DNA from: Nitrosopumilus sp.
Lineage (GTDB): Bacteria > Desulfobacterota > Binatia > UBA1149 > SPBQ01
Length of the DNA stretch: 64,000 nt
Reading direction: 5' to 3'
Assembly: GCA_964225545.1 (NCBI GenBank)
Contig: CAXQPB010000198.1
Location: 39,452 to 103,451, forward strand
Part shown: positions 1 to 64,000 of the stretch, in pieces
Layout of the letters: each line of letters opens with the position of its first letter
Numbering within the stretch: position 1 is the first letter of the stretch
The notes under the pieces: model-generated
What the model saw: the letters and a program-made list of their open reading frames with translations, nothing else
What the model was told of the DNA's origin: nothing
Database searches by the model: none
Made by a program: the position numbers and the translations under genes

Positions 1-69
1 TCACCACGGGCCGCCGGGGCCGGAAGCCACTCGAAGGCGACGGGCCGGTTCGCACTGCCGGGCAGGAAC

Positions 70-1491
70 ATGATGCCTCGCATGCTCCCCCTGCTGACCT
101 TCCTGACCACGCTGACCCTCGGCGGCTGTTCGCGCGACAGCGCTGAGCTGCCGCTCAGAACGCCGGAGGGCAACCCGCCGAACCTGTTGATCGTCTCGAT
201 CGACACGCTGCGAGCCGATCATCTCGGTGCATGGGGCTACGACCAACCGACCAGCCCGATGATCGATGAGCTCGCGGCGACAGGAGTCCGTTTCGAGCGC
301 GCACTGTCGCCCGCGTCGGAGACCGCTCCCGGAACCGCCTCGCTGCTCACCGGGCGATACGCCGACCGCCACGGCGCGTGGCACAACGTCGTCCCGCTCT
401 CGCCGGAGGCGACCACCATCGCCGAGCTCGCATCACGCGCGGGCTACCGGACGGGTGCGCTGGTCGGCAATCGTCTGCTGGCTGCCAGGTTCGGTTTCGC
501 GCAGGGCTTCGACTCCTTCCATGGTTTCTGGACCGAGAACGCCGAGGAGGCATCCGACGAGGTGGGAGTGTCGCGCGCGATCGAGTGGATCGAAGGACGC
601 GAAACCGACGCCGCCGACGCCGGCCGCCCGTGGTTCCTCTGGCTGCACCTGATGGACCCGCACGGCCCGTTCACATCCGCGGGTCCGGATTGGAGCAAGG
701 ATTTCGAGTATCCCGACGGTCGGTTCGGCGAGGACGCCGCGGTACGGCTCGCCATCGGCAACTACGGACTCGGAGTCATTCCGCGCTACCAGCAGATCGA
801 CGATCACGACCGGCTTTCCTATTATGTGCGCCGATACGACGGGGAGATTCGCTACACCGATCACCATCTCGGCCGGCTGATGCGGGCGCTGCGCGAACGC
901 CGGCTGCATCGCCGCACGCTCGTCGTATTGAGCGCCGACCACGGCGAGAGCCTGACGGGGCATCGCGAGTACCTCCAGCACGGTTGGTTCATTTACGACT
1001 CGACCGTCCGCGTCCCCCTGCTCTTCGCCCTGCCCGGCAGCCTGCCCGAGGGGGCGGTCGTCCGCGAGCCGGTGGGAACCATCGACGTCGTCCCGACGCT
1101 GGTCGAGCTGCTCGGTCTCGAAGCATCGCCGCAGGCCTTCGACGGACGCAGCCTGGCGGTCGCGCTGGCCGGCGGAAGAATCGATGCCGAACGCTCACTG
1201 TTCGGGTTCGGCGCGCGGGCGAACTACCCCTTCTCTGTCTCGCGTGGACGCTGGAAACTGATCCACACGACGGCCGGTACACCGCGTGACGCGCGGCTTT
1301 CGGTTCCGCCGGGCGGTTTCCAGAGCGCGGAGAGTGTCGAGCTCTACGACATCGTCAACGACCCAGGCGAGCTCGACAACCTTGCCGACGAGGCGCCGAA
1401 ACGCACAGACGAGATGCTCGCCGAGCTTTCCGCCTTCGAGATTCGCGTGAAGGCGTCCATCCCGGACGTCGGCCGCGCGCTGTCACGCTAG
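70..1491 (+). CDS. Sulfatase-like hydrolase (alkaline-phosphatase superfamily) lipoprotein; canonical C/S-x-P-x-R formylglycine motif not evident
   Basis: 473 aa. N-terminal signal with lipobox LTLGG|C. Sulfatase-like N-terminal region (LLIVSIDTLRADHLGAWGY ... LLTGRY) and C-terminal HGE/HREY-type block. Region aligned to CxPxR reads SPASETAPG. Confidence 0.7.
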   Translation: MMPRMLPLLTFLTTLTLGGCSRDSAELPLRTPEGNPPNLLIVSIDTLRADHLGAWGYDQPTSPMIDELAATGVRFERALSPASETAPGTASLLTGRYADRHGAWHNVVPLSPEATTIAELASRAGYRTGALVGNRLLAARFGFAQGFDSFHGFWTENAEEASDEVGVSRAIEWIEGRETDAADAGRPWFLWLHLMDPHGPFTSAGPDWSKDFEYPDGRFGEDAAVRLAIGNYGLGVIPRYQQIDDHDRLSYYVRRYDGEIRYTDHHLGRLMRALRERRLHRRTLVVLSADHGESLTGHREYLQHGWFIYDSTVRVPLLFALPGSLPEGAVVREPVGTIDVVPTLVELLGLEASPQAFDGRSLAVALAGGRIDAERSLFGFGARANYPFSVSRGRWKLIHTTAGTPRDARLSVPPGGFQSAESVELYDIVNDPGELDNLADEAPKRTDEMLAELSAFEIRVKASIPDVGRALSR

Positions 1492-1514
1492 CCCCTACAA
1501 CCCGTATAGCCCGC

Positions 1515-2363
1515 TCAGCCCGGAATGCCCGAGCCTGTAACAATCGGCGTGTTGGTCCAGCCGCCACCGGGCACCCGATAGAATCCCCCTGCGGCAAGCG
1601 CACCCCCGTCGACGTGGACCGTTGTTCCGGTCACCCAGGCCGAAAGCTTTGAAGCGAGGAACAGCACGCTGCCGGCGATGTCGTCGGGGCGACCGAAGCG
1701 GCCTGCGGGGATCCAGTACGGTTCCCGGTCACGATGCTCGGCGGGGATCCAGCGGCTGGGCTGTACCTGCTCGGTTTCGGTCGTCTCGGGAGCCACCGCG
1801 TTGACACGAATCCCCTCGGGGCCGAGCTCGAGCGCCAGGCTGCGGGTGAAACCGGTGATCGCCGACTTGAAAGCCGAGTAGACGGCGCAGCCCGGTATAC
1901 CGCGAAACGCCTCGATCGTAGTCACGTTGACGATGCTGCCGCCGCGACCGGCATCGATCATCGCAGGCAGCAACGCGTGCGTGCAGGTCAGGACGTGATC
2001 CAGGTTCACCCGATACAGAGCGTCCCAGTCCTCGTGGCGGGAATCGACGAAGCGGCCCGCCGAGAGATAATGGCCGACATTGTTGACCAGAATATCGGGC
2101 GCGCCGAGCTCGGCGAGGACGCGATCACGGAGACGATCGACGTCTTCGCGCTCACGTACGTCCGCGGGAGCGTCGAGCGCCCTGCCCCCGCGCTCTTCGA
2201 TCGCGCGCGCGACCTCGGCGGAGCGTTGCGGAACGCTGTCTACAACGGCGACCGAGGCACCATGCGCGGCGAGGCTCTCGGCGACCGCACGCCCGATCCC
2301 GGCACCGGCGCCGGTGACGACGGCAGTGCTTCCTTCCAACATGATCGTATCGCGATCCAGCAT
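1515..2363 (-). CDS. Short-chain dehydrogenase/reductase (SDR)
   Basis: TGAGAGIG Rossmann motif, NNVG and YSAFK (YxxxK) motifs. Start chosen at MLDRDTIML within the longer ORF 1515..2489. Confidence 0.75.
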   Translation of the reverse strand: MLDRDTIMLEGSTAVVTGAGAGIGRAVAESLAAHGASVAVVDSVPQRSAEVARAIEERGGRALDAPADVREREDVDRLRDRVLAELGAPDILVNNVGHYLSAGRFVDSRHEDWDALYRVNLDHVLTCTHALLPAMIDAGRGGSIVNVTTIEAFRGIPGCAVYSAFKSAITGFTRSLALELGPEGIRVNAVAPETTETEQVQPSRWIPAEHRDREPYWIPAGRFGRPDDIAGSVLFLASKLSAWVTGTTVHVDGGALAAGGFYRVPGGGWTNTPIVTGSGIPG

Positions 2364-2577
2364 GATCGTTCCTCCTCGGGTTGTGCTCGCCGGAACGGCC
2401 CCTGCGTGCCCGGTTGCGATACGCGCTCGACGAGGCAGCGGCAAGGCAGCGAGAGGACAGGGACTGGACGGGGACAGGACAGTCTGCATGGCGGGCAGTT
2501 GCGACCACGTCGCCTGGCACCTATGCTCCGTCGCCGACCGTCAAAGCGGTCGACCCCCGATGCGATCCTCCGACCCC

Positions 2578-3366
2578 ATGGATTTTTCAGGCAAAGCCGT
2601 CGTCGTTACGGGCGGCGCGCGCGGCGTCGGCCGCGGTATCACGCGCCGCTTTCTCGAACACGGCGCCGATGTGGTGATCTGCGGCCGCCACGAACCCGAC
2701 GAGCTTCCGGCTGTCGCGAACCGCCGCGCGTCCTTCGTGGCCGCCGACGTACGAGACCCCGAGCAGGTCGCCGCTGTGGTCAAAGCTACCGTCGAACGCC
2801 ACGGGCGACTCGACGTGCTGGTCAACAATGCCGGTGGAGCGCCGTTTGCCGAAGCCGCAACGGCTTCACCGCGCTTCTCGGAGAAGATCATCCAGCTCAA
2901 TCTGATCGCGCCGCTCACCTTCGCGCAGCGGGCCAATGCGGTCATGCAGTCACAGGAAAGCGGCGGCGTCATAATCAATATCGCGAGCGTCAGCGCGGTG
3001 AGGCCATCGCCGGGGACGGCTGCATACGGCGCCGCGAAGGCCGGTCTGCTGAGCCTCACGCAGAGCCTCGCGGTCGAATGGGCGCCCAAGGTGCGCGTCA
3101 CCGCGGTCACGGCGGGAATGGTGAAGACCGAGCAGGCCCACCTGCATTACGGCGACGACGACGGAATCGCCGCTGTCTCGGCGACCGTTCCACTCGGGCG
3201 GCTCGCCGAGCCTGACGACGTCGGCGACGCATGTCTGTTTCTGGCCTCACCGCTGGCGTCCTATGTCAGCGGCGCGGACCTGCTGCTGCACGGCGGCGGT
3301 GAGCGTCCCGCGTTTCTCGACGCGGCGATCAACGCAACTCACGAGAACAGCAAAAAGGGAGATTAG
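2578..3366 (+). CDS. Short-chain dehydrogenase/reductase (SDR)
   Basis: MDFSGKAVVVTGGARGVG, NNAGG, YGAAK motifs. ATG at 2578 inside the longer ORF 2080..3366. Divergent from the SDR at 1515..2363. Confidence 0.75.
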   Translation: MDFSGKAVVVTGGARGVGRGITRRFLEHGADVVICGRHEPDELPAVANRRASFVAADVRDPEQVAAVVKATVERHGRLDVLVNNAGGAPFAEAATASPRFSEKIIQLNLIAPLTFAQRANAVMQSQESGGVIINIASVSAVRPSPGTAAYGAAKAGLLSLTQSLAVEWAPKVRVTAVTAGMVKTEQAHLHYGDDDGIAAVSATVPLGRLAEPDDVGDACLFLASPLASYVSGADLLLHGGGERPAFLDAAINATHENSKKGD

Positions 3367-3371
3367 AAAAG

Positions 3372-3830
3372 ATGGCGACCGTGATCGGATCACCGGCAGA
3401 GCTGCCGGAAATGGTGGGGAAACACCTCGGCTACAGCGACTGGCTCGACATAGACCAGGAACGCGTGAACCTGTTTGCAGACGCGACCGGGGATCATCAG
3501 TGGATCCATATCGACCCCGAGGCTGCGAAGTCGGGACCGTTCGGGACCACGATCGCACACGGCTACCTGACACTGTCTCTCATCAGTTACTTCCTGCCCC
3601 GCATCGTACGCGTGGAGAATGTCTCCATGGGCGTGAACTACGGATGCGACAAGGTCCGATTCCCGGCCCCGGTCCCCGTCGGCTCGAAGATTCGTGCAGG
3701 CGCCGAGCTCGTCAAGGTCGATGAGATCAAAGGGTCCTACCAGGCCATCATCCGGGTATCGATCGAGGTGGAGGGAAACGACCGGCCCTCATGCGTGGCC
3801 GACACCATCAGCCGTTTCTTCCCGGCGTGA
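3372..3830 (+). CDS. MaoC-like (R)-specific enoyl-CoA hydratase, hot-dog fold
   Basis: 152 aa. Hot-dog/MaoC signature (DATGDHQWIHIDPEAA...TIAHGYLTLS). Starts 6 nt after the SDR stop. Confidence 0.75.
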   Translation: MATVIGSPAELPEMVGKHLGYSDWLDIDQERVNLFADATGDHQWIHIDPEAAKSGPFGTTIAHGYLTLSLISYFLPRIVRVENVSMGVNYGCDKVRFPAPVPVGSKIRAGAELVKVDEIKGSYQAIIRVSIEVEGNDRPSCVADTISRFFPA

Positions 3831-4350
3831 GGCGGAGTCGGTCGAACGAATTCCAGCTGCCGTTCCGCGCAACGCTCCTGAACCGGCAGCCCTGACAATA
3901 CGCAGCCCCGCGGCCGGTGGACGAAACCGACCGCGAGGCAAGGCCGGGTCCACGTCACCGCCGTCCGAACGAACGCGACGCATCGACTCCGGCCTGGCAA
4001 GCTCGCATCGGTTGGACCGCACGGACCAACCGTTTTGCGAGCAAACCTCGAGCCGGAAGCAGGGCTCGAGGTCCGAGCAAGTGCTCGTTGCCGAAAACCA
4101 CCAACCTTTGTCGGGCTGCCTTCGGTCGTCTCGCTGTGCGCGGCCGATATGCGGCACGGGCGAGCGACATTCTTGATGCCTCACTACGGCATCATACGAA
4201 GCGATAACGCGGCTACGCGAACCTCGTCAATGACGAAAAGAGCAAGTCGTCGAGTTTAACGACCGTTATTCGTGTTTTGTACTGAAAACCCCGAGTGGAA
4301 AACCCTCGAAGGGAAGCCTGTCGAAGTCATGGGTCGGAGCTGCACGACCT

Positions 4351-4728
4351 TCAGACAGGGTCGGTCGCGTAGAGCACGGATCGCTCGAGCGCATTCTCTC
4401 GAAGGTGGGCGATCGCCTGATATTGGTCCGATTCGACCATTTTGAGGAAGTCTCCGCGGCTCGGGTAACGGACCAGAACGATCATGTCCCAGTCCTGCCC
4501 TCCGAGCAGCGACTCCGCCGCCATCGCCTGGTACTCGATGCTTCCACCGACAGCTTCGATGAGTGGCTGGACGGATTGACCGTATTGAATGTAGCTCCGC
4601 AGGCCGCCGTCCGGTTTGAACTTCAGCATGTTGAGCATCACGACGGGCCAGTCCACGCTGCGCGCAGCGAAGGCAGCGAGAACGTCCGGCGAAAGCTCCG
4701 CCGCAGGTTCTCGTTTTGTTTCGCTCAT
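4351..4728 (-). CDS. DUF1330 family protein
   Basis: 125 aa starting MSETKRE. Length and sequence character fit DUF1330. ATG overlaps the stop of the upstream DUF1329 gene (ATGA). Confidence 0.55.
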   Translation of the reverse strand: MSETKREPAAELSPDVLAAFAARSVDWPVVMLNMLKFKPDGGLRSYIQYGQSVQPLIEAVGGSIEYQAMAAESLLGGQDWDMIVLVRYPSRGDFLKMVESDQYQAIAHLRENALERSVLYATDPV

Positions 4729-6044
4729 CGCCCGCCCGCGATCAGTGACTGAACGCTGTACCAGTCCTCGGCGACCGACGAAGGGTGATCGAACCCGAGA
4801 TCCAGATACCAGCCCGGCTCGTTCTGGAAGGCCAGCCCGGGAATCGCCACGCGCGTGCTGTGCTGCAGCTGGATATCGATCACCGAGTACGCGTAGGCGA
4901 ACATACGCTCCTCCGGGTACTCGAAGTCGACTTTGGGGTTGGGCCGGTTCGACACTCGGAAACTCAGGATGACCGTCTTCCACAGCTCGCCGCCGGGATC
5001 GTAGAGGTCGGAATACGGAATGATGTTCGCCTCTTTGTCGACATAGATCACGCGCTTGGAGAACGCGTATTTCGGGGACTTCGACTTGCCTTCGACAATG
5101 TAGACCGAGGGCCGCATCTCCCACGGTTCACAGAACGTCATGCCGCCATCCGACTTGCACGGCTCCGGAGGCAGTCTCTTGCCATGCAGGGAGGCGAGCA
5201 TCGGCTTCTCGCCGAGCAGCTTCCACTCGAACCAGGGAATCTGCCCCGCGTAGCCACCGTAGCTGTCTACATCGATATCCTGTCCGAAGAGCGCGTCACT
5301 TCGCTGGGTCGTTGACATACGACGAACACGGCGCGCGAAAGGAAGATACAGCCAGGTGTCATCGTGCTTGGCCTGGTCGAGATAACGGAAACTGATACCG
5401 CCGACGCCCTTGAGGTCGAACGGCTCGATCAGCGGATACAGGCCGGCCTTGTAGAAGACCTCATCCTTGTTCGGTTCGATGCTGGGCTTGGGATCGTTGC
5501 GAAGCCGTCCCTGGAAGCGAAGCACGCGGAACCATTCAGGGATGAAGTGCCGCTCGACGGAATACATGGGGTTGCCCTCGGAGTCGGTTTCCATCGCTCC
5601 GGTGTCGGCGTCCATCAGGTTCAGATCCAGCGTCTCCGTGAAGTAGTGGGTACGCTGGAAGTTGTACATGATCTTGGTGGCCGCATGCGGGTCGTTCGAA
5701 TCGATGTCCGGGAACGGGAGACCTGCGATCCAGTTTTCGAGCTCGGCGTTCTCTCCGAGCTTGACCTGCGCGGAGTACTTCTCGGTCGCCTCCTGGTAGT
5801 CGGCAGGCACAGAGATCTTTCCATACGGTACGATCTCCATGTCCATTCCGTTCTCAACGCACCACAGGACCCCCTCGGGGACGAGTCCGCGAACCTTCTC
5901 GAGGTTCTTCTTGGTGATGATCTCGCCGGGTTTCACCTCGGCGGATGCAGCGTACGGCGCGATGTGAAACGCGAGCGAAAAGAACGTGACAGCGAAAAGC
6001 GAAACGCGCAGGTGCGCACCAAAAGAACGAATCTCGGGTAACAC
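4725..6044 (-). CDS. DUF1329 family secreted protein (family linked to outer-membrane lipid/hydrophobic-substrate uptake)
   Basis: 439 aa. GTG start with GGAGGG RBS. Signal peptide ending AASA|EV. N-terminal block IITKKNLEKVRGLVPEGVLWCVENGMDMEIVPYG resembles the DUF1329 N-terminus as I recall it. Confidence 0.6.
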   Translation of the reverse strand: MLPEIRSFGAHLRVSLFAVTFFSLAFHIAPYAASAEVKPGEIITKKNLEKVRGLVPEGVLWCVENGMDMEIVPYGKISVPADYQEATEKYSAQVKLGENAELENWIAGLPFPDIDSNDPHAATKIMYNFQRTHYFTETLDLNLMDADTGAMETDSEGNPMYSVERHFIPEWFRVLRFQGRLRNDPKPSIEPNKDEVFYKAGLYPLIEPFDLKGVGGISFRYLDQAKHDDTWLYLPFARRVRRMSTTQRSDALFGQDIDVDSYGGYAGQIPWFEWKLLGEKPMLASLHGKRLPPEPCKSDGGMTFCEPWEMRPSVYIVEGKSKSPKYAFSKRVIYVDKEANIIPYSDLYDPGGELWKTVILSFRVSNRPNPKVDFEYPEERMFAYAYSVIDIQLQHSTRVAIPGLAFQNEPGWYLDLGFDHPSSVAEDWYSVQSLIAGGR

Positions 6045-6204
6045 GAAGCGATCCCTCCAGACCGGGCGCCCCTTGTGCAGAAGGATCAGGCGGGCAAACC
6101 GGCATACATCGTTTTAGTCCATGTTCGGGTTCGACGCCACCACGAGTCGTATCCGACACAGACAGCACTTGCACTGATTTTCCTGGGCTGAAAAAAAGCC
6201 CGTC

Positions 6205-7029
6205 ATGACCGATGAAAAGAAACGCGAGACCGTTCTAGAAACGATCGAGGGCGGAGTGCTCACCGTGACCCTGAACCGCCCTCGTCACAAGAACGCCTTC
6301 AATGCCGCGATGTGGCGGGACGCCCGGGAAAGCCTTGAGGACGCGCTTGCCGACGATCGCGTCCGAGCCGTGGTCATCACGGGCGCCGGGGGAGCCTTCT
6401 CGGCCGGTCAGGACCTCGCAGAGATGAGCAACCTTTCACCGGGCTCCGACTCCGACGACGCATCGGGTCAAGACAACGGTTTTTCACTCTTCATGGATGT
6501 GCTCTGCGACTTCGACAAGCCGCTGATCGCGGCGGTCAACGGGGTCGGGGTCGGCATCGGGATCACACTGCTGCTTCATTGCGACTACGCCTGCATCGCT
6601 CGTGGCTCGCGCCTCCGGGCGCCATTCGTGACCCTCGGCGTGGTTCCGGAAGCCGCGAGCAGTTACCTGTTCCCCGCAGTCATCGGTTATCGCAACGCGA
6701 TCGACCTTCTGTTCGAATCCGATTTCATCAGCGCGGAACGATCCGTCGAGCTCGGGATCGCGACCGACCTGTGCGAGCCCGAAGAAGTGCTGGCCGTTGC
6801 AAGCCGCCGCGCCCAACACCTCGCCGCGAAGCCGCTCGGCTCGCTTCGACACACGAAACGACTGGTTCTGGCGACTCGGCGCGAACAGGTCGATGCAGCA
6901 CGGCGACGAGAGGACGCCGCCTTCGTCGGTCGCATCGGCAGCGCCGAGAACATCGAAGCGGTAACCGCGTTCTTCGAGAAGCGCGACCCGGATTTCAGCG
7001 AGGTACCCCCGCACGATCGCGAACCCTGA
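6205..7029 (+). CDS. Enoyl-CoA hydratase/isomerase (crotonase family)
   Basis: 274 aa with crotonase-fold signature (VVITGAGGAFSAGQDL ... AAVNGVGVGIGITLLLHCD). An unusual Asp/Ser-rich insertion follows SAGQDL. Confidence 0.8.
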   Translation: MTDEKKRETVLETIEGGVLTVTLNRPRHKNAFNAAMWRDARESLEDALADDRVRAVVITGAGGAFSAGQDLAEMSNLSPGSDSDDASGQDNGFSLFMDVLCDFDKPLIAAVNGVGVGIGITLLLHCDYACIARGSRLRAPFVTLGVVPEAASSYLFPAVIGYRNAIDLLFESDFISAERSVELGIATDLCEPEEVLAVASRRAQHLAAKPLGSLRHTKRLVLATRREQVDAARRREDAAFVGRIGSAENIEAVTAFFEKRDPDFSEVPPHDREP

Positions 7030-7080
7030 GCCGGGACAGCCGACCGATCCGCGCAACGCGGACGGGCGCTCGGTCGGCGC

Positions 7081-9024
7081 TCAGGTCGCGCCGGCGACAG
7101 CGGGGATACAAACGCGGAATGTCTTGCTGGCCCGGAGGCTCTTCGGGCCGAACGCATCCCGAACGTAAAGATCAGCTCCGGCGAACTTGTCCTGTTTCGG
7201 TGTCGTCTTCGCGTCCTTGACCTTGAAGCACTGCAGGAACTCGTTCGGTTCGCTCGGCTCGATCCCGTTCACCGCGACCGGCACGCAGAAAGCACTTGGT
7301 CCGATTACCACAGTCTGCTTCTGCTCGAAGTCATCCACGAGTGTGACGGTGCGGCGCTCCAGCTTCGGCGAACCCGCAGCGCGTTTGGCACGGTAGCACT
7401 TGAATGCGTCGAGCAATCCGGAAGCCAGCGCCGGCGGCGCCCCTGATGCCGAACTCGACGACGGCATACAAAGCGTCTCCGGTTTGAGGATCTGCAGAGA
7501 CTCGCTGCCGAATGCATGAGAGATCTGCACCGATGTCGCCTGGAACTTCGGCTGCGGCGCAGCCGTGGTCGAATCCTTGATCTTGTAACAGACCGCGTGC
7601 GCCTCCGGGATGGCCGCCTCGACGCCGTCGCGCGATGCCGGATTGCCGACCGCATGGACCTTGGAAACATGGGTCGATCGCGAGTCCAGAGCATCGATCA
7701 GTTCGACATCGGTGGGTACGAACGGCTCCCCGATCCGGCCGCGCTTGGCGCGGTAGAATTTGAAGACGTCGAGGGTGCAGGCTTGTGCATCGGACAGGCA
7801 GACGCCGACGTCGCACTGCTCGGTGGTACAACCGATCTCATCGGAGCACGGGGTCCCTGTCAGGGGCGTGCAATCGCTCGGCGCCCCCTGGTCGCATGAA
7901 TGACATTCCTCGACAGAGCAGACAGACGAACATCCGTCACCGGCTGCACCGTTCCCGTCATCACAGCTCTCGTTGCCCTCGACGACACCGTCACCGCATT
8001 GTGCGCCCCAGCCGATGTCCGCAAGGAGTTGTCCGGTCAGTAGAATCTCGGACTGCGGGGAAGCGAACGGTTCCATGAGCTCGTCCGTGCCGCCCGCCGA
8101 GAAGGCGGTGTCGAAGTGGGAAACCGACGATCCGCTGCGCACCGGGTCAGGCGCATACATACGAACCTTCCCGTCGGTCAGACCTGATGTGAGAATTCCT
8201 GACCCGGCGGTCACGGCGGCGCCCGACCATACGAGGTTGCCGGAATCAACAACGGACGCGGCCCGCTGCTGGTTGCTCATCTCCTCCCAACCGAGACCGC
8301 TGTCCGCATCGCTGAGGTTTCGCGCGTAGCTGTCGATCAGATCGAAAAACAGCGCCCCGGTCGACGGATCGACGAGCGAGGTGAACCCGATCCCGTGTGC
8401 GATCTCGTGCAGCACGGTGCGGTAGAACGAGATCGTTCCAGAAGGCCCTTCCTCGGGCCCGACGCTGTAGTACCAGTTCGCGCCTTGCAGACAGGAGTCG
8501 TTGTTATCGATACTCTCGTTGAAGGCGGCCTGCAGATCGGACGTGTTCGACATGAGGTCAGTATTCGCCAAGCGGTTCGCGAGCGCGGCCGGATACCACG
8601 TCGAGGCGTGAGGCGCATCGACGCCGCCCGCTGCCGGCACCCAGTCGCGGGCGACGGTCCGTACGCTCGCGCCGCCGAGCACCGCCGAGCCGGCGTTGCA
8701 GCTCATCGCGACCATCTGGACGTCCATCGAGACAGGGATATTGCTGTCCAGACGAGTTCCCCACTCGTTCGCAGCCGCCTCCATCGACGCCTTGCGCTGC
8801 TGTCCGAGCGTGTCGCCCGGCGCCGTCGAGCTCGGGTCGGCAGGCAACTCAGAAGCGAAACCGTCTGTCGGGTTGACGTAAAGAACCGACACATCAGCTG
8901 CACTGGCGATATCAACACCGTGGAGCAACCCGATACTCACCACGACCGGCCAGGCCGCCGCACGCAAAGCCGGCGGTCGGCTGCGGCGAACCGGAACTGA
9001 ACACCTCTCGCGCGCGGCCATCAT
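7081..9024 (-). CDS. Secreted HExxH zinc-metallopeptidase-like protein with Myxococcus-type Cys-rich repeat and four C-terminal ~48-aa repeats
   Basis: 647 aa with signal peptide. Motif VLHEIAHGIGF (HExxHxxGF). CGDGVVEGNESCDDGN matches the Myxococcus cysteine-rich repeat pattern. Four repeats of F/C-Y/F-K/R-x-K...PKF...C-x-P. ATG overlaps the stop of the upstream small gene (ATGA). Confidence 0.6.
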   Translation of the reverse strand: MMAARERCSVPVRRSRPPALRAAAWPVVVSIGLLHGVDIASAADVSVLYVNPTDGFASELPADPSSTAPGDTLGQQRKASMEAAANEWGTRLDSNIPVSMDVQMVAMSCNAGSAVLGGASVRTVARDWVPAAGGVDAPHASTWYPAALANRLANTDLMSNTSDLQAAFNESIDNNDSCLQGANWYYSVGPEEGPSGTISFYRTVLHEIAHGIGFTSLVDPSTGALFFDLIDSYARNLSDADSGLGWEEMSNQQRAASVVDSGNLVWSGAAVTAGSGILTSGLTDGKVRMYAPDPVRSGSSVSHFDTAFSAGGTDELMEPFASPQSEILLTGQLLADIGWGAQCGDGVVEGNESCDDGNGAAGDGCSSVCSVEECHSCDQGAPSDCTPLTGTPCSDEIGCTTEQCDVGVCLSDAQACTLDVFKFYRAKRGRIGEPFVPTDVELIDALDSRSTHVSKVHAVGNPASRDGVEAAIPEAHAVCYKIKDSTTAAPQPKFQATSVQISHAFGSESLQILKPETLCMPSSSSASGAPPALASGLLDAFKCYRAKRAAGSPKLERRTVTLVDDFEQKQTVVIGPSAFCVPVAVNGIEPSEPNEFLQCFKVKDAKTTPKQDKFAGADLYVRDAFGPKSLRASKTFRVCIPAVAGAT

Positions 9025-9461
9025 TGCGACGCGCCTGACGCGACCGGGTCGGCGCAGTGGGTCTTCAAGCGTCCGTCCGGTGCAATCGTGGCGGTCGCGA
9101 GGTGTCCGAAGCGCCCCTGAAGATCGACGACCACCGCGTCGCTTCGACGCGACACTGTCAGACCGGCCGACGATGTACTGAGCATTTCGATCTCAAGCGG
9201 GCTCAGCGTCAGCGATTCGCCTTCCGGCTTCTCGGCCGTCAACTCTCCGGTGCCCCTGTCGAGGTACAGCGGCGAGTCGCCGGCCAGGAGCTGTGCACAG
9301 GCAGCCTGGCCCGGGGCCAGAACAGACGGCAGAGCCGGCAGTGCGAACAGGGCGAGCAGAGTGAGCAGGGAGATCTTCAGCGCGGAGCGAAGAAAGCCTG
9401 AAACTGAGTTACCAATCCCACGCAGCTTCGACTGCGGCGCGGACCCAACGCGATACTTCAT
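9021..9461 (-). CDS. Small secreted protein of unknown function, translationally coupled to the metalloprotease-like gene
   Basis: Start at MKYRVGS preceded by a G-rich RBS. Long signal with hydrophobic core LLTLLALFALPALPSVLA. No recognisable domain. Confidence 0.5.
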   Translation of the reverse strand: MKYRVGSAPQSKLRGIGNSVSGFLRSALKISLLTLLALFALPALPSVLAPGQAACAQLLAGDSPLYLDRGTGELTAEKPEGESLTLSPLEIEMLSTSSAGLTVSRRSDAVVVDLQGRFGHLATATIAPDGRLKTHCADPVASGASQ

Positions 9462-9553
9462 TCGACGTTCCCCCCCCGGAACCAATGAATAGCATGTGAC
9501 CATACGAGTCCGCGGGGGCTCGAATCCAGAGACTTTTTCAACAATTCGGAACC

Positions 9554-10843
9554 TCAGGAGAATGTCGGAGTTCGGGATGTGCGGATGTGCTCGACGAAAC
9601 GCCAGACCGAACGCACGACGTATTCGGTGCGAATGGAGTGAAACACCTCGAACGCGTGTTGGCCACCGGGGAGCTCAGCGTAGACGACGGGCGCTGCCGA
9701 CACCGATCTGAGCTTTTCGACGAAACCGCGAGCGCCATCGACCGATGCGAGAGCATCGTGCGTCCCGTGGATCACGTAAAACGGTGGCGCGGCCGGCCCG
9801 ACCTGATCGATCGGCGAGGCCCCCTCCCAGACCGCCCGCTGGTCGACCGGTGAACATTTGAGAACATAGCGCTCGAGAAACGGCTCCATCGAATTGCCGG
9901 AGTTGCCGCCGCCGCCGCGTCCGAGAAAATCGTAAACCCCGTAGAACGGTACGCACGCTGCCACCGATGTGTCCGCATCTTCGAAGCCGGGCTGGAATTC
10001 CGCCCGGCCCTGCGTAAGCGCCATCATCGAGGAGAGATGACCACCGGCCGAGCCGCCGGTCACCACCACGAGGCCGGGGTCAGCTCCGTACGGGGCGGCG
10101 TGCTCGCGGATCCACGCGAGGGCTTTCTTGCAGTCGATCAAATGGTCCGGCCAGACCGCGTCAGGGCTGAGTCGGTAATTGATCGCGAAACAACACCAGC
10201 CGCGCGCGGCCAGGTAGCGCATGAGCGGGCCGCCCTGCTCCTCCTTGTTGCCGATCACCCAGCCTCCGCCGTGAATCTGCAGAAGAACAGGACAGCGCCC
10301 GTCGGATTCTCGCGGCCGGTAGATATCGAGGAGATTACGCTTCCCCGCATCACCGTAGGCAACGTCCCGCTCGACAACGATGTCCGGGTGCCGCATCCGG
10401 AACGGCAGCAACAGGCGTGCGATCGGGACGGGCTCCGGTTCGCCGGGCTTTGCGGAATCTCCCGCATACCCGGTACCCAGTGTCTCCCGCAGCGCGGATT
10501 CAGTGACTCCAGACGCGGCACGCGAGTGCTTGAGCGCAACGCAGAGACCGGCCCACGACAGCAGCGTGATGACGAGACCGGCGACACCCGCAGGCTGCTC
10601 GAGAGCTCCGTAAGCAACGAACCCCGCCGTGGCAGCCGCCTGCCAGGCGATATGGTACAGAGCGAGCTCGCCGGTCAGCCAGGAGGCGAAGAAGCGTGGG
10701 ATCGACGCCCAGTTCTGACGTCGCTGCGGGATCAGCGTCGTCAGAGTGAAGGTCAGGCCGATCAGGCTCAGCGCGAGGAAAACCGAGGAAACCACGACGC
10801 CAGTTCCGAGCTCCACGGCAACCCGCCGCGCGCCGGATCCCAT
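9554..10843 (-). CDS. Membrane-anchored alpha/beta-hydrolase fold-3 esterase/lipase
   Basis: N-terminal TM helices, HGGGW oxyanion motif, GGSAGG nucleophile elbow. Start uncertain: overlaps the upstream hydrolase gene by 76 nt, with alternative GTG starts 27-51 nt downstream. Confidence 0.7.
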   Translation of the reverse strand: MGSGARRVAVELGTGVVVSSVFLALSLIGLTFTLTTLIPQRRQNWASIPRFFASWLTGELALYHIAWQAAATAGFVAYGALEQPAGVAGLVITLLSWAGLCVALKHSRAASGVTESALRETLGTGYAGDSAKPGEPEPVPIARLLLPFRMRHPDIVVERDVAYGDAGKRNLLDIYRPRESDGRCPVLLQIHGGGWVIGNKEEQGGPLMRYLAARGWCCFAINYRLSPDAVWPDHLIDCKKALAWIREHAAPYGADPGLVVVTGGSAGGHLSSMMALTQGRAEFQPGFEDADTSVAACVPFYGVYDFLGRGGGGNSGNSMEPFLERYVLKCSPVDQRAVWEGASPIDQVGPAAPPFYVIHGTHDALASVDGARGFVEKLRSVSAAPVVYAELPGGQHAFEVFHSIRTEYVVRSVWRFVEHIRTSRTPTFS

Positions 10844-11979
10844 CCGCTCTCGATCATTCCCGACTCCAGCATGGCTGCGTCGAGAAGTTCACGAACATCG
10901 TTCTCGAAGACGAACGAGACATGCGACCCCTGGTACCAGACGATGCGCGGTCGTTCCCAGTGTTCCCAGAGCGCCATCGCCGATCCCGGCGGCGCCAGCC
11001 GGTCGGCAACCGCTGCAAAAATATATCGTCTCTCGCGCGGGATCCGCGGCTGCATGCTGAGCGGGGACACCACAGTCAGAAGCCGTCGAGTCTGCTCCCA
11101 GAACGCATCCATCCGGTCCGGATCGATACCGCTCACTCGATCGGAGTGCTGACGGAACAGCTCAACGAAACAGGAGGCCGGTATACCGGCGACGGCACAG
11201 GCAAGATCGGGTTCGAGAGCCGAAAGCAGCGCTGTCGTGTACCCGCCGAGCGAGACACCGTGGACCGCGACACGGTCGGCTCCCTGCGTACCCCGAATCC
11301 ACGAAATGATTCGGCGCAGGTCCCACATCGCCTGCGCTTCACCGTGGATCAGATTTGAGACGCCTCCGCTGAACAGCTCGCTGCCGTATCCGCGCCCGAC
11401 CCGTCGCGGCCCATGCAGCGGCATGACGTAGGACAGAACGTTCAGTCCGAGCGCGTGATGGAGGTAGCGCGCGCGCATCCCACCGAGATCGGCGAGCGGC
11501 GACCCCATCCCGTAGCCGTGCAACGCGATCATCCATGGGCGCGAGTGATCGGCATGACGCAACATCCACGCGTGAGCGCGTCGATTCTCGCGATACCCCA
11601 TCCACCGCCGTCGTCCGGGCTCACCGACTGCAGGCGTGTATCCGCTCTCGAAGCTCAGCTGCTCGTAAGGGATCAGCCCGAAGACACTCTCGATGTCCGG
11701 ATCCGCGAGTACCGGCGGCTCTCGGTGGTAGGCGGCGGGGTCATCGAGCCAACCACGCTCGCCGTAAAAATCGATACCGCGCGAGACTTCGTTTCGTACG
11801 GTTCGATCGAGCCGGTCCGAATGGGCCCAGAAGCCGGTCGACCCGGACATCGCTCGGAGCAGCCCCTCATCGAGGAGGATCTTGGCGAGCATCGACGTAT
11901 CGCGACGTACCGATGGCACGCTCTCGTGCTGCGCGCCGCCACCCAGCAGCGCGTCCCACAGCATCGCGATCGTCAACAC
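10768..11979 (-). CDS. Alpha/beta hydrolase
   Basis: 403 aa with HGVSLGG (GxSxG) nucleophile elbow. Confidence 0.65.
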   Translation of the reverse strand: MLTIAMLWDALLGGGAQHESVPSVRRDTSMLAKILLDEGLLRAMSGSTGFWAHSDRLDRTVRNEVSRGIDFYGERGWLDDPAAYHREPPVLADPDIESVFGLIPYEQLSFESGYTPAVGEPGRRRWMGYRENRRAHAWMLRHADHSRPWMIALHGYGMGSPLADLGGMRARYLHHALGLNVLSYVMPLHGPRRVGRGYGSELFSGGVSNLIHGEAQAMWDLRRIISWIRGTQGADRVAVHGVSLGGYTTALLSALEPDLACAVAGIPASCFVELFRQHSDRVSGIDPDRMDAFWEQTRRLLTVVSPLSMQPRIPRERRYIFAAVADRLAPPGSAMALWEHWERPRIVWYQGSHVSFVFENDVRELLDAAMLESGMIESGWDPARGGLPWSSELASWFPRFSSR

Positions 11980-12065
11980 GAAGTCGGGCCGTCACGCCTC
12001 GGCGCTCAGGCCCTCCCGCGGCCGTTGTTCGAGGCCGCGTTCATCGGCGCTGCATGCGCCTCGGG

Positions 12066-13544
12066 CTAGGAACCCAGCCGGCCGTCATCGGACTGAGTCT
12101 GAGCGGCGGGATTTCGGATCACCCTGGGCTCGGCCCCGAGCTTGATCCCGGCCGCGTTCGCCAGCTCGACGAAGGACGCCCGTACCATGCGAACGAAGTC
12201 GCTGGCGTCCGGTACCACGCCCGGATCTGCATTGAAGCCCCAGCACATCCGGCCGTTGTAGCTGAACAGCGCCACACCCAGACCGGTGTTCTCGAGCAAC
12301 GGAACCTGCGGGTACATATCGACGAGCCGTGAACCGAGCATGTAGAGCGGAATCTGCGGGCCCGGCACGTTCGTCACGATCATGTTGATCGGCCCGCTCG
12401 TCGACTGGGAACCCAGCGAGAGCAGCTGCGCGGGTGCCCATTCCGCTGCCGCCATCAGCATCTGCACGCCGAGTGCCTGCTCGGAACGTTTGAGGTCGTC
12501 CGTGACCCGGTGGATCGCCTCGAGCCTGCGAACCGGATCCTTCTCCTGAATCGGCAGCTTGACGATCCAGCTCGAGACGTGGTTCCCCAGCTTGCCGCGG
12601 TCTTCATCACGCCGGACACTCACCGGCGCCGATACGCGGAACTCGATGTCGTTGGCGTCTACACGATGTCGAATCAGATATTGCCGGACCGCCCCGGATA
12701 CCGTCGCGAGCACCAGGTCGTTGACCGTGCAGCCGTAGTGGCGTCGCACCGCCTTCACGTCTTCGAGCGACATGTCGAGCCAGTCGAAGCATCGATGCGG
12801 CCCGAGGCGACCGTTGAGCGGAGTCTCGGACGGCTTGCGGATCGCGTAGCCGAACAGCTCGACCAGCGCAGAGCTGCGCTTGAAGAGTTCGCTTCGAATG
12901 CTTTCCGCATGCTTGCCGAAATCGTACAGCCCCCTGGCGATCGCGTTCGGCAACCCGAGCATACGCGTCACTTCATCGCGCAGCAGCTCGCCACCGGTGG
13001 GCGAAGGACGTGGCACGTACGGGTGAACTTCGGGGAGGTGGTGCTCCGGTGTCAGCGACATCATGATTGTGGCCAGATCGGCGCCGGCGCTGCCGTCAAT
13101 CATGCAGTGGTGGATCTTGCTGATGATCGCGAACCTGCCGCCTTCGAGCCCCTCGACGACCCAGAACTCCCACAGCGGTCGATCGCGATCGAGCTTCTGG
13201 GACATGATGCGTCCGGCGAGTTTCTTCAGCTGGGCATCGGTACCCGGCCGCGGGAGCGCGGTGTGACGGATGTGGTAGTCGAGGTTGAAGTGCCGATCGT
13301 CGACCCAGACCGGCGTCTCGACGTAGGGCACCCAGCGGAGCTTTTCGCGGTAGCGGGGGATGACGTGGATGAAGCCTTCGATGGCGCGCCGGAACGCCTC
13401 GATATCCACGCCGCCGTCTTCTCCGACGAGCGGGCCGCCCTCATAAACCGCGGTGGCTGCAACGTGCATGTACACGTTGCGGCGCTCCATCAGCAGAAAA
13501 GTATTGTCCTGAGCCGAAAGTCTTTCGTAGGAGTAACGCGGCAT
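12066..13544 (-). CDS. Wax ester synthase/diacylglycerol acyltransferase (WS/DGAT) family
   Basis: Start MPRYSYERLSAQDNTFL. Catalytic HHxxxDG motif present as HHCMIDGSAG. About 490 aa, typical for WS/DGAT. Confidence 0.8.
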   Translation of the reverse strand: MPRYSYERLSAQDNTFLLMERRNVYMHVAATAVYEGGPLVGEDGGVDIEAFRRAIEGFIHVIPRYREKLRWVPYVETPVWVDDRHFNLDYHIRHTALPRPGTDAQLKKLAGRIMSQKLDRDRPLWEFWVVEGLEGGRFAIISKIHHCMIDGSAGADLATIMMSLTPEHHLPEVHPYVPRPSPTGGELLRDEVTRMLGLPNAIARGLYDFGKHAESIRSELFKRSSALVELFGYAIRKPSETPLNGRLGPHRCFDWLDMSLEDVKAVRRHYGCTVNDLVLATVSGAVRQYLIRHRVDANDIEFRVSAPVSVRRDEDRGKLGNHVSSWIVKLPIQEKDPVRRLEAIHRVTDDLKRSEQALGVQMLMAAAEWAPAQLLSLGSQSTSGPINMIVTNVPGPQIPLYMLGSRLVDMYPQVPLLENTGLGVALFSYNGRMCWGFNADPGVVPDASDFVRMVRASFVELANAAGIKLGAEPRVIRNPAAQTQSDDGRLGS

Positions 13545-13687
13545 GGTTCCACCCAACTTCCCCCAGTGTTATTCAAACGGCGGCAGTACCAGTCTTATTG
13601 CGACGCCCGCGCTCGGTCAATTGTCGGGGCAAAAGCCCCCCGGGCGCGGCGAGCACCGAAGAACAGGCGAACACGGGGGAAAAGGGC

Positions 13688-14734
13688 ATGAAGATAGAAA
13701 CAGGACTACCGATGACCGACTGGCGGGCGATCGAGGCGGCTGCGCGCAGCGCTGAGGCGATCGGGTTCGACGGCCTCGTCAGTTACGAAATCGCCTCCGA
13801 CCCCTTCATCCCGCTGGCCCTCGCTGCCATCGCCACGGAGCGCGTTCACCTCGGCACCGCCATCGCCGTCTGCTTCCCGCGCAGCCCGATGGTCGTCGCG
13901 AACACGGCCTGGGACCTCCACGTTCAATCGGGGGGGCGCTTCACCCTCGGACTCGGGACGCAGGTCAAGGGGCACAACGAGCGCCGCTTCAGTGTTCCGT
14001 GGAGCCCTCCGCTGCCGCGCCTGCGCGAATACGTCCAGGCGCTGAGAGCGATCTGGCGATGCTGGGAGAAAGGCGAGAAGCTCGACTATCAGGGGGAGCA
14101 CTACAATTTCACGCTCATGACTCCGGAGTTTTCACCGCAGCCGTCCGGGCTCGGCCCGATCCCGATCAGCATCGCGGCGGTCAAGCCGGCGATGATGCGT
14201 ATGGCGGGGCGTCATTGCGACGGCGTTCGTCTGCACGGTTTCGCGACACGCCGCTATCTGGAAAACGTCGCGCTCCCTGCAATCGACGAAGGTCTCGAAA
14301 AAGCCGGCCGTGATCGATCCACGTTCGAGATCTGGGGCGGTGGCTTCATCGCCACGGGAGCCGATGATGAGGCGGTCGCCAGACAGCTCGAGTGGTGCCG
14401 GTACCGCGTAGCGTTTTACGGATCCACTCGCAGCTACCACGGGGTCCTCGCCGAACACGGCTGGGAAGACCTCGGGATGAAGCTTCACTCGATGTCGAAG
14501 CAGGGACAGTGGAAGGAGATGGCAGCCGAGATCCCGGACGAGGTTCTTCACGAATTCGTCGCGGCCGGCCGCCACGATCAGATCGCGGCTGTCATGGAGC
14601 AACGCTTCAATGGAATCAGCGACAGCATCACGCTCGGCTTCGACGATTCGACATCCGAGGGTCTCCAGCGCGAGCTGCTTCAGGACATCGGCCGCATTCC
14701 CGCAGCGTTCACCGGCTTCCCTGCCGACTGGTAG
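13688..14734 (+). CDS. Luciferase-like monooxygenase (LLM) family oxidoreductase, possibly F420-dependent
   Basis: 348 aa TIM-barrel LLM pattern (GFDGLVSYE...LGTAIAVCFPRSPMVVANTAWDLHVQSGGRFTLGLG). Start MKIETG with GGGGGA RBS. Confidence 0.7.
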   Translation: MKIETGLPMTDWRAIEAAARSAEAIGFDGLVSYEIASDPFIPLALAAIATERVHLGTAIAVCFPRSPMVVANTAWDLHVQSGGRFTLGLGTQVKGHNERRFSVPWSPPLPRLREYVQALRAIWRCWEKGEKLDYQGEHYNFTLMTPEFSPQPSGLGPIPISIAAVKPAMMRMAGRHCDGVRLHGFATRRYLENVALPAIDEGLEKAGRDRSTFEIWGGGFIATGADDEAVARQLEWCRYRVAFYGSTRSYHGVLAEHGWEDLGMKLHSMSKQGQWKEMAAEIPDEVLHEFVAAGRHDQIAAVMEQRFNGISDSITLGFDDSTSEGLQRELLQDIGRIPAAFTGFPADW

Positions 14735-15566
14735 CCGGCGACCAGAGTCGGGGCAGCCGCCAGGCGACCCCGGCGGCAACGAAGTAGCCGGTGGCAGGCG
14801 CGTCGAACCCGGTCCCGGCGCTGACATCGAACTGGAGGTTTGGCGTCGCCAGATAGGTAAAGCCGCCGTCGACGCCGTTGATGTCGGGCGTTCCGCGCGA
14901 TCGCAGACTGGCGAAGTACTCGAAGAAAACGCCCCAGCCGCCACCGAGCCCCGTACCGATCGCGACCGAGGGCGAGAACTCGAAAAATCGCCCCGAGGTC
15001 CCCTCCCCCCGGCTCAGAGCTGCCGCCTCGAAATTCCACCCCAGGGTGAAACGACGCGCGAGCGTCCACTGGCCAAGCAGAACCAGGGTCGGGTCAACGC
15101 CGCCGCTGGTGATCTCCTTGCTGCCGACGGGAAAACTGAGATCGAGCTCGATCGCGGTCTGCGGGAGCACGCCGAACTGTTCACAGAGCACGGCGCGCAG
15201 ATCGACTCCGAGATCGGAGAACCCGCGAACCTCGTTGCCGTCTTCGAAGTCGGTGCCAGACCACCCGGAGAAACCGAGCGCGACCTCGACGCGCGGATGA
15301 ACGCCGAGCCGGACCTCCAGTTCCGGGACGACCAGGCCACGCTCGCCGGGCGCACCGCTCTCAGCGGTCCCGAGATCGACGCCGCCCCGGCCCTGATGCG
15401 TGAGGCCGGCCTCGATCTGCAAAAAGCCGACGCCGACCACGGTCGGCGGGTTGACGACCCCCGGCCGGTCCGGGCTGATCGGATCGATCGGTGAAGCGCG
15501 AGCCGACATCGGCACGCAAACGCAGATCGAGATGAGCGTCGCCGCGATTCGCCGCGGCGGCCTCAC
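14709..15566 (-). CDS. Outer-membrane beta-barrel channel of the MetA-pathway/transporter family (hydrophobic substrate uptake)
   Basis: GTG start. Signal peptide ...SARA|SP. N-terminal DRPG motif typical of this family. Gly/aromatic-rich alternating beta-strand pattern ending in an aromatic residue region. Overlaps the upstream SDR stop (GTGA). Confidence 0.6.
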   Translation of the reverse strand: MRPPRRIAATLISICVCVPMSARASPIDPISPDRPGVVNPPTVVGVGFLQIEAGLTHQGRGGVDLGTAESGAPGERGLVVPELEVRLGVHPRVEVALGFSGWSGTDFEDGNEVRGFSDLGVDLRAVLCEQFGVLPQTAIELDLSFPVGSKEITSGGVDPTLVLLGQWTLARRFTLGWNFEAAALSRGEGTSGRFFEFSPSVAIGTGLGGGWGVFFEYFASLRSRGTPDINGVDGGFTYLATPNLQFDVSAGTGFDAPATGYFVAAGVAWRLPRLWSPATSRQGSR

Positions 15567-16384
15567 AGGCCGTAGCTCTTCGCGAAAAGACGCTCGAACA
15601 TCCGGTCTCCGATCCAGTGTCGCAGCTTCGCGCCTGCCCTCTGGCCGAAAGCGCCGACCGGATGTCGCGCAGCGGGATCCGGGTCGGCGATAAGCCGCTC
15701 GACCAGAGCGGCGAAGAGTTCAGGGTCGGCGCCGGCGACCTCATCGGCAGCGTAACGATCGACAACGCGTTGCATACGCTCAGCGTATGCGGGCGAGTGG
15801 GCGCCACCGGCATAGAGCCGGTTCGCGGTCATCGATGTTCGGAAATCTCCGGGCTCGATACAGCAGACCTTGATGCCGTACGGCCTTACCTCATGACGAA
15901 GCGCCTCGGTCAGCGCTTCGACTGCGAATTTGCTGGCGCTGTAAAACGACTGGAACGGCAGCGAGATCAGGCCGCCGATCGAGCTGACATTGATGATCCT
16001 GCCCTCGCCGGCTGCGCGCATGTGAGGCAAGACGGTCTGGATCAGCCGCACGGTGCCGAAAAAGTTGGTATCGAGCTGGGACTTCACCTCGTCCAGAGAG
16101 GTATCCTCGACCGAACCGACCAGGCTGATGCCGGCGTTGTTGACGAGAACATCGATTCGACCCGCACGCTCGACGACAGCGGCGACCCCCGCGCTCACGC
16201 TGGCGTCGTCGGTAACGTCCATCACCACACTCTCGAACGCCGTCTGCGCGCTCCGGCCTGCGTCCGGGTCGACGATCACCCGGCGGGTCGTGCCGAAAAC
16301 CCGCATCCCCGCACGCGACAGGCGTTCGGCTGTCGCCTTGCCGAAACCGGACGAGGTCCCCGTGATCAGAACAACTTCAGCCAT
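15563..16384 (-). CDS. Short-chain dehydrogenase/reductase (SDR)
   Basis: Start MAEVVLITGTSSGFGKA. NNAG and YSASK motifs. Confidence 0.75.
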   Translation of the reverse strand: MAEVVLITGTSSGFGKATAERLSRAGMRVFGTTRRVIVDPDAGRSAQTAFESVVMDVTDDASVSAGVAAVVERAGRIDVLVNNAGISLVGSVEDTSLDEVKSQLDTNFFGTVRLIQTVLPHMRAAGEGRIINVSSIGGLISLPFQSFYSASKFAVEALTEALRHEVRPYGIKVCCIEPGDFRTSMTANRLYAGGAHSPAYAERMQRVVDRYAADEVAGADPELFAALVERLIADPDPAARHPVGAFGQRAGAKLRHWIGDRMFERLFAKSYGL

Positions 16385-16614
16385 GATGGGCTGGTTCTGT
16401 AGCGCACGCGCGGACCCATCTCCACGTCCGCCACGCCTTCGGTGCATTCGGGTCGTCGGGCCAAGCGCACGGCGCACGCAACGCCTGCCGCAGCGGGCGT
16501 CAGCGATCCGCCGCTGGTACCCGCAGCGTTTCGAAGATATCTGGCACCGTTTACCGCGTCGCGGCCGGATCCATCAGCCGCAACTCAAGCAGAAACCGAG
16601 AGGAGAATAGAAAA

Positions 16615-17046
16615 GTGAAATCAACATTCAGCAAGCTGGGGACCGCGCTCGTCGCTTTCGCGATTGCGACAGGAGTCAGTTTCACCGCTCAGGCCGGCAT
16701 TTCATCCGACGGAGTGATCGAAGAGATCGCCAAAGGCTGCGAGAAAGAGCTTACCGAGTACTGCTCCAACGTTACAGTCGGGCAAGGTCGAGTCCTCGCC
16801 TGCATCTACGCGCACGGCGACAAGCTCAGCGGTCGCTGCGAGTATGCGATGTACGACGCCGCTGCGAAGCTCGAACGGGCGGTCAACGCACTGAGCTACA
16901 TCGCCAATGAGTGTCTCGATGATGCCGAGAAGCATTGCGCCCAGGTGGAGCTCGGCGAGGGGCGCGTGATCAACTGCCTGAAGGGCAAGAAGTCCGAACT
17001 CGATCAGCGTTGCTCTCAGGCCCTGCGCGACACGGGCATGATGTAA
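16615..17046 (+). CDS. Small secreted protein with two cysteine-rich repeats (GLG1/Cys-rich-FGFR-like repeat pattern)
   Basis: 143 aa. GTG start with AGGAGA RBS and a signal peptide. Two repeats with four Cys each (C-x7-C-x11-C-x10-C, G.GRV motif). Confidence 0.55.
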   Translation: MKSTFSKLGTALVAFAIATGVSFTAQAGISSDGVIEEIAKGCEKELTEYCSNVTVGQGRVLACIYAHGDKLSGRCEYAMYDAAAKLERAVNALSYIANECLDDAEKHCAQVELGEGRVINCLKGKKSELDQRCSQALRDTGMM

Positions 17047-17094
17047 ACTCCGAGTCTTGCCTTGGAGTCGCGACTCCAAGGCAAGACTCGGAGT
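17047..17094. repeat. 48-nt zero-loop palindromic junction between the two convergent copies of the Cys-rich protein gene
   Basis: actccgagtcttgccttggagtcg followed directly by its reverse complement, 24 nt after the TAA stop at 17044-17046. Confidence 0.9.
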
Positions 17095-17526
17095 TTACAT
17101 CATGCCCGTGTCGCGCAGGGCCTGAGAGCAACGCTGATCGAGTTCGGACTTCTTGCCCTTCAGGCAGTTGATCACGCGCCCCTCGCCGAGCTCCACCTGG
17201 GCGCAATGCTTCTCGGCATCATCGAGACACTCATTGGCGATGTAGCTCAGTGCGTTGACCGCCCGTTCGAGCTTCGCAGCGGCGTCGTACATCGCATACT
17301 CGCAGCGACCGCTGAGCTTGTCGCCGTGCGCGTAGATGCAGGCGAGGACTCGACCTTGCCCGACTGTAACGTTGGAGCAGTACTCGGTAAGCTCTTTCTC
17401 GCAGCCTTTGGCGATCTCTTCGATCACTCCGTCGGATGAAATGCCGGCCTGAGCGGTGAAACTGACTCCTGTCGCAATCGCGAAAGCGACGAGCGCGGTC
17501 CCCAGCTTGCTGAATGTTGATTTCAC
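17095..17526 (-). CDS. Mirror copy of the Cys-rich repeat protein gene (16615..17046)
   Basis: Identical translation on the opposite strand across the palindrome centre. Confidence 0.55.
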   Translation of the reverse strand: MKSTFSKLGTALVAFAIATGVSFTAQAGISSDGVIEEIAKGCEKELTEYCSNVTVGQGRVLACIYAHGDKLSGRCEYAMYDAAAKLERAVNALSYIANECLDDAEKHCAQVELGEGRVINCLKGKKSELDQRCSQALRDTGMM

Positions 17527-17756
17527 TTTTCTATTCTCCTCTCGGTTTCTGCTTGAGTTGCGGCTGATGGATCCGGCCGCGACGCGGTAAACGGTGCCAG
17601 ATATCTTCGAAACGCTGCGGGTACCAGCGGCGGATCGCTGACGCCCGCTGCGGCAGGCGTTGCGTGCGCCGTGCGCTTGGCCCGACGACCCGAATGCACC
17701 GAAGGCGTGGCGGACGTGGAGATGGGTCCGCGCGTGCGCTACAGAACCAGCCCATC

Positions 17757-18578
17757 ATGGCTGAAGTTGTTCTGATCACGGGGACCTCGTCCGGTTTCGG
17801 CAAGGCGACAGCCGAACGCCTGTCGCGTGCGGGGATGCGGGTTTTCGGCACGACCCGCCGGGTGATCGTCGACCCGGACGCAGGCCGGAGCGCGCAGACG
17901 GCGTTCGAGAGTGTGGTGATGGACGTTACCGACGACGCCAGCGTGAGCGCGGGGGTCGCCGCTGTCGTCGAGCGTGCGGGTCGAATCGATGTTCTCGTCA
18001 ACAACGCCGGCATCAGCCTGGTCGGTTCGGTCGAGGATACCTCTCTGGACGAGGTGAAGTCCCAGCTCGATACCAACTTTTTCGGCACCGTGCGGCTGAT
18101 CCAGACCGTCTTGCCTCACATGCGCGCAGCCGGCGAGGGCAGGATCATCAATGTCAGCTCGATCGGCGGCCTGATCTCGCTGCCGTTCCAGTCGTTTTAC
18201 AGCGCCAGCAAATTCGCAGTCGAAGCGCTGACCGAGGCGCTTCGTCATGAGGTAAGGCCGTACGGCATCAAGGTCTGCTGTATCGAGCCCGGAGATTTCC
18301 GAACATCGATGACCGCGAACCGGCTCTATGCCGGTGGCGCCCACTCGCCCGCATACGCTGAGCGTATGCAACGCGTTGTCGATCGTTACGCTGCCGATGA
18401 GGTCGCCGGCGCCGACCCTGAACTCTTCGCCGCTCTGGTCGAGCGGCTTATCGCCGACCCGGATCCCGCTGCGCGACATCCGGTCGGCGCTTTCGGCCAG
18501 AGGGCAGGCGCGAAGCTGCGACACTGGATCGGAGACCGGATGTTCGAGCGTCTTTTCGCGAAGAGCTACGGCCTGTGA
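17757..18578 (+). CDS. Mirror copy of SDR (15563..16384)
   Basis: Identical translation; palindrome arm. Confidence 0.75.
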   Translation: MAEVVLITGTSSGFGKATAERLSRAGMRVFGTTRRVIVDPDAGRSAQTAFESVVMDVTDDASVSAGVAAVVERAGRIDVLVNNAGISLVGSVEDTSLDEVKSQLDTNFFGTVRLIQTVLPHMRAAGEGRIINVSSIGGLISLPFQSFYSASKFAVEALTEALRHEVRPYGIKVCCIEPGDFRTSMTANRLYAGGAHSPAYAERMQRVVDRYAADEVAGADPELFAALVERLIADPDPAARHPVGAFGQRAGAKLRHWIGDRMFERLFAKSYGL

Positions 18579-19432
18579 GGCCGCCGCGGCGAATCGCGGC
18601 GACGCTCATCTCGATCTGCGTTTGCGTGCCGATGTCGGCTCGCGCTTCACCGATCGATCCGATCAGCCCGGACCGGCCGGGGGTCGTCAACCCGCCGACC
18701 GTGGTCGGCGTCGGCTTTTTGCAGATCGAGGCCGGCCTCACGCATCAGGGCCGGGGCGGCGTCGATCTCGGGACCGCTGAGAGCGGTGCGCCCGGCGAGC
18801 GTGGCCTGGTCGTCCCGGAACTGGAGGTCCGGCTCGGCGTTCATCCGCGCGTCGAGGTCGCGCTCGGTTTCTCCGGGTGGTCTGGCACCGACTTCGAAGA
18901 CGGCAACGAGGTTCGCGGGTTCTCCGATCTCGGAGTCGATCTGCGCGCCGTGCTCTGTGAACAGTTCGGCGTGCTCCCGCAGACCGCGATCGAGCTCGAT
19001 CTCAGTTTTCCCGTCGGCAGCAAGGAGATCACCAGCGGCGGCGTTGACCCGACCCTGGTTCTGCTTGGCCAGTGGACGCTCGCGCGTCGTTTCACCCTGG
19101 GGTGGAATTTCGAGGCGGCAGCTCTGAGCCGGGGGGAGGGGACCTCGGGGCGATTTTTCGAGTTCTCGCCCTCGGTCGCGATCGGTACGGGGCTCGGTGG
19201 CGGCTGGGGCGTTTTCTTCGAGTACTTCGCCAGTCTGCGATCGCGCGGAACGCCCGACATCAACGGCGTCGACGGCGGCTTTACCTATCTGGCGACGCCA
19301 AACCTCCAGTTCGATGTCAGCGCCGGGACCGGGTTCGACGCGCCTGCCACCGGCTACTTCGTTGCCGCCGGGGTCGCCTGGCGGCTGCCCCGACTCTGGT
19401 CGCCGGCTACCAGTCGGCAGGGAAGCCGGTGA
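18575..19432 (+). CDS. Mirror copy of the MetA-pathway-type OM beta-barrel channel (14709..15566)
   Basis: Identical translation; palindrome arm. Confidence 0.6.
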   Translation: MRPPRRIAATLISICVCVPMSARASPIDPISPDRPGVVNPPTVVGVGFLQIEAGLTHQGRGGVDLGTAESGAPGERGLVVPELEVRLGVHPRVEVALGFSGWSGTDFEDGNEVRGFSDLGVDLRAVLCEQFGVLPQTAIELDLSFPVGSKEITSGGVDPTLVLLGQWTLARRFTLGWNFEAAALSRGEGTSGRFFEFSPSVAIGTGLGGGWGVFFEYFASLRSRGTPDINGVDGGFTYLATPNLQFDVSAGTGFDAPATGYFVAAGVAWRLPRLWSPATSRQGSR

Positions 19433-20453
19433 ACGCTGCGGGAATGCGGCCGATGTCCTGAAGCAGCTCGCGCTGGAGACCCTCGGATGTCGAATCGTCG
19501 AAGCCGAGCGTGATGCTGTCGCTGATTCCATTGAAGCGTTGCTCCATGACAGCCGCGATCTGATCGTGGCGGCCGGCCGCGACGAATTCGTGAAGAACCT
19601 CGTCCGGGATCTCGGCTGCCATCTCCTTCCACTGTCCCTGCTTCGACATCGAGTGAAGCTTCATCCCGAGGTCTTCCCAGCCGTGTTCGGCGAGGACCCC
19701 GTGGTAGCTGCGAGTGGATCCGTAAAACGCTACGCGGTACCGGCACCACTCGAGCTGTCTGGCGACCGCCTCATCATCGGCTCCCGTGGCGATGAAGCCA
19801 CCGCCCCAGATCTCGAACGTGGATCGATCACGGCCGGCTTTTTCGAGACCTTCGTCGATTGCAGGGAGCGCGACGTTTTCCAGATAGCGGCGTGTCGCGA
19901 AACCGTGCAGACGAACGCCGTCGCAATGACGCCCCGCCATACGCATCATCGCCGGCTTGACCGCCGCGATGCTGATCGGGATCGGGCCGAGCCCGGACGG
20001 CTGCGGTGAAAACTCCGGAGTCATGAGCGTGAAATTGTAGTGCTCCCCCTGATAGTCGAGCTTCTCGCCTTTCTCCCAGCATCGCCAGATCGCTCTCAGC
20101 GCCTGGACGTATTCGCGCAGGCGCGGCAGCGGAGGGCTCCACGGAACACTGAAGCGGCGCTCGTTGTGCCCCTTGACCTGCGTCCCGAGTCCGAGGGTGA
20201 AGCGCCCCCCCGATTGAACGTGGAGGTCCCAGGCCGTGTTCGCGACGACCATCGGGCTGCGCGGGAAGCAGACGGCGATGGCGGTGCCGAGGTGAACGCG
20301 CTCCGTGGCGATGGCAGCGAGGGCCAGCGGGATGAAGGGGTCGGAGGCGATTTCGTAACTGACGAGGCCGTCGAACCCGATCGCCTCAGCGCTGCGCGCA
20401 GCCGCCTCGATCGCCCGCCAGTCGGTCATCGGTAGTCCTGTTTCTATCTTCAT
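19407..20453 (-). CDS. Mirror copy of LLM oxidoreductase (13688..14734)
   Basis: Identical translation; palindrome arm. Confidence 0.7.
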   Translation of the reverse strand: MKIETGLPMTDWRAIEAAARSAEAIGFDGLVSYEIASDPFIPLALAAIATERVHLGTAIAVCFPRSPMVVANTAWDLHVQSGGRFTLGLGTQVKGHNERRFSVPWSPPLPRLREYVQALRAIWRCWEKGEKLDYQGEHYNFTLMTPEFSPQPSGLGPIPISIAAVKPAMMRMAGRHCDGVRLHGFATRRYLENVALPAIDEGLEKAGRDRSTFEIWGGGFIATGADDEAVARQLEWCRYRVAFYGSTRSYHGVLAEHGWEDLGMKLHSMSKQGQWKEMAAEIPDEVLHEFVAAGRHDQIAAVMEQRFNGISDSITLGFDDSTSEGLQRELLQDIGRIPAAFTGFPADW

Positions 20454-20596
20454 GCCCTTTTCCCCCGTGTTCGCCTGTTCTTCGGTGCTCGCCGCGCCCG
20501 GGGGGCTTTTGCCCCGACAATTGACCGAGCGCGGGCGTCGCAATAAGACTGGTACTGCCGCCGTTTGAATAACACTGGGGGAAGTTGGGTGGAACC

Positions 20597-22075
20597 ATGC
20601 CGCGTTACTCCTACGAAAGACTTTCGGCTCAGGACAATACTTTTCTGCTGATGGAGCGCCGCAACGTGTACATGCACGTTGCAGCCACCGCGGTTTATGA
20701 GGGCGGCCCGCTCGTCGGAGAAGACGGCGGCGTGGATATCGAGGCGTTCCGGCGCGCCATCGAAGGCTTCATCCACGTCATCCCCCGCTACCGCGAAAAG
20801 CTCCGCTGGGTGCCCTACGTCGAGACGCCGGTCTGGGTCGACGATCGGCACTTCAACCTCGACTACCACATCCGTCACACCGCGCTCCCGCGGCCGGGTA
20901 CCGATGCCCAGCTGAAGAAACTCGCCGGACGCATCATGTCCCAGAAGCTCGATCGCGATCGACCGCTGTGGGAGTTCTGGGTCGTCGAGGGGCTCGAAGG
21001 CGGCAGGTTCGCGATCATCAGCAAGATCCACCACTGCATGATTGACGGCAGCGCCGGCGCCGATCTGGCCACAATCATGATGTCGCTGACACCGGAGCAC
21101 CACCTCCCCGAAGTTCACCCGTACGTGCCACGTCCTTCGCCCACCGGTGGCGAGCTGCTGCGCGATGAAGTGACGCGTATGCTCGGGTTGCCGAACGCGA
21201 TCGCCAGGGGGCTGTACGATTTCGGCAAGCATGCGGAAAGCATTCGAAGCGAACTCTTCAAGCGCAGCTCTGCGCTGGTCGAGCTGTTCGGCTACGCGAT
21301 CCGCAAGCCGTCCGAGACTCCGCTCAACGGTCGCCTCGGGCCGCATCGATGCTTCGACTGGCTCGACATGTCGCTCGAAGACGTGAAGGCGGTGCGACGC
21401 CACTACGGCTGCACGGTCAACGACCTGGTGCTCGCGACGGTATCCGGGGCGGTCCGGCAATATCTGATTCGACATCGTGTAGACGCCAACGACATCGAGT
21501 TCCGCGTATCGGCGCCGGTGAGTGTCCGGCGTGATGAAGACCGCGGCAAGCTGGGGAACCACGTCTCGAGCTGGATCGTCAAGCTGCCGATTCAGGAGAA
21601 GGATCCGGTTCGCAGGCTCGAGGCGATCCACCGGGTCACGGACGACCTCAAACGTTCCGAGCAGGCACTCGGCGTGCAGATGCTGATGGCGGCAGCGGAA
21701 TGGGCACCCGCGCAGCTGCTCTCGCTGGGTTCCCAGTCGACGAGCGGGCCGATCAACATGATCGTGACGAACGTGCCGGGCCCGCAGATTCCGCTCTACA
21801 TGCTCGGTTCACGGCTCGTCGATATGTACCCGCAGGTTCCGTTGCTCGAGAACACCGGTCTGGGTGTGGCGCTGTTCAGCTACAACGGCCGGATGTGCTG
21901 GGGCTTCAATGCAGATCCGGGCGTGGTACCGGACGCCAGCGACTTCGTTCGCATGGTACGGGCGTCCTTCGTCGAGCTGGCGAACGCGGCCGGGATCAAG
22001 CTCGGGGCCGAGCCCAGGGTGATCCGAAATCCCGCCGCTCAGACTCAGTCCGATGACGGCCGGCTGGGTTCCTAG
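20597..22075 (+). CDS. Mirror copy of WS/DGAT acyltransferase (12066..13544)
   Basis: Identical translation with the HHCMIDG motif. Confidence 0.8.
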   Translation: MPRYSYERLSAQDNTFLLMERRNVYMHVAATAVYEGGPLVGEDGGVDIEAFRRAIEGFIHVIPRYREKLRWVPYVETPVWVDDRHFNLDYHIRHTALPRPGTDAQLKKLAGRIMSQKLDRDRPLWEFWVVEGLEGGRFAIISKIHHCMIDGSAGADLATIMMSLTPEHHLPEVHPYVPRPSPTGGELLRDEVTRMLGLPNAIARGLYDFGKHAESIRSELFKRSSALVELFGYAIRKPSETPLNGRLGPHRCFDWLDMSLEDVKAVRRHYGCTVNDLVLATVSGAVRQYLIRHRVDANDIEFRVSAPVSVRRDEDRGKLGNHVSSWIVKLPIQEKDPVRRLEAIHRVTDDLKRSEQALGVQMLMAAAEWAPAQLLSLGSQSTSGPINMIVTNVPGPQIPLYMLGSRLVDMYPQVPLLENTGLGVALFSYNGRMCWGFNADPGVVPDASDFVRMVRASFVELANAAGIKLGAEPRVIRNPAAQTQSDDGRLGS

Positions 22076-22161
22076 CCCGAGGCGCATGCAGCGCCGATGA
22101 ACGCGGCCTCGAACAACGGCCGCGGGAGGGCCTGAGCGCCGAGGCGTGACGGCCCGACTTC

Positions 22162-23373
22162 GTGTTGACGATCGCGATGCTGTGGGACGCGCTGCTGGGT
22201 GGCGGCGCGCAGCACGAGAGCGTGCCATCGGTACGTCGCGATACGTCGATGCTCGCCAAGATCCTCCTCGATGAGGGGCTGCTCCGAGCGATGTCCGGGT
22301 CGACCGGCTTCTGGGCCCATTCGGACCGGCTCGATCGAACCGTACGAAACGAAGTCTCGCGCGGTATCGATTTTTACGGCGAGCGTGGTTGGCTCGATGA
22401 CCCCGCCGCCTACCACCGAGAGCCGCCGGTACTCGCGGATCCGGACATCGAGAGTGTCTTCGGGCTGATCCCTTACGAGCAGCTGAGCTTCGAGAGCGGA
22501 TACACGCCTGCAGTCGGTGAGCCCGGACGACGGCGGTGGATGGGGTATCGCGAGAATCGACGCGCTCACGCGTGGATGTTGCGTCATGCCGATCACTCGC
22601 GCCCATGGATGATCGCGTTGCACGGCTACGGGATGGGGTCGCCGCTCGCCGATCTCGGTGGGATGCGCGCGCGCTACCTCCATCACGCGCTCGGACTGAA
22701 CGTTCTGTCCTACGTCATGCCGCTGCATGGGCCGCGACGGGTCGGGCGCGGATACGGCAGCGAGCTGTTCAGCGGAGGCGTCTCAAATCTGATCCACGGT
22801 GAAGCGCAGGCGATGTGGGACCTGCGCCGAATCATTTCGTGGATTCGGGGTACGCAGGGAGCCGACCGTGTCGCGGTCCACGGTGTCTCGCTCGGCGGGT
22901 ACACGACAGCGCTGCTTTCGGCTCTCGAACCCGATCTTGCCTGTGCCGTCGCCGGTATACCGGCCTCCTGTTTCGTTGAGCTGTTCCGTCAGCACTCCGA
23001 TCGAGTGAGCGGTATCGATCCGGACCGGATGGATGCGTTCTGGGAGCAGACTCGACGGCTTCTGACTGTGGTGTCCCCGCTCAGCATGCAGCCGCGGATC
23101 CCGCGCGAGAGACGATATATTTTTGCAGCGGTTGCCGACCGGCTGGCGCCGCCGGGATCGGCGATGGCGCTCTGGGAACACTGGGAACGACCGCGCATCG
23201 TCTGGTACCAGGGGTCGCATGTCTCGTTCGTCTTCGAGAACGATGTTCGTGAACTTCTCGACGCAGCCATGCTGGAGTCGGGAATGATCGAGAGCGGATG
23301 GGATCCGGCGCGCGGCGGGTTGCCGTGGAGCTCGGAACTGGCGTCGTGGTTTCCTCGGTTTTCCTCGCGCTGA
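22162..23373 (+). CDS. Mirror copy of alpha/beta hydrolase (10768..11979)
   Basis: Identical translation. Confidence 0.65.
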   Translation: MLTIAMLWDALLGGGAQHESVPSVRRDTSMLAKILLDEGLLRAMSGSTGFWAHSDRLDRTVRNEVSRGIDFYGERGWLDDPAAYHREPPVLADPDIESVFGLIPYEQLSFESGYTPAVGEPGRRRWMGYRENRRAHAWMLRHADHSRPWMIALHGYGMGSPLADLGGMRARYLHHALGLNVLSYVMPLHGPRRVGRGYGSELFSGGVSNLIHGEAQAMWDLRRIISWIRGTQGADRVAVHGVSLGGYTTALLSALEPDLACAVAGIPASCFVELFRQHSDRVSGIDPDRMDAFWEQTRRLLTVVSPLSMQPRIPRERRYIFAAVADRLAPPGSAMALWEHWERPRIVWYQGSHVSFVFENDVRELLDAAMLESGMIESGWDPARGGLPWSSELASWFPRFSSR

Positions 23374-24587
23374 GCCTGATCGGCCTGACCTTCACTCTGA
23401 CGACGCTGATCCCGCAGCGACGTCAGAACTGGGCGTCGATCCCACGCTTCTTCGCCTCCTGGCTGACCGGCGAGCTCGCTCTGTACCATATCGCCTGGCA
23501 GGCGGCTGCCACGGCGGGGTTCGTTGCTTACGGAGCTCTCGAGCAGCCTGCGGGTGTCGCCGGTCTCGTCATCACGCTGCTGTCGTGGGCCGGTCTCTGC
23601 GTTGCGCTCAAGCACTCGCGTGCCGCGTCTGGAGTCACTGAATCCGCGCTGCGGGAGACACTGGGTACCGGGTATGCGGGAGATTCCGCAAAGCCCGGCG
23701 AACCGGAGCCCGTCCCGATCGCACGCCTGTTGCTGCCGTTCCGGATGCGGCACCCGGACATCGTTGTCGAGCGGGACGTTGCCTACGGTGATGCGGGGAA
23801 GCGTAATCTCCTCGATATCTACCGGCCGCGAGAATCCGACGGGCGCTGTCCTGTTCTTCTGCAGATTCACGGCGGAGGCTGGGTGATCGGCAACAAGGAG
23901 GAGCAGGGCGGCCCGCTCATGCGCTACCTGGCCGCGCGCGGCTGGTGTTGTTTCGCGATCAATTACCGACTCAGCCCTGACGCGGTCTGGCCGGACCATT
24001 TGATCGACTGCAAGAAAGCCCTCGCGTGGATCCGCGAGCACGCCGCCCCGTACGGAGCTGACCCCGGCCTCGTGGTGGTGACCGGCGGCTCGGCCGGTGG
24101 TCATCTCTCCTCGATGATGGCGCTTACGCAGGGCCGGGCGGAATTCCAGCCCGGCTTCGAAGATGCGGACACATCGGTGGCAGCGTGCGTACCGTTCTAC
24201 GGGGTTTACGATTTTCTCGGACGCGGCGGCGGCGGCAACTCCGGCAATTCGATGGAGCCGTTTCTCGAGCGCTATGTTCTCAAATGTTCACCGGTCGACC
24301 AGCGGGCGGTCTGGGAGGGGGCCTCGCCGATCGATCAGGTCGGGCCGGCCGCGCCACCGTTTTACGTGATCCACGGGACGCACGATGCTCTCGCATCGGT
24401 CGATGGCGCTCGCGGTTTCGTCGAAAAGCTCAGATCGGTGTCGGCAGCGCCCGTCGTCTACGCTGAGCTCCCCGGTGGCCAACACGCGTTCGAGGTGTTT
24501 CACTCCATTCGCACCGAATACGTCGTGCGTTCGGTCTGGCGTTTCGTCGAGCACATCCGCACATCCCGAACTCCGACATTCTCCTGA
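23298..24587 (+). CDS. Mirror copy of the membrane-anchored fold-3 esterase (9554..10843)
   Basis: Identical translation; same start-site uncertainty. Confidence 0.7.
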   Translation: MGSGARRVAVELGTGVVVSSVFLALSLIGLTFTLTTLIPQRRQNWASIPRFFASWLTGELALYHIAWQAAATAGFVAYGALEQPAGVAGLVITLLSWAGLCVALKHSRAASGVTESALRETLGTGYAGDSAKPGEPEPVPIARLLLPFRMRHPDIVVERDVAYGDAGKRNLLDIYRPRESDGRCPVLLQIHGGGWVIGNKEEQGGPLMRYLAARGWCCFAINYRLSPDAVWPDHLIDCKKALAWIREHAAPYGADPGLVVVTGGSAGGHLSSMMALTQGRAEFQPGFEDADTSVAACVPFYGVYDFLGRGGGGNSGNSMEPFLERYVLKCSPVDQRAVWEGASPIDQVGPAAPPFYVIHGTHDALASVDGARGFVEKLRSVSAAPVVYAELPGGQHAFEVFHSIRTEYVVRSVWRFVEHIRTSRTPTFS

Positions 24588-24679
24588 GGTTCCGAATTGT
24601 TGAAAAAGTCTCTGGATTCGAGCCCCCGCGGACTCGTATGGTCACATGCTATTCATTGGTTCCGGGGGGGGAACGTCGA

Positions 24680-25120
24680 ATGAAGTATCGCGTTGGGTCC
24701 GCGCCGCAGTCGAAGCTGCGTGGGATTGGTAACTCAGTTTCAGGCTTTCTTCGCTCCGCGCTGAAGATCTCCCTGCTCACTCTGCTCGCCCTGTTCGCAC
24801 TGCCGGCTCTGCCGTCTGTTCTGGCCCCGGGCCAGGCTGCCTGTGCACAGCTCCTGGCCGGCGACTCGCCGCTGTACCTCGACAGGGGCACCGGAGAGTT
24901 GACGGCCGAGAAGCCGGAAGGCGAATCGCTGACGCTGAGCCCGCTTGAGATCGAAATGCTCAGTACATCGTCGGCCGGTCTGACAGTGTCGCGTCGAAGC
25001 GACGCGGTGGTCGTCGATCTTCAGGGGCGCTTCGGACACCTCGCGACCGCCACGATTGCACCGGACGGACGCTTGAAGACCCACTGCGCCGACCCGGTCG
25101 CGTCAGGCGCGTCGCAATGA
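24680..25120 (+). CDS. Mirror copy of the small secreted protein (9021..9461)
   Basis: Identical translation. Confidence 0.5.
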   Translation: MKYRVGSAPQSKLRGIGNSVSGFLRSALKISLLTLLALFALPALPSVLAPGQAACAQLLAGDSPLYLDRGTGELTAEKPEGESLTLSPLEIEMLSTSSAGLTVSRRSDAVVVDLQGRFGHLATATIAPDGRLKTHCADPVASGASQ

Positions 25121-27060
25121 TGGCCGCGCGCGAGAGGTGTTCAGTTCCGGTTCGCCGCAGCCGACCGCCGGCTTTGCGTGCGGCGGCCTGGCCGGTCGTG
25201 GTGAGTATCGGGTTGCTCCACGGTGTTGATATCGCCAGTGCAGCTGATGTGTCGGTTCTTTACGTCAACCCGACAGACGGTTTCGCTTCTGAGTTGCCTG
25301 CCGACCCGAGCTCGACGGCGCCGGGCGACACGCTCGGACAGCAGCGCAAGGCGTCGATGGAGGCGGCTGCGAACGAGTGGGGAACTCGTCTGGACAGCAA
25401 TATCCCTGTCTCGATGGACGTCCAGATGGTCGCGATGAGCTGCAACGCCGGCTCGGCGGTGCTCGGCGGCGCGAGCGTACGGACCGTCGCCCGCGACTGG
25501 GTGCCGGCAGCGGGCGGCGTCGATGCGCCTCACGCCTCGACGTGGTATCCGGCCGCGCTCGCGAACCGCTTGGCGAATACTGACCTCATGTCGAACACGT
25601 CCGATCTGCAGGCCGCCTTCAACGAGAGTATCGATAACAACGACTCCTGTCTGCAAGGCGCGAACTGGTACTACAGCGTCGGGCCCGAGGAAGGGCCTTC
25701 TGGAACGATCTCGTTCTACCGCACCGTGCTGCACGAGATCGCACACGGGATCGGGTTCACCTCGCTCGTCGATCCGTCGACCGGGGCGCTGTTTTTCGAT
25801 CTGATCGACAGCTACGCGCGAAACCTCAGCGATGCGGACAGCGGTCTCGGTTGGGAGGAGATGAGCAACCAGCAGCGGGCCGCGTCCGTTGTTGATTCCG
25901 GCAACCTCGTATGGTCGGGCGCCGCCGTGACCGCCGGGTCAGGAATTCTCACATCAGGTCTGACCGACGGGAAGGTTCGTATGTATGCGCCTGACCCGGT
26001 GCGCAGCGGATCGTCGGTTTCCCACTTCGACACCGCCTTCTCGGCGGGCGGCACGGACGAGCTCATGGAACCGTTCGCTTCCCCGCAGTCCGAGATTCTA
26101 CTGACCGGACAACTCCTTGCGGACATCGGCTGGGGCGCACAATGCGGTGACGGTGTCGTCGAGGGCAACGAGAGCTGTGATGACGGGAACGGTGCAGCCG
26201 GTGACGGATGTTCGTCTGTCTGCTCTGTCGAGGAATGTCATTCATGCGACCAGGGGGCGCCGAGCGATTGCACGCCCCTGACAGGGACCCCGTGCTCCGA
26301 TGAGATCGGTTGTACCACCGAGCAGTGCGACGTCGGCGTCTGCCTGTCCGATGCACAAGCCTGCACCCTCGACGTCTTCAAATTCTACCGCGCCAAGCGC
26401 GGCCGGATCGGGGAGCCGTTCGTACCCACCGATGTCGAACTGATCGATGCTCTGGACTCGCGATCGACCCATGTTTCCAAGGTCCATGCGGTCGGCAATC
26501 CGGCATCGCGCGACGGCGTCGAGGCGGCCATCCCGGAGGCGCACGCGGTCTGTTACAAGATCAAGGATTCGACCACGGCTGCGCCGCAGCCGAAGTTCCA
26601 GGCGACATCGGTGCAGATCTCTCATGCATTCGGCAGCGAGTCTCTGCAGATCCTCAAACCGGAGACGCTTTGTATGCCGTCGTCGAGTTCGGCATCAGGG
26701 GCGCCGCCGGCGCTGGCTTCCGGATTGCTCGACGCATTCAAGTGCTACCGTGCCAAACGCGCTGCGGGTTCGCCGAAGCTGGAGCGCCGCACCGTCACAC
26801 TCGTGGATGACTTCGAGCAGAAGCAGACTGTGGTAATCGGACCAAGTGCTTTCTGCGTGCCGGTCGCGGTGAACGGGATCGAGCCGAGCGAACCGAACGA
26901 GTTCCTGCAGTGCTTCAAGGTCAAGGACGCGAAGACGACACCGAAACAGGACAAGTTCGCCGGAGCTGATCTTTACGTTCGGGATGCGTTCGGCCCGAAG
27001 AGCCTCCGGGCCAGCAAGACATTCCGCGTTTGTATCCCCGCTGTCGCCGGCGCGACCTGA
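25117..27060 (+). CDS. Mirror copy of the HExxH metallopeptidase-like secreted protein (7081..9024)
   Basis: Identical 647-aa translation. Confidence 0.6.
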   Translation: MMAARERCSVPVRRSRPPALRAAAWPVVVSIGLLHGVDIASAADVSVLYVNPTDGFASELPADPSSTAPGDTLGQQRKASMEAAANEWGTRLDSNIPVSMDVQMVAMSCNAGSAVLGGASVRTVARDWVPAAGGVDAPHASTWYPAALANRLANTDLMSNTSDLQAAFNESIDNNDSCLQGANWYYSVGPEEGPSGTISFYRTVLHEIAHGIGFTSLVDPSTGALFFDLIDSYARNLSDADSGLGWEEMSNQQRAASVVDSGNLVWSGAAVTAGSGILTSGLTDGKVRMYAPDPVRSGSSVSHFDTAFSAGGTDELMEPFASPQSEILLTGQLLADIGWGAQCGDGVVEGNESCDDGNGAAGDGCSSVCSVEECHSCDQGAPSDCTPLTGTPCSDEIGCTTEQCDVGVCLSDAQACTLDVFKFYRAKRGRIGEPFVPTDVELIDALDSRSTHVSKVHAVGNPASRDGVEAAIPEAHAVCYKIKDSTTAAPQPKFQATSVQISHAFGSESLQILKPETLCMPSSSSASGAPPALASGLLDAFKCYRAKRAAGSPKLERRTVTLVDDFEQKQTVVIGPSAFCVPVAVNGIEPSEPNEFLQCFKVKDAKTTPKQDKFAGADLYVRDAFGPKSLRASKTFRVCIPAVAGAT

Positions 27061-27111
27061 GCGCCGACCGAGCGCCCGTCCGCGTTGCGCGGATCGGTCG
27101 GCTGTCCCGGC

Positions 27112-27936
27112 TCAGGGTTCGCGATCGTGCGGGGGTACCTCGCTGAAATCCGGGTCGCGCTTCTCGAAGAACGCGGTTACCGCTTCGATGTTCTCGGCGC
27201 TGCCGATGCGACCGACGAAGGCGGCGTCCTCTCGTCGCCGTGCTGCATCGACCTGTTCGCGCCGAGTCGCCAGAACCAGTCGTTTCGTGTGTCGAAGCGA
27301 GCCGAGCGGCTTCGCGGCGAGGTGTTGGGCGCGGCGGCTTGCAACGGCCAGCACTTCTTCGGGCTCGCACAGGTCGGTCGCGATCCCGAGCTCGACGGAT
27401 CGTTCCGCGCTGATGAAATCGGATTCGAACAGAAGGTCGATCGCGTTGCGATAACCGATGACTGCGGGGAACAGGTAACTGCTCGCGGCTTCCGGAACCA
27501 CGCCGAGGGTCACGAATGGCGCCCGGAGGCGCGAGCCACGAGCGATGCAGGCGTAGTCGCAATGAAGCAGCAGTGTGATCCCGATGCCGACCCCGACCCC
27601 GTTGACCGCCGCGATCAGCGGCTTGTCGAAGTCGCAGAGCACATCCATGAAGAGTGAAAAACCGTTGTCTTGACCCGATGCGTCGTCGGAGTCGGAGCCC
27701 GGTGAAAGGTTGCTCATCTCTGCGAGGTCCTGACCGGCCGAGAAGGCTCCCCCGGCGCCCGTGATGACCACGGCTCGGACGCGATCGTCGGCAAGCGCGT
27801 CCTCAAGGCTTTCCCGGGCGTCCCGCCACATCGCGGCATTGAAGGCGTTCTTGTGACGAGGGCGGTTCAGGGTCACGGTGAGCACTCCGCCCTCGATCGT
27901 TTCTAGAACGGTCTCGCGTTTCTTTTCATCGGTCAT
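27112..27936 (-). CDS. Mirror copy of enoyl-CoA hydratase/isomerase (6205..7029)
   Basis: Identical translation. Confidence 0.8.
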   Translation of the reverse strand: MTDEKKRETVLETIEGGVLTVTLNRPRHKNAFNAAMWRDARESLEDALADDRVRAVVITGAGGAFSAGQDLAEMSNLSPGSDSDDASGQDNGFSLFMDVLCDFDKPLIAAVNGVGVGIGITLLLHCDYACIARGSRLRAPFVTLGVVPEAASSYLFPAVIGYRNAIDLLFESDFISAERSVELGIATDLCEPEEVLAVASRRAQHLAAKPLGSLRHTKRLVLATRREQVDAARRREDAAFVGRIGSAENIEAVTAFFEKRDPDFSEVPPHDREP

Positions 27937-28096
27937 GACGGGCTTTTTTTCAGCCCAGGAAAATCAGTGCAAGTGCTGTCTGTGTCGGATACGACTCGTG
28001 GTGGCGTCGAACCCGAACATGGACTAAAACGATGTATGCCGGTTTGCCCGCCTGATCCTTCTGCACAAGGGGCGCCCGGTCTGGAGGGATCGCTTC

Positions 28097-29416
28097 GTGT
28101 TACCCGAGATTCGTTCTTTTGGTGCGCACCTGCGCGTTTCGCTTTTCGCTGTCACGTTCTTTTCGCTCGCGTTTCACATCGCGCCGTACGCTGCATCCGC
28201 CGAGGTGAAACCCGGCGAGATCATCACCAAGAAGAACCTCGAGAAGGTTCGCGGACTCGTCCCCGAGGGGGTCCTGTGGTGCGTTGAGAACGGAATGGAC
28301 ATGGAGATCGTACCGTATGGAAAGATCTCTGTGCCTGCCGACTACCAGGAGGCGACCGAGAAGTACTCCGCGCAGGTCAAGCTCGGAGAGAACGCCGAGC
28401 TCGAAAACTGGATCGCAGGTCTCCCGTTCCCGGACATCGATTCGAACGACCCGCATGCGGCCACCAAGATCATGTACAACTTCCAGCGTACCCACTACTT
28501 CACGGAGACGCTGGATCTGAACCTGATGGACGCCGACACCGGAGCGATGGAAACCGACTCCGAGGGCAACCCCATGTATTCCGTCGAGCGGCACTTCATC
28601 CCTGAATGGTTCCGCGTGCTTCGCTTCCAGGGACGGCTTCGCAACGATCCCAAGCCCAGCATCGAACCGAACAAGGATGAGGTCTTCTACAAGGCCGGCC
28701 TGTATCCGCTGATCGAGCCGTTCGACCTCAAGGGCGTCGGCGGTATCAGTTTCCGTTATCTCGACCAGGCCAAGCACGATGACACCTGGCTGTATCTTCC
28801 TTTCGCGCGCCGTGTTCGTCGTATGTCAACGACCCAGCGAAGTGACGCGCTCTTCGGACAGGATATCGATGTAGACAGCTACGGTGGCTACGCGGGGCAG
28901 ATTCCCTGGTTCGAGTGGAAGCTGCTCGGCGAGAAGCCGATGCTCGCCTCCCTGCATGGCAAGAGACTGCCTCCGGAGCCGTGCAAGTCGGATGGCGGCA
29001 TGACGTTCTGTGAACCGTGGGAGATGCGGCCCTCGGTCTACATTGTCGAAGGCAAGTCGAAGTCCCCGAAATACGCGTTCTCCAAGCGCGTGATCTATGT
29101 CGACAAAGAGGCGAACATCATTCCGTATTCCGACCTCTACGATCCCGGCGGCGAGCTGTGGAAGACGGTCATCCTGAGTTTCCGAGTGTCGAACCGGCCC
29201 AACCCCAAAGTCGACTTCGAGTACCCGGAGGAGCGTATGTTCGCCTACGCGTACTCGGTGATCGATATCCAGCTGCAGCACAGCACGCGCGTGGCGATTC
29301 CCGGGCTGGCCTTCCAGAACGAGCCGGGCTGGTATCTGGATCTCGGGTTCGATCACCCTTCGTCGGTCGCCGAGGACTGGTACAGCGTTCAGTCACTGAT
29401 CGCGGGCGGGCGATGA
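28097..29416 (+). CDS. Mirror copy of the DUF1329 protein (4725..6044)
   Basis: Identical translation. Confidence 0.6.
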   Translation: MLPEIRSFGAHLRVSLFAVTFFSLAFHIAPYAASAEVKPGEIITKKNLEKVRGLVPEGVLWCVENGMDMEIVPYGKISVPADYQEATEKYSAQVKLGENAELENWIAGLPFPDIDSNDPHAATKIMYNFQRTHYFTETLDLNLMDADTGAMETDSEGNPMYSVERHFIPEWFRVLRFQGRLRNDPKPSIEPNKDEVFYKAGLYPLIEPFDLKGVGGISFRYLDQAKHDDTWLYLPFARRVRRMSTTQRSDALFGQDIDVDSYGGYAGQIPWFEWKLLGEKPMLASLHGKRLPPEPCKSDGGMTFCEPWEMRPSVYIVEGKSKSPKYAFSKRVIYVDKEANIIPYSDLYDPGGELWKTVILSFRVSNRPNPKVDFEYPEERMFAYAYSVIDIQLQHSTRVAIPGLAFQNEPGWYLDLGFDHPSSVAEDWYSVQSLIAGGR

Positions 29417-29790
29417 GCGAAACAAAACGAGAACCTGCGGCGGAGCTTTCGCCGGACGTTCTCGCTGCCTTCGCTGCGCGCAGCGTGGACTGGCCCGTCG
29501 TGATGCTCAACATGCTGAAGTTCAAACCGGACGGCGGCCTGCGGAGCTACATTCAATACGGTCAATCCGTCCAGCCACTCATCGAAGCTGTCGGTGGAAG
29601 CATCGAGTACCAGGCGATGGCGGCGGAGTCGCTGCTCGGAGGGCAGGACTGGGACATGATCGTTCTGGTCCGTTACCCGAGCCGCGGAGACTTCCTCAAA
29701 ATGGTCGAATCGGACCAATATCAGGCGATCGCCCACCTTCGAGAGAATGCGCTCGAGCGATCCGTGCTCTACGCGACCGACCCTGTCTGA
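29413..29790 (+). CDS. Mirror copy of the DUF1330 protein (4351..4728)
   Basis: Identical translation. Confidence 0.55.
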   Translation: MSETKREPAAELSPDVLAAFAARSVDWPVVMLNMLKFKPDGGLRSYIQYGQSVQPLIEAVGGSIEYQAMAAESLLGGQDWDMIVLVRYPSRGDFLKMVESDQYQAIAHLRENALERSVLYATDPV

Positions 29791-30310
29791 AGGTCGTGCA
29801 GCTCCGACCCATGACTTCGACAGGCTTCCCTTCGAGGGTTTTCCACTCGGGGTTTTCAGTACAAAACACGAATAACGGTCGTTAAACTCGACGACTTGCT
29901 CTTTTCGTCATTGACGAGGTTCGCGTAGCCGCGTTATCGCTTCGTATGATGCCGTAGTGAGGCATCAAGAATGTCGCTCGCCCGTGCCGCATATCGGCCG
30001 CGCACAGCGAGACGACCGAAGGCAGCCCGACAAAGGTTGGTGGTTTTCGGCAACGAGCACTTGCTCGGACCTCGAGCCCTGCTTCCGGCTCGAGGTTTGC
30101 TCGCAAAACGGTTGGTCCGTGCGGTCCAACCGATGCGAGCTTGCCAGGCCGGAGTCGATGCGTCGCGTTCGTTCGGACGGCGGTGACGTGGACCCGGCCT
30201 TGCCTCGCGGTCGGTTTCGTCCACCGGCCGCGGGGCTGCGTATTGTCAGGGCTGCCGGTTCAGGAGCGTTGCGCGGAACGGCAGCTGGAATTCGTTCGAC
30301 CGACTCCGCC

Positions 30311-30769
30311 TCACGCCGGGAAGAAACGGCTGATGGTGTCGGCCACGCATGAGGGCCGGTCGTTTCCCTCCACCTCGATCGATACCCGGATGATGGCCTG
30401 GTAGGACCCTTTGATCTCATCGACCTTGACGAGCTCGGCGCCTGCACGAATCTTCGAGCCGACGGGGACCGGGGCCGGGAATCGGACCTTGTCGCATCCG
30501 TAGTTCACGCCCATGGAGACATTCTCCACGCGTACGATGCGGGGCAGGAAGTAACTGATGAGAGACAGTGTCAGGTAGCCGTGTGCGATCGTGGTCCCGA
30601 ACGGTCCCGACTTCGCAGCCTCGGGGTCGATATGGATCCACTGATGATCCCCGGTCGCGTCTGCAAACAGGTTCACGCGTTCCTGGTCTATGTCGAGCCA
30701 GTCGCTGTAGCCGAGGTGTTTCCCCACCATTTCCGGCAGCTCTGCCGGTGATCCGATCACGGTCGCCAT
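30311..30769 (-). CDS. Mirror copy of the MaoC-like hydratase (3372..3830)
   Basis: Identical translation. Confidence 0.75.
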   Translation of the reverse strand: MATVIGSPAELPEMVGKHLGYSDWLDIDQERVNLFADATGDHQWIHIDPEAAKSGPFGTTIAHGYLTLSLISYFLPRIVRVENVSMGVNYGCDKVRFPAPVPVGSKIRAGAELVKVDEIKGSYQAIIRVSIEVEGNDRPSCVADTISRFFPA

Positions 30770-30774
30770 CTTTT

Positions 30775-31563
30775 CTAATCTCCCTTTTTGCTGTTCTCGT
30801 GAGTTGCGTTGATCGCCGCGTCGAGAAACGCGGGACGCTCACCGCCGCCGTGCAGCAGCAGGTCCGCGCCGCTGACATAGGACGCCAGCGGTGAGGCCAG
30901 AAACAGACATGCGTCGCCGACGTCGTCAGGCTCGGCGAGCCGCCCGAGTGGAACGGTCGCCGAGACAGCGGCGATTCCGTCGTCGTCGCCGTAATGCAGG
31001 TGGGCCTGCTCGGTCTTCACCATTCCCGCCGTGACCGCGGTGACGCGCACCTTGGGCGCCCATTCGACCGCGAGGCTCTGCGTGAGGCTCAGCAGACCGG
31101 CCTTCGCGGCGCCGTATGCAGCCGTCCCCGGCGATGGCCTCACCGCGCTGACGCTCGCGATATTGATTATGACGCCGCCGCTTTCCTGTGACTGCATGAC
31201 CGCATTGGCCCGCTGCGCGAAGGTGAGCGGCGCGATCAGATTGAGCTGGATGATCTTCTCCGAGAAGCGCGGTGAAGCCGTTGCGGCTTCGGCAAACGGC
31301 GCTCCACCGGCATTGTTGACCAGCACGTCGAGTCGCCCGTGGCGTTCGACGGTAGCTTTGACCACAGCGGCGACCTGCTCGGGGTCTCGTACGTCGGCGG
31401 CCACGAAGGACGCGCGGCGGTTCGCGACAGCCGGAAGCTCGTCGGGTTCGTGGCGGCCGCAGATCACCACATCGGCGCCGTGTTCGAGAAAGCGGCGCGT
31501 GATACCGCGGCCGACGCCGCGCGCGCCGCCCGTAACGACGACGGCTTTGCCTGAAAAATCCAT
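30775..31563 (-). CDS. Mirror copy of SDR (2578..3366)
   Basis: Identical translation. Confidence 0.75.
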   Translation of the reverse strand: MDFSGKAVVVTGGARGVGRGITRRFLEHGADVVICGRHEPDELPAVANRRASFVAADVRDPEQVAAVVKATVERHGRLDVLVNNAGGAPFAEAATASPRFSEKIIQLNLIAPLTFAQRANAVMQSQESGGVIINIASVSAVRPSPGTAAYGAAKAGLLSLTQSLAVEWAPKVRVTAVTAGMVKTEQAHLHYGDDDGIAAVSATVPLGRLAEPDDVGDACLFLASPLASYVSGADLLLHGGGERPAFLDAAINATHENSKKGD

Positions 31564-31777
31564 GGGGTCGGAGGATCGCATCGGGGGTCGACCGCTTTGA
31601 CGGTCGGCGACGGAGCATAGGTGCCAGGCGACGTGGTCGCAACTGCCCGCCATGCAGACTGTCCTGTCCCCGTCCAGTCCCTGTCCTCTCGCTGCCTTGC
31701 CGCTGCCTCGTCGAGCGCGTATCGCAACCGGGCACGCAGGGGCCGTTCCGGCGAGCACAACCCGAGGAGGAACGATC

Positions 31778-32626
31778 ATGCTGGATCGCGATACGATCAT
31801 GTTGGAAGGAAGCACTGCCGTCGTCACCGGCGCCGGTGCCGGGATCGGGCGTGCGGTCGCCGAGAGCCTCGCCGCGCATGGTGCCTCGGTCGCCGTTGTA
31901 GACAGCGTTCCGCAACGCTCCGCCGAGGTCGCGCGCGCGATCGAAGAGCGCGGGGGCAGGGCGCTCGACGCTCCCGCGGACGTACGTGAGCGCGAAGACG
32001 TCGATCGTCTCCGTGATCGCGTCCTCGCCGAGCTCGGCGCGCCCGATATTCTGGTCAACAATGTCGGCCATTATCTCTCGGCGGGCCGCTTCGTCGATTC
32101 CCGCCACGAGGACTGGGACGCTCTGTATCGGGTGAACCTGGATCACGTCCTGACCTGCACGCACGCGTTGCTGCCTGCGATGATCGATGCCGGTCGCGGC
32201 GGCAGCATCGTCAACGTGACTACGATCGAGGCGTTTCGCGGTATACCGGGCTGCGCCGTCTACTCGGCTTTCAAGTCGGCGATCACCGGTTTCACCCGCA
32301 GCCTGGCGCTCGAGCTCGGCCCCGAGGGGATTCGTGTCAACGCGGTGGCTCCCGAGACGACCGAAACCGAGCAGGTACAGCCCAGCCGCTGGATCCCCGC
32401 CGAGCATCGTGACCGGGAACCGTACTGGATCCCCGCAGGCCGCTTCGGTCGCCCCGACGACATCGCCGGCAGCGTGCTGTTCCTCGCTTCAAAGCTTTCG
32501 GCCTGGGTGACCGGAACAACGGTCCACGTCGACGGGGGTGCGCTTGCCGCAGGGGGATTCTATCGGGTGCCCGGTGGCGGCTGGACCAACACGCCGATTG
32601 TTACAGGCTCGGGCATTCCGGGCTGA
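31778..32626 (+). CDS. Mirror copy of SDR (1515..2363)
   Basis: Identical translation. Confidence 0.75.
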   Translation: MLDRDTIMLEGSTAVVTGAGAGIGRAVAESLAAHGASVAVVDSVPQRSAEVARAIEERGGRALDAPADVREREDVDRLRDRVLAELGAPDILVNNVGHYLSAGRFVDSRHEDWDALYRVNLDHVLTCTHALLPAMIDAGRGGSIVNVTTIEAFRGIPGCAVYSAFKSAITGFTRSLALELGPEGIRVNAVAPETTETEQVQPSRWIPAEHRDREPYWIPAGRFGRPDDIAGSVLFLASKLSAWVTGTTVHVDGGALAAGGFYRVPGGGWTNTPIVTGSGIPG

Positions 32627-32649
32627 GCGGGCTATACGGGTTGTAGGGG

Positions 32650-34071
32650 CTAGCGTGACAGCGCGCGGCCGACGTCCGGGATGGACGCCTTCACGCGAAT
32701 CTCGAAGGCGGAAAGCTCGGCGAGCATCTCGTCTGTGCGTTTCGGCGCCTCGTCGGCAAGGTTGTCGAGCTCGCCTGGGTCGTTGACGATGTCGTAGAGC
32801 TCGACACTCTCCGCGCTCTGGAAACCGCCCGGCGGAACCGAAAGCCGCGCGTCACGCGGTGTACCGGCCGTCGTGTGGATCAGTTTCCAGCGTCCACGCG
32901 AGACAGAGAAGGGGTAGTTCGCCCGCGCGCCGAACCCGAACAGTGAGCGTTCGGCATCGATTCTTCCGCCGGCCAGCGCGACCGCCAGGCTGCGTCCGTC
33001 GAAGGCCTGCGGCGATGCTTCGAGACCGAGCAGCTCGACCAGCGTCGGGACGACGTCGATGGTTCCCACCGGCTCGCGGACGACCGCCCCCTCGGGCAGG
33101 CTGCCGGGCAGGGCGAAGAGCAGGGGGACGCGGACGGTCGAGTCGTAAATGAACCAACCGTGCTGGAGGTACTCGCGATGCCCCGTCAGGCTCTCGCCGT
33201 GGTCGGCGCTCAATACGACGAGCGTGCGGCGATGCAGCCGGCGTTCGCGCAGCGCCCGCATCAGCCGGCCGAGATGGTGATCGGTGTAGCGAATCTCCCC
33301 GTCGTATCGGCGCACATAATAGGAAAGCCGGTCGTGATCGTCGATCTGCTGGTAGCGCGGAATGACTCCGAGTCCGTAGTTGCCGATGGCGAGCCGTACC
33401 GCGGCGTCCTCGCCGAACCGACCGTCGGGATACTCGAAATCCTTGCTCCAATCCGGACCCGCGGATGTGAACGGGCCGTGCGGGTCCATCAGGTGCAGCC
33501 AGAGGAACCACGGGCGGCCGGCGTCGGCGGCGTCGGTTTCGCGTCCTTCGATCCACTCGATCGCGCGCGACACTCCCACCTCGTCGGATGCCTCCTCGGC
33601 GTTCTCGGTCCAGAAACCATGGAAGGAGTCGAAGCCCTGCGCGAAACCGAACCTGGCAGCCAGCAGACGATTGCCGACCAGCGCACCCGTCCGGTAGCCC
33701 GCGCGTGATGCGAGCTCGGCGATGGTGGTCGCCTCCGGCGAGAGCGGGACGACGTTGTGCCACGCGCCGTGGCGGTCGGCGTATCGCCCGGTGAGCAGCG
33801 AGGCGGTTCCGGGAGCGGTCTCCGACGCGGGCGACAGTGCGCGCTCGAAACGGACTCCTGTCGCCGCGAGCTCATCGATCATCGGGCTGGTCGGTTGGTC
33901 GTAGCCCCATGCACCGAGATGATCGGCTCGCAGCGTGTCGATCGAGACGATCAACAGGTTCGGCGGGTTGCCCTCCGGCGTTCTGAGCGGCAGCTCAGCG
34001 CTGTCGCGCGAACAGCCGCCGAGGGTCAGCGTGGTCAGGAAGGTCAGCAGGGGGAGCATGCGAGGCATCAT
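32650..34071 (-). CDS. Mirror copy of the sulfatase-like lipoprotein (70..1491)
   Basis: Identical translation. The 706-aa ORF 32650..34770 is this gene plus a spurious upstream in-frame extension; the real start is MMPRMLPLL (signal peptide + lipobox). Confidence 0.7.
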   Translation of the reverse strand: MMPRMLPLLTFLTTLTLGGCSRDSAELPLRTPEGNPPNLLIVSIDTLRADHLGAWGYDQPTSPMIDELAATGVRFERALSPASETAPGTASLLTGRYADRHGAWHNVVPLSPEATTIAELASRAGYRTGALVGNRLLAARFGFAQGFDSFHGFWTENAEEASDEVGVSRAIEWIEGRETDAADAGRPWFLWLHLMDPHGPFTSAGPDWSKDFEYPDGRFGEDAAVRLAIGNYGLGVIPRYQQIDDHDRLSYYVRRYDGEIRYTDHHLGRLMRALRERRLHRRTLVVLSADHGESLTGHREYLQHGWFIYDSTVRVPLLFALPGSLPEGAVVREPVGTIDVVPTLVELLGLEASPQAFDGRSLAVALAGGRIDAERSLFGFGARANYPFSVSRGRWKLIHTTAGTPRDARLSVPPGGFQSAESVELYDIVNDPGELDNLADEAPKRTDEMLAELSAFEIRVKASIPDVGRALSR

Positions 34072-34214
34072 GTTCCTGCCCGGCAGTGCGAACCGGCCCG
34101 TCGCCTTCGAGTGGCTTCCGGCCCCGGCGGCCCGTGGTGACGGTTCGCACCGCGCTGCCGGCGGTTCCGCGCTGTACCCCGCGCAGGCCCCTCGGCTGTC
34201 GTCCGGCGAGAGGA

Positions 34215-35366
34215 TCAAAGACCCGCACTGCGCGCGACGAGCTCGCGATGGTAGGCCGGCGTCCCGAACAGCTGCTCTCCGGCTCGCGCGCGCTTGAAGT
34301 GCATATGGACGTCGTACTCCCAGGTGAAGCCGACCCCACCGTGAATCTGGATCGCCTCGGCCGCACAGCGGAAGTAGGCCTCCGAGCAGTATGCCTTGGC
34401 GAGCGACGCCAGCACGGAAAGCTCTGCATCGTTCACGGATGCGGCGTATCCGGCGTAGTAAGCGGCTGAGCGTGCCGACTCGACCAGCAGGAACATGTCG
34501 GCGCACTTGTGCTTGATCGCCTGAAACGACCCGATCTTGCGTCCGAACTGAACCCGCTCGCCGGCGTAGTCGACCGTCAGATCGAGACACCGCTGGGCGC
34601 CGCCGACCTGCTCGGCCGCCAGCGCGATGACCGCGAGCTGGAGTGTGCGCTCGAGCCCCTCCCAGGCTCCCCCCTCGTCGCCCACCAGAGCGGTCGCGGG
34701 AAGCCGCACTCCGTCCAGCCCGATCTGTGACTGTCGACGGGTCTGGTCCATCGTCGTCAGCGGCTCGCACCGAAGCTCGGGGGTGTCTGCCGGCACCGCG
34801 AACAGGCTGACGCCTTCGCGGTCGCTCGAGCCCGGTGCTCGCGCCGCGATCAGAAACAGATCGGCGAGCTGGCCGTCGGTCACGTACTTCTTAGTGCCTG
34901 CGAGCACGAAGCTGTCGCCCTCGCGCGTGGCGGTTGCCGCCACGCCTCCAGCCGTCCAGGTCTTCTCCCAGCCTGTGTCCGGCTCGGCCAGCGCGAGTGT
35001 GGCAATCGACTCGCCGGATGCGATCCCCGGCAGCAGCGCGGACTGCTGTCGGCTATCGCCGGAGCTCAGCAGCGCCTGCGCCGCGAGGCACGCGGTGGAA
35101 AACAGCGGCGCGCAGAGCAGGGCGGCTCCGGTCTCTTCCAGCAACGCGACGAGCTCGACGTAGCCCATGCCGATGCCGCCATGCTCCTCAGGAATGATGA
35201 TCGAGGCCCAGCCGAGCTCGGTAGAGATCCGCTTCCACAGATCCGGGTCGAAGCCGGAGTCGCTCTCCATCGCCGCCCGCACCGAATCGGCCGATGCGTG
35301 ATCGTCGAGGAACGTGCGAGCGCTTCTGCGCAGCTCTTCCTGTTCTTCGTTGAAGGAGAAATCCAT
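34215..35366 (-). CDS. Acyl-CoA dehydrogenase (ACAD) family protein
   Basis: 383 aa. ACAD N-terminal helical domain and C-terminal ...IQIHGGVGFTWEYDVHMHFKRARAGEQLFGT block. Confidence 0.75.
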   Translation of the reverse strand: MDFSFNEEQEELRRSARTFLDDHASADSVRAAMESDSGFDPDLWKRISTELGWASIIIPEEHGGIGMGYVELVALLEETGAALLCAPLFSTACLAAQALLSSGDSRQQSALLPGIASGESIATLALAEPDTGWEKTWTAGGVAATATREGDSFVLAGTKKYVTDGQLADLFLIAARAPGSSDREGVSLFAVPADTPELRCEPLTTMDQTRRQSQIGLDGVRLPATALVGDEGGAWEGLERTLQLAVIALAAEQVGGAQRCLDLTVDYAGERVQFGRKIGSFQAIKHKCADMFLLVESARSAAYYAGYAASVNDAELSVLASLAKAYCSEAYFRCAAEAIQIHGGVGFTWEYDVHMHFKRARAGEQLFGTPAYHRELVARSAGL

Positions 35367-35382
35367 GCACGGGCTCCCGCTG

Positions 35383-36288
35383 TCAGGTTCCGTAGACTTT
35401 CTGCGGCTCGATCGCCTCGCCGAGGATCTTCTCGATCGCGCCTCCGACCTCGGCCGGTTCCCAGCGTCTTCCGCAATCGACCGCCGGGCCTTCGCGCCAG
35501 CCGTCCGCGACGCTGATCTTGCCGCCGGCGATCTCGAAGATCCGGCCGGTCACGTCTCGCGAAGCGCTGCTGCCGAGCCACACGACCAGCGGGGAGACGT
35601 TGCCCGGGTGCATCGCATCAAAACCGCTGTCCGGTTTCTTCATCATGTCGGCGAACACGCCTTCGGTCATGCGCGTTCGGGCCGAGGGCGCGATGGCGTT
35701 CGAGGTCACCCCGTAGCGACGCAGCTCGGCGGCCTGAACCAGCGTCAGTGTGGCGATGCCGCCCTTGGCAGCCGAATAGGCGCTTTGCCCGACGCTTCCC
35801 TGAAGCCCTGCACCCGAGCTGGTATTGATGATTCGGGCATCGACATCCGCGCCTTCCTTCGAGCGGTTGCGCCAGTAAGCGCAGGCCTGGTTGGAGACCG
35901 CGAAGTGTCCCTTGAGGTGAACGCGAATCACCGCGTCCCATTCGTCCTCGGCGCAACTGACAAACATCCGTTCGCGCACGAAGCCGGAATTGTTGACGAC
36001 TACGTCGAGACCGCCGAAGGCCTCGATCGCTGCGCCGACGAGCTCCCCGGCCTGCGCGAAATCGGCTATGTCGGCGCCGTTGGCGATCGCTTCGCCGCCG
36101 GCATTGCGGATCTCCTCGACGACCTCACCGGCCGGGCCGGTGCCGCCGCCGCTGCCGTCGAGTTCACACCCGAGATCGTTGACGATCACGCGCGCTCCCT
36201 CGGCAGCGAACGCGAGCGCGTGCTCCTTGCCTATGCCGCGCCCGGCGCCGGTGACAATGACGACTCTTCCTTCGCATATTCCAGACAT
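35383..36288 (-). CDS. SDR, hydroxyacyl-CoA dehydrogenase / MFE-2 N-terminal-like
   Basis: Start MSGICEGRVVIVTGAGRGIGKEHA. NNSG and YSAAK motifs. Gly-rich insertion resembles 17beta-HSD4-type SDRs. The longer ORF 35383..36561 is a spurious upstream extension. Confidence 0.7.
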   Translation of the reverse strand: MSGICEGRVVIVTGAGRGIGKEHALAFAAEGARVIVNDLGCELDGSGGGTGPAGEVVEEIRNAGGEAIANGADIADFAQAGELVGAAIEAFGGLDVVVNNSGFVRERMFVSCAEDEWDAVIRVHLKGHFAVSNQACAYWRNRSKEGADVDARIINTSSGAGLQGSVGQSAYSAAKGGIATLTLVQAAELRRYGVTSNAIAPSARTRMTEGVFADMMKKPDSGFDAMHPGNVSPLVVWLGSSASRDVTGRIFEIAGGKISVADGWREGPAVDCGRRWEPAEVGGAIEKILGEAIEPQKVYGT

Positions 36289-36489
36289 TCGAGATGAGAC
36301 TCCGCTCTGTTCGTGGATTTTTCGGCCCGTGAACCCCGCCGGCCTCACGCTCCCTGCGATATCGGGCACGCAGACATGGAGGGGGGGAGGAAACCTGAGG
36401 CGACAATCGAATTTACACGGGGGAATAATGCAAGCGACCCCCTGAGCCTGAGCCCGCAGATGGCCTGCCCGGCACGGCGGCGTTGACTC

Positions 36490-36522
36490 CGGACCGCGTT
36501 GTCGAGGCGGCAACGCGGTCCG
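36490..36522 (+). promoter_or_regulatory. Perfect 12-bp inverted repeat CGGACCGCGTTG-N9-CAACGCGGTCCG about 50 nt upstream of the Ser/Thr kinase start
   Basis: Seen directly in the 285-nt divergent intergenic region between the SDR and the kinase. Confidence 0.3.
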
Positions 36523-36574
36523 AATCGGGTGGCCGTTCCAACGCTGCCCGGATACACTCACCGCGGAGATCCGA

Positions 36575-37552
36575 ATGGCACGCTTTCCCGAACCGCCGAA
36601 AGACGACTACGCGCTCGTATACCTGTCCGATACCGATCAGCCGCTTCCCGAGAGTATCAACCCGGGCACGCGCTACGCATACTTCAAGACGATCGCGCGC
36701 GGCGGAAAGTGCATTATCCAGTCCTGCAAGGATCTGCTCCTTTCACGGACGATCTGTTACAAATCGCTGCGGCCGGAGCTGGCTGACGACGCGGTCGAGC
36801 AGCAGCGTTTTCTGCGCGAGGCGCGAGTGACCTCGATGCTCCAGCACCCGAACACGGTGCCGGTCTACGAGCTCGGTCGTGACTCGCGGAAGCATTACTA
36901 TTTCACGATGAAGCTCGTGCACGGGTACACGCTGCGCGAGGTCCTCGACTACCGTGATCGCTATGACCTGACGCAGTTGATCGACGTCGTGATTCAGGTC
37001 GCGCACGCCCTCGAATTCGCCCACGGCCACCGGGTCGCACACCGTGACATCAAGCCGGAGAATATTCTCGTCGGCCCTTTCGGTGAGGTCCTGCTGCTGG
37101 ACTGGGGGCTGGCAAAGGTCTGGAACTCCGACGGATCGGCGGGCGATGAGCAGGAGGGCCGCGACGGAGGGCCTGGCGGAGCGGGCGGTATGTTGCAGAA
37201 ACCGAGCAGCCTGACCGGGCAGAGCAAGCTGCAGGGCACGATCAGCTACATGTCTCCCGAGCAGATTCTCGAAGACCCGGAGATCGACTACCGAACCGAT
37301 CTCTACAGTATCGGTGTGGTGCTCTACGAGATCCTCGGCGGGCGGCCGCCGGCGGTGGGCGAGACGGTTCGCGAGGTCATGGAGCAGATCCTCGAAGGCA
37401 AGCCGGCTCCGCCGTCGACCCATACATCCGTAAAGATCCCTGCGCTGCTCGAGGCGGTTACGATGCGCTGCATCGCGAGCGACCGGGCGGACCGGCTGCA
37501 GTCGGCGGGCGATCTGGTGCGCCAGCTTCAGGAAGACTGGCTGCACAGCTGA
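36575..37552 (+). CDS. Serine/threonine protein kinase (Hanks-type)
   Basis: HRDIKPENILV catalytic loop, DWGLAK (DFG-equivalent) and SPEQ (APE-like) motifs. 325 aa, kinase domain only. Confidence 0.8.
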   Translation: MARFPEPPKDDYALVYLSDTDQPLPESINPGTRYAYFKTIARGGKCIIQSCKDLLLSRTICYKSLRPELADDAVEQQRFLREARVTSMLQHPNTVPVYELGRDSRKHYYFTMKLVHGYTLREVLDYRDRYDLTQLIDVVIQVAHALEFAHGHRVAHRDIKPENILVGPFGEVLLLDWGLAKVWNSDGSAGDEQEGRDGGPGGAGGMLQKPSSLTGQSKLQGTISYMSPEQILEDPEIDYRTDLYSIGVVLYEILGGRPPAVGETVREVMEQILEGKPAPPSTHTSVKIPALLEAVTMRCIASDRADRLQSAGDLVRQLQEDWLHS

Positions 37553-37713
37553 CCGCGGCAGCTGCGACGCCGCGCCCCTGCTCCCCTGCAGACCCGCCTG
37601 GCTTTCTGCCTGTCTGGCAGGCAGCAGCTTCTCCGGTTTGACTGCGGATTGGGCACTTGGAAATGTCTGCCGTCCCCCACCGCGGCCTCCCGGGCCCGGG
37701 CGGTGCTGTGACA

Positions 37714-37737
37714 AACCCCTTTGTGAAACAAAGGGTT
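37714..37737 (+). promoter_or_regulatory. Inverted repeat AACCCCTTTGT-gaa-ACAAAGGGTT about 145 nt upstream of glnII
   Basis: Seen directly. Adjacent sequence TGTGACAAAC...TTTGTGAAACAAAG. Confidence 0.25.
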
Positions 37738-37880
37738 AGAGGGGGCGAAGAAAAAGATTCGCTGACCGGCGCGGATGGGTGTGCATCGGCGCAGGCGGGG
37801 AATAATTATTGCTTGAACGAATGGATGGACGCGGCTGATCGGCCGCGAAAGCGATCCGTGCCTGGAGGACACACGTAGCA

Positions 37881-38891
37881 ATGAAAACGAAGTTGGAATA
37901 CATCTGGCTCGACGGTTACAAGCCGACGCAGAGCCTTCGCAGTAAGACGCGCGTCGAGTCGGATTTCGGTGGCACCCTCGAGGAATGCCCCATGTGGTCT
38001 TTCGACTGCAGCTCGACAGAGCAGGCCGATGGCAGCGACTCTGATTGTCTGCTCAAGCCTGTGGCCTGCTTCCCCGACCCGGGCCGCAAGAACGCTTACC
38101 TGGTCATGACCGAAGTGCTCAACGCCGACGGTACGCCGCACGAGTCGAACGGGCGCGCGACGATCAATGACGACGATGAGGACTTCTGGTTCGGTTTCGA
38201 GCTGGAGTTCTTCCTGTGGGATCCGAGCACGGACCTGCCTGCCGGGTTCCCGCGTGCGGGCTACCCGCGACCTCAGGGCCCTTACTACTGCTCGGTCGGT
38301 GCCAACAACGCCTACGGACGCGGCTGCATCGAGGAGCACCTCGACGCCTGCCTCGAAGCCGGCATCAATGTCGAGGGCATCAACGCGGAGGTTGCCGCCG
38401 GACAGTGGGAGTTCCAGGTATTCGCCAAGGGCGCCAAGCGCGCCGGCGATGAGACCTGGGTGGCCCGCTATCTGCTCGAGCGCATCGCCGAGGAGCACGG
38501 CTACGCAGTGGAGTGGCACCCGAAGCCTCTCGGAAACACCGACTGGAACGGTTCGGGCATGCACGCGAACTTCTCCAACGGCGCCATGCGCGAAGCCGGA
38601 ACGCCGGATGTGTTCACGAAGATCTGCGAGGAGTTCGGCAAGAATATCCAGCGGCATATCGACGTGTACGGCGCGCACAACGAGCAGAGACTGACCGGCG
38701 CGCACGAGACGCAGTCAATCGACCAGTTCAGCTTCGGCGTTTCCGACCGCGGTGCTTCGATCCGCATCCCGGTCGCCACCGTCGATGAAGGCTGGAAGGG
38801 GCGTCTGGAGGATCGCCGCCCGGCGTCCAACTCGGACCCCTACAAGGTCGCTGCGGCCATCATCAAGACCACCAAAGAAGCCGGATACTGA
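37881..38891 (+). CDS. glnII: Glutamine synthetase type II (eukaryote-like GSII)
   Basis: 336 aa. GSII pattern: YIWLDG N-terminus, FGFELEFFL, GPYYCSVGANNAYGR, INAEVAAGQWEFQV, NGSGMHANFS, SIRIPV. Confidence 0.8.
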   Translation: MKTKLEYIWLDGYKPTQSLRSKTRVESDFGGTLEECPMWSFDCSSTEQADGSDSDCLLKPVACFPDPGRKNAYLVMTEVLNADGTPHESNGRATINDDDEDFWFGFELEFFLWDPSTDLPAGFPRAGYPRPQGPYYCSVGANNAYGRGCIEEHLDACLEAGINVEGINAEVAAGQWEFQVFAKGAKRAGDETWVARYLLERIAEEHGYAVEWHPKPLGNTDWNGSGMHANFSNGAMREAGTPDVFTKICEEFGKNIQRHIDVYGAHNEQRLTGAHETQSIDQFSFGVSDRGASIRIPVATVDEGWKGRLEDRRPASNSDPYKVAAAIIKTTKEAGY

Positions 38892-38918
38892 TTCGGGCCT
38901 CTTTTCTGGCTACCCTTT

Positions 38919-38997
38919 CGTTGCTGTCTCCGGGCGTCCGTCGATGCGGCGGGCGACCCGGAGACGGTGCGATCGACAGCAACGGCTGAAGATTTTC
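38919..38997 (+). terminator. Putative intrinsic terminator after glnII
   Basis: Inverted repeat cgttgctgtc...gacagcaacg enclosing GTCTCCGGG/CCCGGAGAC, followed by a gattttcg T-run. Confidence 0.35.
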
Positions 38998-39071
38998 GCA
39001 GCCCTGGCTCACGCCTCGCGCAGTTCGAAGAGCGGCGTCCCGTCGCGCAGCTTGGCAGCACGCGACCGCTT

Positions 39072-40190
39072 ATGAACGCGTCACCGTTCAAGGACCCGGT
39101 AATCGTCCACGGCTCCGACTGCTCGTACTATACGGGCAAGATCGAGGCGTATCTGCGCGCGAAAGGCATCGACTACCGTCTGGAGATGTTCACGCCGCTG
39201 TCGATGCGGCGCTGTGTGAAGAACACGGGCGTCCGCCAGATCCCGCAGGTCGAGTGTCCGGACGGGACCTGGCTCCTCGATACCACGCCGACCATCGCCT
39301 ACCTCGAGAGCGTCTGTCCCGGGCCGAAGCTCTCCCCCGCCGACCCTGTCGTGCGGTTCGTTTCGTTGCTGCTCGAGGACTACGCGGACGAGTGGCTGTG
39401 GCGGCCGGCCATGCACTACCGTTGGTCGTACCGTTCCACGGCGAAGTTGATGAGCGCCTGGCTGGCGGAGCACCTCTCGACGATTCCCGCTCCCGCCGCG
39501 CTCAAGCGCGCCTACTGGCTGTATCGGCAGCCGACATGGTTCGTACGGCGTGACGGCGTCACCGCGAGCACGCGCGCTGCGACCGAGGCGTCGTATCTCG
39601 AAAGCCTGCAAGCGCTCGAGGCGATTTTCGAGATCCGCCCTTTCATTCTGGGAGAAATACCGACCGAGGCCGACTTCGGCTTCTTCGCGTCGATGTTCCG
39701 ACACTTCTTCTCCGACCCCGCGCCGGCGAGGATCATGCGATCGACTGCGCCGGGCGTGAACGAGTGGGTCGCGCGAATGTGGAACCTGCGTCCGGAGTTG
39801 CTCACGGACCAAGCGCCGCCGACCACTTTGCCCGAGCGGATCGAGCCGTTGCTCGAGGCGGTGGCGCACATCTATCTTCCCTACCTCGCTGCCAACGCGG
39901 ACGCGCACAACCGGGGGAGTAAAGAGGTCACGTATACGGTGCAGAACGTGCAGTGGCGTGAACCGGTCAAGCCTTACCGGGTCCGCTGCCTGGCGGAGCT
40001 TCACGGAGAGTTTGCGAAGCTGGACGAAGCCCGGCGTGCAGCCGTCGCGGACGCGCTCGCCGATCCTCGCGCTGTGCAAATCCTCGAAAGAGAGCCGCAT
40101 GCATCGACGCCCCCGCCGGCACCGACACTTCCGCTCCGGGCCGGCAGCCGGAACGGCCGTCCGCTCGACAGCTGGTGGCGCACGATCTGA
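39072..40190 (+). CDS. Glutathione S-transferase-like protein (thioredoxin-fold N-terminal domain)
   Basis: N-terminus PVIVHGSDCSYYTGKIEAYLRAKGIDY...IPQVECPDGTWLLDTTPTIAYLE resembles GST_N/glutaredoxin-like. About 372 aa. Assignment is moderate. Confidence 0.5.
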   Translation: MNASPFKDPVIVHGSDCSYYTGKIEAYLRAKGIDYRLEMFTPLSMRRCVKNTGVRQIPQVECPDGTWLLDTTPTIAYLESVCPGPKLSPADPVVRFVSLLLEDYADEWLWRPAMHYRWSYRSTAKLMSAWLAEHLSTIPAPAALKRAYWLYRQPTWFVRRDGVTASTRAATEASYLESLQALEAIFEIRPFILGEIPTEADFGFFASMFRHFFSDPAPARIMRSTAPGVNEWVARMWNLRPELLTDQAPPTTLPERIEPLLEAVAHIYLPYLAANADAHNRGSKEVTYTVQNVQWREPVKPYRVRCLAELHGEFAKLDEARRAAVADALADPRAVQILEREPHASTPPPAPTLPLRAGSRNGRPLDSWWRTI

Positions 40191-40196
40191 GTCGAG

Positions 40197-40922
40197 TCAG
40201 GGGGTCGATCGGCTGATCGGTTCCTCGAGGGTTCCGAACATTCGGTCGTAGATCATCGTCAGGGTCGCGAAGTTGCCGCGGTTCATGTCGGCATGATGCG
40301 CTGCGTGAATCGACGTGATGCGATCAAGCGTGCGGAACGGAAACCGCGGCAGATCGATGAACGTGTGATTGATCTGGTTGAGCTGGGTAAACAGCAGCGT
40401 GGCGATCGCCATGCTGAAAGCGCTGAGGCTTCCGCCACCGATGCTGACGGCAATCAGCGGGATCGTTCCGAGGAACAGCGTCAGCCCGATGGCGGTCTCT
40501 ACAGGATGCACGTACAGGGCGTCGATGTAGGTCGGGTGGTGGACCTGGTGATGCAGCGCGTGAATCCGCCTGAGAGGGCGTCCGTGAAACAGGAATCGAG
40601 GGGTGAGGTAATAGAAGAAGTCGTAAACCATCAGCACGGCGAAGATATCGGCCGCGTGTCGCCACACCGGCCTCGGATCCAGGCTCAGGAAGAACGGGAG
40701 GACCGCGACGTAGAACGCGACGTTGACGCCCAGCCCGGCGAGGTTGTTACGCTTGACGGCTTCACGGAAGGGTTTGCGGCGGAGCTTGGTACGATCGGCC
40801 TCGCGGTTGAGGTCACGCATGTGTGCGAATGCGGGCACGCGGAAGGCGATCGCGCTTCCGAGCTTCGTCAGACCGACGAGCGTAACCAGAAAAACCAGAA
40901 TGGCCTGCCAGTTGTATTCCAT
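40197..40922 (-). CDS. Fatty acid hydroxylase / sterol desaturase family membrane protein
   Basis: 241 aa, multiple TM segments. Histidine boxes HALHHQVHH and HAAHH characteristic of the FA_hydroxylase superfamily. Confidence 0.7.
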   Translation of the reverse strand: MEYNWQAILVFLVTLVGLTKLGSAIAFRVPAFAHMRDLNREADRTKLRRKPFREAVKRNNLAGLGVNVAFYVAVLPFFLSLDPRPVWRHAADIFAVLMVYDFFYYLTPRFLFHGRPLRRIHALHHQVHHPTYIDALYVHPVETAIGLTLFLGTIPLIAVSIGGGSLSAFSMAIATLLFTQLNQINHTFIDLPRFPFRTLDRITSIHAAHHADMNRGNFATLTMIYDRMFGTLEEPISRSTP

Positions 40923-41062
40923 GATTCAGCTGATCCAGATGATCCCGATTCGTTCGATGACCGCGCCGCCGGCCCGGCCCGATCATGCGTATCCGGCGCC
41001 CTGAGAACAAGTGGTTTCTGCGCGCCGCGCAGACGATACCGTATGGCCGCGACCGCGAGCTC

Positions 41063-41494
41063 ATGGTGATGGAGAGTTGTTCGAGGGTTTTCGTCTACGG
41101 CACGCTGCAGCAGGGCGAGGAGCTGTCACACCTGTGGCCGCACGCTCCGCTTGCTGTCGAACCGGCCGTCGTGACGGGCCGGCTGCACGATCTCGGGCCT
41201 TACCCGGCGCTCGTGGCCGGCGCTGACCTCGTGGCCGGAGAGCTGTGGAAACTCGGCCCGGAGCATATGGCGGCTACCCTCGCCGTGCTCGATGAAGTCG
41301 AGGATTACGGCCAGGAAGGGGAAGACGATCTGTACGTGCGCACGATCATCGAATGCCGCCTTGCCAGCGCGCGCGTGGAGCGCGCCTTTGCCTATCTTTT
41401 CGCCGATCCGTCCGCGCTGGTCTCGGCGCCGGTGATCGCGCCGGATGCGGATGGATTGTGTCGCTGGAAGCGCGGCGGCGAGCCTGAGCGCTAG
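41063..41494 (+). CDS. Gamma-glutamyl cyclotransferase-like (GGCT/AIG2 family)
   Basis: VFVYGTLQQGE motif near the N-terminus. Start placed at MVMESCS inside ORF 40985..41494. Confidence 0.6.
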   Translation: MVMESCSRVFVYGTLQQGEELSHLWPHAPLAVEPAVVTGRLHDLGPYPALVAGADLVAGELWKLGPEHMAATLAVLDEVEDYGQEGEDDLYVRTIIECRLASARVERAFAYLFADPSALVSAPVIAPDADGLCRWKRGGEPER

Positions 41495-41549
41495 CCGGTT
41501 GCAGACTGGCTGCCTTGCGGCCGGCGCGCTGGATGCCGCGTTCTGTCGT

Positions 41550-41729
41550 TCAGTGAAGGGTGCGAACCCGCCGGTTCTCGGTCTCGAGGATGACATCGCT
41601 GCGCTTGGATCGCCGGCTCTTCGGCTTCAGCGTCGACTCCATGACCCAGGTGCCTTCGATGCGCTTGCCCGTCACCACAACCTTTTTGCTGCTCTTCGAT
41701 CCGTTGTTCTTTTTCGAGAAGAAAGCCAT
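41550..41729 (-). CDS. Small lysine/arginine-rich protein of unknown function (59 aa)
   Basis: MAFFSKKNNGSKSSKKVVVTGKRIEG... GGAGGA RBS 6 nt upstream of the ATG. No recognisable domain. Confidence 0.4.
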   Translation of the reverse strand: MAFFSKKNNGSKSSKKVVVTGKRIEGTWVMESTLKPKSRRSKRSDVILETENRRVRTLH

Positions 41730-42100
41730 GCCCGTTCCTCCGTGCGTGATGGGAGCAGACAAAGCAGGTGCCATGCCGTGTGCCTGGCATGGATTAAGTG
41801 CTTGAAATCACTGGAACTTGCTGAAGCAGGCGGGTTCGATCGAGGTACATCGGCGAGCGCGTTCGTACATTGTCGCGCGTGCCGATGCCCTCACGCGCAG
41901 TTCATCTCTTCGGTCAATGACCGTACGAGGAAAAAGCGCGCGTACGTTCGAGATCTGGTTCTGTGAAGAGCCTTCGCGCTGCTCTCCCGTTGCGGTTGCC
42001 CGAGTGCTAGGCTCGCGTCGTCGCGGCGTTTCGCGCGCCCGCGCAGGCTGGTGCCTGCGGCCGGGCTTTTTCGGGACCGCATTCGCCGCCGGAGGTAACC

Positions 42101-42988
42101 ATGGCTACAGCAACGAACGCAGGGACACTGTCAGTCACCCGTCTTTCCGGCTCACTCGGGGCGGAGATCCGCGGCGTCAAACTGGTGGAGGCGACACCCG
42201 ATGACGTCGAAACCTTCCGCAAGCTGTTGCTCGAACACCTGGTGATCTTTTTTCCGGATCAGACCCTGACTCCGGACGAGCACATCGCGTTCGGACGTAT
42301 GTTCGGTGAGCTCGAGGCGCACCCCAACCTCATGTTCGCCGGTGAGCGGCCCGAGTTCTTCGAGCTGCACGCCGAGGGAGGGCAGGGGGCGATCGCCGAC
42401 GAGTGGCACAGCGATCTCACCTGTCAGGCCGAGCCCTCGGTCATGGCGATCCTGCACATGGTCAAGTGCCCGGAGGTCGGCGGCGATACGATGTGGGCCA
42501 ACATGTACAAGGCCTACGACGGGCTCTCACCGGCGATGAAGGAATTCTGCGAAGGGCTGTCCGCGCTGCACGATGCGGATCCCCACGGAGATGCCGATAA
42601 GACCGCGATTCATCCGGTCGTTCGCGTGCATCCGGAGACCGGCAGAAAATCGCTCTTCGTCAACGAGCACTTCACGCGCCGTATTGTCGAACTCAGCCAC
42701 GCCGAGAGCCGTGCTCTGCTCTCGTACCTGACCTCATGGGCATCCAGCCCGCAGTTCTCCGTCCGCTACCGCTGGACGCGCGGAACCGTCGCGATCTGGG
42801 ACAATCGTTGCACGCAGCACTGCGTTCTGAACGACTTCGAAGGGGAGCGAGTGATCCAGCGCGTCACGGTCATGGGCGACCGGCCGCAGGCGGCATCGCC
42901 GCCGCGCTGGGAGCCGCGGCTGCTGCCGCTCAGCGCGTCCAGTCGTCACGACCGCCAGCTCTTCGAGCATCTGCACGACGACCAGTAG
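42101..42988 (+). CDS. TauD/TfdA-family Fe(II)/2-oxoglutarate-dependent dioxygenase
   Basis: 295 aa. TauD-like signature: WHSD (HxD iron ligands), second His near VHPETG..., C-terminal R in WDNRCTQH. Confidence 0.75.
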   Translation: MATATNAGTLSVTRLSGSLGAEIRGVKLVEATPDDVETFRKLLLEHLVIFFPDQTLTPDEHIAFGRMFGELEAHPNLMFAGERPEFFELHAEGGQGAIADEWHSDLTCQAEPSVMAILHMVKCPEVGGDTMWANMYKAYDGLSPAMKEFCEGLSALHDADPHGDADKTAIHPVVRVHPETGRKSLFVNEHFTRRIVELSHAESRALLSYLTSWASSPQFSVRYRWTRGTVAIWDNRCTQHCVLNDFEGERVIQRVTVMGDRPQAASPPRWEPRLLPLSASSRHDRQLFEHLHDDQ

Positions 42989-43002
42989 CGGCCGTCCTCC
43001 GG

Positions 43003-44154
43003 CTACAGCCGCTCGATGATCGTCACATTGGCCTGACCGCCGCCCTCGCACATCGTCTGCAGCCCCCAGCGTCCGCCGGTCCGCTCCAGCTCGTTGAGCA
43101 GGGTCGCCATCAGGCGTGTGCCGGTCGCTCCGATCGGGTGACCGAGCGCGATCGCTCCGCCGTTCACGTTGACCTTCGAAAGGTCGGCGCCGGTCTCCTT
43201 CTGCCAGGCGAGCACAACCGGGGCGAAGGCCTCGTTGATCTCGACCAGATCGATCTGATCGAGAGTCATCCCTGTCTTCTCCAGTGCCCAGGCCGTCGCC
43301 GGAATCGGAGCGGTCAGCATATAGATCGGATCGTCGGCGCGAACGCTCATGTGGTGGATGCGCGCGCGTGGCTTCAAGCCGTGCTGTTTCACCGCGCCCT
43401 CTGACGCGATCAGCATGGCCGTCGCTCCGTCCGAAATCTGGCTGGCGACGGCTGCGGTGAGCCGGCCGCCTTCGGACAGCGGCTTGAGCTTCTGCATCCG
43501 CTCGATCGACGTATCGCGTCGCGGCCCTTCGTCGAAGTCGAGCTCGCCGTAGGGGAGAATTTCGTTCTTGAAGCGCCCCTCGTCGGTGGCGCGGATCGCG
43601 CGCTGGTGGCTTTCGAACGCGAACGCCTCCATCTCGTCACGGGTGATGTCCCACTTCTCGGCGATCATCTCCGCGCCGCGAAACTGCGAGACCTCCTGCG
43701 TGCCGAAGCGTTCGACCCAGCCTTTCGAACCGGAGAACGGGTCGGTGAAACCGAGAGGCTCGGCCAGCGTCATCGCCGACGAGATCGGGATCTGACTCAT
43801 GTTCTGCACGCCGCCGGCGACCACCAGATCGCTGGTGCCGCTCATCACGGCCTGCGATGCGAAGTGCACCGCCTGCTGCGAGGATCCGCACTGGCGGTCG
43901 ATGGTTACTCCGGGGACGTGCTGCGGCAGCCCGGCGGCCAGCCAGCAGGTGCGCGCGATGTCACCGGCCTGCGGGCCGATGGTGTCGCAGCAGCCGAAGA
44001 TCACGTCCTCGACCGCACCCGCGTCGACGCCGGTGCGTTCGACCAGGCCCTTGAGGACGTGTGCTCCGAGGTCAGCCGAGTGCTCACCGGCAAGTCCGCC
44101 GCCTCTGCGGCCGACCGGAGTGCGGACCGCGTCGATGATGTATGCCTCTGCCAT
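43003..44154 (-). CDS. Thiolase (acetyl-CoA C-acyltransferase)
   Basis: 383 aa. Thiolase N-terminus IIDAVRTPVGRRGG, QCGSSQQA active-site Cys region, C-terminal GGGQA motif. Confidence 0.85.
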   Translation of the reverse strand: MAEAYIIDAVRTPVGRRGGGLAGEHSADLGAHVLKGLVERTGVDAGAVEDVIFGCCDTIGPQAGDIARTCWLAAGLPQHVPGVTIDRQCGSSQQAVHFASQAVMSGTSDLVVAGGVQNMSQIPISSAMTLAEPLGFTDPFSGSKGWVERFGTQEVSQFRGAEMIAEKWDITRDEMEAFAFESHQRAIRATDEGRFKNEILPYGELDFDEGPRRDTSIERMQKLKPLSEGGRLTAAVASQISDGATAMLIASEGAVKQHGLKPRARIHHMSVRADDPIYMLTAPIPATAWALEKTGMTLDQIDLVEINEAFAPVVLAWQKETGADLSKVNVNGGAIALGHPIGATGTRLMATLLNELERTGGRWGLQTMCEGGGQANVTIIERL

Positions 44155-44205
44155 GTTATTGCTCTCCGTGGGTCTCTGTTCTGGTTGACTGCCTTGTGTC
44201 GGGAA

Positions 44206-45405
44206 TCAGCGTGTGACGACGACCGAGGATCCGTGTCCGAACAGCCCCTGGTTGACGCTGACGCCCGCGCGCGCTCCCTCGACCTGCCGGTCGCCGGCCC
44301 GCCCCTGGATCTGCCACGTGAGTTCACAGACCTGCGCGATCGCTTGCGCGGGGATCGCCTCTCCGAAGCAGGCGAGCCCGCCGCTGGGATTGACCGGGCA
44401 GCGGCCGCCGATCGTCGTCTCACCGTCGCGGAGCAGCTTCTCCGCATCGCCGGGTTCGCACAGCCCGATGTTCTCGTACCAGTCGAGCTCCAGTGCCGTG
44501 GACAGGTCGTAGACCTCGGCCAGGTTCATGTCCTCCGGACCCAGCCCGGACTGCTCGTAGGCGGCCCTGGTGATCGAGTCGCGGAACGGCGTATCGGGCA
44601 GACCCACCGCGGCAGCCGAATCGGTCGCGAAGTTCGGCATCTCGATGACATCGTTGGGATAGGTCGGCGTCACGGTCGAGACGGCGGCGATCTTCACGGG
44701 GTCGGTGGTGTGCTTGCGCGCGAACTCCATGCTCGAAAGCACGATCGCTGCGCCGCCATCACTGGTCGCGCAGATGTCGAGCAGACGCAGCGGGTCGGAC
44801 ACGACCGGCGACTTGCCGAAGTCCTCTTCGGTGACCTCTTTTCGATATCGGGCGTTCTCGTTTTTCAGACCGTGGCGAGCGTTCTTGATCTTCACGCGCG
44901 CGAAGTCTTCCGCGGTTGCCCCGTACATTTCCATGCGGCGGCGAGCGTACAGCCCGAAGTAGATCGGGTTGGTCGCACCGATGAGATGAAACCGCAGCCA
45001 GTCGGGGTCCTGCGTGCGTTTGCCGCCGGTCGGCGCAAAGAAGCCCTTCGGTGTCGTGTCGGCGCCGACGACGAGCGCGGTGTCGCACATGCCGGCGAGG
45101 ATCATCGCGCGCGCGGTGTTGATCGCCTGCGTGCCGCTGGCGCACGCGCCGTACGAGCTGGCGACCGGCGCGCCGGTCCAGCCGAGCGCCTGCGAGAACG
45201 TCGCGCCGGCGACATAGCCGGGGTAGCCGTTGCGGATCGTGTCGCCACCGGCGACGAAGCCGATGTCTTTCCACTCCAGGCCCGCGTCATCGAGGGCCTG
45301 GTTGGCTGCGTGAATGCCGTACTCGACGAAGTTGCGTCCCCACTTTCCCCAGGGGTGCATACCGACGCCGAGGACCGCGACCTGCTTGTCCGTACCGTTG
45401 CTCAA
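44206..45405 (-). CDS. SCP-x-type thiolase-fold lipid-transfer protein (Ltp2-like)
   Basis: 399 aa thiolase fold lacking the classical thiolase catalytic signature. Resembles nsLTP/SCP-x thiolases that partner with DUF35 proteins. Confidence 0.75.
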   Translation of the reverse strand: MSNGTDKQVAVLGVGMHPWGKWGRNFVEYGIHAANQALDDAGLEWKDIGFVAGGDTIRNGYPGYVAGATFSQALGWTGAPVASSYGACASGTQAINTARAMILAGMCDTALVVGADTTPKGFFAPTGGKRTQDPDWLRFHLIGATNPIYFGLYARRRMEMYGATAEDFARVKIKNARHGLKNENARYRKEVTEEDFGKSPVVSDPLRLLDICATSDGGAAIVLSSMEFARKHTTDPVKIAAVSTVTPTYPNDVIEMPNFATDSAAAVGLPDTPFRDSITRAAYEQSGLGPEDMNLAEVYDLSTALELDWYENIGLCEPGDAEKLLRDGETTIGGRCPVNPSGGLACFGEAIPAQAIAQVCELTWQIQGRAGDRQVEGARAGVSVNQGLFGHGSSVVVTR

Positions 45406-45418
45406 CAGATCTGTCTCC

Positions 45419-45856
45419 TCAGCCCGCGCTCGGGCGCCACTTCCAGACCAGATACTCGTTCTCGTCGTCCTCGTACAGAGCGTCGATCACCAGCTCCATC
45501 TTCATGCCCGCCGATAGATCAGCGATCGATACATCGGAGCTGACCTGGCCGAGGACAACCATCTTCTCGAGATCCAGCTCGACGGCCGCGACAATGTACG
45601 GTTCGAACGGGTCGGGCGCCACGTAGGGAGCCGGCGGCGGATAGCGGTTGTCGGTGAACGACCACAGCGTGCCGGTGCGGCTGAGCGGGATCTCTTCGAA
45701 GTCGTTGCCGCGACAGGCGGGGTTGCGGCAGAAATACGTCTCCCGCGGAAAGAAGTAACTGCCGCAGCTCTTGCAGCGGGTGCCGATGAGATGAGCGATC
45801 TCGCCGTCGGCGACGAACCAGCCGTCGATCGCAGGGACTTTTTTCTTCTGACTCAT
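45419..45856 (-). CDS. DUF35 OB-fold/zinc-ribbon protein (ChsH2 C-terminal-domain-like partner of SCP-x thiolase)
   Basis: 145 aa. Cys4 rubredoxin-like zinc ribbon (CKSCGSYFFPRETYFCRNPAC) followed by an OB-fold. Classic genomic pairing with the SCP-x thiolase 14 nt downstream. Confidence 0.8.
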   Translation of the reverse strand: MSQKKKVPAIDGWFVADGEIAHLIGTRCKSCGSYFFPRETYFCRNPACRGNDFEEIPLSRTGTLWSFTDNRYPPPAPYVAPDPFEPYIVAAVELDLEKMVVLGQVSSDVSIADLSAGMKMELVIDALYEDDENEYLVWKWRPSAG

Positions 45857-45875
45857 TTCTCTCGCTTCTTTCCGT

Positions 45876-46940
45876 TCACGCTTGTGTCGTGCCGACTGCC
45901 TCGAAACCGAACGAGGGGCCTCCGCGCTCGCGCAGAACGGCGTCCGCTACCCGGCGTCGATGATACAGCCGGCTGCCCCAGCTCGACTCGAGGGCCCACG
46001 CGCGCTTCATCCACAGATGCAGGTCGACCTCCCAGGTGTACCCGATCGCACCATGTACCTGGAGCGCGGTTTTCGCCGCTGCGCATGCGGCTTCATCGGC
46101 CATTGCCTTTGCCTGGGAGACATCGATCGTCCGATTCGGAGAGTCTGTCGCGATCGAATGCGCGGCCCGGTAGACCATCGGTCGGGCGAACTCGAGCTTC
46201 ACTGCCACGTTGGCCAGGTGATGCTTGATCGCCTGGAACGAACCGATCGGCTTCCCGAACTGATGACGATCTTTCGCATAGTCAACGGCGAGCTCGATCA
46301 GCCGGGCAGTGATGCCGAGCTGCTGGGCCGCGATTGCGAGGGCCGCGCGATCGGCGGCTCGTTGCATCATCGCCTGGGCCTCGTCTCCCGACGCCACGGT
46401 CGTCGCGTCTCCGGTAATCTCGAAGGTGTACAGCCGTCGCGACGGATCGCTGGTGGGCTGTCGCTCGGTTTTCAACGCCGCTCGTTCGACGGCGGCGATC
46501 TCGCCTGCGCGTTCGATCAGAACAAGATCCGCATCGCCGGCATCGGCGACTGCCGGATTGATGTGACCCGCCACCGTGACGACCGCTTCTCCGCTCGCGA
46601 TCGCAGGAAGCCAGCGACCCGCGAGCTCCTCGTTGCCGCACTCGGCGAGCAGCGGAGCCGCCACCGCGGCGGTCTCGACGACCGGCTCGGGGAGGGCGAC
46701 GCGCCCGGTCTCCTCGAGCGGAAGTAGGAGGTCGAGCTCGTTCATGCCGAGTCCGCCGTGCGATTCGGGCACCAGCACGCCGAGCAGGCCCGACGAGGCC
46801 AGCGCCGCCCAGCGCTCCGTCGAGCGGCCGCGCTCGTCGTCCCACAGCGCGCGGATCGACTCCGGCGTGCAGTGCTTCTCGAGCAGCGGCCGCAAGCTGT
46901 CGCGGAAAAGGTTCTGATCTTCGGTGAACGTGAACTGCAT
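45876..46940 (-). CDS. Acyl-CoA dehydrogenase family protein (short FadE-type, likely subunit of a heteromeric ACAD)
   Basis: Start MQFTFTEDQNLF, typical ACAD N-terminus. C-terminus ...LQVHGAIGYTWEVDLHLWMKRAWALE. 354 aa. An alternative GTG at 46970 would overlap the upstream gene. Confidence 0.7.
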   Translation of the reverse strand: MQFTFTEDQNLFRDSLRPLLEKHCTPESIRALWDDERGRSTERWAALASSGLLGVLVPESHGGLGMNELDLLLPLEETGRVALPEPVVETAAVAAPLLAECGNEELAGRWLPAIASGEAVVTVAGHINPAVADAGDADLVLIERAGEIAAVERAALKTERQPTSDPSRRLYTFEITGDATTVASGDEAQAMMQRAADRAALAIAAQQLGITARLIELAVDYAKDRHQFGKPIGSFQAIKHHLANVAVKLEFARPMVYRAAHSIATDSPNRTIDVSQAKAMADEAACAAAKTALQVHGAIGYTWEVDLHLWMKRAWALESSWGSRLYHRRRVADAVLRERGGPSFGFEAVGTTQA

Positions 46941-46944
46941 CGAC

Positions 46945-48108
46945 TCAGGCCCGTGGGAGTCCCAGCACACGCTCGGCGATCACGTTGCGCTGGATCTCGT
47001 TGGTGCCGGCGTAGATGGGACCGGCCAGGGAGAACAGAAAGCCATCGAGCCAGCCGCCGACGTCGCCGGCCGCGCTCGCGTGCGGCAGAAGCTCGGCCCG
47101 TGATTCGAGGATGGCGAGCGCGGTCTCGTGCATGCTGAGGTCGAGTTCGGACCAGAAGATCTTGTTCAGGCTGGCCTCGGCACCGATCGACCCACCCTGC
47201 ATCAGCCGTGAGGCGGTCTGATAGGTGTTCAGGCAATACGCCTCCGCGCCCATCCACGCGCGCGCGACCGCATCGCGCAGGGAGGGGTCGGCCTCATCGG
47301 CATGACGCCGGTACAACTCGACCAGCCGCGCCGCCGTCGCCTGAAAACGCGCCGGGCTGCGCAGCATCAGCCCGCGCTCGAAGCCCGCCGTCGCCATCGC
47401 CACCGACCAGCCTTTGTCACGCTCGCCGAGCTGGTTCTCGATCGGAACGCGGACCTCGTCGAAGAAGATCTCCGCGAAGCCGGTCTCGCCGTCGAGCTGG
47501 GAGATCGGGCGAACGGTGATGCCGTCGAGGTCGAGGGGGACGAGAATGAAGGTCAACCCGCGATGACGCTCGGAGTCCGGGTCGGTACGGAACATGCCGA
47601 ACAGCCAGTCGGCGAACGCGGCACGTGAAGCCCAGGTCTTCTGGCCATTGAGAACGAAGTGGTCGCCGTCGATACGGGCGCTGGCGCGGATGGCTGCCAT
47701 ATCGCTGCCGGCGTTGGGTTCGGACCAGCCCTGCGCCCAGATCTCCTCGCCCGATGCCATGCGCGGGAGGAACCGGGCTTTCTGCTCGGCGGTGCCGTAT
47801 TCCATCAAAGTCGGTCCGAGCAGGAAGATTCCGTTCTGATTCACGCGGCCCGGTGAGCCGGCTCGCCAGTACTCCTCCTCGAAGATCAGCCACTCGATCA
47901 GATTGGCACCGCGACCGCCGTACTCCTCCGGCCAGTTGACCATTCCCCAGCGCCCCTCGTTCAGTTTCGCTTCCCATACGCGGTGGGCAGCGAAGCCTTC
48001 GGCGGTGTCCATCGAAGGCAGAGGGTCGCTCGGTACGTTCTTTGCGAGCCATTCGCGTGCTTCCGAGCGCAGCGCCCGGTGCTCCGGTGTGTAACTGAGA
48101 TCGATCAC
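46945..48108 (-). CDS. Acyl-CoA dehydrogenase family protein; YEGT-type motif reads YAGT
   Basis: 387 aa. GTG start overlapping the stop of the upstream hydratase (GTGA). C-terminal IYAGTNEIQRNVIAERVLG. Confidence 0.75.
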   Translation of the reverse strand: MIDLSYTPEHRALRSEAREWLAKNVPSDPLPSMDTAEGFAAHRVWEAKLNEGRWGMVNWPEEYGGRGANLIEWLIFEEEYWRAGSPGRVNQNGIFLLGPTLMEYGTAEQKARFLPRMASGEEIWAQGWSEPNAGSDMAAIRASARIDGDHFVLNGQKTWASRAAFADWLFGMFRTDPDSERHRGLTFILVPLDLDGITVRPISQLDGETGFAEIFFDEVRVPIENQLGERDKGWSVAMATAGFERGLMLRSPARFQATAARLVELYRRHADEADPSLRDAVARAWMGAEAYCLNTYQTASRLMQGGSIGAEASLNKIFWSELDLSMHETALAILESRAELLPHASAAGDVGGWLDGFLFSLAGPIYAGTNEIQRNVIAERVLGLPRA

Positions 48109-48853
48109 TTCTTGCCCGAAAAGTCCGCGTCGCGTTTCTCGACGAATGCGTCCCGGGCCTCCTGGGAGTCCGGCGACGTGTACAGCTCGAGGGTAAAGCC
48201 CTGCTCGAAACGGTAACTGCGCTTGACGTCCAGCAGCTCGATCCCGTCGAGCGACTCTTTGGCGAGCCGCAGGGCCTTGCCGCTCTTCGATGCGATCTTT
48301 GCGGCCAGCTCGCGCGCTTCGGCAGCGAGGCGGTCGGCCGGCACCACCGATTCGATGGAGCCGTGACGATAGGCCTCGGCGGCGCTGATCGGTTCGCCGG
48401 TGTAGAGCATGCGACGGACCTTCTGCATCGGGAACATTCGATAGAGGTGAGAGGCGGCCCCGAGCGCGCCACGGTCGATCTCCGGCAATCCGAAGCTGGC
48501 GTCCTCGGAGGCGAGAATGATGTCGGCCGAGCCCGCCATGCCGATACCGCCACCGAGACAGAAGCCGTGAACGGCAACGATGACCGGGACCTTGCAGTCG
48601 TGGATGGCCGCGAAGGTGTCGTAGCAGCCTTTGTTGACGCGGGTGATCCGGCTGCCGTCGGCCTGCAGCTCCTTGATGTCGACGCCCGCGCAGAACCCGC
48701 GGCCCTCGGCTCGGATCAGCAGGCAGTTGACGTTCTCATCGCGGCCGGTCTCGTCGATGGTGCGCGCGAGGTCGAACCACCCGGCGCTGTCAAAAGCGTT
48801 TACCGGCGGGTGATCGAGAACGAGTTCGGCGATGCGGTCTGCGGTCGTGACAG
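48105..48853 (-). CDS. Enoyl-CoA hydratase (crotonase; EchA20-like by size and context)
   Basis: Crotonase signature (LIRAEGRGFCAGVDIKEL ... VAVHGFCLGGGIGMAGSADI). Start inferred as TTG at 48853 with AGAGGAA RBS. The upstream part of ORF 48105..49472 overlaps the hydrolase gene in another frame and is discounted. Confidence 0.65.
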
Positions 48854-48904
48854 TGAATGGCAAGGCGTTTCCTCTCGGGAATCGTCGGCGGCCGACGCGT
48901 TGAA

Positions 48905-48970
48905 TAGAACGTGTTTCACTATCAAGAGGGCGGCGCTTGGTAAAGGAGCCGCCACGCTCAGCGTGCGGCC
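48905..48970 (-). promoter_or_regulatory. Copy B of a ~65-nt repeated intergenic element containing a KstR-type palindrome TAGAACGTGTTTCA (48905..48918), upstream of the enoyl-CoA hydratase gene
   Basis: Fits the TnnAACnnGTTnnA consensus of TetR-family KstR operators. Also shares CTTGGTAAAG and GCGTGCGGC blocks with copy A. On the coding strand it gives TTTACC-N17-GATAGT, a possible promoter. Confidence 0.4.
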
Positions 48971-50424
48971 TCGCGTATGCGGTCCTCGACGTAGGCGAAG
49001 AACGGGTTGTGGCGAAGGCGCATCGCGAGATCGAGAGGGATGCTCGCCACGCCGCGCTCGCCGCGCAGGTCGAGTGAGCCGATCGGCGGGAACGGCCGCA
49101 CGGCGCTGCGGTCGCGGTGGGCGCCGTAGACCGGATCGTCGGGCGGGAAGGGGACGGCGACATGGGAGAGCGAATAGACCGCCTGCGGCCACGCCAGGTC
49201 GAGTGGTTGTTCCGTCCACTCGGTGCTCCCGGCTGCGCGTCTTTGCGCGACCACTTCGGCGCTGTCCGGTGCCGTGTTCGTGACCAGAGTGAAGGCGTAA
49301 TCGGCCTCGGTGCTCGACACGATGCCTTCGAGATAGGCGAGGTTGCCGGCGCGGATGAAATCGATGGCTTCGGTCCTGCGGTTGATGTCGAACAGGACCA
49401 CCTCCGAGCCGTTGCGACCGAGGTTCTCCACCAGCCGGACCACTGAGTCGGGCGGCACGGTGGCATCGACAACGGAGCCGAAAGAGAGCAGCGGCGGGAA
49501 TCGAGTTCGCTGCTCGACGCTCAGCCGTTCGAGGCGCGTACGAATCTTCCCGGTCAGCCGGTAGATCTGCCGGCCGGCGTTGACCGGAAACGAGTTGTAC
49601 TTGTACGGATCGTATTCGGGCAGGATGTCGATCCATGCCAGCTTCTCCAGGCCCGGTATGGCCGCCATCCACAGCTGCACGCGCGCCAGCGCCGCGAGCG
49701 GCGATACCGTCAGGGCCGGCGAGAGCAGGATGAGCCGGTCGGGGATGCGTCCTCGCCCGTGGTCGATCACGCGCAGGCTGTGATCGACGGCGAGCGCGGC
49801 GCCGTTGGAGTAACCGGCGATGAAAAATCGGGCGGAATCGCCTGCGGCGTTCTCGCTGACCTCGACGACGTGTTCGGCGGCCAGCCGGCCGGTCTCGCGC
49901 CCGTCCCGGACGTCGATCTCGGTCAGCGCGCCCGGCATCGTCCCGTGGCCGGGGACGCGCAGACCGACGACGTAGTAGCCCTGGTCGACGAGGATCTGCC
50001 CGACGGATCGCAGCGAATACGGCGAATCGCTCAGCCCGTGGAGCAGCAGCGCGCCGCCGCGGATCTCCTCCGGTCGCAGGATGTACGTGCGGTTCCAGTT
50101 GCGGGCGCGACCGCGCGGGCTTGATCGGCTGCCCGGGCTGAAGCGATCAAAGACTGCCGCGAGACCGCTGCGTGCATTCTCCTGCTCGAGAGCGGCCAGC
50201 TCCTCGAACAGCCCGTTTTCGTAATCGAGGTAGCTTTCGAAGTCGGCGTCGGAGTCGTCGGCGTCGAACTCGAAGGGCAGCGCGTCGCTGTGCCAGAACT
50301 TGACGTCCGGCATGCCACGGGCCTGGAGGATGTGGGTCGTCAGGAGCGTCACGCTGCCGCCGAAGACCGTGGCGAGGATCAGCCGTCCGACGGATCTCAG
50401 TGCACGGCTTGCCGTCTCGCGCAT
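48958..50424 (-). CDS. Membrane-anchored alpha/beta hydrolase
   Basis: 488 aa. N-terminal TM. GYSNGA nucleophile elbow (GxSxG). Confidence 0.6.
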   Translation of the reverse strand: MRETASRALRSVGRLILATVFGGSVTLLTTHILQARGMPDVKFWHSDALPFEFDADDSDADFESYLDYENGLFEELAALEQENARSGLAAVFDRFSPGSRSSPRGRARNWNRTYILRPEEIRGGALLLHGLSDSPYSLRSVGQILVDQGYYVVGLRVPGHGTMPGALTEIDVRDGRETGRLAAEHVVEVSENAAGDSARFFIAGYSNGAALAVDHSLRVIDHGRGRIPDRLILLSPALTVSPLAALARVQLWMAAIPGLEKLAWIDILPEYDPYKYNSFPVNAGRQIYRLTGKIRTRLERLSVEQRTRFPPLLSFGSVVDATVPPDSVVRLVENLGRNGSEVVLFDINRRTEAIDFIRAGNLAYLEGIVSSTEADYAFTLVTNTAPDSAEVVAQRRAAGSTEWTEQPLDLAWPQAVYSLSHVAVPFPPDDPVYGAHRDRSAVRPFPPIGSLDLRGERGVASIPLDLAMRLRHNPFFAYVEDRIREAAR

Positions 50425-50433
50425 CGCCGTACG

Positions 50434-51495
50434 TCAGGCGGTCGCGGCGACCGCCGAGAGTCGCTGCTCGGCTTCGTCGGCGATTCGCGCGACGAGCTCC
50501 GCGCAGCTGGGCAGGTCATCGATCACGCCGGTGACCTGGCCGCTCGGCAGCACGCCTTCGGATGGATGCCCCTCGACCATCGCGCGCTGGATGAAGATCG
50601 GAGAGTTCGCCGCCATCAGCGTCTGCGTGCGCGTCAGCCTCTCGTTGCGTTGCATCGAGATTGCCGCGCCGAGCAGCTCGGAGATCGTAGCGCCGCTCAT
50701 ACGGCGGTATTCCAGCCCGCTCATCAGCGCGCGCCACAGCCGTGTCAGCGGGTTCCCCGTCTCGAGCTTGCGCAGGAACTCGTTGACAACCACGCGGTGG
50801 GGGAGTCCGTCGACTTCCTCGGTCACCCGCGTGTCGAGCACCGAGGCCTGCAGGTAGCGCTCGAGGGTCGGGCGGGGGACCGGGCTGTCCGAGGTCAGCA
50901 GGAAGCGAGTGCCCATGGCGATACCCGCGGCGCCCCAGGTGATCGCAGCCGCCAACCCGCGTCCATCGTGGAAACCGCCCGCTGCGGCCACCGGCACGTC
51001 GACCGCATCGAGGACCTGCGGCAAAAGCAACGAAGTCGGGACCGAGCCCGTGTGTCCTCCGCCTTCGCCGCCCTGACAGACGATCATGTCCGCGCCGAGC
51101 TCGACGGCTTTGACCGCATGCTTCACCTGGCCGACGGTCGGCACGCACAGCACGCCCGCGGCCTTGAACTTCTCGACGTAGCTCTTCTTCGGCGAGCGGC
51201 TGTAGCTGGCTGCCTTCACGCCGTAACGGACGACGAGGTCGGCGATGTCGTCGGCGCCGGGCTGCTCCATCAGGAAGTTGACGCCGAAGGGGCGGTCGGT
51301 CAGTTCCTTGACGCGAACGATCGCGCGCTCGGCCTCCGCGGGACGCAGGACCGCACAGGCGAGAAAGCCCATCGCTCCCGCGTTGGCGGTGGCGGCGACC
51401 AGCTCCGGTGTCGCGACCCATCCCATCGCCGTCTGGATGATCGGGTAGCGGACTCCGAAACGCTCACTGAGTTCGGTCTGCAGGGCAGGGTGCAT
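50434..51495 (-). CDS. Nitronate monooxygenase (NMO) / enoyl-reductase family FMN TIM-barrel protein (IpdC-like by context)
   Basis: 353 aa. YPIIQTAMGWVATPELVAA N-terminus typical of the NMO family. Gly-rich FMN-binding block GGEGGGHTG. Confidence 0.75.
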   Translation of the reverse strand: MHPALQTELSERFGVRYPIIQTAMGWVATPELVAATANAGAMGFLACAVLRPAEAERAIVRVKELTDRPFGVNFLMEQPGADDIADLVVRYGVKAASYSRSPKKSYVEKFKAAGVLCVPTVGQVKHAVKAVELGADMIVCQGGEGGGHTGSVPTSLLLPQVLDAVDVPVAAAGGFHDGRGLAAAITWGAAGIAMGTRFLLTSDSPVPRPTLERYLQASVLDTRVTEEVDGLPHRVVVNEFLRKLETGNPLTRLWRALMSGLEYRRMSGATISELLGAAISMQRNERLTRTQTLMAANSPIFIQRAMVEGHPSEGVLPSGQVTGVIDDLPSCAELVARIADEAEQRLSAVAATA

Positions 51496-51513
51496 ACGCG
51501 CGTCCGCTCCTGT

Positions 51514-52287
51514 TCAGCGCGCGGCGAACACCGAAGCGCGCTGGTCGTGCGGGTCGAGTACGCCGCGGATGATCTCCAGCTGTTCAGCCGTCGGCGCCGG
51601 CGTCTCGCCGCAGTCTTCGGCGACCGCGAGCTCGAAGCCGGTGTTCTCGCGGACCTCCTCGAGCGTCGTCCCCGGGTGGACCGAGACAACGCGCATCGTG
51701 TGGTCCGGTCCGCCGAAATCGAGCACCGCCAGGTTCGATATGACCCGGCGCAGCTCCATCAGGTCGCTGCGCACGCCCTTGGGCCATCGCGCGGCCTCGT
51801 AGCCGACGCCTGAGGACATATCGACTTTGCCGACGAACGTCCGCGCCGTGTGCGAAGGCACGAAGAAGCTGCACGGATGGTTGATCGTATTGCCGGGGAT
51901 GCCGCGTACGCCGAGCAACTGGACCTTGGGTTTCGCGTGGTCGCCGATCACGCTGATGTTCGAACTGCCGAAGCGGTCAATCTGCGTCGGCATCGTCATC
52001 GCATGACGTTTGCCGCTCCAGAGCAGGTCGAACACTCTGCGGAACGGCAGCCACCCCTCGATCTTGAGCGCGTCGTCTCCGCGCGGGCCGACCGGGATCG
52101 GCTCTGAGACCAGCCGACACTCACCGTCGTTGAGCAGCAGGTCGGGGCTGAAGCTCAGCCGCGCCAGGCCTGCACCCAGGCGTGGGATCAGCCCCATGCC
52201 CGACGCGAGGATCTCACCGTCGCCGCGCCACGCCTCGGCGCACGCGGCGATACAGAGTTCAGCGTGTGTGTAGTGACCGTGATCCAT
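51514..52287 (-). CDS. CoA-transferase family I subunit B (IpdB-like)
   Basis: 257 aa. Sequence pattern of the 3-oxoacid/glutaconate CoA-transferase beta subunit. Start overlaps the subunit A stop by 1 nt (TGATG). Confidence 0.7.
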   Translation of the reverse strand: MDHGHYTHAELCIAACAEAWRGDGEILASGMGLIPRLGAGLARLSFSPDLLLNDGECRLVSEPIPVGPRGDDALKIEGWLPFRRVFDLLWSGKRHAMTMPTQIDRFGSSNISVIGDHAKPKVQLLGVRGIPGNTINHPCSFFVPSHTARTFVGKVDMSSGVGYEAARWPKGVRSDLMELRRVISNLAVLDFGGPDHTMRVVSVHPGTTLEEVRENTGFELAVAEDCGETPAPTAEQLEIIRGVLDPHDQRASVFAAR

Positions 52288-53153
52288 CAGAACACCGGTG
52301 CCGGGAGTGCGGAGATGCGGTCACCGCCGCCGACCGCGTCGAGATACGCGGTCTCGTCGACGTCCACATACTCTTTCCAGTACGCGGCACGCGCCTCGTC
52401 GTCCTTCGCCGCTGCCGAGTACGTCTTCAGGTGATCGAGGTCGATGCCGTATGCAGGAACACAGGCGGTCGGATGCGCGCCGAACGGAGTCTCGACCACG
52501 CCGTCGGTCAGCGTGCGGTTGAGGACGAGCGACTGCAGCGGGCCGAGCCGTGTGAGCTCTTCGGTTTCGACGATGCGCTCGCAGCTTACGAAACGCTTTT
52601 TCGCGGCCCCGCAGAACAGATCGTCGAAGTACGGGTCGGGGCCGAGGATCTGACCGTTACCGCGCTCGTCGGCATGATCGACGTGGACGAGCGCCGCGTC
52701 GAGCTCGAGCGCCGGCATGGCGAGCAACACCTCGCCGTCCTCATACGGAGACGTGACGGTGCGGATCTCCGGGTTGAGCTGCTGCACGTCGCAGCCGAGC
52801 CCGGCCCGGGTCGGCAGGAACGGCAGCCGGATCATCGCTGCGCGCAGACCCCACTGCAGCATTCCCTCGTCGATCTCCATGACCTCGAGCCGGCCGGCCT
52901 GCCGCGCCGCCCTGAAGTGGGCATCGAGCGGGATCAGGTCGAGGGAGACGAAGCCGAACACCAGCTTGCGCACTTTGCCGGCCGCGCACAGCAGGCCGAC
53001 ATCGGGGCCACCGTACGAGACCAGTGTGAGGTCCTTCAGGGACGATCGCGCGATCTCCCGAATCAGGGCCATCGGCTTGCGGCGTGCGCCCCAACCGCCG
53101 ATGCCGAGAGTCATGCCGTCGGCGAGTTGGCCGACGACGTCGGCTGCTGTCAT
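52287..53153 (-). CDS. CoA-transferase family I subunit A (IpdA-like)
   Basis: Start MTAADVVGQLADGMTLGIGGWG (CoA-transferase alpha N-terminus). 288 aa. The longer ORF to 53495 is a spurious extension. Confidence 0.7.
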   Translation of the reverse strand: MTAADVVGQLADGMTLGIGGWGARRKPMALIREIARSSLKDLTLVSYGGPDVGLLCAAGKVRKLVFGFVSLDLIPLDAHFRAARQAGRLEVMEIDEGMLQWGLRAAMIRLPFLPTRAGLGCDVQQLNPEIRTVTSPYEDGEVLLAMPALELDAALVHVDHADERGNGQILGPDPYFDDLFCGAAKKRFVSCERIVETEELTRLGPLQSLVLNRTLTDGVVETPFGAHPTACVPAYGIDLDHLKTYSAAAKDDEARAAYWKEYVDVDETAYLDAVGGGDRISALPAPVF

Positions 53154-53233
53154 GCGTTTGTTCACCCGATGGAACCCTTCCGGATCGACCGACACTCCGG
53201 CTGTACATCGGAGCGGGAGCGCGATCGCAGCAG

Positions 53234-53300
53234 TGGAACGCGTTCTATTAGCAAGGCGCGGGGCTTTGGTAAAGCCGGTGCCGCGCGGCGTGCGGCTGTC
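53234..53300 (-). promoter_or_regulatory. Copy A of the repeated element with KstR-type palindrome TGGAACGCGTTCTA (53234..53247), upstream of the IpdA-like gene
   Basis: About 75% identical to copy B over about 65 nt. GAACGCGTTC is a perfect 10-bp palindrome. On the coding strand it gives TTTACC-N17-TAATAG. Confidence 0.4.
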
Positions 53301-53493
53301 GGCAGCGAGTAGACCGGCGGAAACCGTCTTCGGATCCACCGCAGGCGGCGATCGTGAGGCCGTGTCGTCATTTCGCGTTTGCGCGACTCCTGCTAAGACC
53401 CGTGGCGGTGTCTCATCAAGTTCTGCTCTCGAACTTCGAGAAAGCAGCCGACGCCGTTGCAGCGCGCGACGGCGACCGGACGGGAAGCACGGC

Positions 53494-53700
53494 ATGACAG
53501 GCTCACGGGTTTTGCGTCGATCTGAACACGGAATGATCGCAGGCGTCTGCGCGGGGATCGCCGAGTACCTCGGCTGGCCGCCATCTCGTGTGCGCCTGGT
53601 TTACGTCGTGGTTTCGCTGGCAAGCGTGGCCTTCCCCGGCATGCTCGTGTACTGCGTGCTCTGGTTTCTGATGCCCGGGCCGTACGACCAGCGCGGCTGA
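53494..53700 (+). CDS. PspC-domain small membrane protein
   Basis: 68 aa. MIAGVCAGIAEYLGWPPSRVRLVYVVVSL matches the PspC-domain consensus, followed by a TM helix. Confidence 0.65.
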   Translation: MTGSRVLRRSEHGMIAGVCAGIAEYLGWPPSRVRLVYVVVSLASVAFPGMLVYCVLWFLMPGPYDQRG

Positions 53701-53740
53701 AGTCGTCGGTCTTGCCCGACCCGACCGTGAGGAGCATGAA

Positions 53741-54490
53741 ATGAAACGATTCGCCGACAGAGCCGCGCTTGTCACCGGAGCCGCCTCGGGTATCGGCCGC
53801 GCCACGGCCGAGCGACTCTGCGAGGAGGGGGCGCGGGTACTGTGCACCGATGTCGACGCGGCCGGCCTCGAAGAAACCGTTGCTGCAATCACCTCGGCCG
53901 GCGGCGCAGCGGTCGCGCGTGTGAGCGACGTCTCCGACCCGGAGCACTGCACGCATGCCGTCGCCGATTGTCGTGCGCGGTTCGGACGGCTTGACGTTCT
54001 GTGCAACGTCGCCGGCATCCTCCACTGGGACAACACGCACGAGCTCGAGCTCGACGTCTGGGAGAGGGTTCTGCGGGTGAATCTCACCGGTACGTTCCTG
54101 ATGTGCAGGGAGGCGCTGCCGGCGCTGCTCGATTCAAAGGGCTGTATCGTCAACGTCTCGTCGACGTCGGCGCTGGCCGGCATTCCGTGGACGGCGGCCT
54201 ACGCGTCGTCGAAGGGTGGTGTCCTGGCTCTGACGCGCACGCTCGCGATCGAGTACGGAAAGCGTGGTGTGCGCGCCAACGCGGTGTGTCCGGGCTCGAT
54301 CGACACGCCGATGACCGGTCAGGCAAGCTTCCCCGAGGACGCGGATCTGAAGCTGCTGCGTCGGGCGATGGCGCTGGACCGGCCGCGCGGTCCGGAGACG
54401 GTCGCCTCGGTCATCGCGATGCTGGCGTCGGAGGACGGCGCGCACATCAACGGCGAGTCGATCCGCGTAGACGGCGCGACGCTCTCCTGA
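53741..54490 (+). CDS. Short-chain dehydrogenase/reductase (SDR)
   Basis: 249 aa. TGAASGIGRA, NVAG, YASSK motifs. Confidence 0.8.
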   Translation: MKRFADRAALVTGAASGIGRATAERLCEEGARVLCTDVDAAGLEETVAAITSAGGAAVARVSDVSDPEHCTHAVADCRARFGRLDVLCNVAGILHWDNTHELELDVWERVLRVNLTGTFLMCREALPALLDSKGCIVNVSSTSALAGIPWTAAYASSKGGVLALTRTLAIEYGKRGVRANAVCPGSIDTPMTGQASFPEDADLKLLRRAMALDRPRGPETVASVIAMLASEDGAHINGESIRVDGATLS

Positions 54491-54548
54491 TCGCGCGCCC
54501 GCGCTGCTGCACTCGCACGCCGCGGCTCGGGCGAGCTCGAACCGCGAA

Positions 54549-55847
54549 TCAGTCCAGGCGCTCGATCACTGTCGAGATTCCCATCCCGGCGCCGATACAC
54601 TGCGTCGCCAGACCGTAGCGCAGGTTCGATCGCCTGAGTTCTTTCGCGACCGTCACCACCAGACGTGCGCCCGTTGCTCCGAGCGGATGACCGATGGCCA
54701 GTGAGCCGCCGTTCACGTTCACGCGATCGAGCGGAATTCCGAGCTCGCGCACCGAGGGGATCACCTGAGCGGCGAACGCCTCGTTGAACTCGACGCGGTC
54801 GATCTGCTCGGCGGTGATGCCGGCCTGTGCCATCGCTTTCTTCGACGAGACCACCGGGCCCAGCCCCATGACCTGCGGTTTGACGCCGCCCACGGCCATC
54901 CCGACGATCCGTGCGAGCGGCTCGACGCCGCACGCCGCTGCCCGCTCTTCGCTCATCAGCAGCGCGGCGGAGACGCCGTCGTTGGTAGGGCAGGAGTTGC
55001 CGGCTGTGATCACGACCTCGCGGTCGGCGAAGCTCTTCAGCCCGCGAAGCGTCGGCAGGCCCGCCAGCGACTCGGCTGTGGTGCCCGGGCGCGTGCACTC
55101 ATCGTAGTCGAAGACGACCTTCTCGCCGCGCTCGTCTTCGAGCCAGTTTCTCTCGTCATCAAACACCGGCAGCTCGACCTCGAGCGGGATGATCTCGTCT
55201 TTGTAGATACCGGCCTCGTGGGCTGCGTGCGTGCGCCGGTGGCTCTCGGCCGAGTAGGCGTCGAGTTCCTCGCGGCTGAGGTCGTAGCACTCCGCGACGT
55301 TCTGCGCGGTCTGTGGCATCGGCTGGATCCACGGTGACTTGCGGATGTATTCGGGAAACTCGACGCTGAAGTAGTCGCTGTGGTCCGGCGCGTGCGCGAT
55401 CTGCGCGTCGGTCATCTCCGCGATGCGATCGGTGAGCTGCGTGATGCGATTGCGGGCGCCGCCTCCGCCGATGGTTCGGCCCATGCGCTCGATTCCCATC
55501 GCGGCACCGCACTCGATCTGACCGACCATGATGCTGGTTGCCACGCGGTGAAGCGTCTCCATGCTCGAGCCGCACTGACGGTTGCTGTGGAACGAACACG
55601 ACTCCATCGGCAGCCCTGCGAGTCGTTGCACGGTGCCGATGTAGCTGAACTCGCTGGCGGCGCCGGCGACGTTGCCGGTGCCGACGTCCTCGATCATCGC
55701 GTCGGCGATCTTCGGCTGGCGATCGAGCAGTGCTCGCAGCACTTTGGCGCCCGCCTCATCGAGCCGGGTGGCGACGAGACTTCCGCGAGCGCCGCGGGCA
55801 AAGGCCGAGCGCGCACCATCAACGAGGACTGCATTCTTCAGCTGCAT
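54549..55847 (-). CDS. Thiolase (3-ketoacyl-CoA thiolase, FadA-like)
   Basis: Start MQLKNAVLVDG with AGGAGA RBS. 432 aa. Thiolase C-terminal GLATQCIGAGMGIS. Confidence 0.8.
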   Translation of the reverse strand: MQLKNAVLVDGARSAFARGARGSLVATRLDEAGAKVLRALLDRQPKIADAMIEDVGTGNVAGAASEFSYIGTVQRLAGLPMESCSFHSNRQCGSSMETLHRVATSIMVGQIECGAAMGIERMGRTIGGGGARNRITQLTDRIAEMTDAQIAHAPDHSDYFSVEFPEYIRKSPWIQPMPQTAQNVAECYDLSREELDAYSAESHRRTHAAHEAGIYKDEIIPLEVELPVFDDERNWLEDERGEKVVFDYDECTRPGTTAESLAGLPTLRGLKSFADREVVITAGNSCPTNDGVSAALLMSEERAAACGVEPLARIVGMAVGGVKPQVMGLGPVVSSKKAMAQAGITAEQIDRVEFNEAFAAQVIPSVRELGIPLDRVNVNGGSLAIGHPLGATGARLVVTVAKELRRSNLRYGLATQCIGAGMGISTVIERLD

Positions 55848-55954
55848 GACGATTTCTCCTGACCGGCCGATCGGCGGTCGTTGCGGTGGGCGAGAGATAC
55901 TATCACGCATCGGCCGGGACAAGCCTGCGACGCTGCGCTACGCTCCGGGCCCCT

Positions 55955-57484
55955 ATGCTGAACGAGATCGTGCGAACCCGCCCTGATGAGACGGCGCTGA
56001 TTGACGGGAATACGACCCGGACGTGGGGCGAGCTCATCGACCGCTGCGTTCGCACCGCGTCGCTGATCGAAGAGGCCGGTGTCGGCCCGAACGGGCACAT
56101 CGCGGTCCTGATGGGCAACCGGGCCGAGTATGTCGAGATCATCCTCGGAGCGGTGCTCGCCGGCGTATGGATCACTCCGATCAACCGCCACCTGCAGGCC
56201 GAAGAGATCGCCTATATTCTGCGCGACTCCGCCGCGAGCCTGGTCTTCGTCGATGCCGAGCGCGCCGCTCTCGCCGAGTCGAGCGATGCGGCGCTCGTCG
56301 AGGTCGGACCGCAGTTCGAGGCCACGCTCGGCGATATCGGCGAGCGCCGACTGGCCGACGAACGCCTCGCGCGTCCTGCCGGCGCGACCAGGATTTACAC
56401 GAGCGGCACCTCCGGCCGGCCCAAGGGGGTGCAGCGTGCCCGCCGTGCCACCGCCGGCGAGGCTCTCGACGGCTTTGTCGCGGCCGGGCGTCCTCTCGGC
56501 ATGGACGGCCGCGGGCCCCACCTTGTCACCGGGCCGATGTATCACGCAGCGCCGCTGCTGTTCGCGATCTACGACCTGGCAGCGGGCGCACCGATGGTGA
56601 TCATGCGGCGCTGGGATGAGCGCCGTTTCCTCGAACTGGTTGCGGAGCACGATGTTCGCCACACCCACCTCGTGCCGACGATGTTCGTCCGGTTGCTGCG
56701 CCTGCTCGAGGAGACGCCGCAGCCGGCCGCCCCGTCCTCGCTGGAGATGGTGCTGCATGGCGCTGCTCCGGTCTCCGTGGATGTGAAGCGGCGCATGATC
56801 GAATGGTGGGGGCCGGTGCTGCGCGAGTACTGGGGGGCGACCGAGGGCGGCTACTGCACTCTGGTCGATTCCGCCGCGTGGCTTGACCACCCCGGCACCG
56901 TCGGCCGCGCAGTGGCGAGCTGGGAGGTTTATGCGACCGGTGATGACGGCGCGCGCCTGCCACCCGGGGAGGAGGGACTGCTTTTCGCGCGCAACGGCGC
57001 GCTGGCGCGCCCCTTCGAATACCACGGCGACCCCGAGAAGACCGCGGCCGCGTATCGTCAGGACGGCGCGTTCACGACCGGCGATGTCGGACGCGTGGAA
57101 GCCGACGGTCATGTGTATCTGACCGATCGCGAGTCGAACATGATCATCTCCGGCGGCGTGAACATTTACCCCGCTGAGATCGAGCAGGTGCTCGCCGAAC
57201 ATCCCGCGGTCGCCGACGTCGCGGTCTTCGGCGTGCCCGATGACGAGTGGGGAGAAGCGGTCAAGGCGGCCGTCGAGCCGCGCGCCGGCAGAGCACCGGT
57301 TGATGATTCCGCCGCTGAGGCGCTGGCAGGCGAGCTGATTGAGTACGTCCGCGAACGTCTGGCCGGCTACAAGGTTCCGCGCTCGATTGACTTCGAGGAA
57401 CAGCTGCCCCGGCACCCGACCGGCAAGCTGTACACGCGGCTGCTGCGCGAACGGTACTGGAAAGGGAAGACTCGGAGGATCTGA
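55955..57484 (+). CDS. AMP-dependent acyl-CoA synthetase/ligase
   Basis: AMP-binding motif IYTSGTSGRPKGV. C-terminal ...GKLYTRLLRE. Divergent from the thiolase gene. Confidence 0.8.
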   Translation: MLNEIVRTRPDETALIDGNTTRTWGELIDRCVRTASLIEEAGVGPNGHIAVLMGNRAEYVEIILGAVLAGVWITPINRHLQAEEIAYILRDSAASLVFVDAERAALAESSDAALVEVGPQFEATLGDIGERRLADERLARPAGATRIYTSGTSGRPKGVQRARRATAGEALDGFVAAGRPLGMDGRGPHLVTGPMYHAAPLLFAIYDLAAGAPMVIMRRWDERRFLELVAEHDVRHTHLVPTMFVRLLRLLEETPQPAAPSSLEMVLHGAAPVSVDVKRRMIEWWGPVLREYWGATEGGYCTLVDSAAWLDHPGTVGRAVASWEVYATGDDGARLPPGEEGLLFARNGALARPFEYHGDPEKTAAAYRQDGAFTTGDVGRVEADGHVYLTDRESNMIISGGVNIYPAEIEQVLAEHPAVADVAVFGVPDDEWGEAVKAAVEPRAGRAPVDDSAAEALAGELIEYVRERLAGYKVPRSIDFEEQLPRHPTGKLYTRLLRERYWKGKTRRI

Positions 57485-57486
57485 GG

Positions 57487-57902
57487 ATGAAGATCGGGCT
57501 GACCGTGTTCGCCACCGATCGATCGGTGTCATCGAGCTCGCCCGCGAGGCCGAGTCAAGCGGCTTCCACTCGCTGTATCTGCCCGAGCACACCCACATCC
57601 CGACATCGCGACGGACGCCCGCGCCGACCGGCGACCCCGAGCTTCCCGAACAGTACGGTCGCACCGTCGACCCCATCGTCGCGCTGGCGGCCGCCGCGGC
57701 GTTGCCGGCGCTGCGTGAAGCCCTCGAGGATGCCGGCCGCGACCCGGCCGAGGTGAAGGTCGTACCGTTCGGAACGCTGCCCGATGCGGGCAAGCTCGCC
57801 TACTACGGACAGCTCGGAATTGAAGAGGTCGTTCTCAATGTGCCGTCGGCGCCGGCGGACACGGTGTTGCCGTTGCTCGACCGATACGCGGCGTTCCTGT
57901 AG
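57487..57902 (+). pseudogene. Degraded LLM/F420-type oxidoreductase remnant (frameshifted, internally deleted)
   Basis: N-terminus MKIGLTVFATDRS in one frame continues after a frameshift near 57520 as IGVIELAREAESSGFHSLYLPEHTHIP (LLM N-terminal signature). It then joins an LLM C-terminal-like tail. Total is about 140 aa, too short for a TIM barrel. Confidence 0.5.
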
Positions 57903-57911
57903 GCAGTTCGC

Positions 57912-59522
57912 GTGGCAGCACACGAACAAAGGACAATCCCGGGCCTGATTGGCGCAGCGGCGGCGGACTTCGGAGATGCGACCGCCATCGAGGAAGGCGA
58001 GCTGAAGATCGGCTTCCGCGATCTTGCGGAAGCGGGAGTCGCAGCCACGCGCGCGTTCATGGCGGCCGGTGTCGAACCCGGCGACCGGGTGGCGATCTGG
58101 GCTCCGAACTTTCACGAGTGGATCGTCGCTGCGATCGGTTTGCAGTCGGCCGGAGCGGCGCTGGTCCCGCTCAACACCCGGCTCAAGGGTGCGGAGGCCG
58201 GTTACATTCTCGAAAAGAGCGGCGCGCGCCTGCTGTGCACGGTAGACGCGTTCCTCGATACCGATTACGTCGGCATGCTCCAGTCCGCCTGCGGTACGGC
58301 ATCGGATTCCAGGCCGGTCGCGGGGCTGCCCGCGCTCGAGCAGATCATCTGTCTGCGTGGCGAGCGCGTGGACTGCCGGAGCTGGGACGATTTCCTCGGT
58401 GCCGGCGGATCGGTCAGCGCCGAGGCTGCGGCTGAGCGCGCCGCTGCCGTCTCTCCCGATGATCTCTCCGATATCCTGTTCACCTCCGGCACGACGGGGC
58501 AGCCCAAGGGCGTGATGACCGCGCACGGCCAGAACCTCGAGGCGTTCGCGGCCTGGTCCGACGTCGTCGGTCTGCGCGAGGGCGATCGCTACCTCGTGGT
58601 GAACCCGTTCTTCCACGCGTTCGGTTACAAGGCCGGCTGGCTGTCGGCGCTGATGCGCGGAGCCACGATCCTGCCCCAGCCGGTGTTCGATGTCGGCGTT
58701 GTTCTCGAGCGGATCGCGTCGGAGTCGATCAGTGTCCTGCCGGGTCCACCCGCACTCTACCAGTCGATCCTCGCCACTCCCGGGTTCGATTCGGCCGACC
58801 TTTCGAGCCTGCGTCTGGCGGTCACGGGCGCAGCGGTGATTCCCGTCGAGCTTATTCACAAGATGCGCGATGTGCTCGGCTTCGAGACCGTCATCACCGG
58901 ATACGGGCTGACCGAGGCCTGCGGCATCGCGACGATGTGCCGTTACGACGACGACCCCGAGACCATCGCGACGACTTCAGGACGGGCGATCCCGGGAGCC
59001 GAGGTCCGCTGCGTTGACGATTCCGGTGCGGAGGTCGCGCGCGGAGAGGCCGGTGAGGTGGTCGTGCGCGGCTACAACGTCATGCGCGGATACCTTGATG
59101 ACGACGCGGCCACGCGCGAGACGATCGACGCCGACGGCTGGCTGCACACCGGCGACGTCGGTGTCATGGACGAGCGCGGATACATCCGCATCACCGACCG
59201 CATCAAGGACATGTTCATCATGGGCGGCTTCAACTGCTACCCGGCAGAGATCGAGCTGATCCTGTGCGGGCACGAAGAGATCGCCGCGGCTGCGGTGATC
59301 GGTGTGCCCGATGAGCGGATGGGGGAGGTCGGTATGGCGTTTATCGTTGCCGCGCCCGGCGCCTCGCCGACCCCGGAGAGCGTGATCGCGTGGTGCCGGG
59401 AGAACATGGCCAACTACAAAGTTCCGCGCCACGTCGCGCTGATCGACGAGCTGCCGCTCAACGCCATGAACAAGGTGCAGAAGTTCGTGCTGCGCGAGCG
59501 CGCGAGGGAGATTCTCGGCTGA
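57912..59522 (+). CDS. AMP-dependent acyl-CoA synthetase/ligase (FadD-like)
   Basis: GTG start. 536 aa. LFTSGTTGQPKGV AMP-binding motif. Confidence 0.8.
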   Translation: MAAHEQRTIPGLIGAAAADFGDATAIEEGELKIGFRDLAEAGVAATRAFMAAGVEPGDRVAIWAPNFHEWIVAAIGLQSAGAALVPLNTRLKGAEAGYILEKSGARLLCTVDAFLDTDYVGMLQSACGTASDSRPVAGLPALEQIICLRGERVDCRSWDDFLGAGGSVSAEAAAERAAAVSPDDLSDILFTSGTTGQPKGVMTAHGQNLEAFAAWSDVVGLREGDRYLVVNPFFHAFGYKAGWLSALMRGATILPQPVFDVGVVLERIASESISVLPGPPALYQSILATPGFDSADLSSLRLAVTGAAVIPVELIHKMRDVLGFETVITGYGLTEACGIATMCRYDDDPETIATTSGRAIPGAEVRCVDDSGAEVARGEAGEVVVRGYNVMRGYLDDDAATRETIDADGWLHTGDVGVMDERGYIRITDRIKDMFIMGGFNCYPAEIELILCGHEEIAAAAVIGVPDERMGEVGMAFIVAAPGASPTPESVIAWCRENMANYKVPRHVALIDELPLNAMNKVQKFVLRERAREILG

Positions 59523-59523
59523 C

Positions 59524-60543
59524 ATGGCGAAGCAACTGAAACTCGGTTTGCAGCTCGGCTACTGGGGGGCGCTGGCGCCGGCCAATCACGTCGAGCTCGC
59601 GCAGGAGGCCGAGCGACTCGGCTACGACTCGGTATGGACGGGAGAGGCCTGGGGCTCGGACGCGTTCTCGCCGCTGGTCTGGATCGGCGCGCAGACCTCT
59701 CGCATCAAACTGTGTACGGGCATCGCGCAGATCTCGGCGCGGACACCGGCGTGCATGGCACAACACGCCGTGACGCTCGACCATCTGTCGGGCGGCCGCC
59801 TCGTCCTCGGGATCGGTGTGTCCGGACCTCAGGTCGTCGAGGGCTGGCACGGGCGTCCGTTCTCGAAACCGCTGGCGCGTACCCGCGAGTACGTCGATAT
59901 CCTGCGCCAGGTCCTCGCCCGCGAGGCCCCGGTCCAGCTCGACGGTGAGCATTACCCGCTGCCGTATCGCGGTGAGGGAGCATGGGGAATGGGCAAACCG
60001 CTCAAGTGCATCACCCATCCGCTGCGCAAGGACGTCCCGATTCTGCTCGGCGCCGAGGGGCCGAAGAACGTCGCGCTCGCGGCCGAGATCTGCGACGGCT
60101 GGCTGCCGCTTTACTACTCGCCGTTTCGCAACGAGGTCTACGCGGACTCCCTGCGTGGAGCGAAGCCCGACTTCGAGATCGCGCAGACTGTGGTCGTGTC
60201 GATCACCGACGATGTGGAGCGCGGGCTCGAGCCGGTGAAGATGATGCTCGCGTTTTATATCGGCGGGATGGGATCGAAGAAGCGCAACTTCCACAAGGAG
60301 CTGATGGCGCGAATGGGCTTCGAGGCAGAGGCCGACCGGATCCAGGAGCTGTTCTTCGAGGGCAAACGCGAAGAGGCGTTCGCCGTCGTGCCCGATCAGT
60401 TCGCCGACGAGATTTCACTGGTGGGCCCGAAGGAACGAATCCGCGAGAGACTCGAAGCGTGGCGTGAGACTCCGGTTACGACGCTGATCATCGGCCAGCT
60501 CGACCTCGAGACGCTGCGTACGATGGCCGAGCTGATCGATTGA
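59524..60543 (+). CDS. LLM-class (probably F420-dependent) oxidoreductase
   Basis: 339 aa. LGLQLGYWG...GYDSVWTGEAWGSDAFSPLVW..., typical LLM TIM-barrel N-terminus. Starts 2 nt after the FadD stop. Confidence 0.75.
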   Translation: MAKQLKLGLQLGYWGALAPANHVELAQEAERLGYDSVWTGEAWGSDAFSPLVWIGAQTSRIKLCTGIAQISARTPACMAQHAVTLDHLSGGRLVLGIGVSGPQVVEGWHGRPFSKPLARTREYVDILRQVLAREAPVQLDGEHYPLPYRGEGAWGMGKPLKCITHPLRKDVPILLGAEGPKNVALAAEICDGWLPLYYSPFRNEVYADSLRGAKPDFEIAQTVVVSITDDVERGLEPVKMMLAFYIGGMGSKKRNFHKELMARMGFEAEADRIQELFFEGKREEAFAVVPDQFADEISLVGPKERIRERLEAWRETPVTTLIIGQLDLETLRTMAELID

Positions 60544-60635
60544 GTCTTGGCGGCCGCTTGGCATCAAAGCAGGCCGCTGTAGTCTCGACAGCAGCAGGCG
60601 CGTCCCGCCTGCGCAGTCCAGAGGAGGATAGAACG

Positions 60636-60977
60636 ATGGCAAAGAAAGCTGACTGGTATTACCACCGCAAAGGTTGAACGTCCTGCACTCGAGCGTCCAA
60701 GTTCCTGGACGCCAACGGCATCGAACCGAAAGAGACCGTTTCCGCGTCGGCAAAGCTCGGCAAGAAGGAAGCGGCGGAGATGGCGAAGGCCGCGACCCGC
60801 GTGATCGTGGCCAAGGGCAAGAAAGTCGATGACTTCAAGCCCGGCGGCAAAGCGCCGGCCGAGGTCGTGACGGCGATGCTCGGACCGCCAGGCAATCTTC
60901 GGGCTCCGACCCTGCGCGTCGGCAAGACCGTGCTCGTCGGTTTCAACGACGAGGCCTACTCGATGGTATTCGGCTGA
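60636..60977 (+). CDS. Spx/ArsC-family (arsenate-reductase-like thioredoxin fold) protein with in-frame TGA at codon 14; putative selenoprotein with U-x-x-C redox motif
   Basis: Strong RBS GAGGAGGA 8 nt before ATG 60636. Translation MAKKADWYYHRKG-[TGA 60675..60677]-TSCTRASKFLDANGIEP...LVGFNDEAYSMVFG. The TGA aligns with the first Cys of the Spx/ArsC C-T-S-C-R-K-A motif. Downstream 65-aa ORF 60780..60977 is the in-frame C-terminal part. Confidence 0.6.
60693..60712 (+). promoter_or_regulatory. Candidate bacterial SECIS-like hairpin downstream of the in-frame UGA
   Basis: GCGUCC-AAGUUCCU-GGACGC hairpin starting 16 nt 3' of the UGA. Loop contains GUU. Confidence 0.3.
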
Positions 60978-60996
60978 GCGCCATGAAGTTCTGACA

Positions 60997-61032
60997 GCGG
61001 CTGCGCAGGCCGGCTCCGGCCTGCGCAGCCGC
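60997..61032 (+). terminator. Strong GC hairpin (17-bp perfect stem, 2-nt loop) after the Spx-like gene; no U-tract
   Basis: gcggctgcgcaggccgg-ct-ccggcctgcgcagccgc, starting 20 nt after the stop. Confidence 0.35.
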
Positions 61033-61190
61033 GCCGGGCTCGGCGCCCGAGGCGTCGCACGGCGTCGATACCGCGCCCTCTCGCTGCACGCGGTTACGCA
61101 CAGACGTCGCCGCAGTCACTACGCGCCGGACCCCCACGCTGGACAATTTTGAGCCGGTGTTCCTCGCCGCGCGTTGCCGCGCAGAAAAAC

Positions 61191-61209
61191 AAAAACGTTT
61201 TTGATCAAA
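61191..61209 (+). promoter_or_regulatory. AT-rich island with two overlapping perfect palindromes (AAAAACGTTTTT and TTTGATCAAA) upstream of the collagen-like gene
   Basis: Seen directly. Located about 45 nt upstream of the GAGGAGG RBS in an otherwise ~68% GC region. Confidence 0.3.
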
Positions 61210-61253
61210 GGTTTTCCGTTCTCGCTCGTCTGTTTGAAGAAGAGGAGGCGGAG

Positions 61254-61757
61254 TTGAGAGGGTCGGCAGTTGTCGCGGCGCTCGCACTTGTTCTCGCGAG
61301 TTCCGCTCTATTCCTGCTCGCACGCAGGCATTTCGTATTCCAGGGACCGCCGGGACCGGCAGGTCAGACCGGACCTCCGGGAGTCGCAGGCCCCGCAGGC
61401 CCCGCAGGCCCCGCGGGTCCGGCAGGGCCTCCGGGACCTCCGGGACCTCCGGGACCTCCGGGACTTGCGGCAGTTTCGGAGCATGCCGCTGATCCGATGG
61501 CCGGCGCGCCCACTGCGGCGTCGTCGGCACAGGGTGGTTCAGCGCGATTTTCCACATGCGTCCGCCGAGAGCGCGAACAGACCGAGGCTTCCGGCGATGG
61601 TCTGATCGTCGTACCCTGTCACGACGGGGAGACGGCGGTCTCGGCCGGCAGCACCGCCGAGGCGTACCAGATGTTTCCCAGCGCGGACTTGAGTTCGTGG
61701 TCTTTCCGGCTGGCAGACTGCTGCGCGAACGTGATGTACGTCGTCTGCTGCGGCTGA
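61254..61757 (+). CDS. Membrane-anchored collagen-like (Gly-X-Y) repeat protein with Cys-rich C-terminus ending CCG
   Basis: Putative TTG start with GAGGAGG RBS. N-terminal TM/signal anchor ([19 protein letters not shown]). 14 uninterrupted G-X-Y triplets ([42 protein letters not shown]) at 61344..61469. C-terminus ...[13 protein letters not shown]. Confidence 0.55.
61344..61469 (+). repeat. Collagen-like triplet repeat region with 9-nt tandem repeats (gcaggcccc x3, cctccggga x4)
   Basis: Direct reading of the sequence. Confidence 0.8.
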
Positions 61758-61807
61758 GCGGCGAGGTCGGGATGCGGTCAGGTTGAGGTTGAGGAGGCGG
61801 CCAGGCG

Positions 61808-63259
61808 ATGAATCAGAACATCGAGCCCGCAGGCGGGCTGTCGGAAGCTGATACCACCGGAGTTCCCACGTGGCCGGCGCCGGGAGTCCGTGAGCGCGTC
61901 GAGCGGCCGCTGGCCGAGCCCCGCGCGGCCGGAGCGAGCGGGGAAGGGGACGACGCCGCGGACGGCGAGGCTGTTCTGCGCGAGGCAAGGAGCCGACATC
62001 GCCGGGCGGCAGCGTTGAAGCAGGCCGCCGAACGACTGGCAGCACGGGAACCCACCGACTCGTTCGCGATCGACCCCGATGCGACCGCATCTGCAGCCGC
62101 CGGAGTCGAGTCCGTGGCCGCGGAAGCGACACTGCCCAACGCGACGACCATCGGCCTGCCGCACGAGCTCAAGTCGTTCGCGCTGTGGCTCGGGCGGCTG
62201 AGTTCTTTTCTGTTGCGGTCGGCTTTCGAGGGGGGACGCTTCGCCGCCGGTACGCTCTCGACCTACGTCATTCATCACCCGGTCCACTTCGTACTCAACG
62301 TGTTCCTGACGGTCGCGATGCTGGTTCTGCTCGCGACCGGTGACGCGCTCAACGAGGAGCTGATTGCGCAGCGACTGGCCGATCGCACCGCCGAGGAGAT
62401 CGCTGCGGTCTCGCGCTTCACGCGCACCTATTCGCTTGCTGATATCGACAGTCGCGGCTCGCGTGAGTTCATGCGCGCGGGCGCGCCGAGCTGGATGCAG
62501 CACGAGTCGATCAAGGCGATCATCGAAGGATCTCGCGAGGCGGGCCTGTCGCTCGAACATCAGGCTGTCCTGCTCGCGACCGCCGAGATCGAGTCAGGCT
62601 TCAATCCGATGGCGCGCGCAGCGACAACGTCGGCGTGCGGTATCTTCCAGTTCGTCAAGGCGACCGGTGCGGCGTTCGGGCTCAACGATTCCGATTGCTT
62701 CGATCCGTGGAAGTCGACCGAGGCCGAGATCGCCCATTACCGCCAGAACTACGAGCGACGCATCGAAGAGCGCGTCGCACACGTCGAAGGTCCCGAACGT
62801 CTGCTGCGCATGTTCGAGTTGAGCTACTACCTCCACCACGACGGGCCGCTGTCGAAAGATCCGTCCGACGAGGTCAAGGCGACCGTGCTCGCCGGTACGC
62901 CGTTCCTTTTCAAGGTCTACGAAGTGCTCGAGGCCGATGAAGAGTACCGTCGCCAGGAACCGACGTTCGTCGACCGCTTCCGTGAGCGCTTCGACAGCGT
63001 CGTCGCGCAGGCGCGCGTGGCGCCGGGCGAGGTGATGGGACCCGTTCTCGCGTGGCTCCGACCCGGCGAGGAGGCGCTTCCTGGTGAAGACGCGCTCGCT
63101 GGTGAAGACGCGCCGCGTCCGGCTGCGGCAGTTGCGGCAGTTGCGACGGATGCGACGGATGCGACGGATGCGACGGATGCCTCCGCTCCGGCCGCCAGCG
63201 ATGTTGCCGGGGAGAAATCGTCGCAATCCGCTCCGCCCGCACCAGCTGCCGGCAAGTAG
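61808..63259 (+). CDS. Membrane protein with lytic transglycosylase (SLT/lysozyme-like) domain and low-complexity repeat tail
   Basis: SLT motif AEIESGFNPMARAATTSACGIFQF (catalytic E-S, then xGxxQ). Two predicted TM helices upstream. N-terminal about 140 aa and C-terminal tail are low complexity. Start uncertain. Confidence 0.55.
   Translation: MNQNIEPAGGLSEADTTGVPTWPAPGVRERVERPLAEPRAAGASGEGDDAADGEAVLREARSRHRRAAALKQAAERLAAREPTDSFAIDPDATASAAAGVESVAAEATLPNATTIGLPHELKSFALWLGRLSSFLLRSAFEGGRFAAGTLSTYVIHHPVHFVLNVFLTVAMLVLLATGDALNEELIAQRLADRTAEEIAAVSRFTRTYSLADIDSRGSREFMRAGAPSWMQHESIKAIIEGSREAGLSLEHQAVLLATAEIESGFNPMARAATTSACGIFQFVKATGAAFGLNDSDCFDPWKSTEAEIAHYRQNYERRIEERVAHVEGPERLLRMFELSYYLHHDGPLSKDPSDEVKATVLAGTPFLFKVYEVLEADEEYRRQEPTFVDRFRERFDSVVAQARVAPGEVMGPVLAWLRPGEEALPGEDALAGEDAPRPAAAVAAVATDATDATDATDASAPAASDVAGEKSSQSAPPAPAAGK
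63125..63178 (+). repeat. Tandem 9-nt repeats (gcggcagtt x2, gcgacggat x4) encoding AAVAAV-ATDATDATDATDA
   Basis: Direct reading. Preceded by an 18-nt x2 repeat (ggtgaagacgcgc...) at 63083..63118. Confidence 0.8.
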
Positions 63260-63278
63260 GCCGCGCCGGCGGGCCGGT

Positions 63279-64000
63279 TCAGCGCGACGCCCGGGCTTCG
63301 TAGGTCACGGTGCGCGCGCCGTCCGCGGGCACCTCGATCTCGAACTCGCTGGTGAAGGCATCGGGTTCGCCGGCCTTCGCCGAAGAACCGAGGATTCGCC
63401 GCTGTCCGGGGAATCGTTCGACGACGGTCACCGTTACCGGTTCGTCCTTGCGATTGCGGATCTTCACCTCGACGCCGAGCTCGATCTCCCGCTTGCTGAC
63501 CTCCAGGTAACTGGTCACGCGGCGCTCGAACGTGACGTCGAAGGCCTCTCCGAGCGTGAGGCGCACGGTCTCGCCGTCGGGCGTATGGTCGATGGAGTCC
63601 TCGCCCGCGAAGATCAGCGACTCATCGGTATCGCTTTTGTAGACGCGGACGACGCCCTTGGGCAGCGGCCGTCCGAGGTTCGATTCGGCGTCATTGGCGA
63701 ACTCGAGCTTCACGTCGACCTTGCGCGGCGTGGTGTCGCGCTGCGATCCGCCGTGCACGTTGACCGCGGTCTCGGCAATATAGCGTTTTTTCACGGCGAC
63801 GCTGTCGGCGTGAAGCAGCTCGATCTGCTTGGTCTGGTTCTGTCCGAGGGTGGTCGGGCGCTCGAGCGCGTAGAGATGGTACTCGAAGAACTCGCGCTCC
63901 TGGAATCCGCGGCGCATCGGTTCCGCCATCGCCATCGATTTCATGACGTCATCCCGGTAGCGCGTGGTCGGTCGAACGAGGTTCACATCGCCGGCCACGA
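63279..64000 (-). CDS. Hypothetical protein, 3' portion only (N-terminus beyond window end); possibly DUF4139-like
   Basis: ORF runs off the window. No confident motif. Weak resemblance to DUF4139-type proteins by composition only. Confidence 0.3.
   Translation of the reverse strand, partial: VAGDVNLVRPTTRYRDDVMKSMAMAEPMRRGFQEREFFEYHLYALERPTTLGQNQTKQIELLHADSVAVKKRYIAETAVNVHGGSQRDTTPRKVDVKLEFANDAESNLGRPLPKGVVRVYKSDTDESLIFAGEDSIDHTPDGETVRLTLGEAFDVTFERRVTSYLEVSKREIELGVEVKIRNRKDEPVTVTVVERFPGQRRILGSSAKAGEPDAFTSEFEIEVPADGARTVTYEARASR

Follow-up and report, generated by a model that had tools for sequence, protein, structure and literature searches.

Reading frame and annotation of the locus

Within the window, by which we mean the whole 64-kb stretch of DNA that was analyzed, a coding sequence containing an in-frame TGA was found on the plus strand at 60636..60977, flanked by a gene for an F420/LLM-type oxidoreductase and by an ORF with collagen-like repeats, in a region rich in lipid catabolism genes. 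A Shine-Dalgarno sequence read from the DNA, GAGGAGGA (60621..60628, plus strand), is separated by a 7-nt spacer from the ATG at 60636. The coding sequence terminates with TGA at 60975..60977 and encodes an ArsC-family (seleno)protein of 113 residues, including selenocysteine (Sec) as residue 14. The UGA assigned to Sec (60675..60677, plus strand) takes the first position of the motif U-T-S-C, and the last residue of this motif, Cys17 (TGC, 60684..60686, plus strand), aligns with Cys13 of Spx and would be the resolving cysteine of the UxxC center. Translation reads DWYYHRKG up to the UGA and TSCTRASKFLD after it and stays open through to 60975..60977, giving the product MAKKADWYYHRKG-U-TSCTRASKFLD...LGPPGNLRAP...VGFNDEAYSMVFG. 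A preliminary description of this DNA had named a ribosome-binding site of the GAGGAGGA type, the ATG, the TGA as 14th codon, and a single frame on both sides of it, all of which were confirmed from the sequence; the 113-residue product that it called normal in length agrees with a family length of about 113 amino acids.

The sole conventional ORF at the locus is one of 65 amino acids that starts at 60780 (M49). It had been dismissed in the preliminary description as an alternative lacking the redox motif; the ORF does exist and is the version called publicly, and its product would lack strand β1 as well as the motif. Public gene callers annotate this 65-amino-acid fragment here (P0026 and the genes in the sister assemblies L084 to L086) and elsewhere report C-terminal fragments of 90 to 99 amino acids for relatives of the gene; since the callers treat the Sec codon as a stop, database entries for the relatives are fragments of 65 to 99 amino acids. 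UGA otherwise acts as an ordinary stop and ends both this gene and its upstream neighbor, so recoding must depend on context. The practical value of the finding lies mainly in annotation correction, since the gene and hundreds of its relatives are stored as "hypothetical" fragments.

Two repeats flank the gene. At 61000..61030, 23 nt past the stop codon, is a perfect inverted repeat of 14 nt (GCTGCGCAGGCCGG..CCGGCCTGCGCAGC) that has no T-run, and a related GC-rich repeat (GCAGGCG..CGCCTGC) lies just before the ribosome-binding site at about 60596..60616. Both may be terminator-like or REP-like elements.

Family assignment

Profile searches, in which Sec was replaced by Cys in the query, assigned the protein to the NCBIfam family NF041106, "ArsC_rel_Se_1, ArsC family (seleno)protein", with 114.9 bits (cutoff, 85 bits; E = 2.5e-33) and a match that spans profile positions 2 to 107 of 107. 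Besides the score, the gene has in common with this family the length of about 113 amino acids, a U/C-x-x-C motif near the N terminus (here U14-T-S-C17), the signature LGPTGNLRAP, and a TGA followed by a hairpin; nothing material sets it apart, the window allele having Pro for Thr at residue 85. Other models of the superfamily scored below their thresholds: Pfam ArsC (PF03960) with 19.3 bits against a gathering threshold of 24 (E = 0.0014), Pfam Glutaredoxin (PF00462) with 17.2 bits against 22.9 and over residues 8 to 33 only, Spx/MgsR (TIGR01617) with 23.3 bits against 75.05, the SpxA equivalog models with 15 to 18 bits against cutoffs of 123 to 159, and the Uxx-star family (NF041212) with 17.1 bits against 66. 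The ArsC equivalog TIGR00014 was absent among the NCBIfam matches at an E value of 1 or less. With PF03960 under its gathering threshold and no TIGR00014 match, the protein therefore falls within the superfamily and is not ArsC proper.

Selenocysteine families of ArsC-like type were already reported in 2006 (PMC1794560), and the Global Ocean Sampling (GOS) survey of 2008 listed an "Arsenate reductase 2, UxxC" family, for which it counted 42 sequences with Sec and 238 with Cys (PMC2398784). Judged from motif and annotation, NF041106 is probably this family of the GOS selenoproteome (PMC2398784). NF041106 also appears in a review of the prokaryotic selenoproteome as "Arsenate reductase-like protein, UxxC"; according to this review, almost every family of the kind has been recognized through bioinformatics only and still lacks functional characterization (PMC13188914). 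In an exhaustive search, 495 representative clusters were found at an E value of 0.001 or less and 73 at 1e-10 or less; the family is modest in size and widespread in marine and sediment bacteria. As NF041106 is catalogued already, the gene adds little novelty.

The UGA codon in relatives of the gene

A protein search returned 811 relatives, and most of the best 120 are 90 to 99 amino acids long and start just past the position of the TGA. A genome scan confirmed 568 relatives, and among the best 80 loci, which were kept, every one has TGA at the same codon. The hosts of these 80 loci comprise Myxococcota, "Candidatus Binatia", Acidobacteriota (Marinacidobacterales), Gammaproteobacteria, Spirochaetales, "Candidatus Eisenbacteria", and metagenome-assembled genomes of Opitutales. 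A further locus, L087, likewise has TGA at the Sec codon. Two distant copies of the Sec form were seen per genome in three cases: L041 and L051 (OZ253507.1), L054 and L056 (CBDANW01), and L028 and L047 (JAHEEJ01).

Through the neighboring LLM oxidoreductase, three independent sister assemblies were found (L084 to L086; NCBI GCA_041257185.1, ENA ERZ28772220, and Logan SRR36426605) that are 99.7 to 99.9% identical to the window and have the same TGA and hairpin. Over 60580..60990 they match the window except at base 60888. Could the TGA be a sequencing or assembly error for TGC or TGT? The contig does contain a probably artifactual perfect palindrome of 34 kb and the base difference at 60888 that is unique to it, yet the TGA stands in GCA_041257185.1, ERZ28772220, and SRR36426605 and in all relatives. 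The same TGA in three independent assemblies excludes a sequencing error, and we regard the probability of this explanation as vanishingly small.

Base 60888 falls in the family signature LGP(T)GNLRAP (residues 82 to 91; 60879..60908, plus strand), a nearly invariant motif within which the cis-Pro loop of the thioredoxin fold likely lies. At this base, C is present in the window (CCA, Pro85) and A in the three sister assemblies (ACA, Thr85). In the family alignment, 90% or more of the members have Thr85 (LGPTGNLRAP), and 23 contigs were found to carry the Thr variant, against 1 with Pro. Either the strain itself differs at residue 85 or the assembly is in error there; if real, the substitution Thr85Pro might impair this allele.

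Among the relatives examined, genuine full-length Cys forms are limited to P0001, P0003, and P0067, and in each the Cys stands exactly in the column of the TGA. The alignment of orthologues that the preliminary description had proposed for comparing Cys with Sec thus gave TGA in the best 80 of 568 loci and Cys in these three proteins. Close Cys homologues without the hairpin had been named there as grounds for abandoning the selenoprotein reading, and the opposite was found: all 80 of the closest loci have the TGA and a conserved hairpin. On the upstream side, the residues W, Y, R, and G at positions -7, -5, -3, and -1 relative to the TGA are 100% conserved as amino acids and are encoded by two to four synonymous codons each, and 68 of 81 family loci have a start codon 13 codons before the TGA. 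Invariant residues with synonymous variation, together with the shared start, indicate that translation runs from the peptide before the UGA into the remainder of the protein. On the downstream side, Cys17 is 100% conserved and is encoded by TGC in some loci and TGT in others. The locus accordingly shows the pattern by which selenoprotein genes are recognized, an in-frame UGA set against Cys in homologues, with both flanks conserved.

These comparisons bear on two further explanations. According to the first, an ArsC-like gene of the Cys type has been inactivated by a nonsense mutation, the TGA, and has no functional product, as might be suggested by the 65-amino-acid fragment that is all gene callers report and by the Thr85Pro change of the window allele in an invariant motif. 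Against such a pseudogene stand the same TGA in all of the best 80 diverse loci, in the three sister assemblies, and in L087, the purifying selection on both flanks, and the intact ribosome-binding site and start codon; that nonsense mutations arose independently at one codon in every lineage is not credible. The comparative data effectively refute this reading, which we consider extremely unlikely.

According to the second, the UGA ends a leader peptide of 13 residues, the functional product starts downstream (65 amino acids here and about 90 to 99 elsewhere), and the hairpin is a regulatory element or attenuator. In-frame downstream start codons are indeed present and are used by the gene callers, but they differ by species (MSC.., MRAS.., MDAN.., and LDAN.., with M49 here), and a product begun at them would be without β1 and the redox motif. 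Moreover, the upstream peptide aligns residue for residue with the full-length Cys homologues, and its W, Y, R, and G are invariant. A leader peptide is therefore, in our estimate, an extremely improbable explanation of the UGA.

A SECIS-like hairpin downstream of the UGA

A SECIS-like hairpin was found at 60693..60712 on the plus strand, with the 5' arm GCGUCCA at 60693..60699, the loop AGUUCC at 60700..60705, and the 3' arm UGGACGC at 60706..60712. It has 7 bp and a predicted energy of -10.9 kcal/mol, and its first nucleotide is the 16th after the UGA (positions +19 to +38). The preliminary description had given it as a GCGUCC/GGACGC hairpin with a GUU-containing loop 16 nt after the UGA; position and loop were borne out, and the stem proved to be 7 bp long instead of 6 bp. 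The hairpin's apical loop has the conserved G that is known from bacterial SECIS elements (PMC1794560, PMC2398784). Like the SECIS element of the Escherichia coli fdhF type, it lies inside the coding sequence, directly 3' of the UGA, and carries G(U) in the apical loop; unlike it, it has an unrelated sequence, a 7-bp stem with a 6-nt loop, the stem being separated from the UGA by 15 nt, and no evident bulged U. Neither a gathering-threshold Rfam scan of the window nor a permissive scan of 60600..60800 matched any RNA family, SECIS included; the coverage of bacterial SECIS elements in Rfam is poor.

Taken by itself, the 71-nt segment has no significant structure (z = -0.98). Of random positions in the window, only 0.8% are followed, within the same range of distances, by a perfect 7-bp hairpin. 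Comparison was made in an ungapped alignment of 78 loci (75 distinct sequences). The helix formed by columns 19 to 25 with columns 32 to 38 was paired in 97.1% of cells, against 26 to 35% when the 3' arm was slid by 1 to 3 columns, and RNAalifold found the same helix in the alignment. Compensatory changes were seen in 11 cells: at one pair, 5 sequences have U-A for G-C, and at another, 6 have C-G or A-U for G-C. This level of covariation was reached in 0 of 500 shuffles; it rests on 2 of the 7 pairs because much of the hairpin is invariant, with 3 of the 7 pairs never varying in sequences that are related and protein coding. In the loop, whose consensus is the 6-nt RGUUYN, G27, U28, and U29 are invariant. 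On this comparative evidence, the hairpin is highly nonrandom.

The codons of the hairpin are constrained in a corresponding way. Ser at +7 is TCC in 73 of 73 sequences, although TCC accounts for 17% of the Ser codons elsewhere in these genes; Lys at +8 is AAG in 73 of 73, although AAA accounts for 25% of the Lys codons elsewhere in them; and the Leu codon at +10 always ends in G. Some of the compensations alter the protein (Ala to Ser together with Ala to Asp, and GCG to GCC together with Asp to Glu), and base-pair compensations that change the protein indicate selection on the RNA. Those amino acid changes are apparently driven by base pairing. Dual coding is thus neatly illustrated by the A-S-K-F-L-D-A codons, on which the protein and the SECIS RNA each impose constraints.

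DNA of Cys-form genes, available as a negative control for two genes only, gave hairpins of -4.0 kcal/mol (L081) and -5.9 kcal/mol (L083), against a mean of -10.1 kcal/mol. The stem of L081 has a C·A mismatch, and that of L083 has C·A and G·G mismatches along with an altered loop. Degraded hairpins of this kind in Cys forms resemble remnant SECIS structures (PMC1794560).

The hairpin also bears on the possibility that the UGA is read as Trp, Cys, or Gly, by near-cognate suppression or under an altered genetic code. One public pipeline did put W at this codon in P0006 (a JGI call at 1501..1851 of L087, and the fourth full-length call besides the three Cys forms), but in that call the Sec TGA and the terminal TGA were both rendered as Trp, so that a true stop was read through as well. 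The apparent variant with Trp at the Sec position was rejected as an artifact of a TGA translated with the wrong table. The genetic code here is standard, given that TGA ends this gene and its neighbor; the position is occupied by Cys in homologues and lies inside the redox motif; and the hairpin is conserved, with an invariant GU in its loop and the distance expected of a SECIS element. We consider decoding as another amino acid very unlikely.

The selenoprotein reading of the preliminary description is supported by the NF041106 score above cutoff, the TGA in 80 of the 80 best relatives, and the covarying hairpin, and the gene is a real selenoprotein gene of the catalogued family NF041106.

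Protein fold and proposed mechanism

An AlphaFold model was made on the Cys orthologue P0001, which is 65% identical to the window protein (pLDDT, 94.8; pTM, 0.87). In this model, β1 (residues 5 to 10) is followed by a helix at residues 15 to 26, with C14 and C17 at the N terminus of helix α1, and C/U14-x-x-C17 occupies the classic active-site position of the thioredoxin fold. The best Foldseek matches in the PDB were Spx (6gho; E = 2e-4, TM score, 0.54), the ArsC-related 3gkx, and YffB (1rw1), followed by glutaredoxins, all with 15 to 22% identity. The top matches of a sequence search of the PDB, TALE-repeat proteins, were rejected, as they consist of summed stretches of less than 6 bits, each with an E value above 100.

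Spx/MgsR (TIGR01617; 1z3e, 3gfk, and 6gho) is the best structural match (Foldseek E = 2e-4, TM scores of 0.49 to 0.55). Its N-terminal C-x-x-C aligns with U14-x-x-C17, since in the profile alignment C17 falls on Spx C13, which puts U14 at Spx C10, and both families contain the motifs ..LxRxP.. and ..VG(F/Y)N... The identity is, however, 18 to 22%; the window family has a 4-residue deletion at the E-D-G52-T loop of Spx and is shorter by about 18 residues at the C terminus, stopping near residue 113 of the 131 in Spx, so that the Spx tail is missing. The Gly52 loop presumably contacts the α-CTD of RNA polymerase in Spx, and the C-terminal tail of Spx serves in proteolytic control.

With ArsC, the glutaredoxin-coupled arsenate reductase of the R773 type (PF03960, TIGR00014), and YffB (1rw1), the protein shares the thioredoxin-like α/β fold, a weak similarity in the C-terminal half (E = 0.006 for YffB and 0.0014 for Pfam ArsC), and structural likeness (TM scores of 0.56 for 1rw1 and 0.59 for 3f0i). 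It differs from ArsC in its score of 19.3 bits, below the gathering threshold, and in that no ars genes lie nearby here. True ArsC proteins use a single Cys and an Arg triad and are not of the dithiol UxxC type. Glutaredoxin-like selenoproteins (Grx-like UxxC; NF041212) resemble it in the thioredoxin fold, in Sec as the first residue of the α1 motif, in small size, and in a SECIS element immediately 3' of the UGA, but the window family has an extra helical insert at about residues 37 to 52 that is typical of ArsC and Spx. Of the assignment to a Spx/ArsC-family thioredoxin-fold protein in the preliminary description, the superfamily fold stands, whereas Spx and ArsC proper are remote, with scores below cutoff and TM scores of about 0.5.

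In our interpretation, which we hold with high confidence, ORF 60636..60977 encodes an NF041106 protein in which the UGA at codon 14 is decoded as Sec, with the hairpin as its SECIS element and U14-x-x-C17 as its center. The ORF would yield a thioredoxin-fold protein of 113 residues that belongs to the ArsC/Spx/glutaredoxin-like superfamily. The hairpin in the A-S-K-F-L-D-A codons would act as a bacterial SECIS element and, by analogy with E. coli, would bring SelB·GTP·Sec-tRNA(Sec) to a ribosome that has paused on this UGA. The selenolate of the product may then attack an oxidized substrate, a disulfide or similar, after which a selenenylsulfide would form between Sec14 and Cys17 and be re-reduced by the thiol system of the cell. 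From the fold model, the Foldseek matches, and the profile alignment with Spx, we infer that the product is a selenol/thiol oxidoreductase and neither a Spx regulator nor a bona fide arsenate reductase, a function deduced solely from fold and motif.

A selenium-based redox switch, that is, a Spx-like sensor in which the selenenylsulfide state controls partner binding in place of catalysis, has a slim chance of being correct. The best structural neighbors are Spx proteins and no conserved metabolic operon partner accompanies the gene, which would suit such a role, but the G52 loop and the C-terminal tail of Spx are both missing. If true, the protein would be a selenoprotein regulator; to our knowledge, that class has not been described in bacteria.

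Selenocysteine machinery in the searched DNA

The absence of sel genes from the window, noted in the preliminary description, holds for the searches made (ARAGORN, Rfam, NCBIfam on 26 ORFs, and Pfam for 49.5 to 64 kb). ARAGORN found no tRNA in the 64-kb window and no tRNA-Sec in 47 related loci. No family of the Sec machinery was found among the 26 window ORFs scanned with NCBIfam, and no Sec-machinery gene was found in the precomputed Pfam annotation for 49.5 to 64 kb. When 1.3 Mb of related DNA was scanned with active-site motifs of SelD and SelA, no credible match was obtained. The locus itself is indirect evidence that the host, a Myxococcota-like lineage, uses selenocysteine; the closest relatives of the gene and a TIGR02232 repeat elsewhere in the window both fit a Myxococcota origin of the contig.

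Eight other TGA-interrupted candidates in the window were rejected as consecutive genes that share a frame by chance or as weak ORFs. A 97-nt tRNA-Thr(agt) predicted 3' of the gene in L066 (10355..10451) was rejected as well; the sequence consists of GC-rich units of about 17 nt in tandem (..GTGCGTCGGC..) and has no match in Rfam.

Gene neighborhood and other features of the window

Clustering of ORFs from 84 loci revealed no conserved partner gene within 5 kb on either side of the gene. The largest neighborhood "clusters" were rejected, being alternate-frame shadows of the gene itself. The Cys-form loci L081, L082, and L083 have a common order of an aldehyde dehydrogenase gene, the gene itself, and genes for a VTT/DedA-domain protein, a SprT-like protein, and a luciferase-like oxidoreductase. 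On the sister contig L084, genes matching VTT_dom and Aldedh lie 7 to 9 kb downstream.

The downstream ORF at 61149..61757 (plus strand) encodes a collagen-like run of G-P-A and G-P-P triplets, and several overlapping ORFs on both strands there reflect this repeat. The first part of the window, 1..34140, is a perfect palindrome whose arms (1..17070 and 17071..34140) are 100% reverse complementary without a spacer. This 34-kb palindrome is probably an assembly foldback artifact, and owing to it the unique sequence in the window amounts to only about 47 kb. An ORF at 25117..27057 (plus strand), mirrored in the other arm of the palindrome, contains the Cys-rich repeat TIGR02232 ("myxo_disulf_rpt") and a metalloprotease domain.
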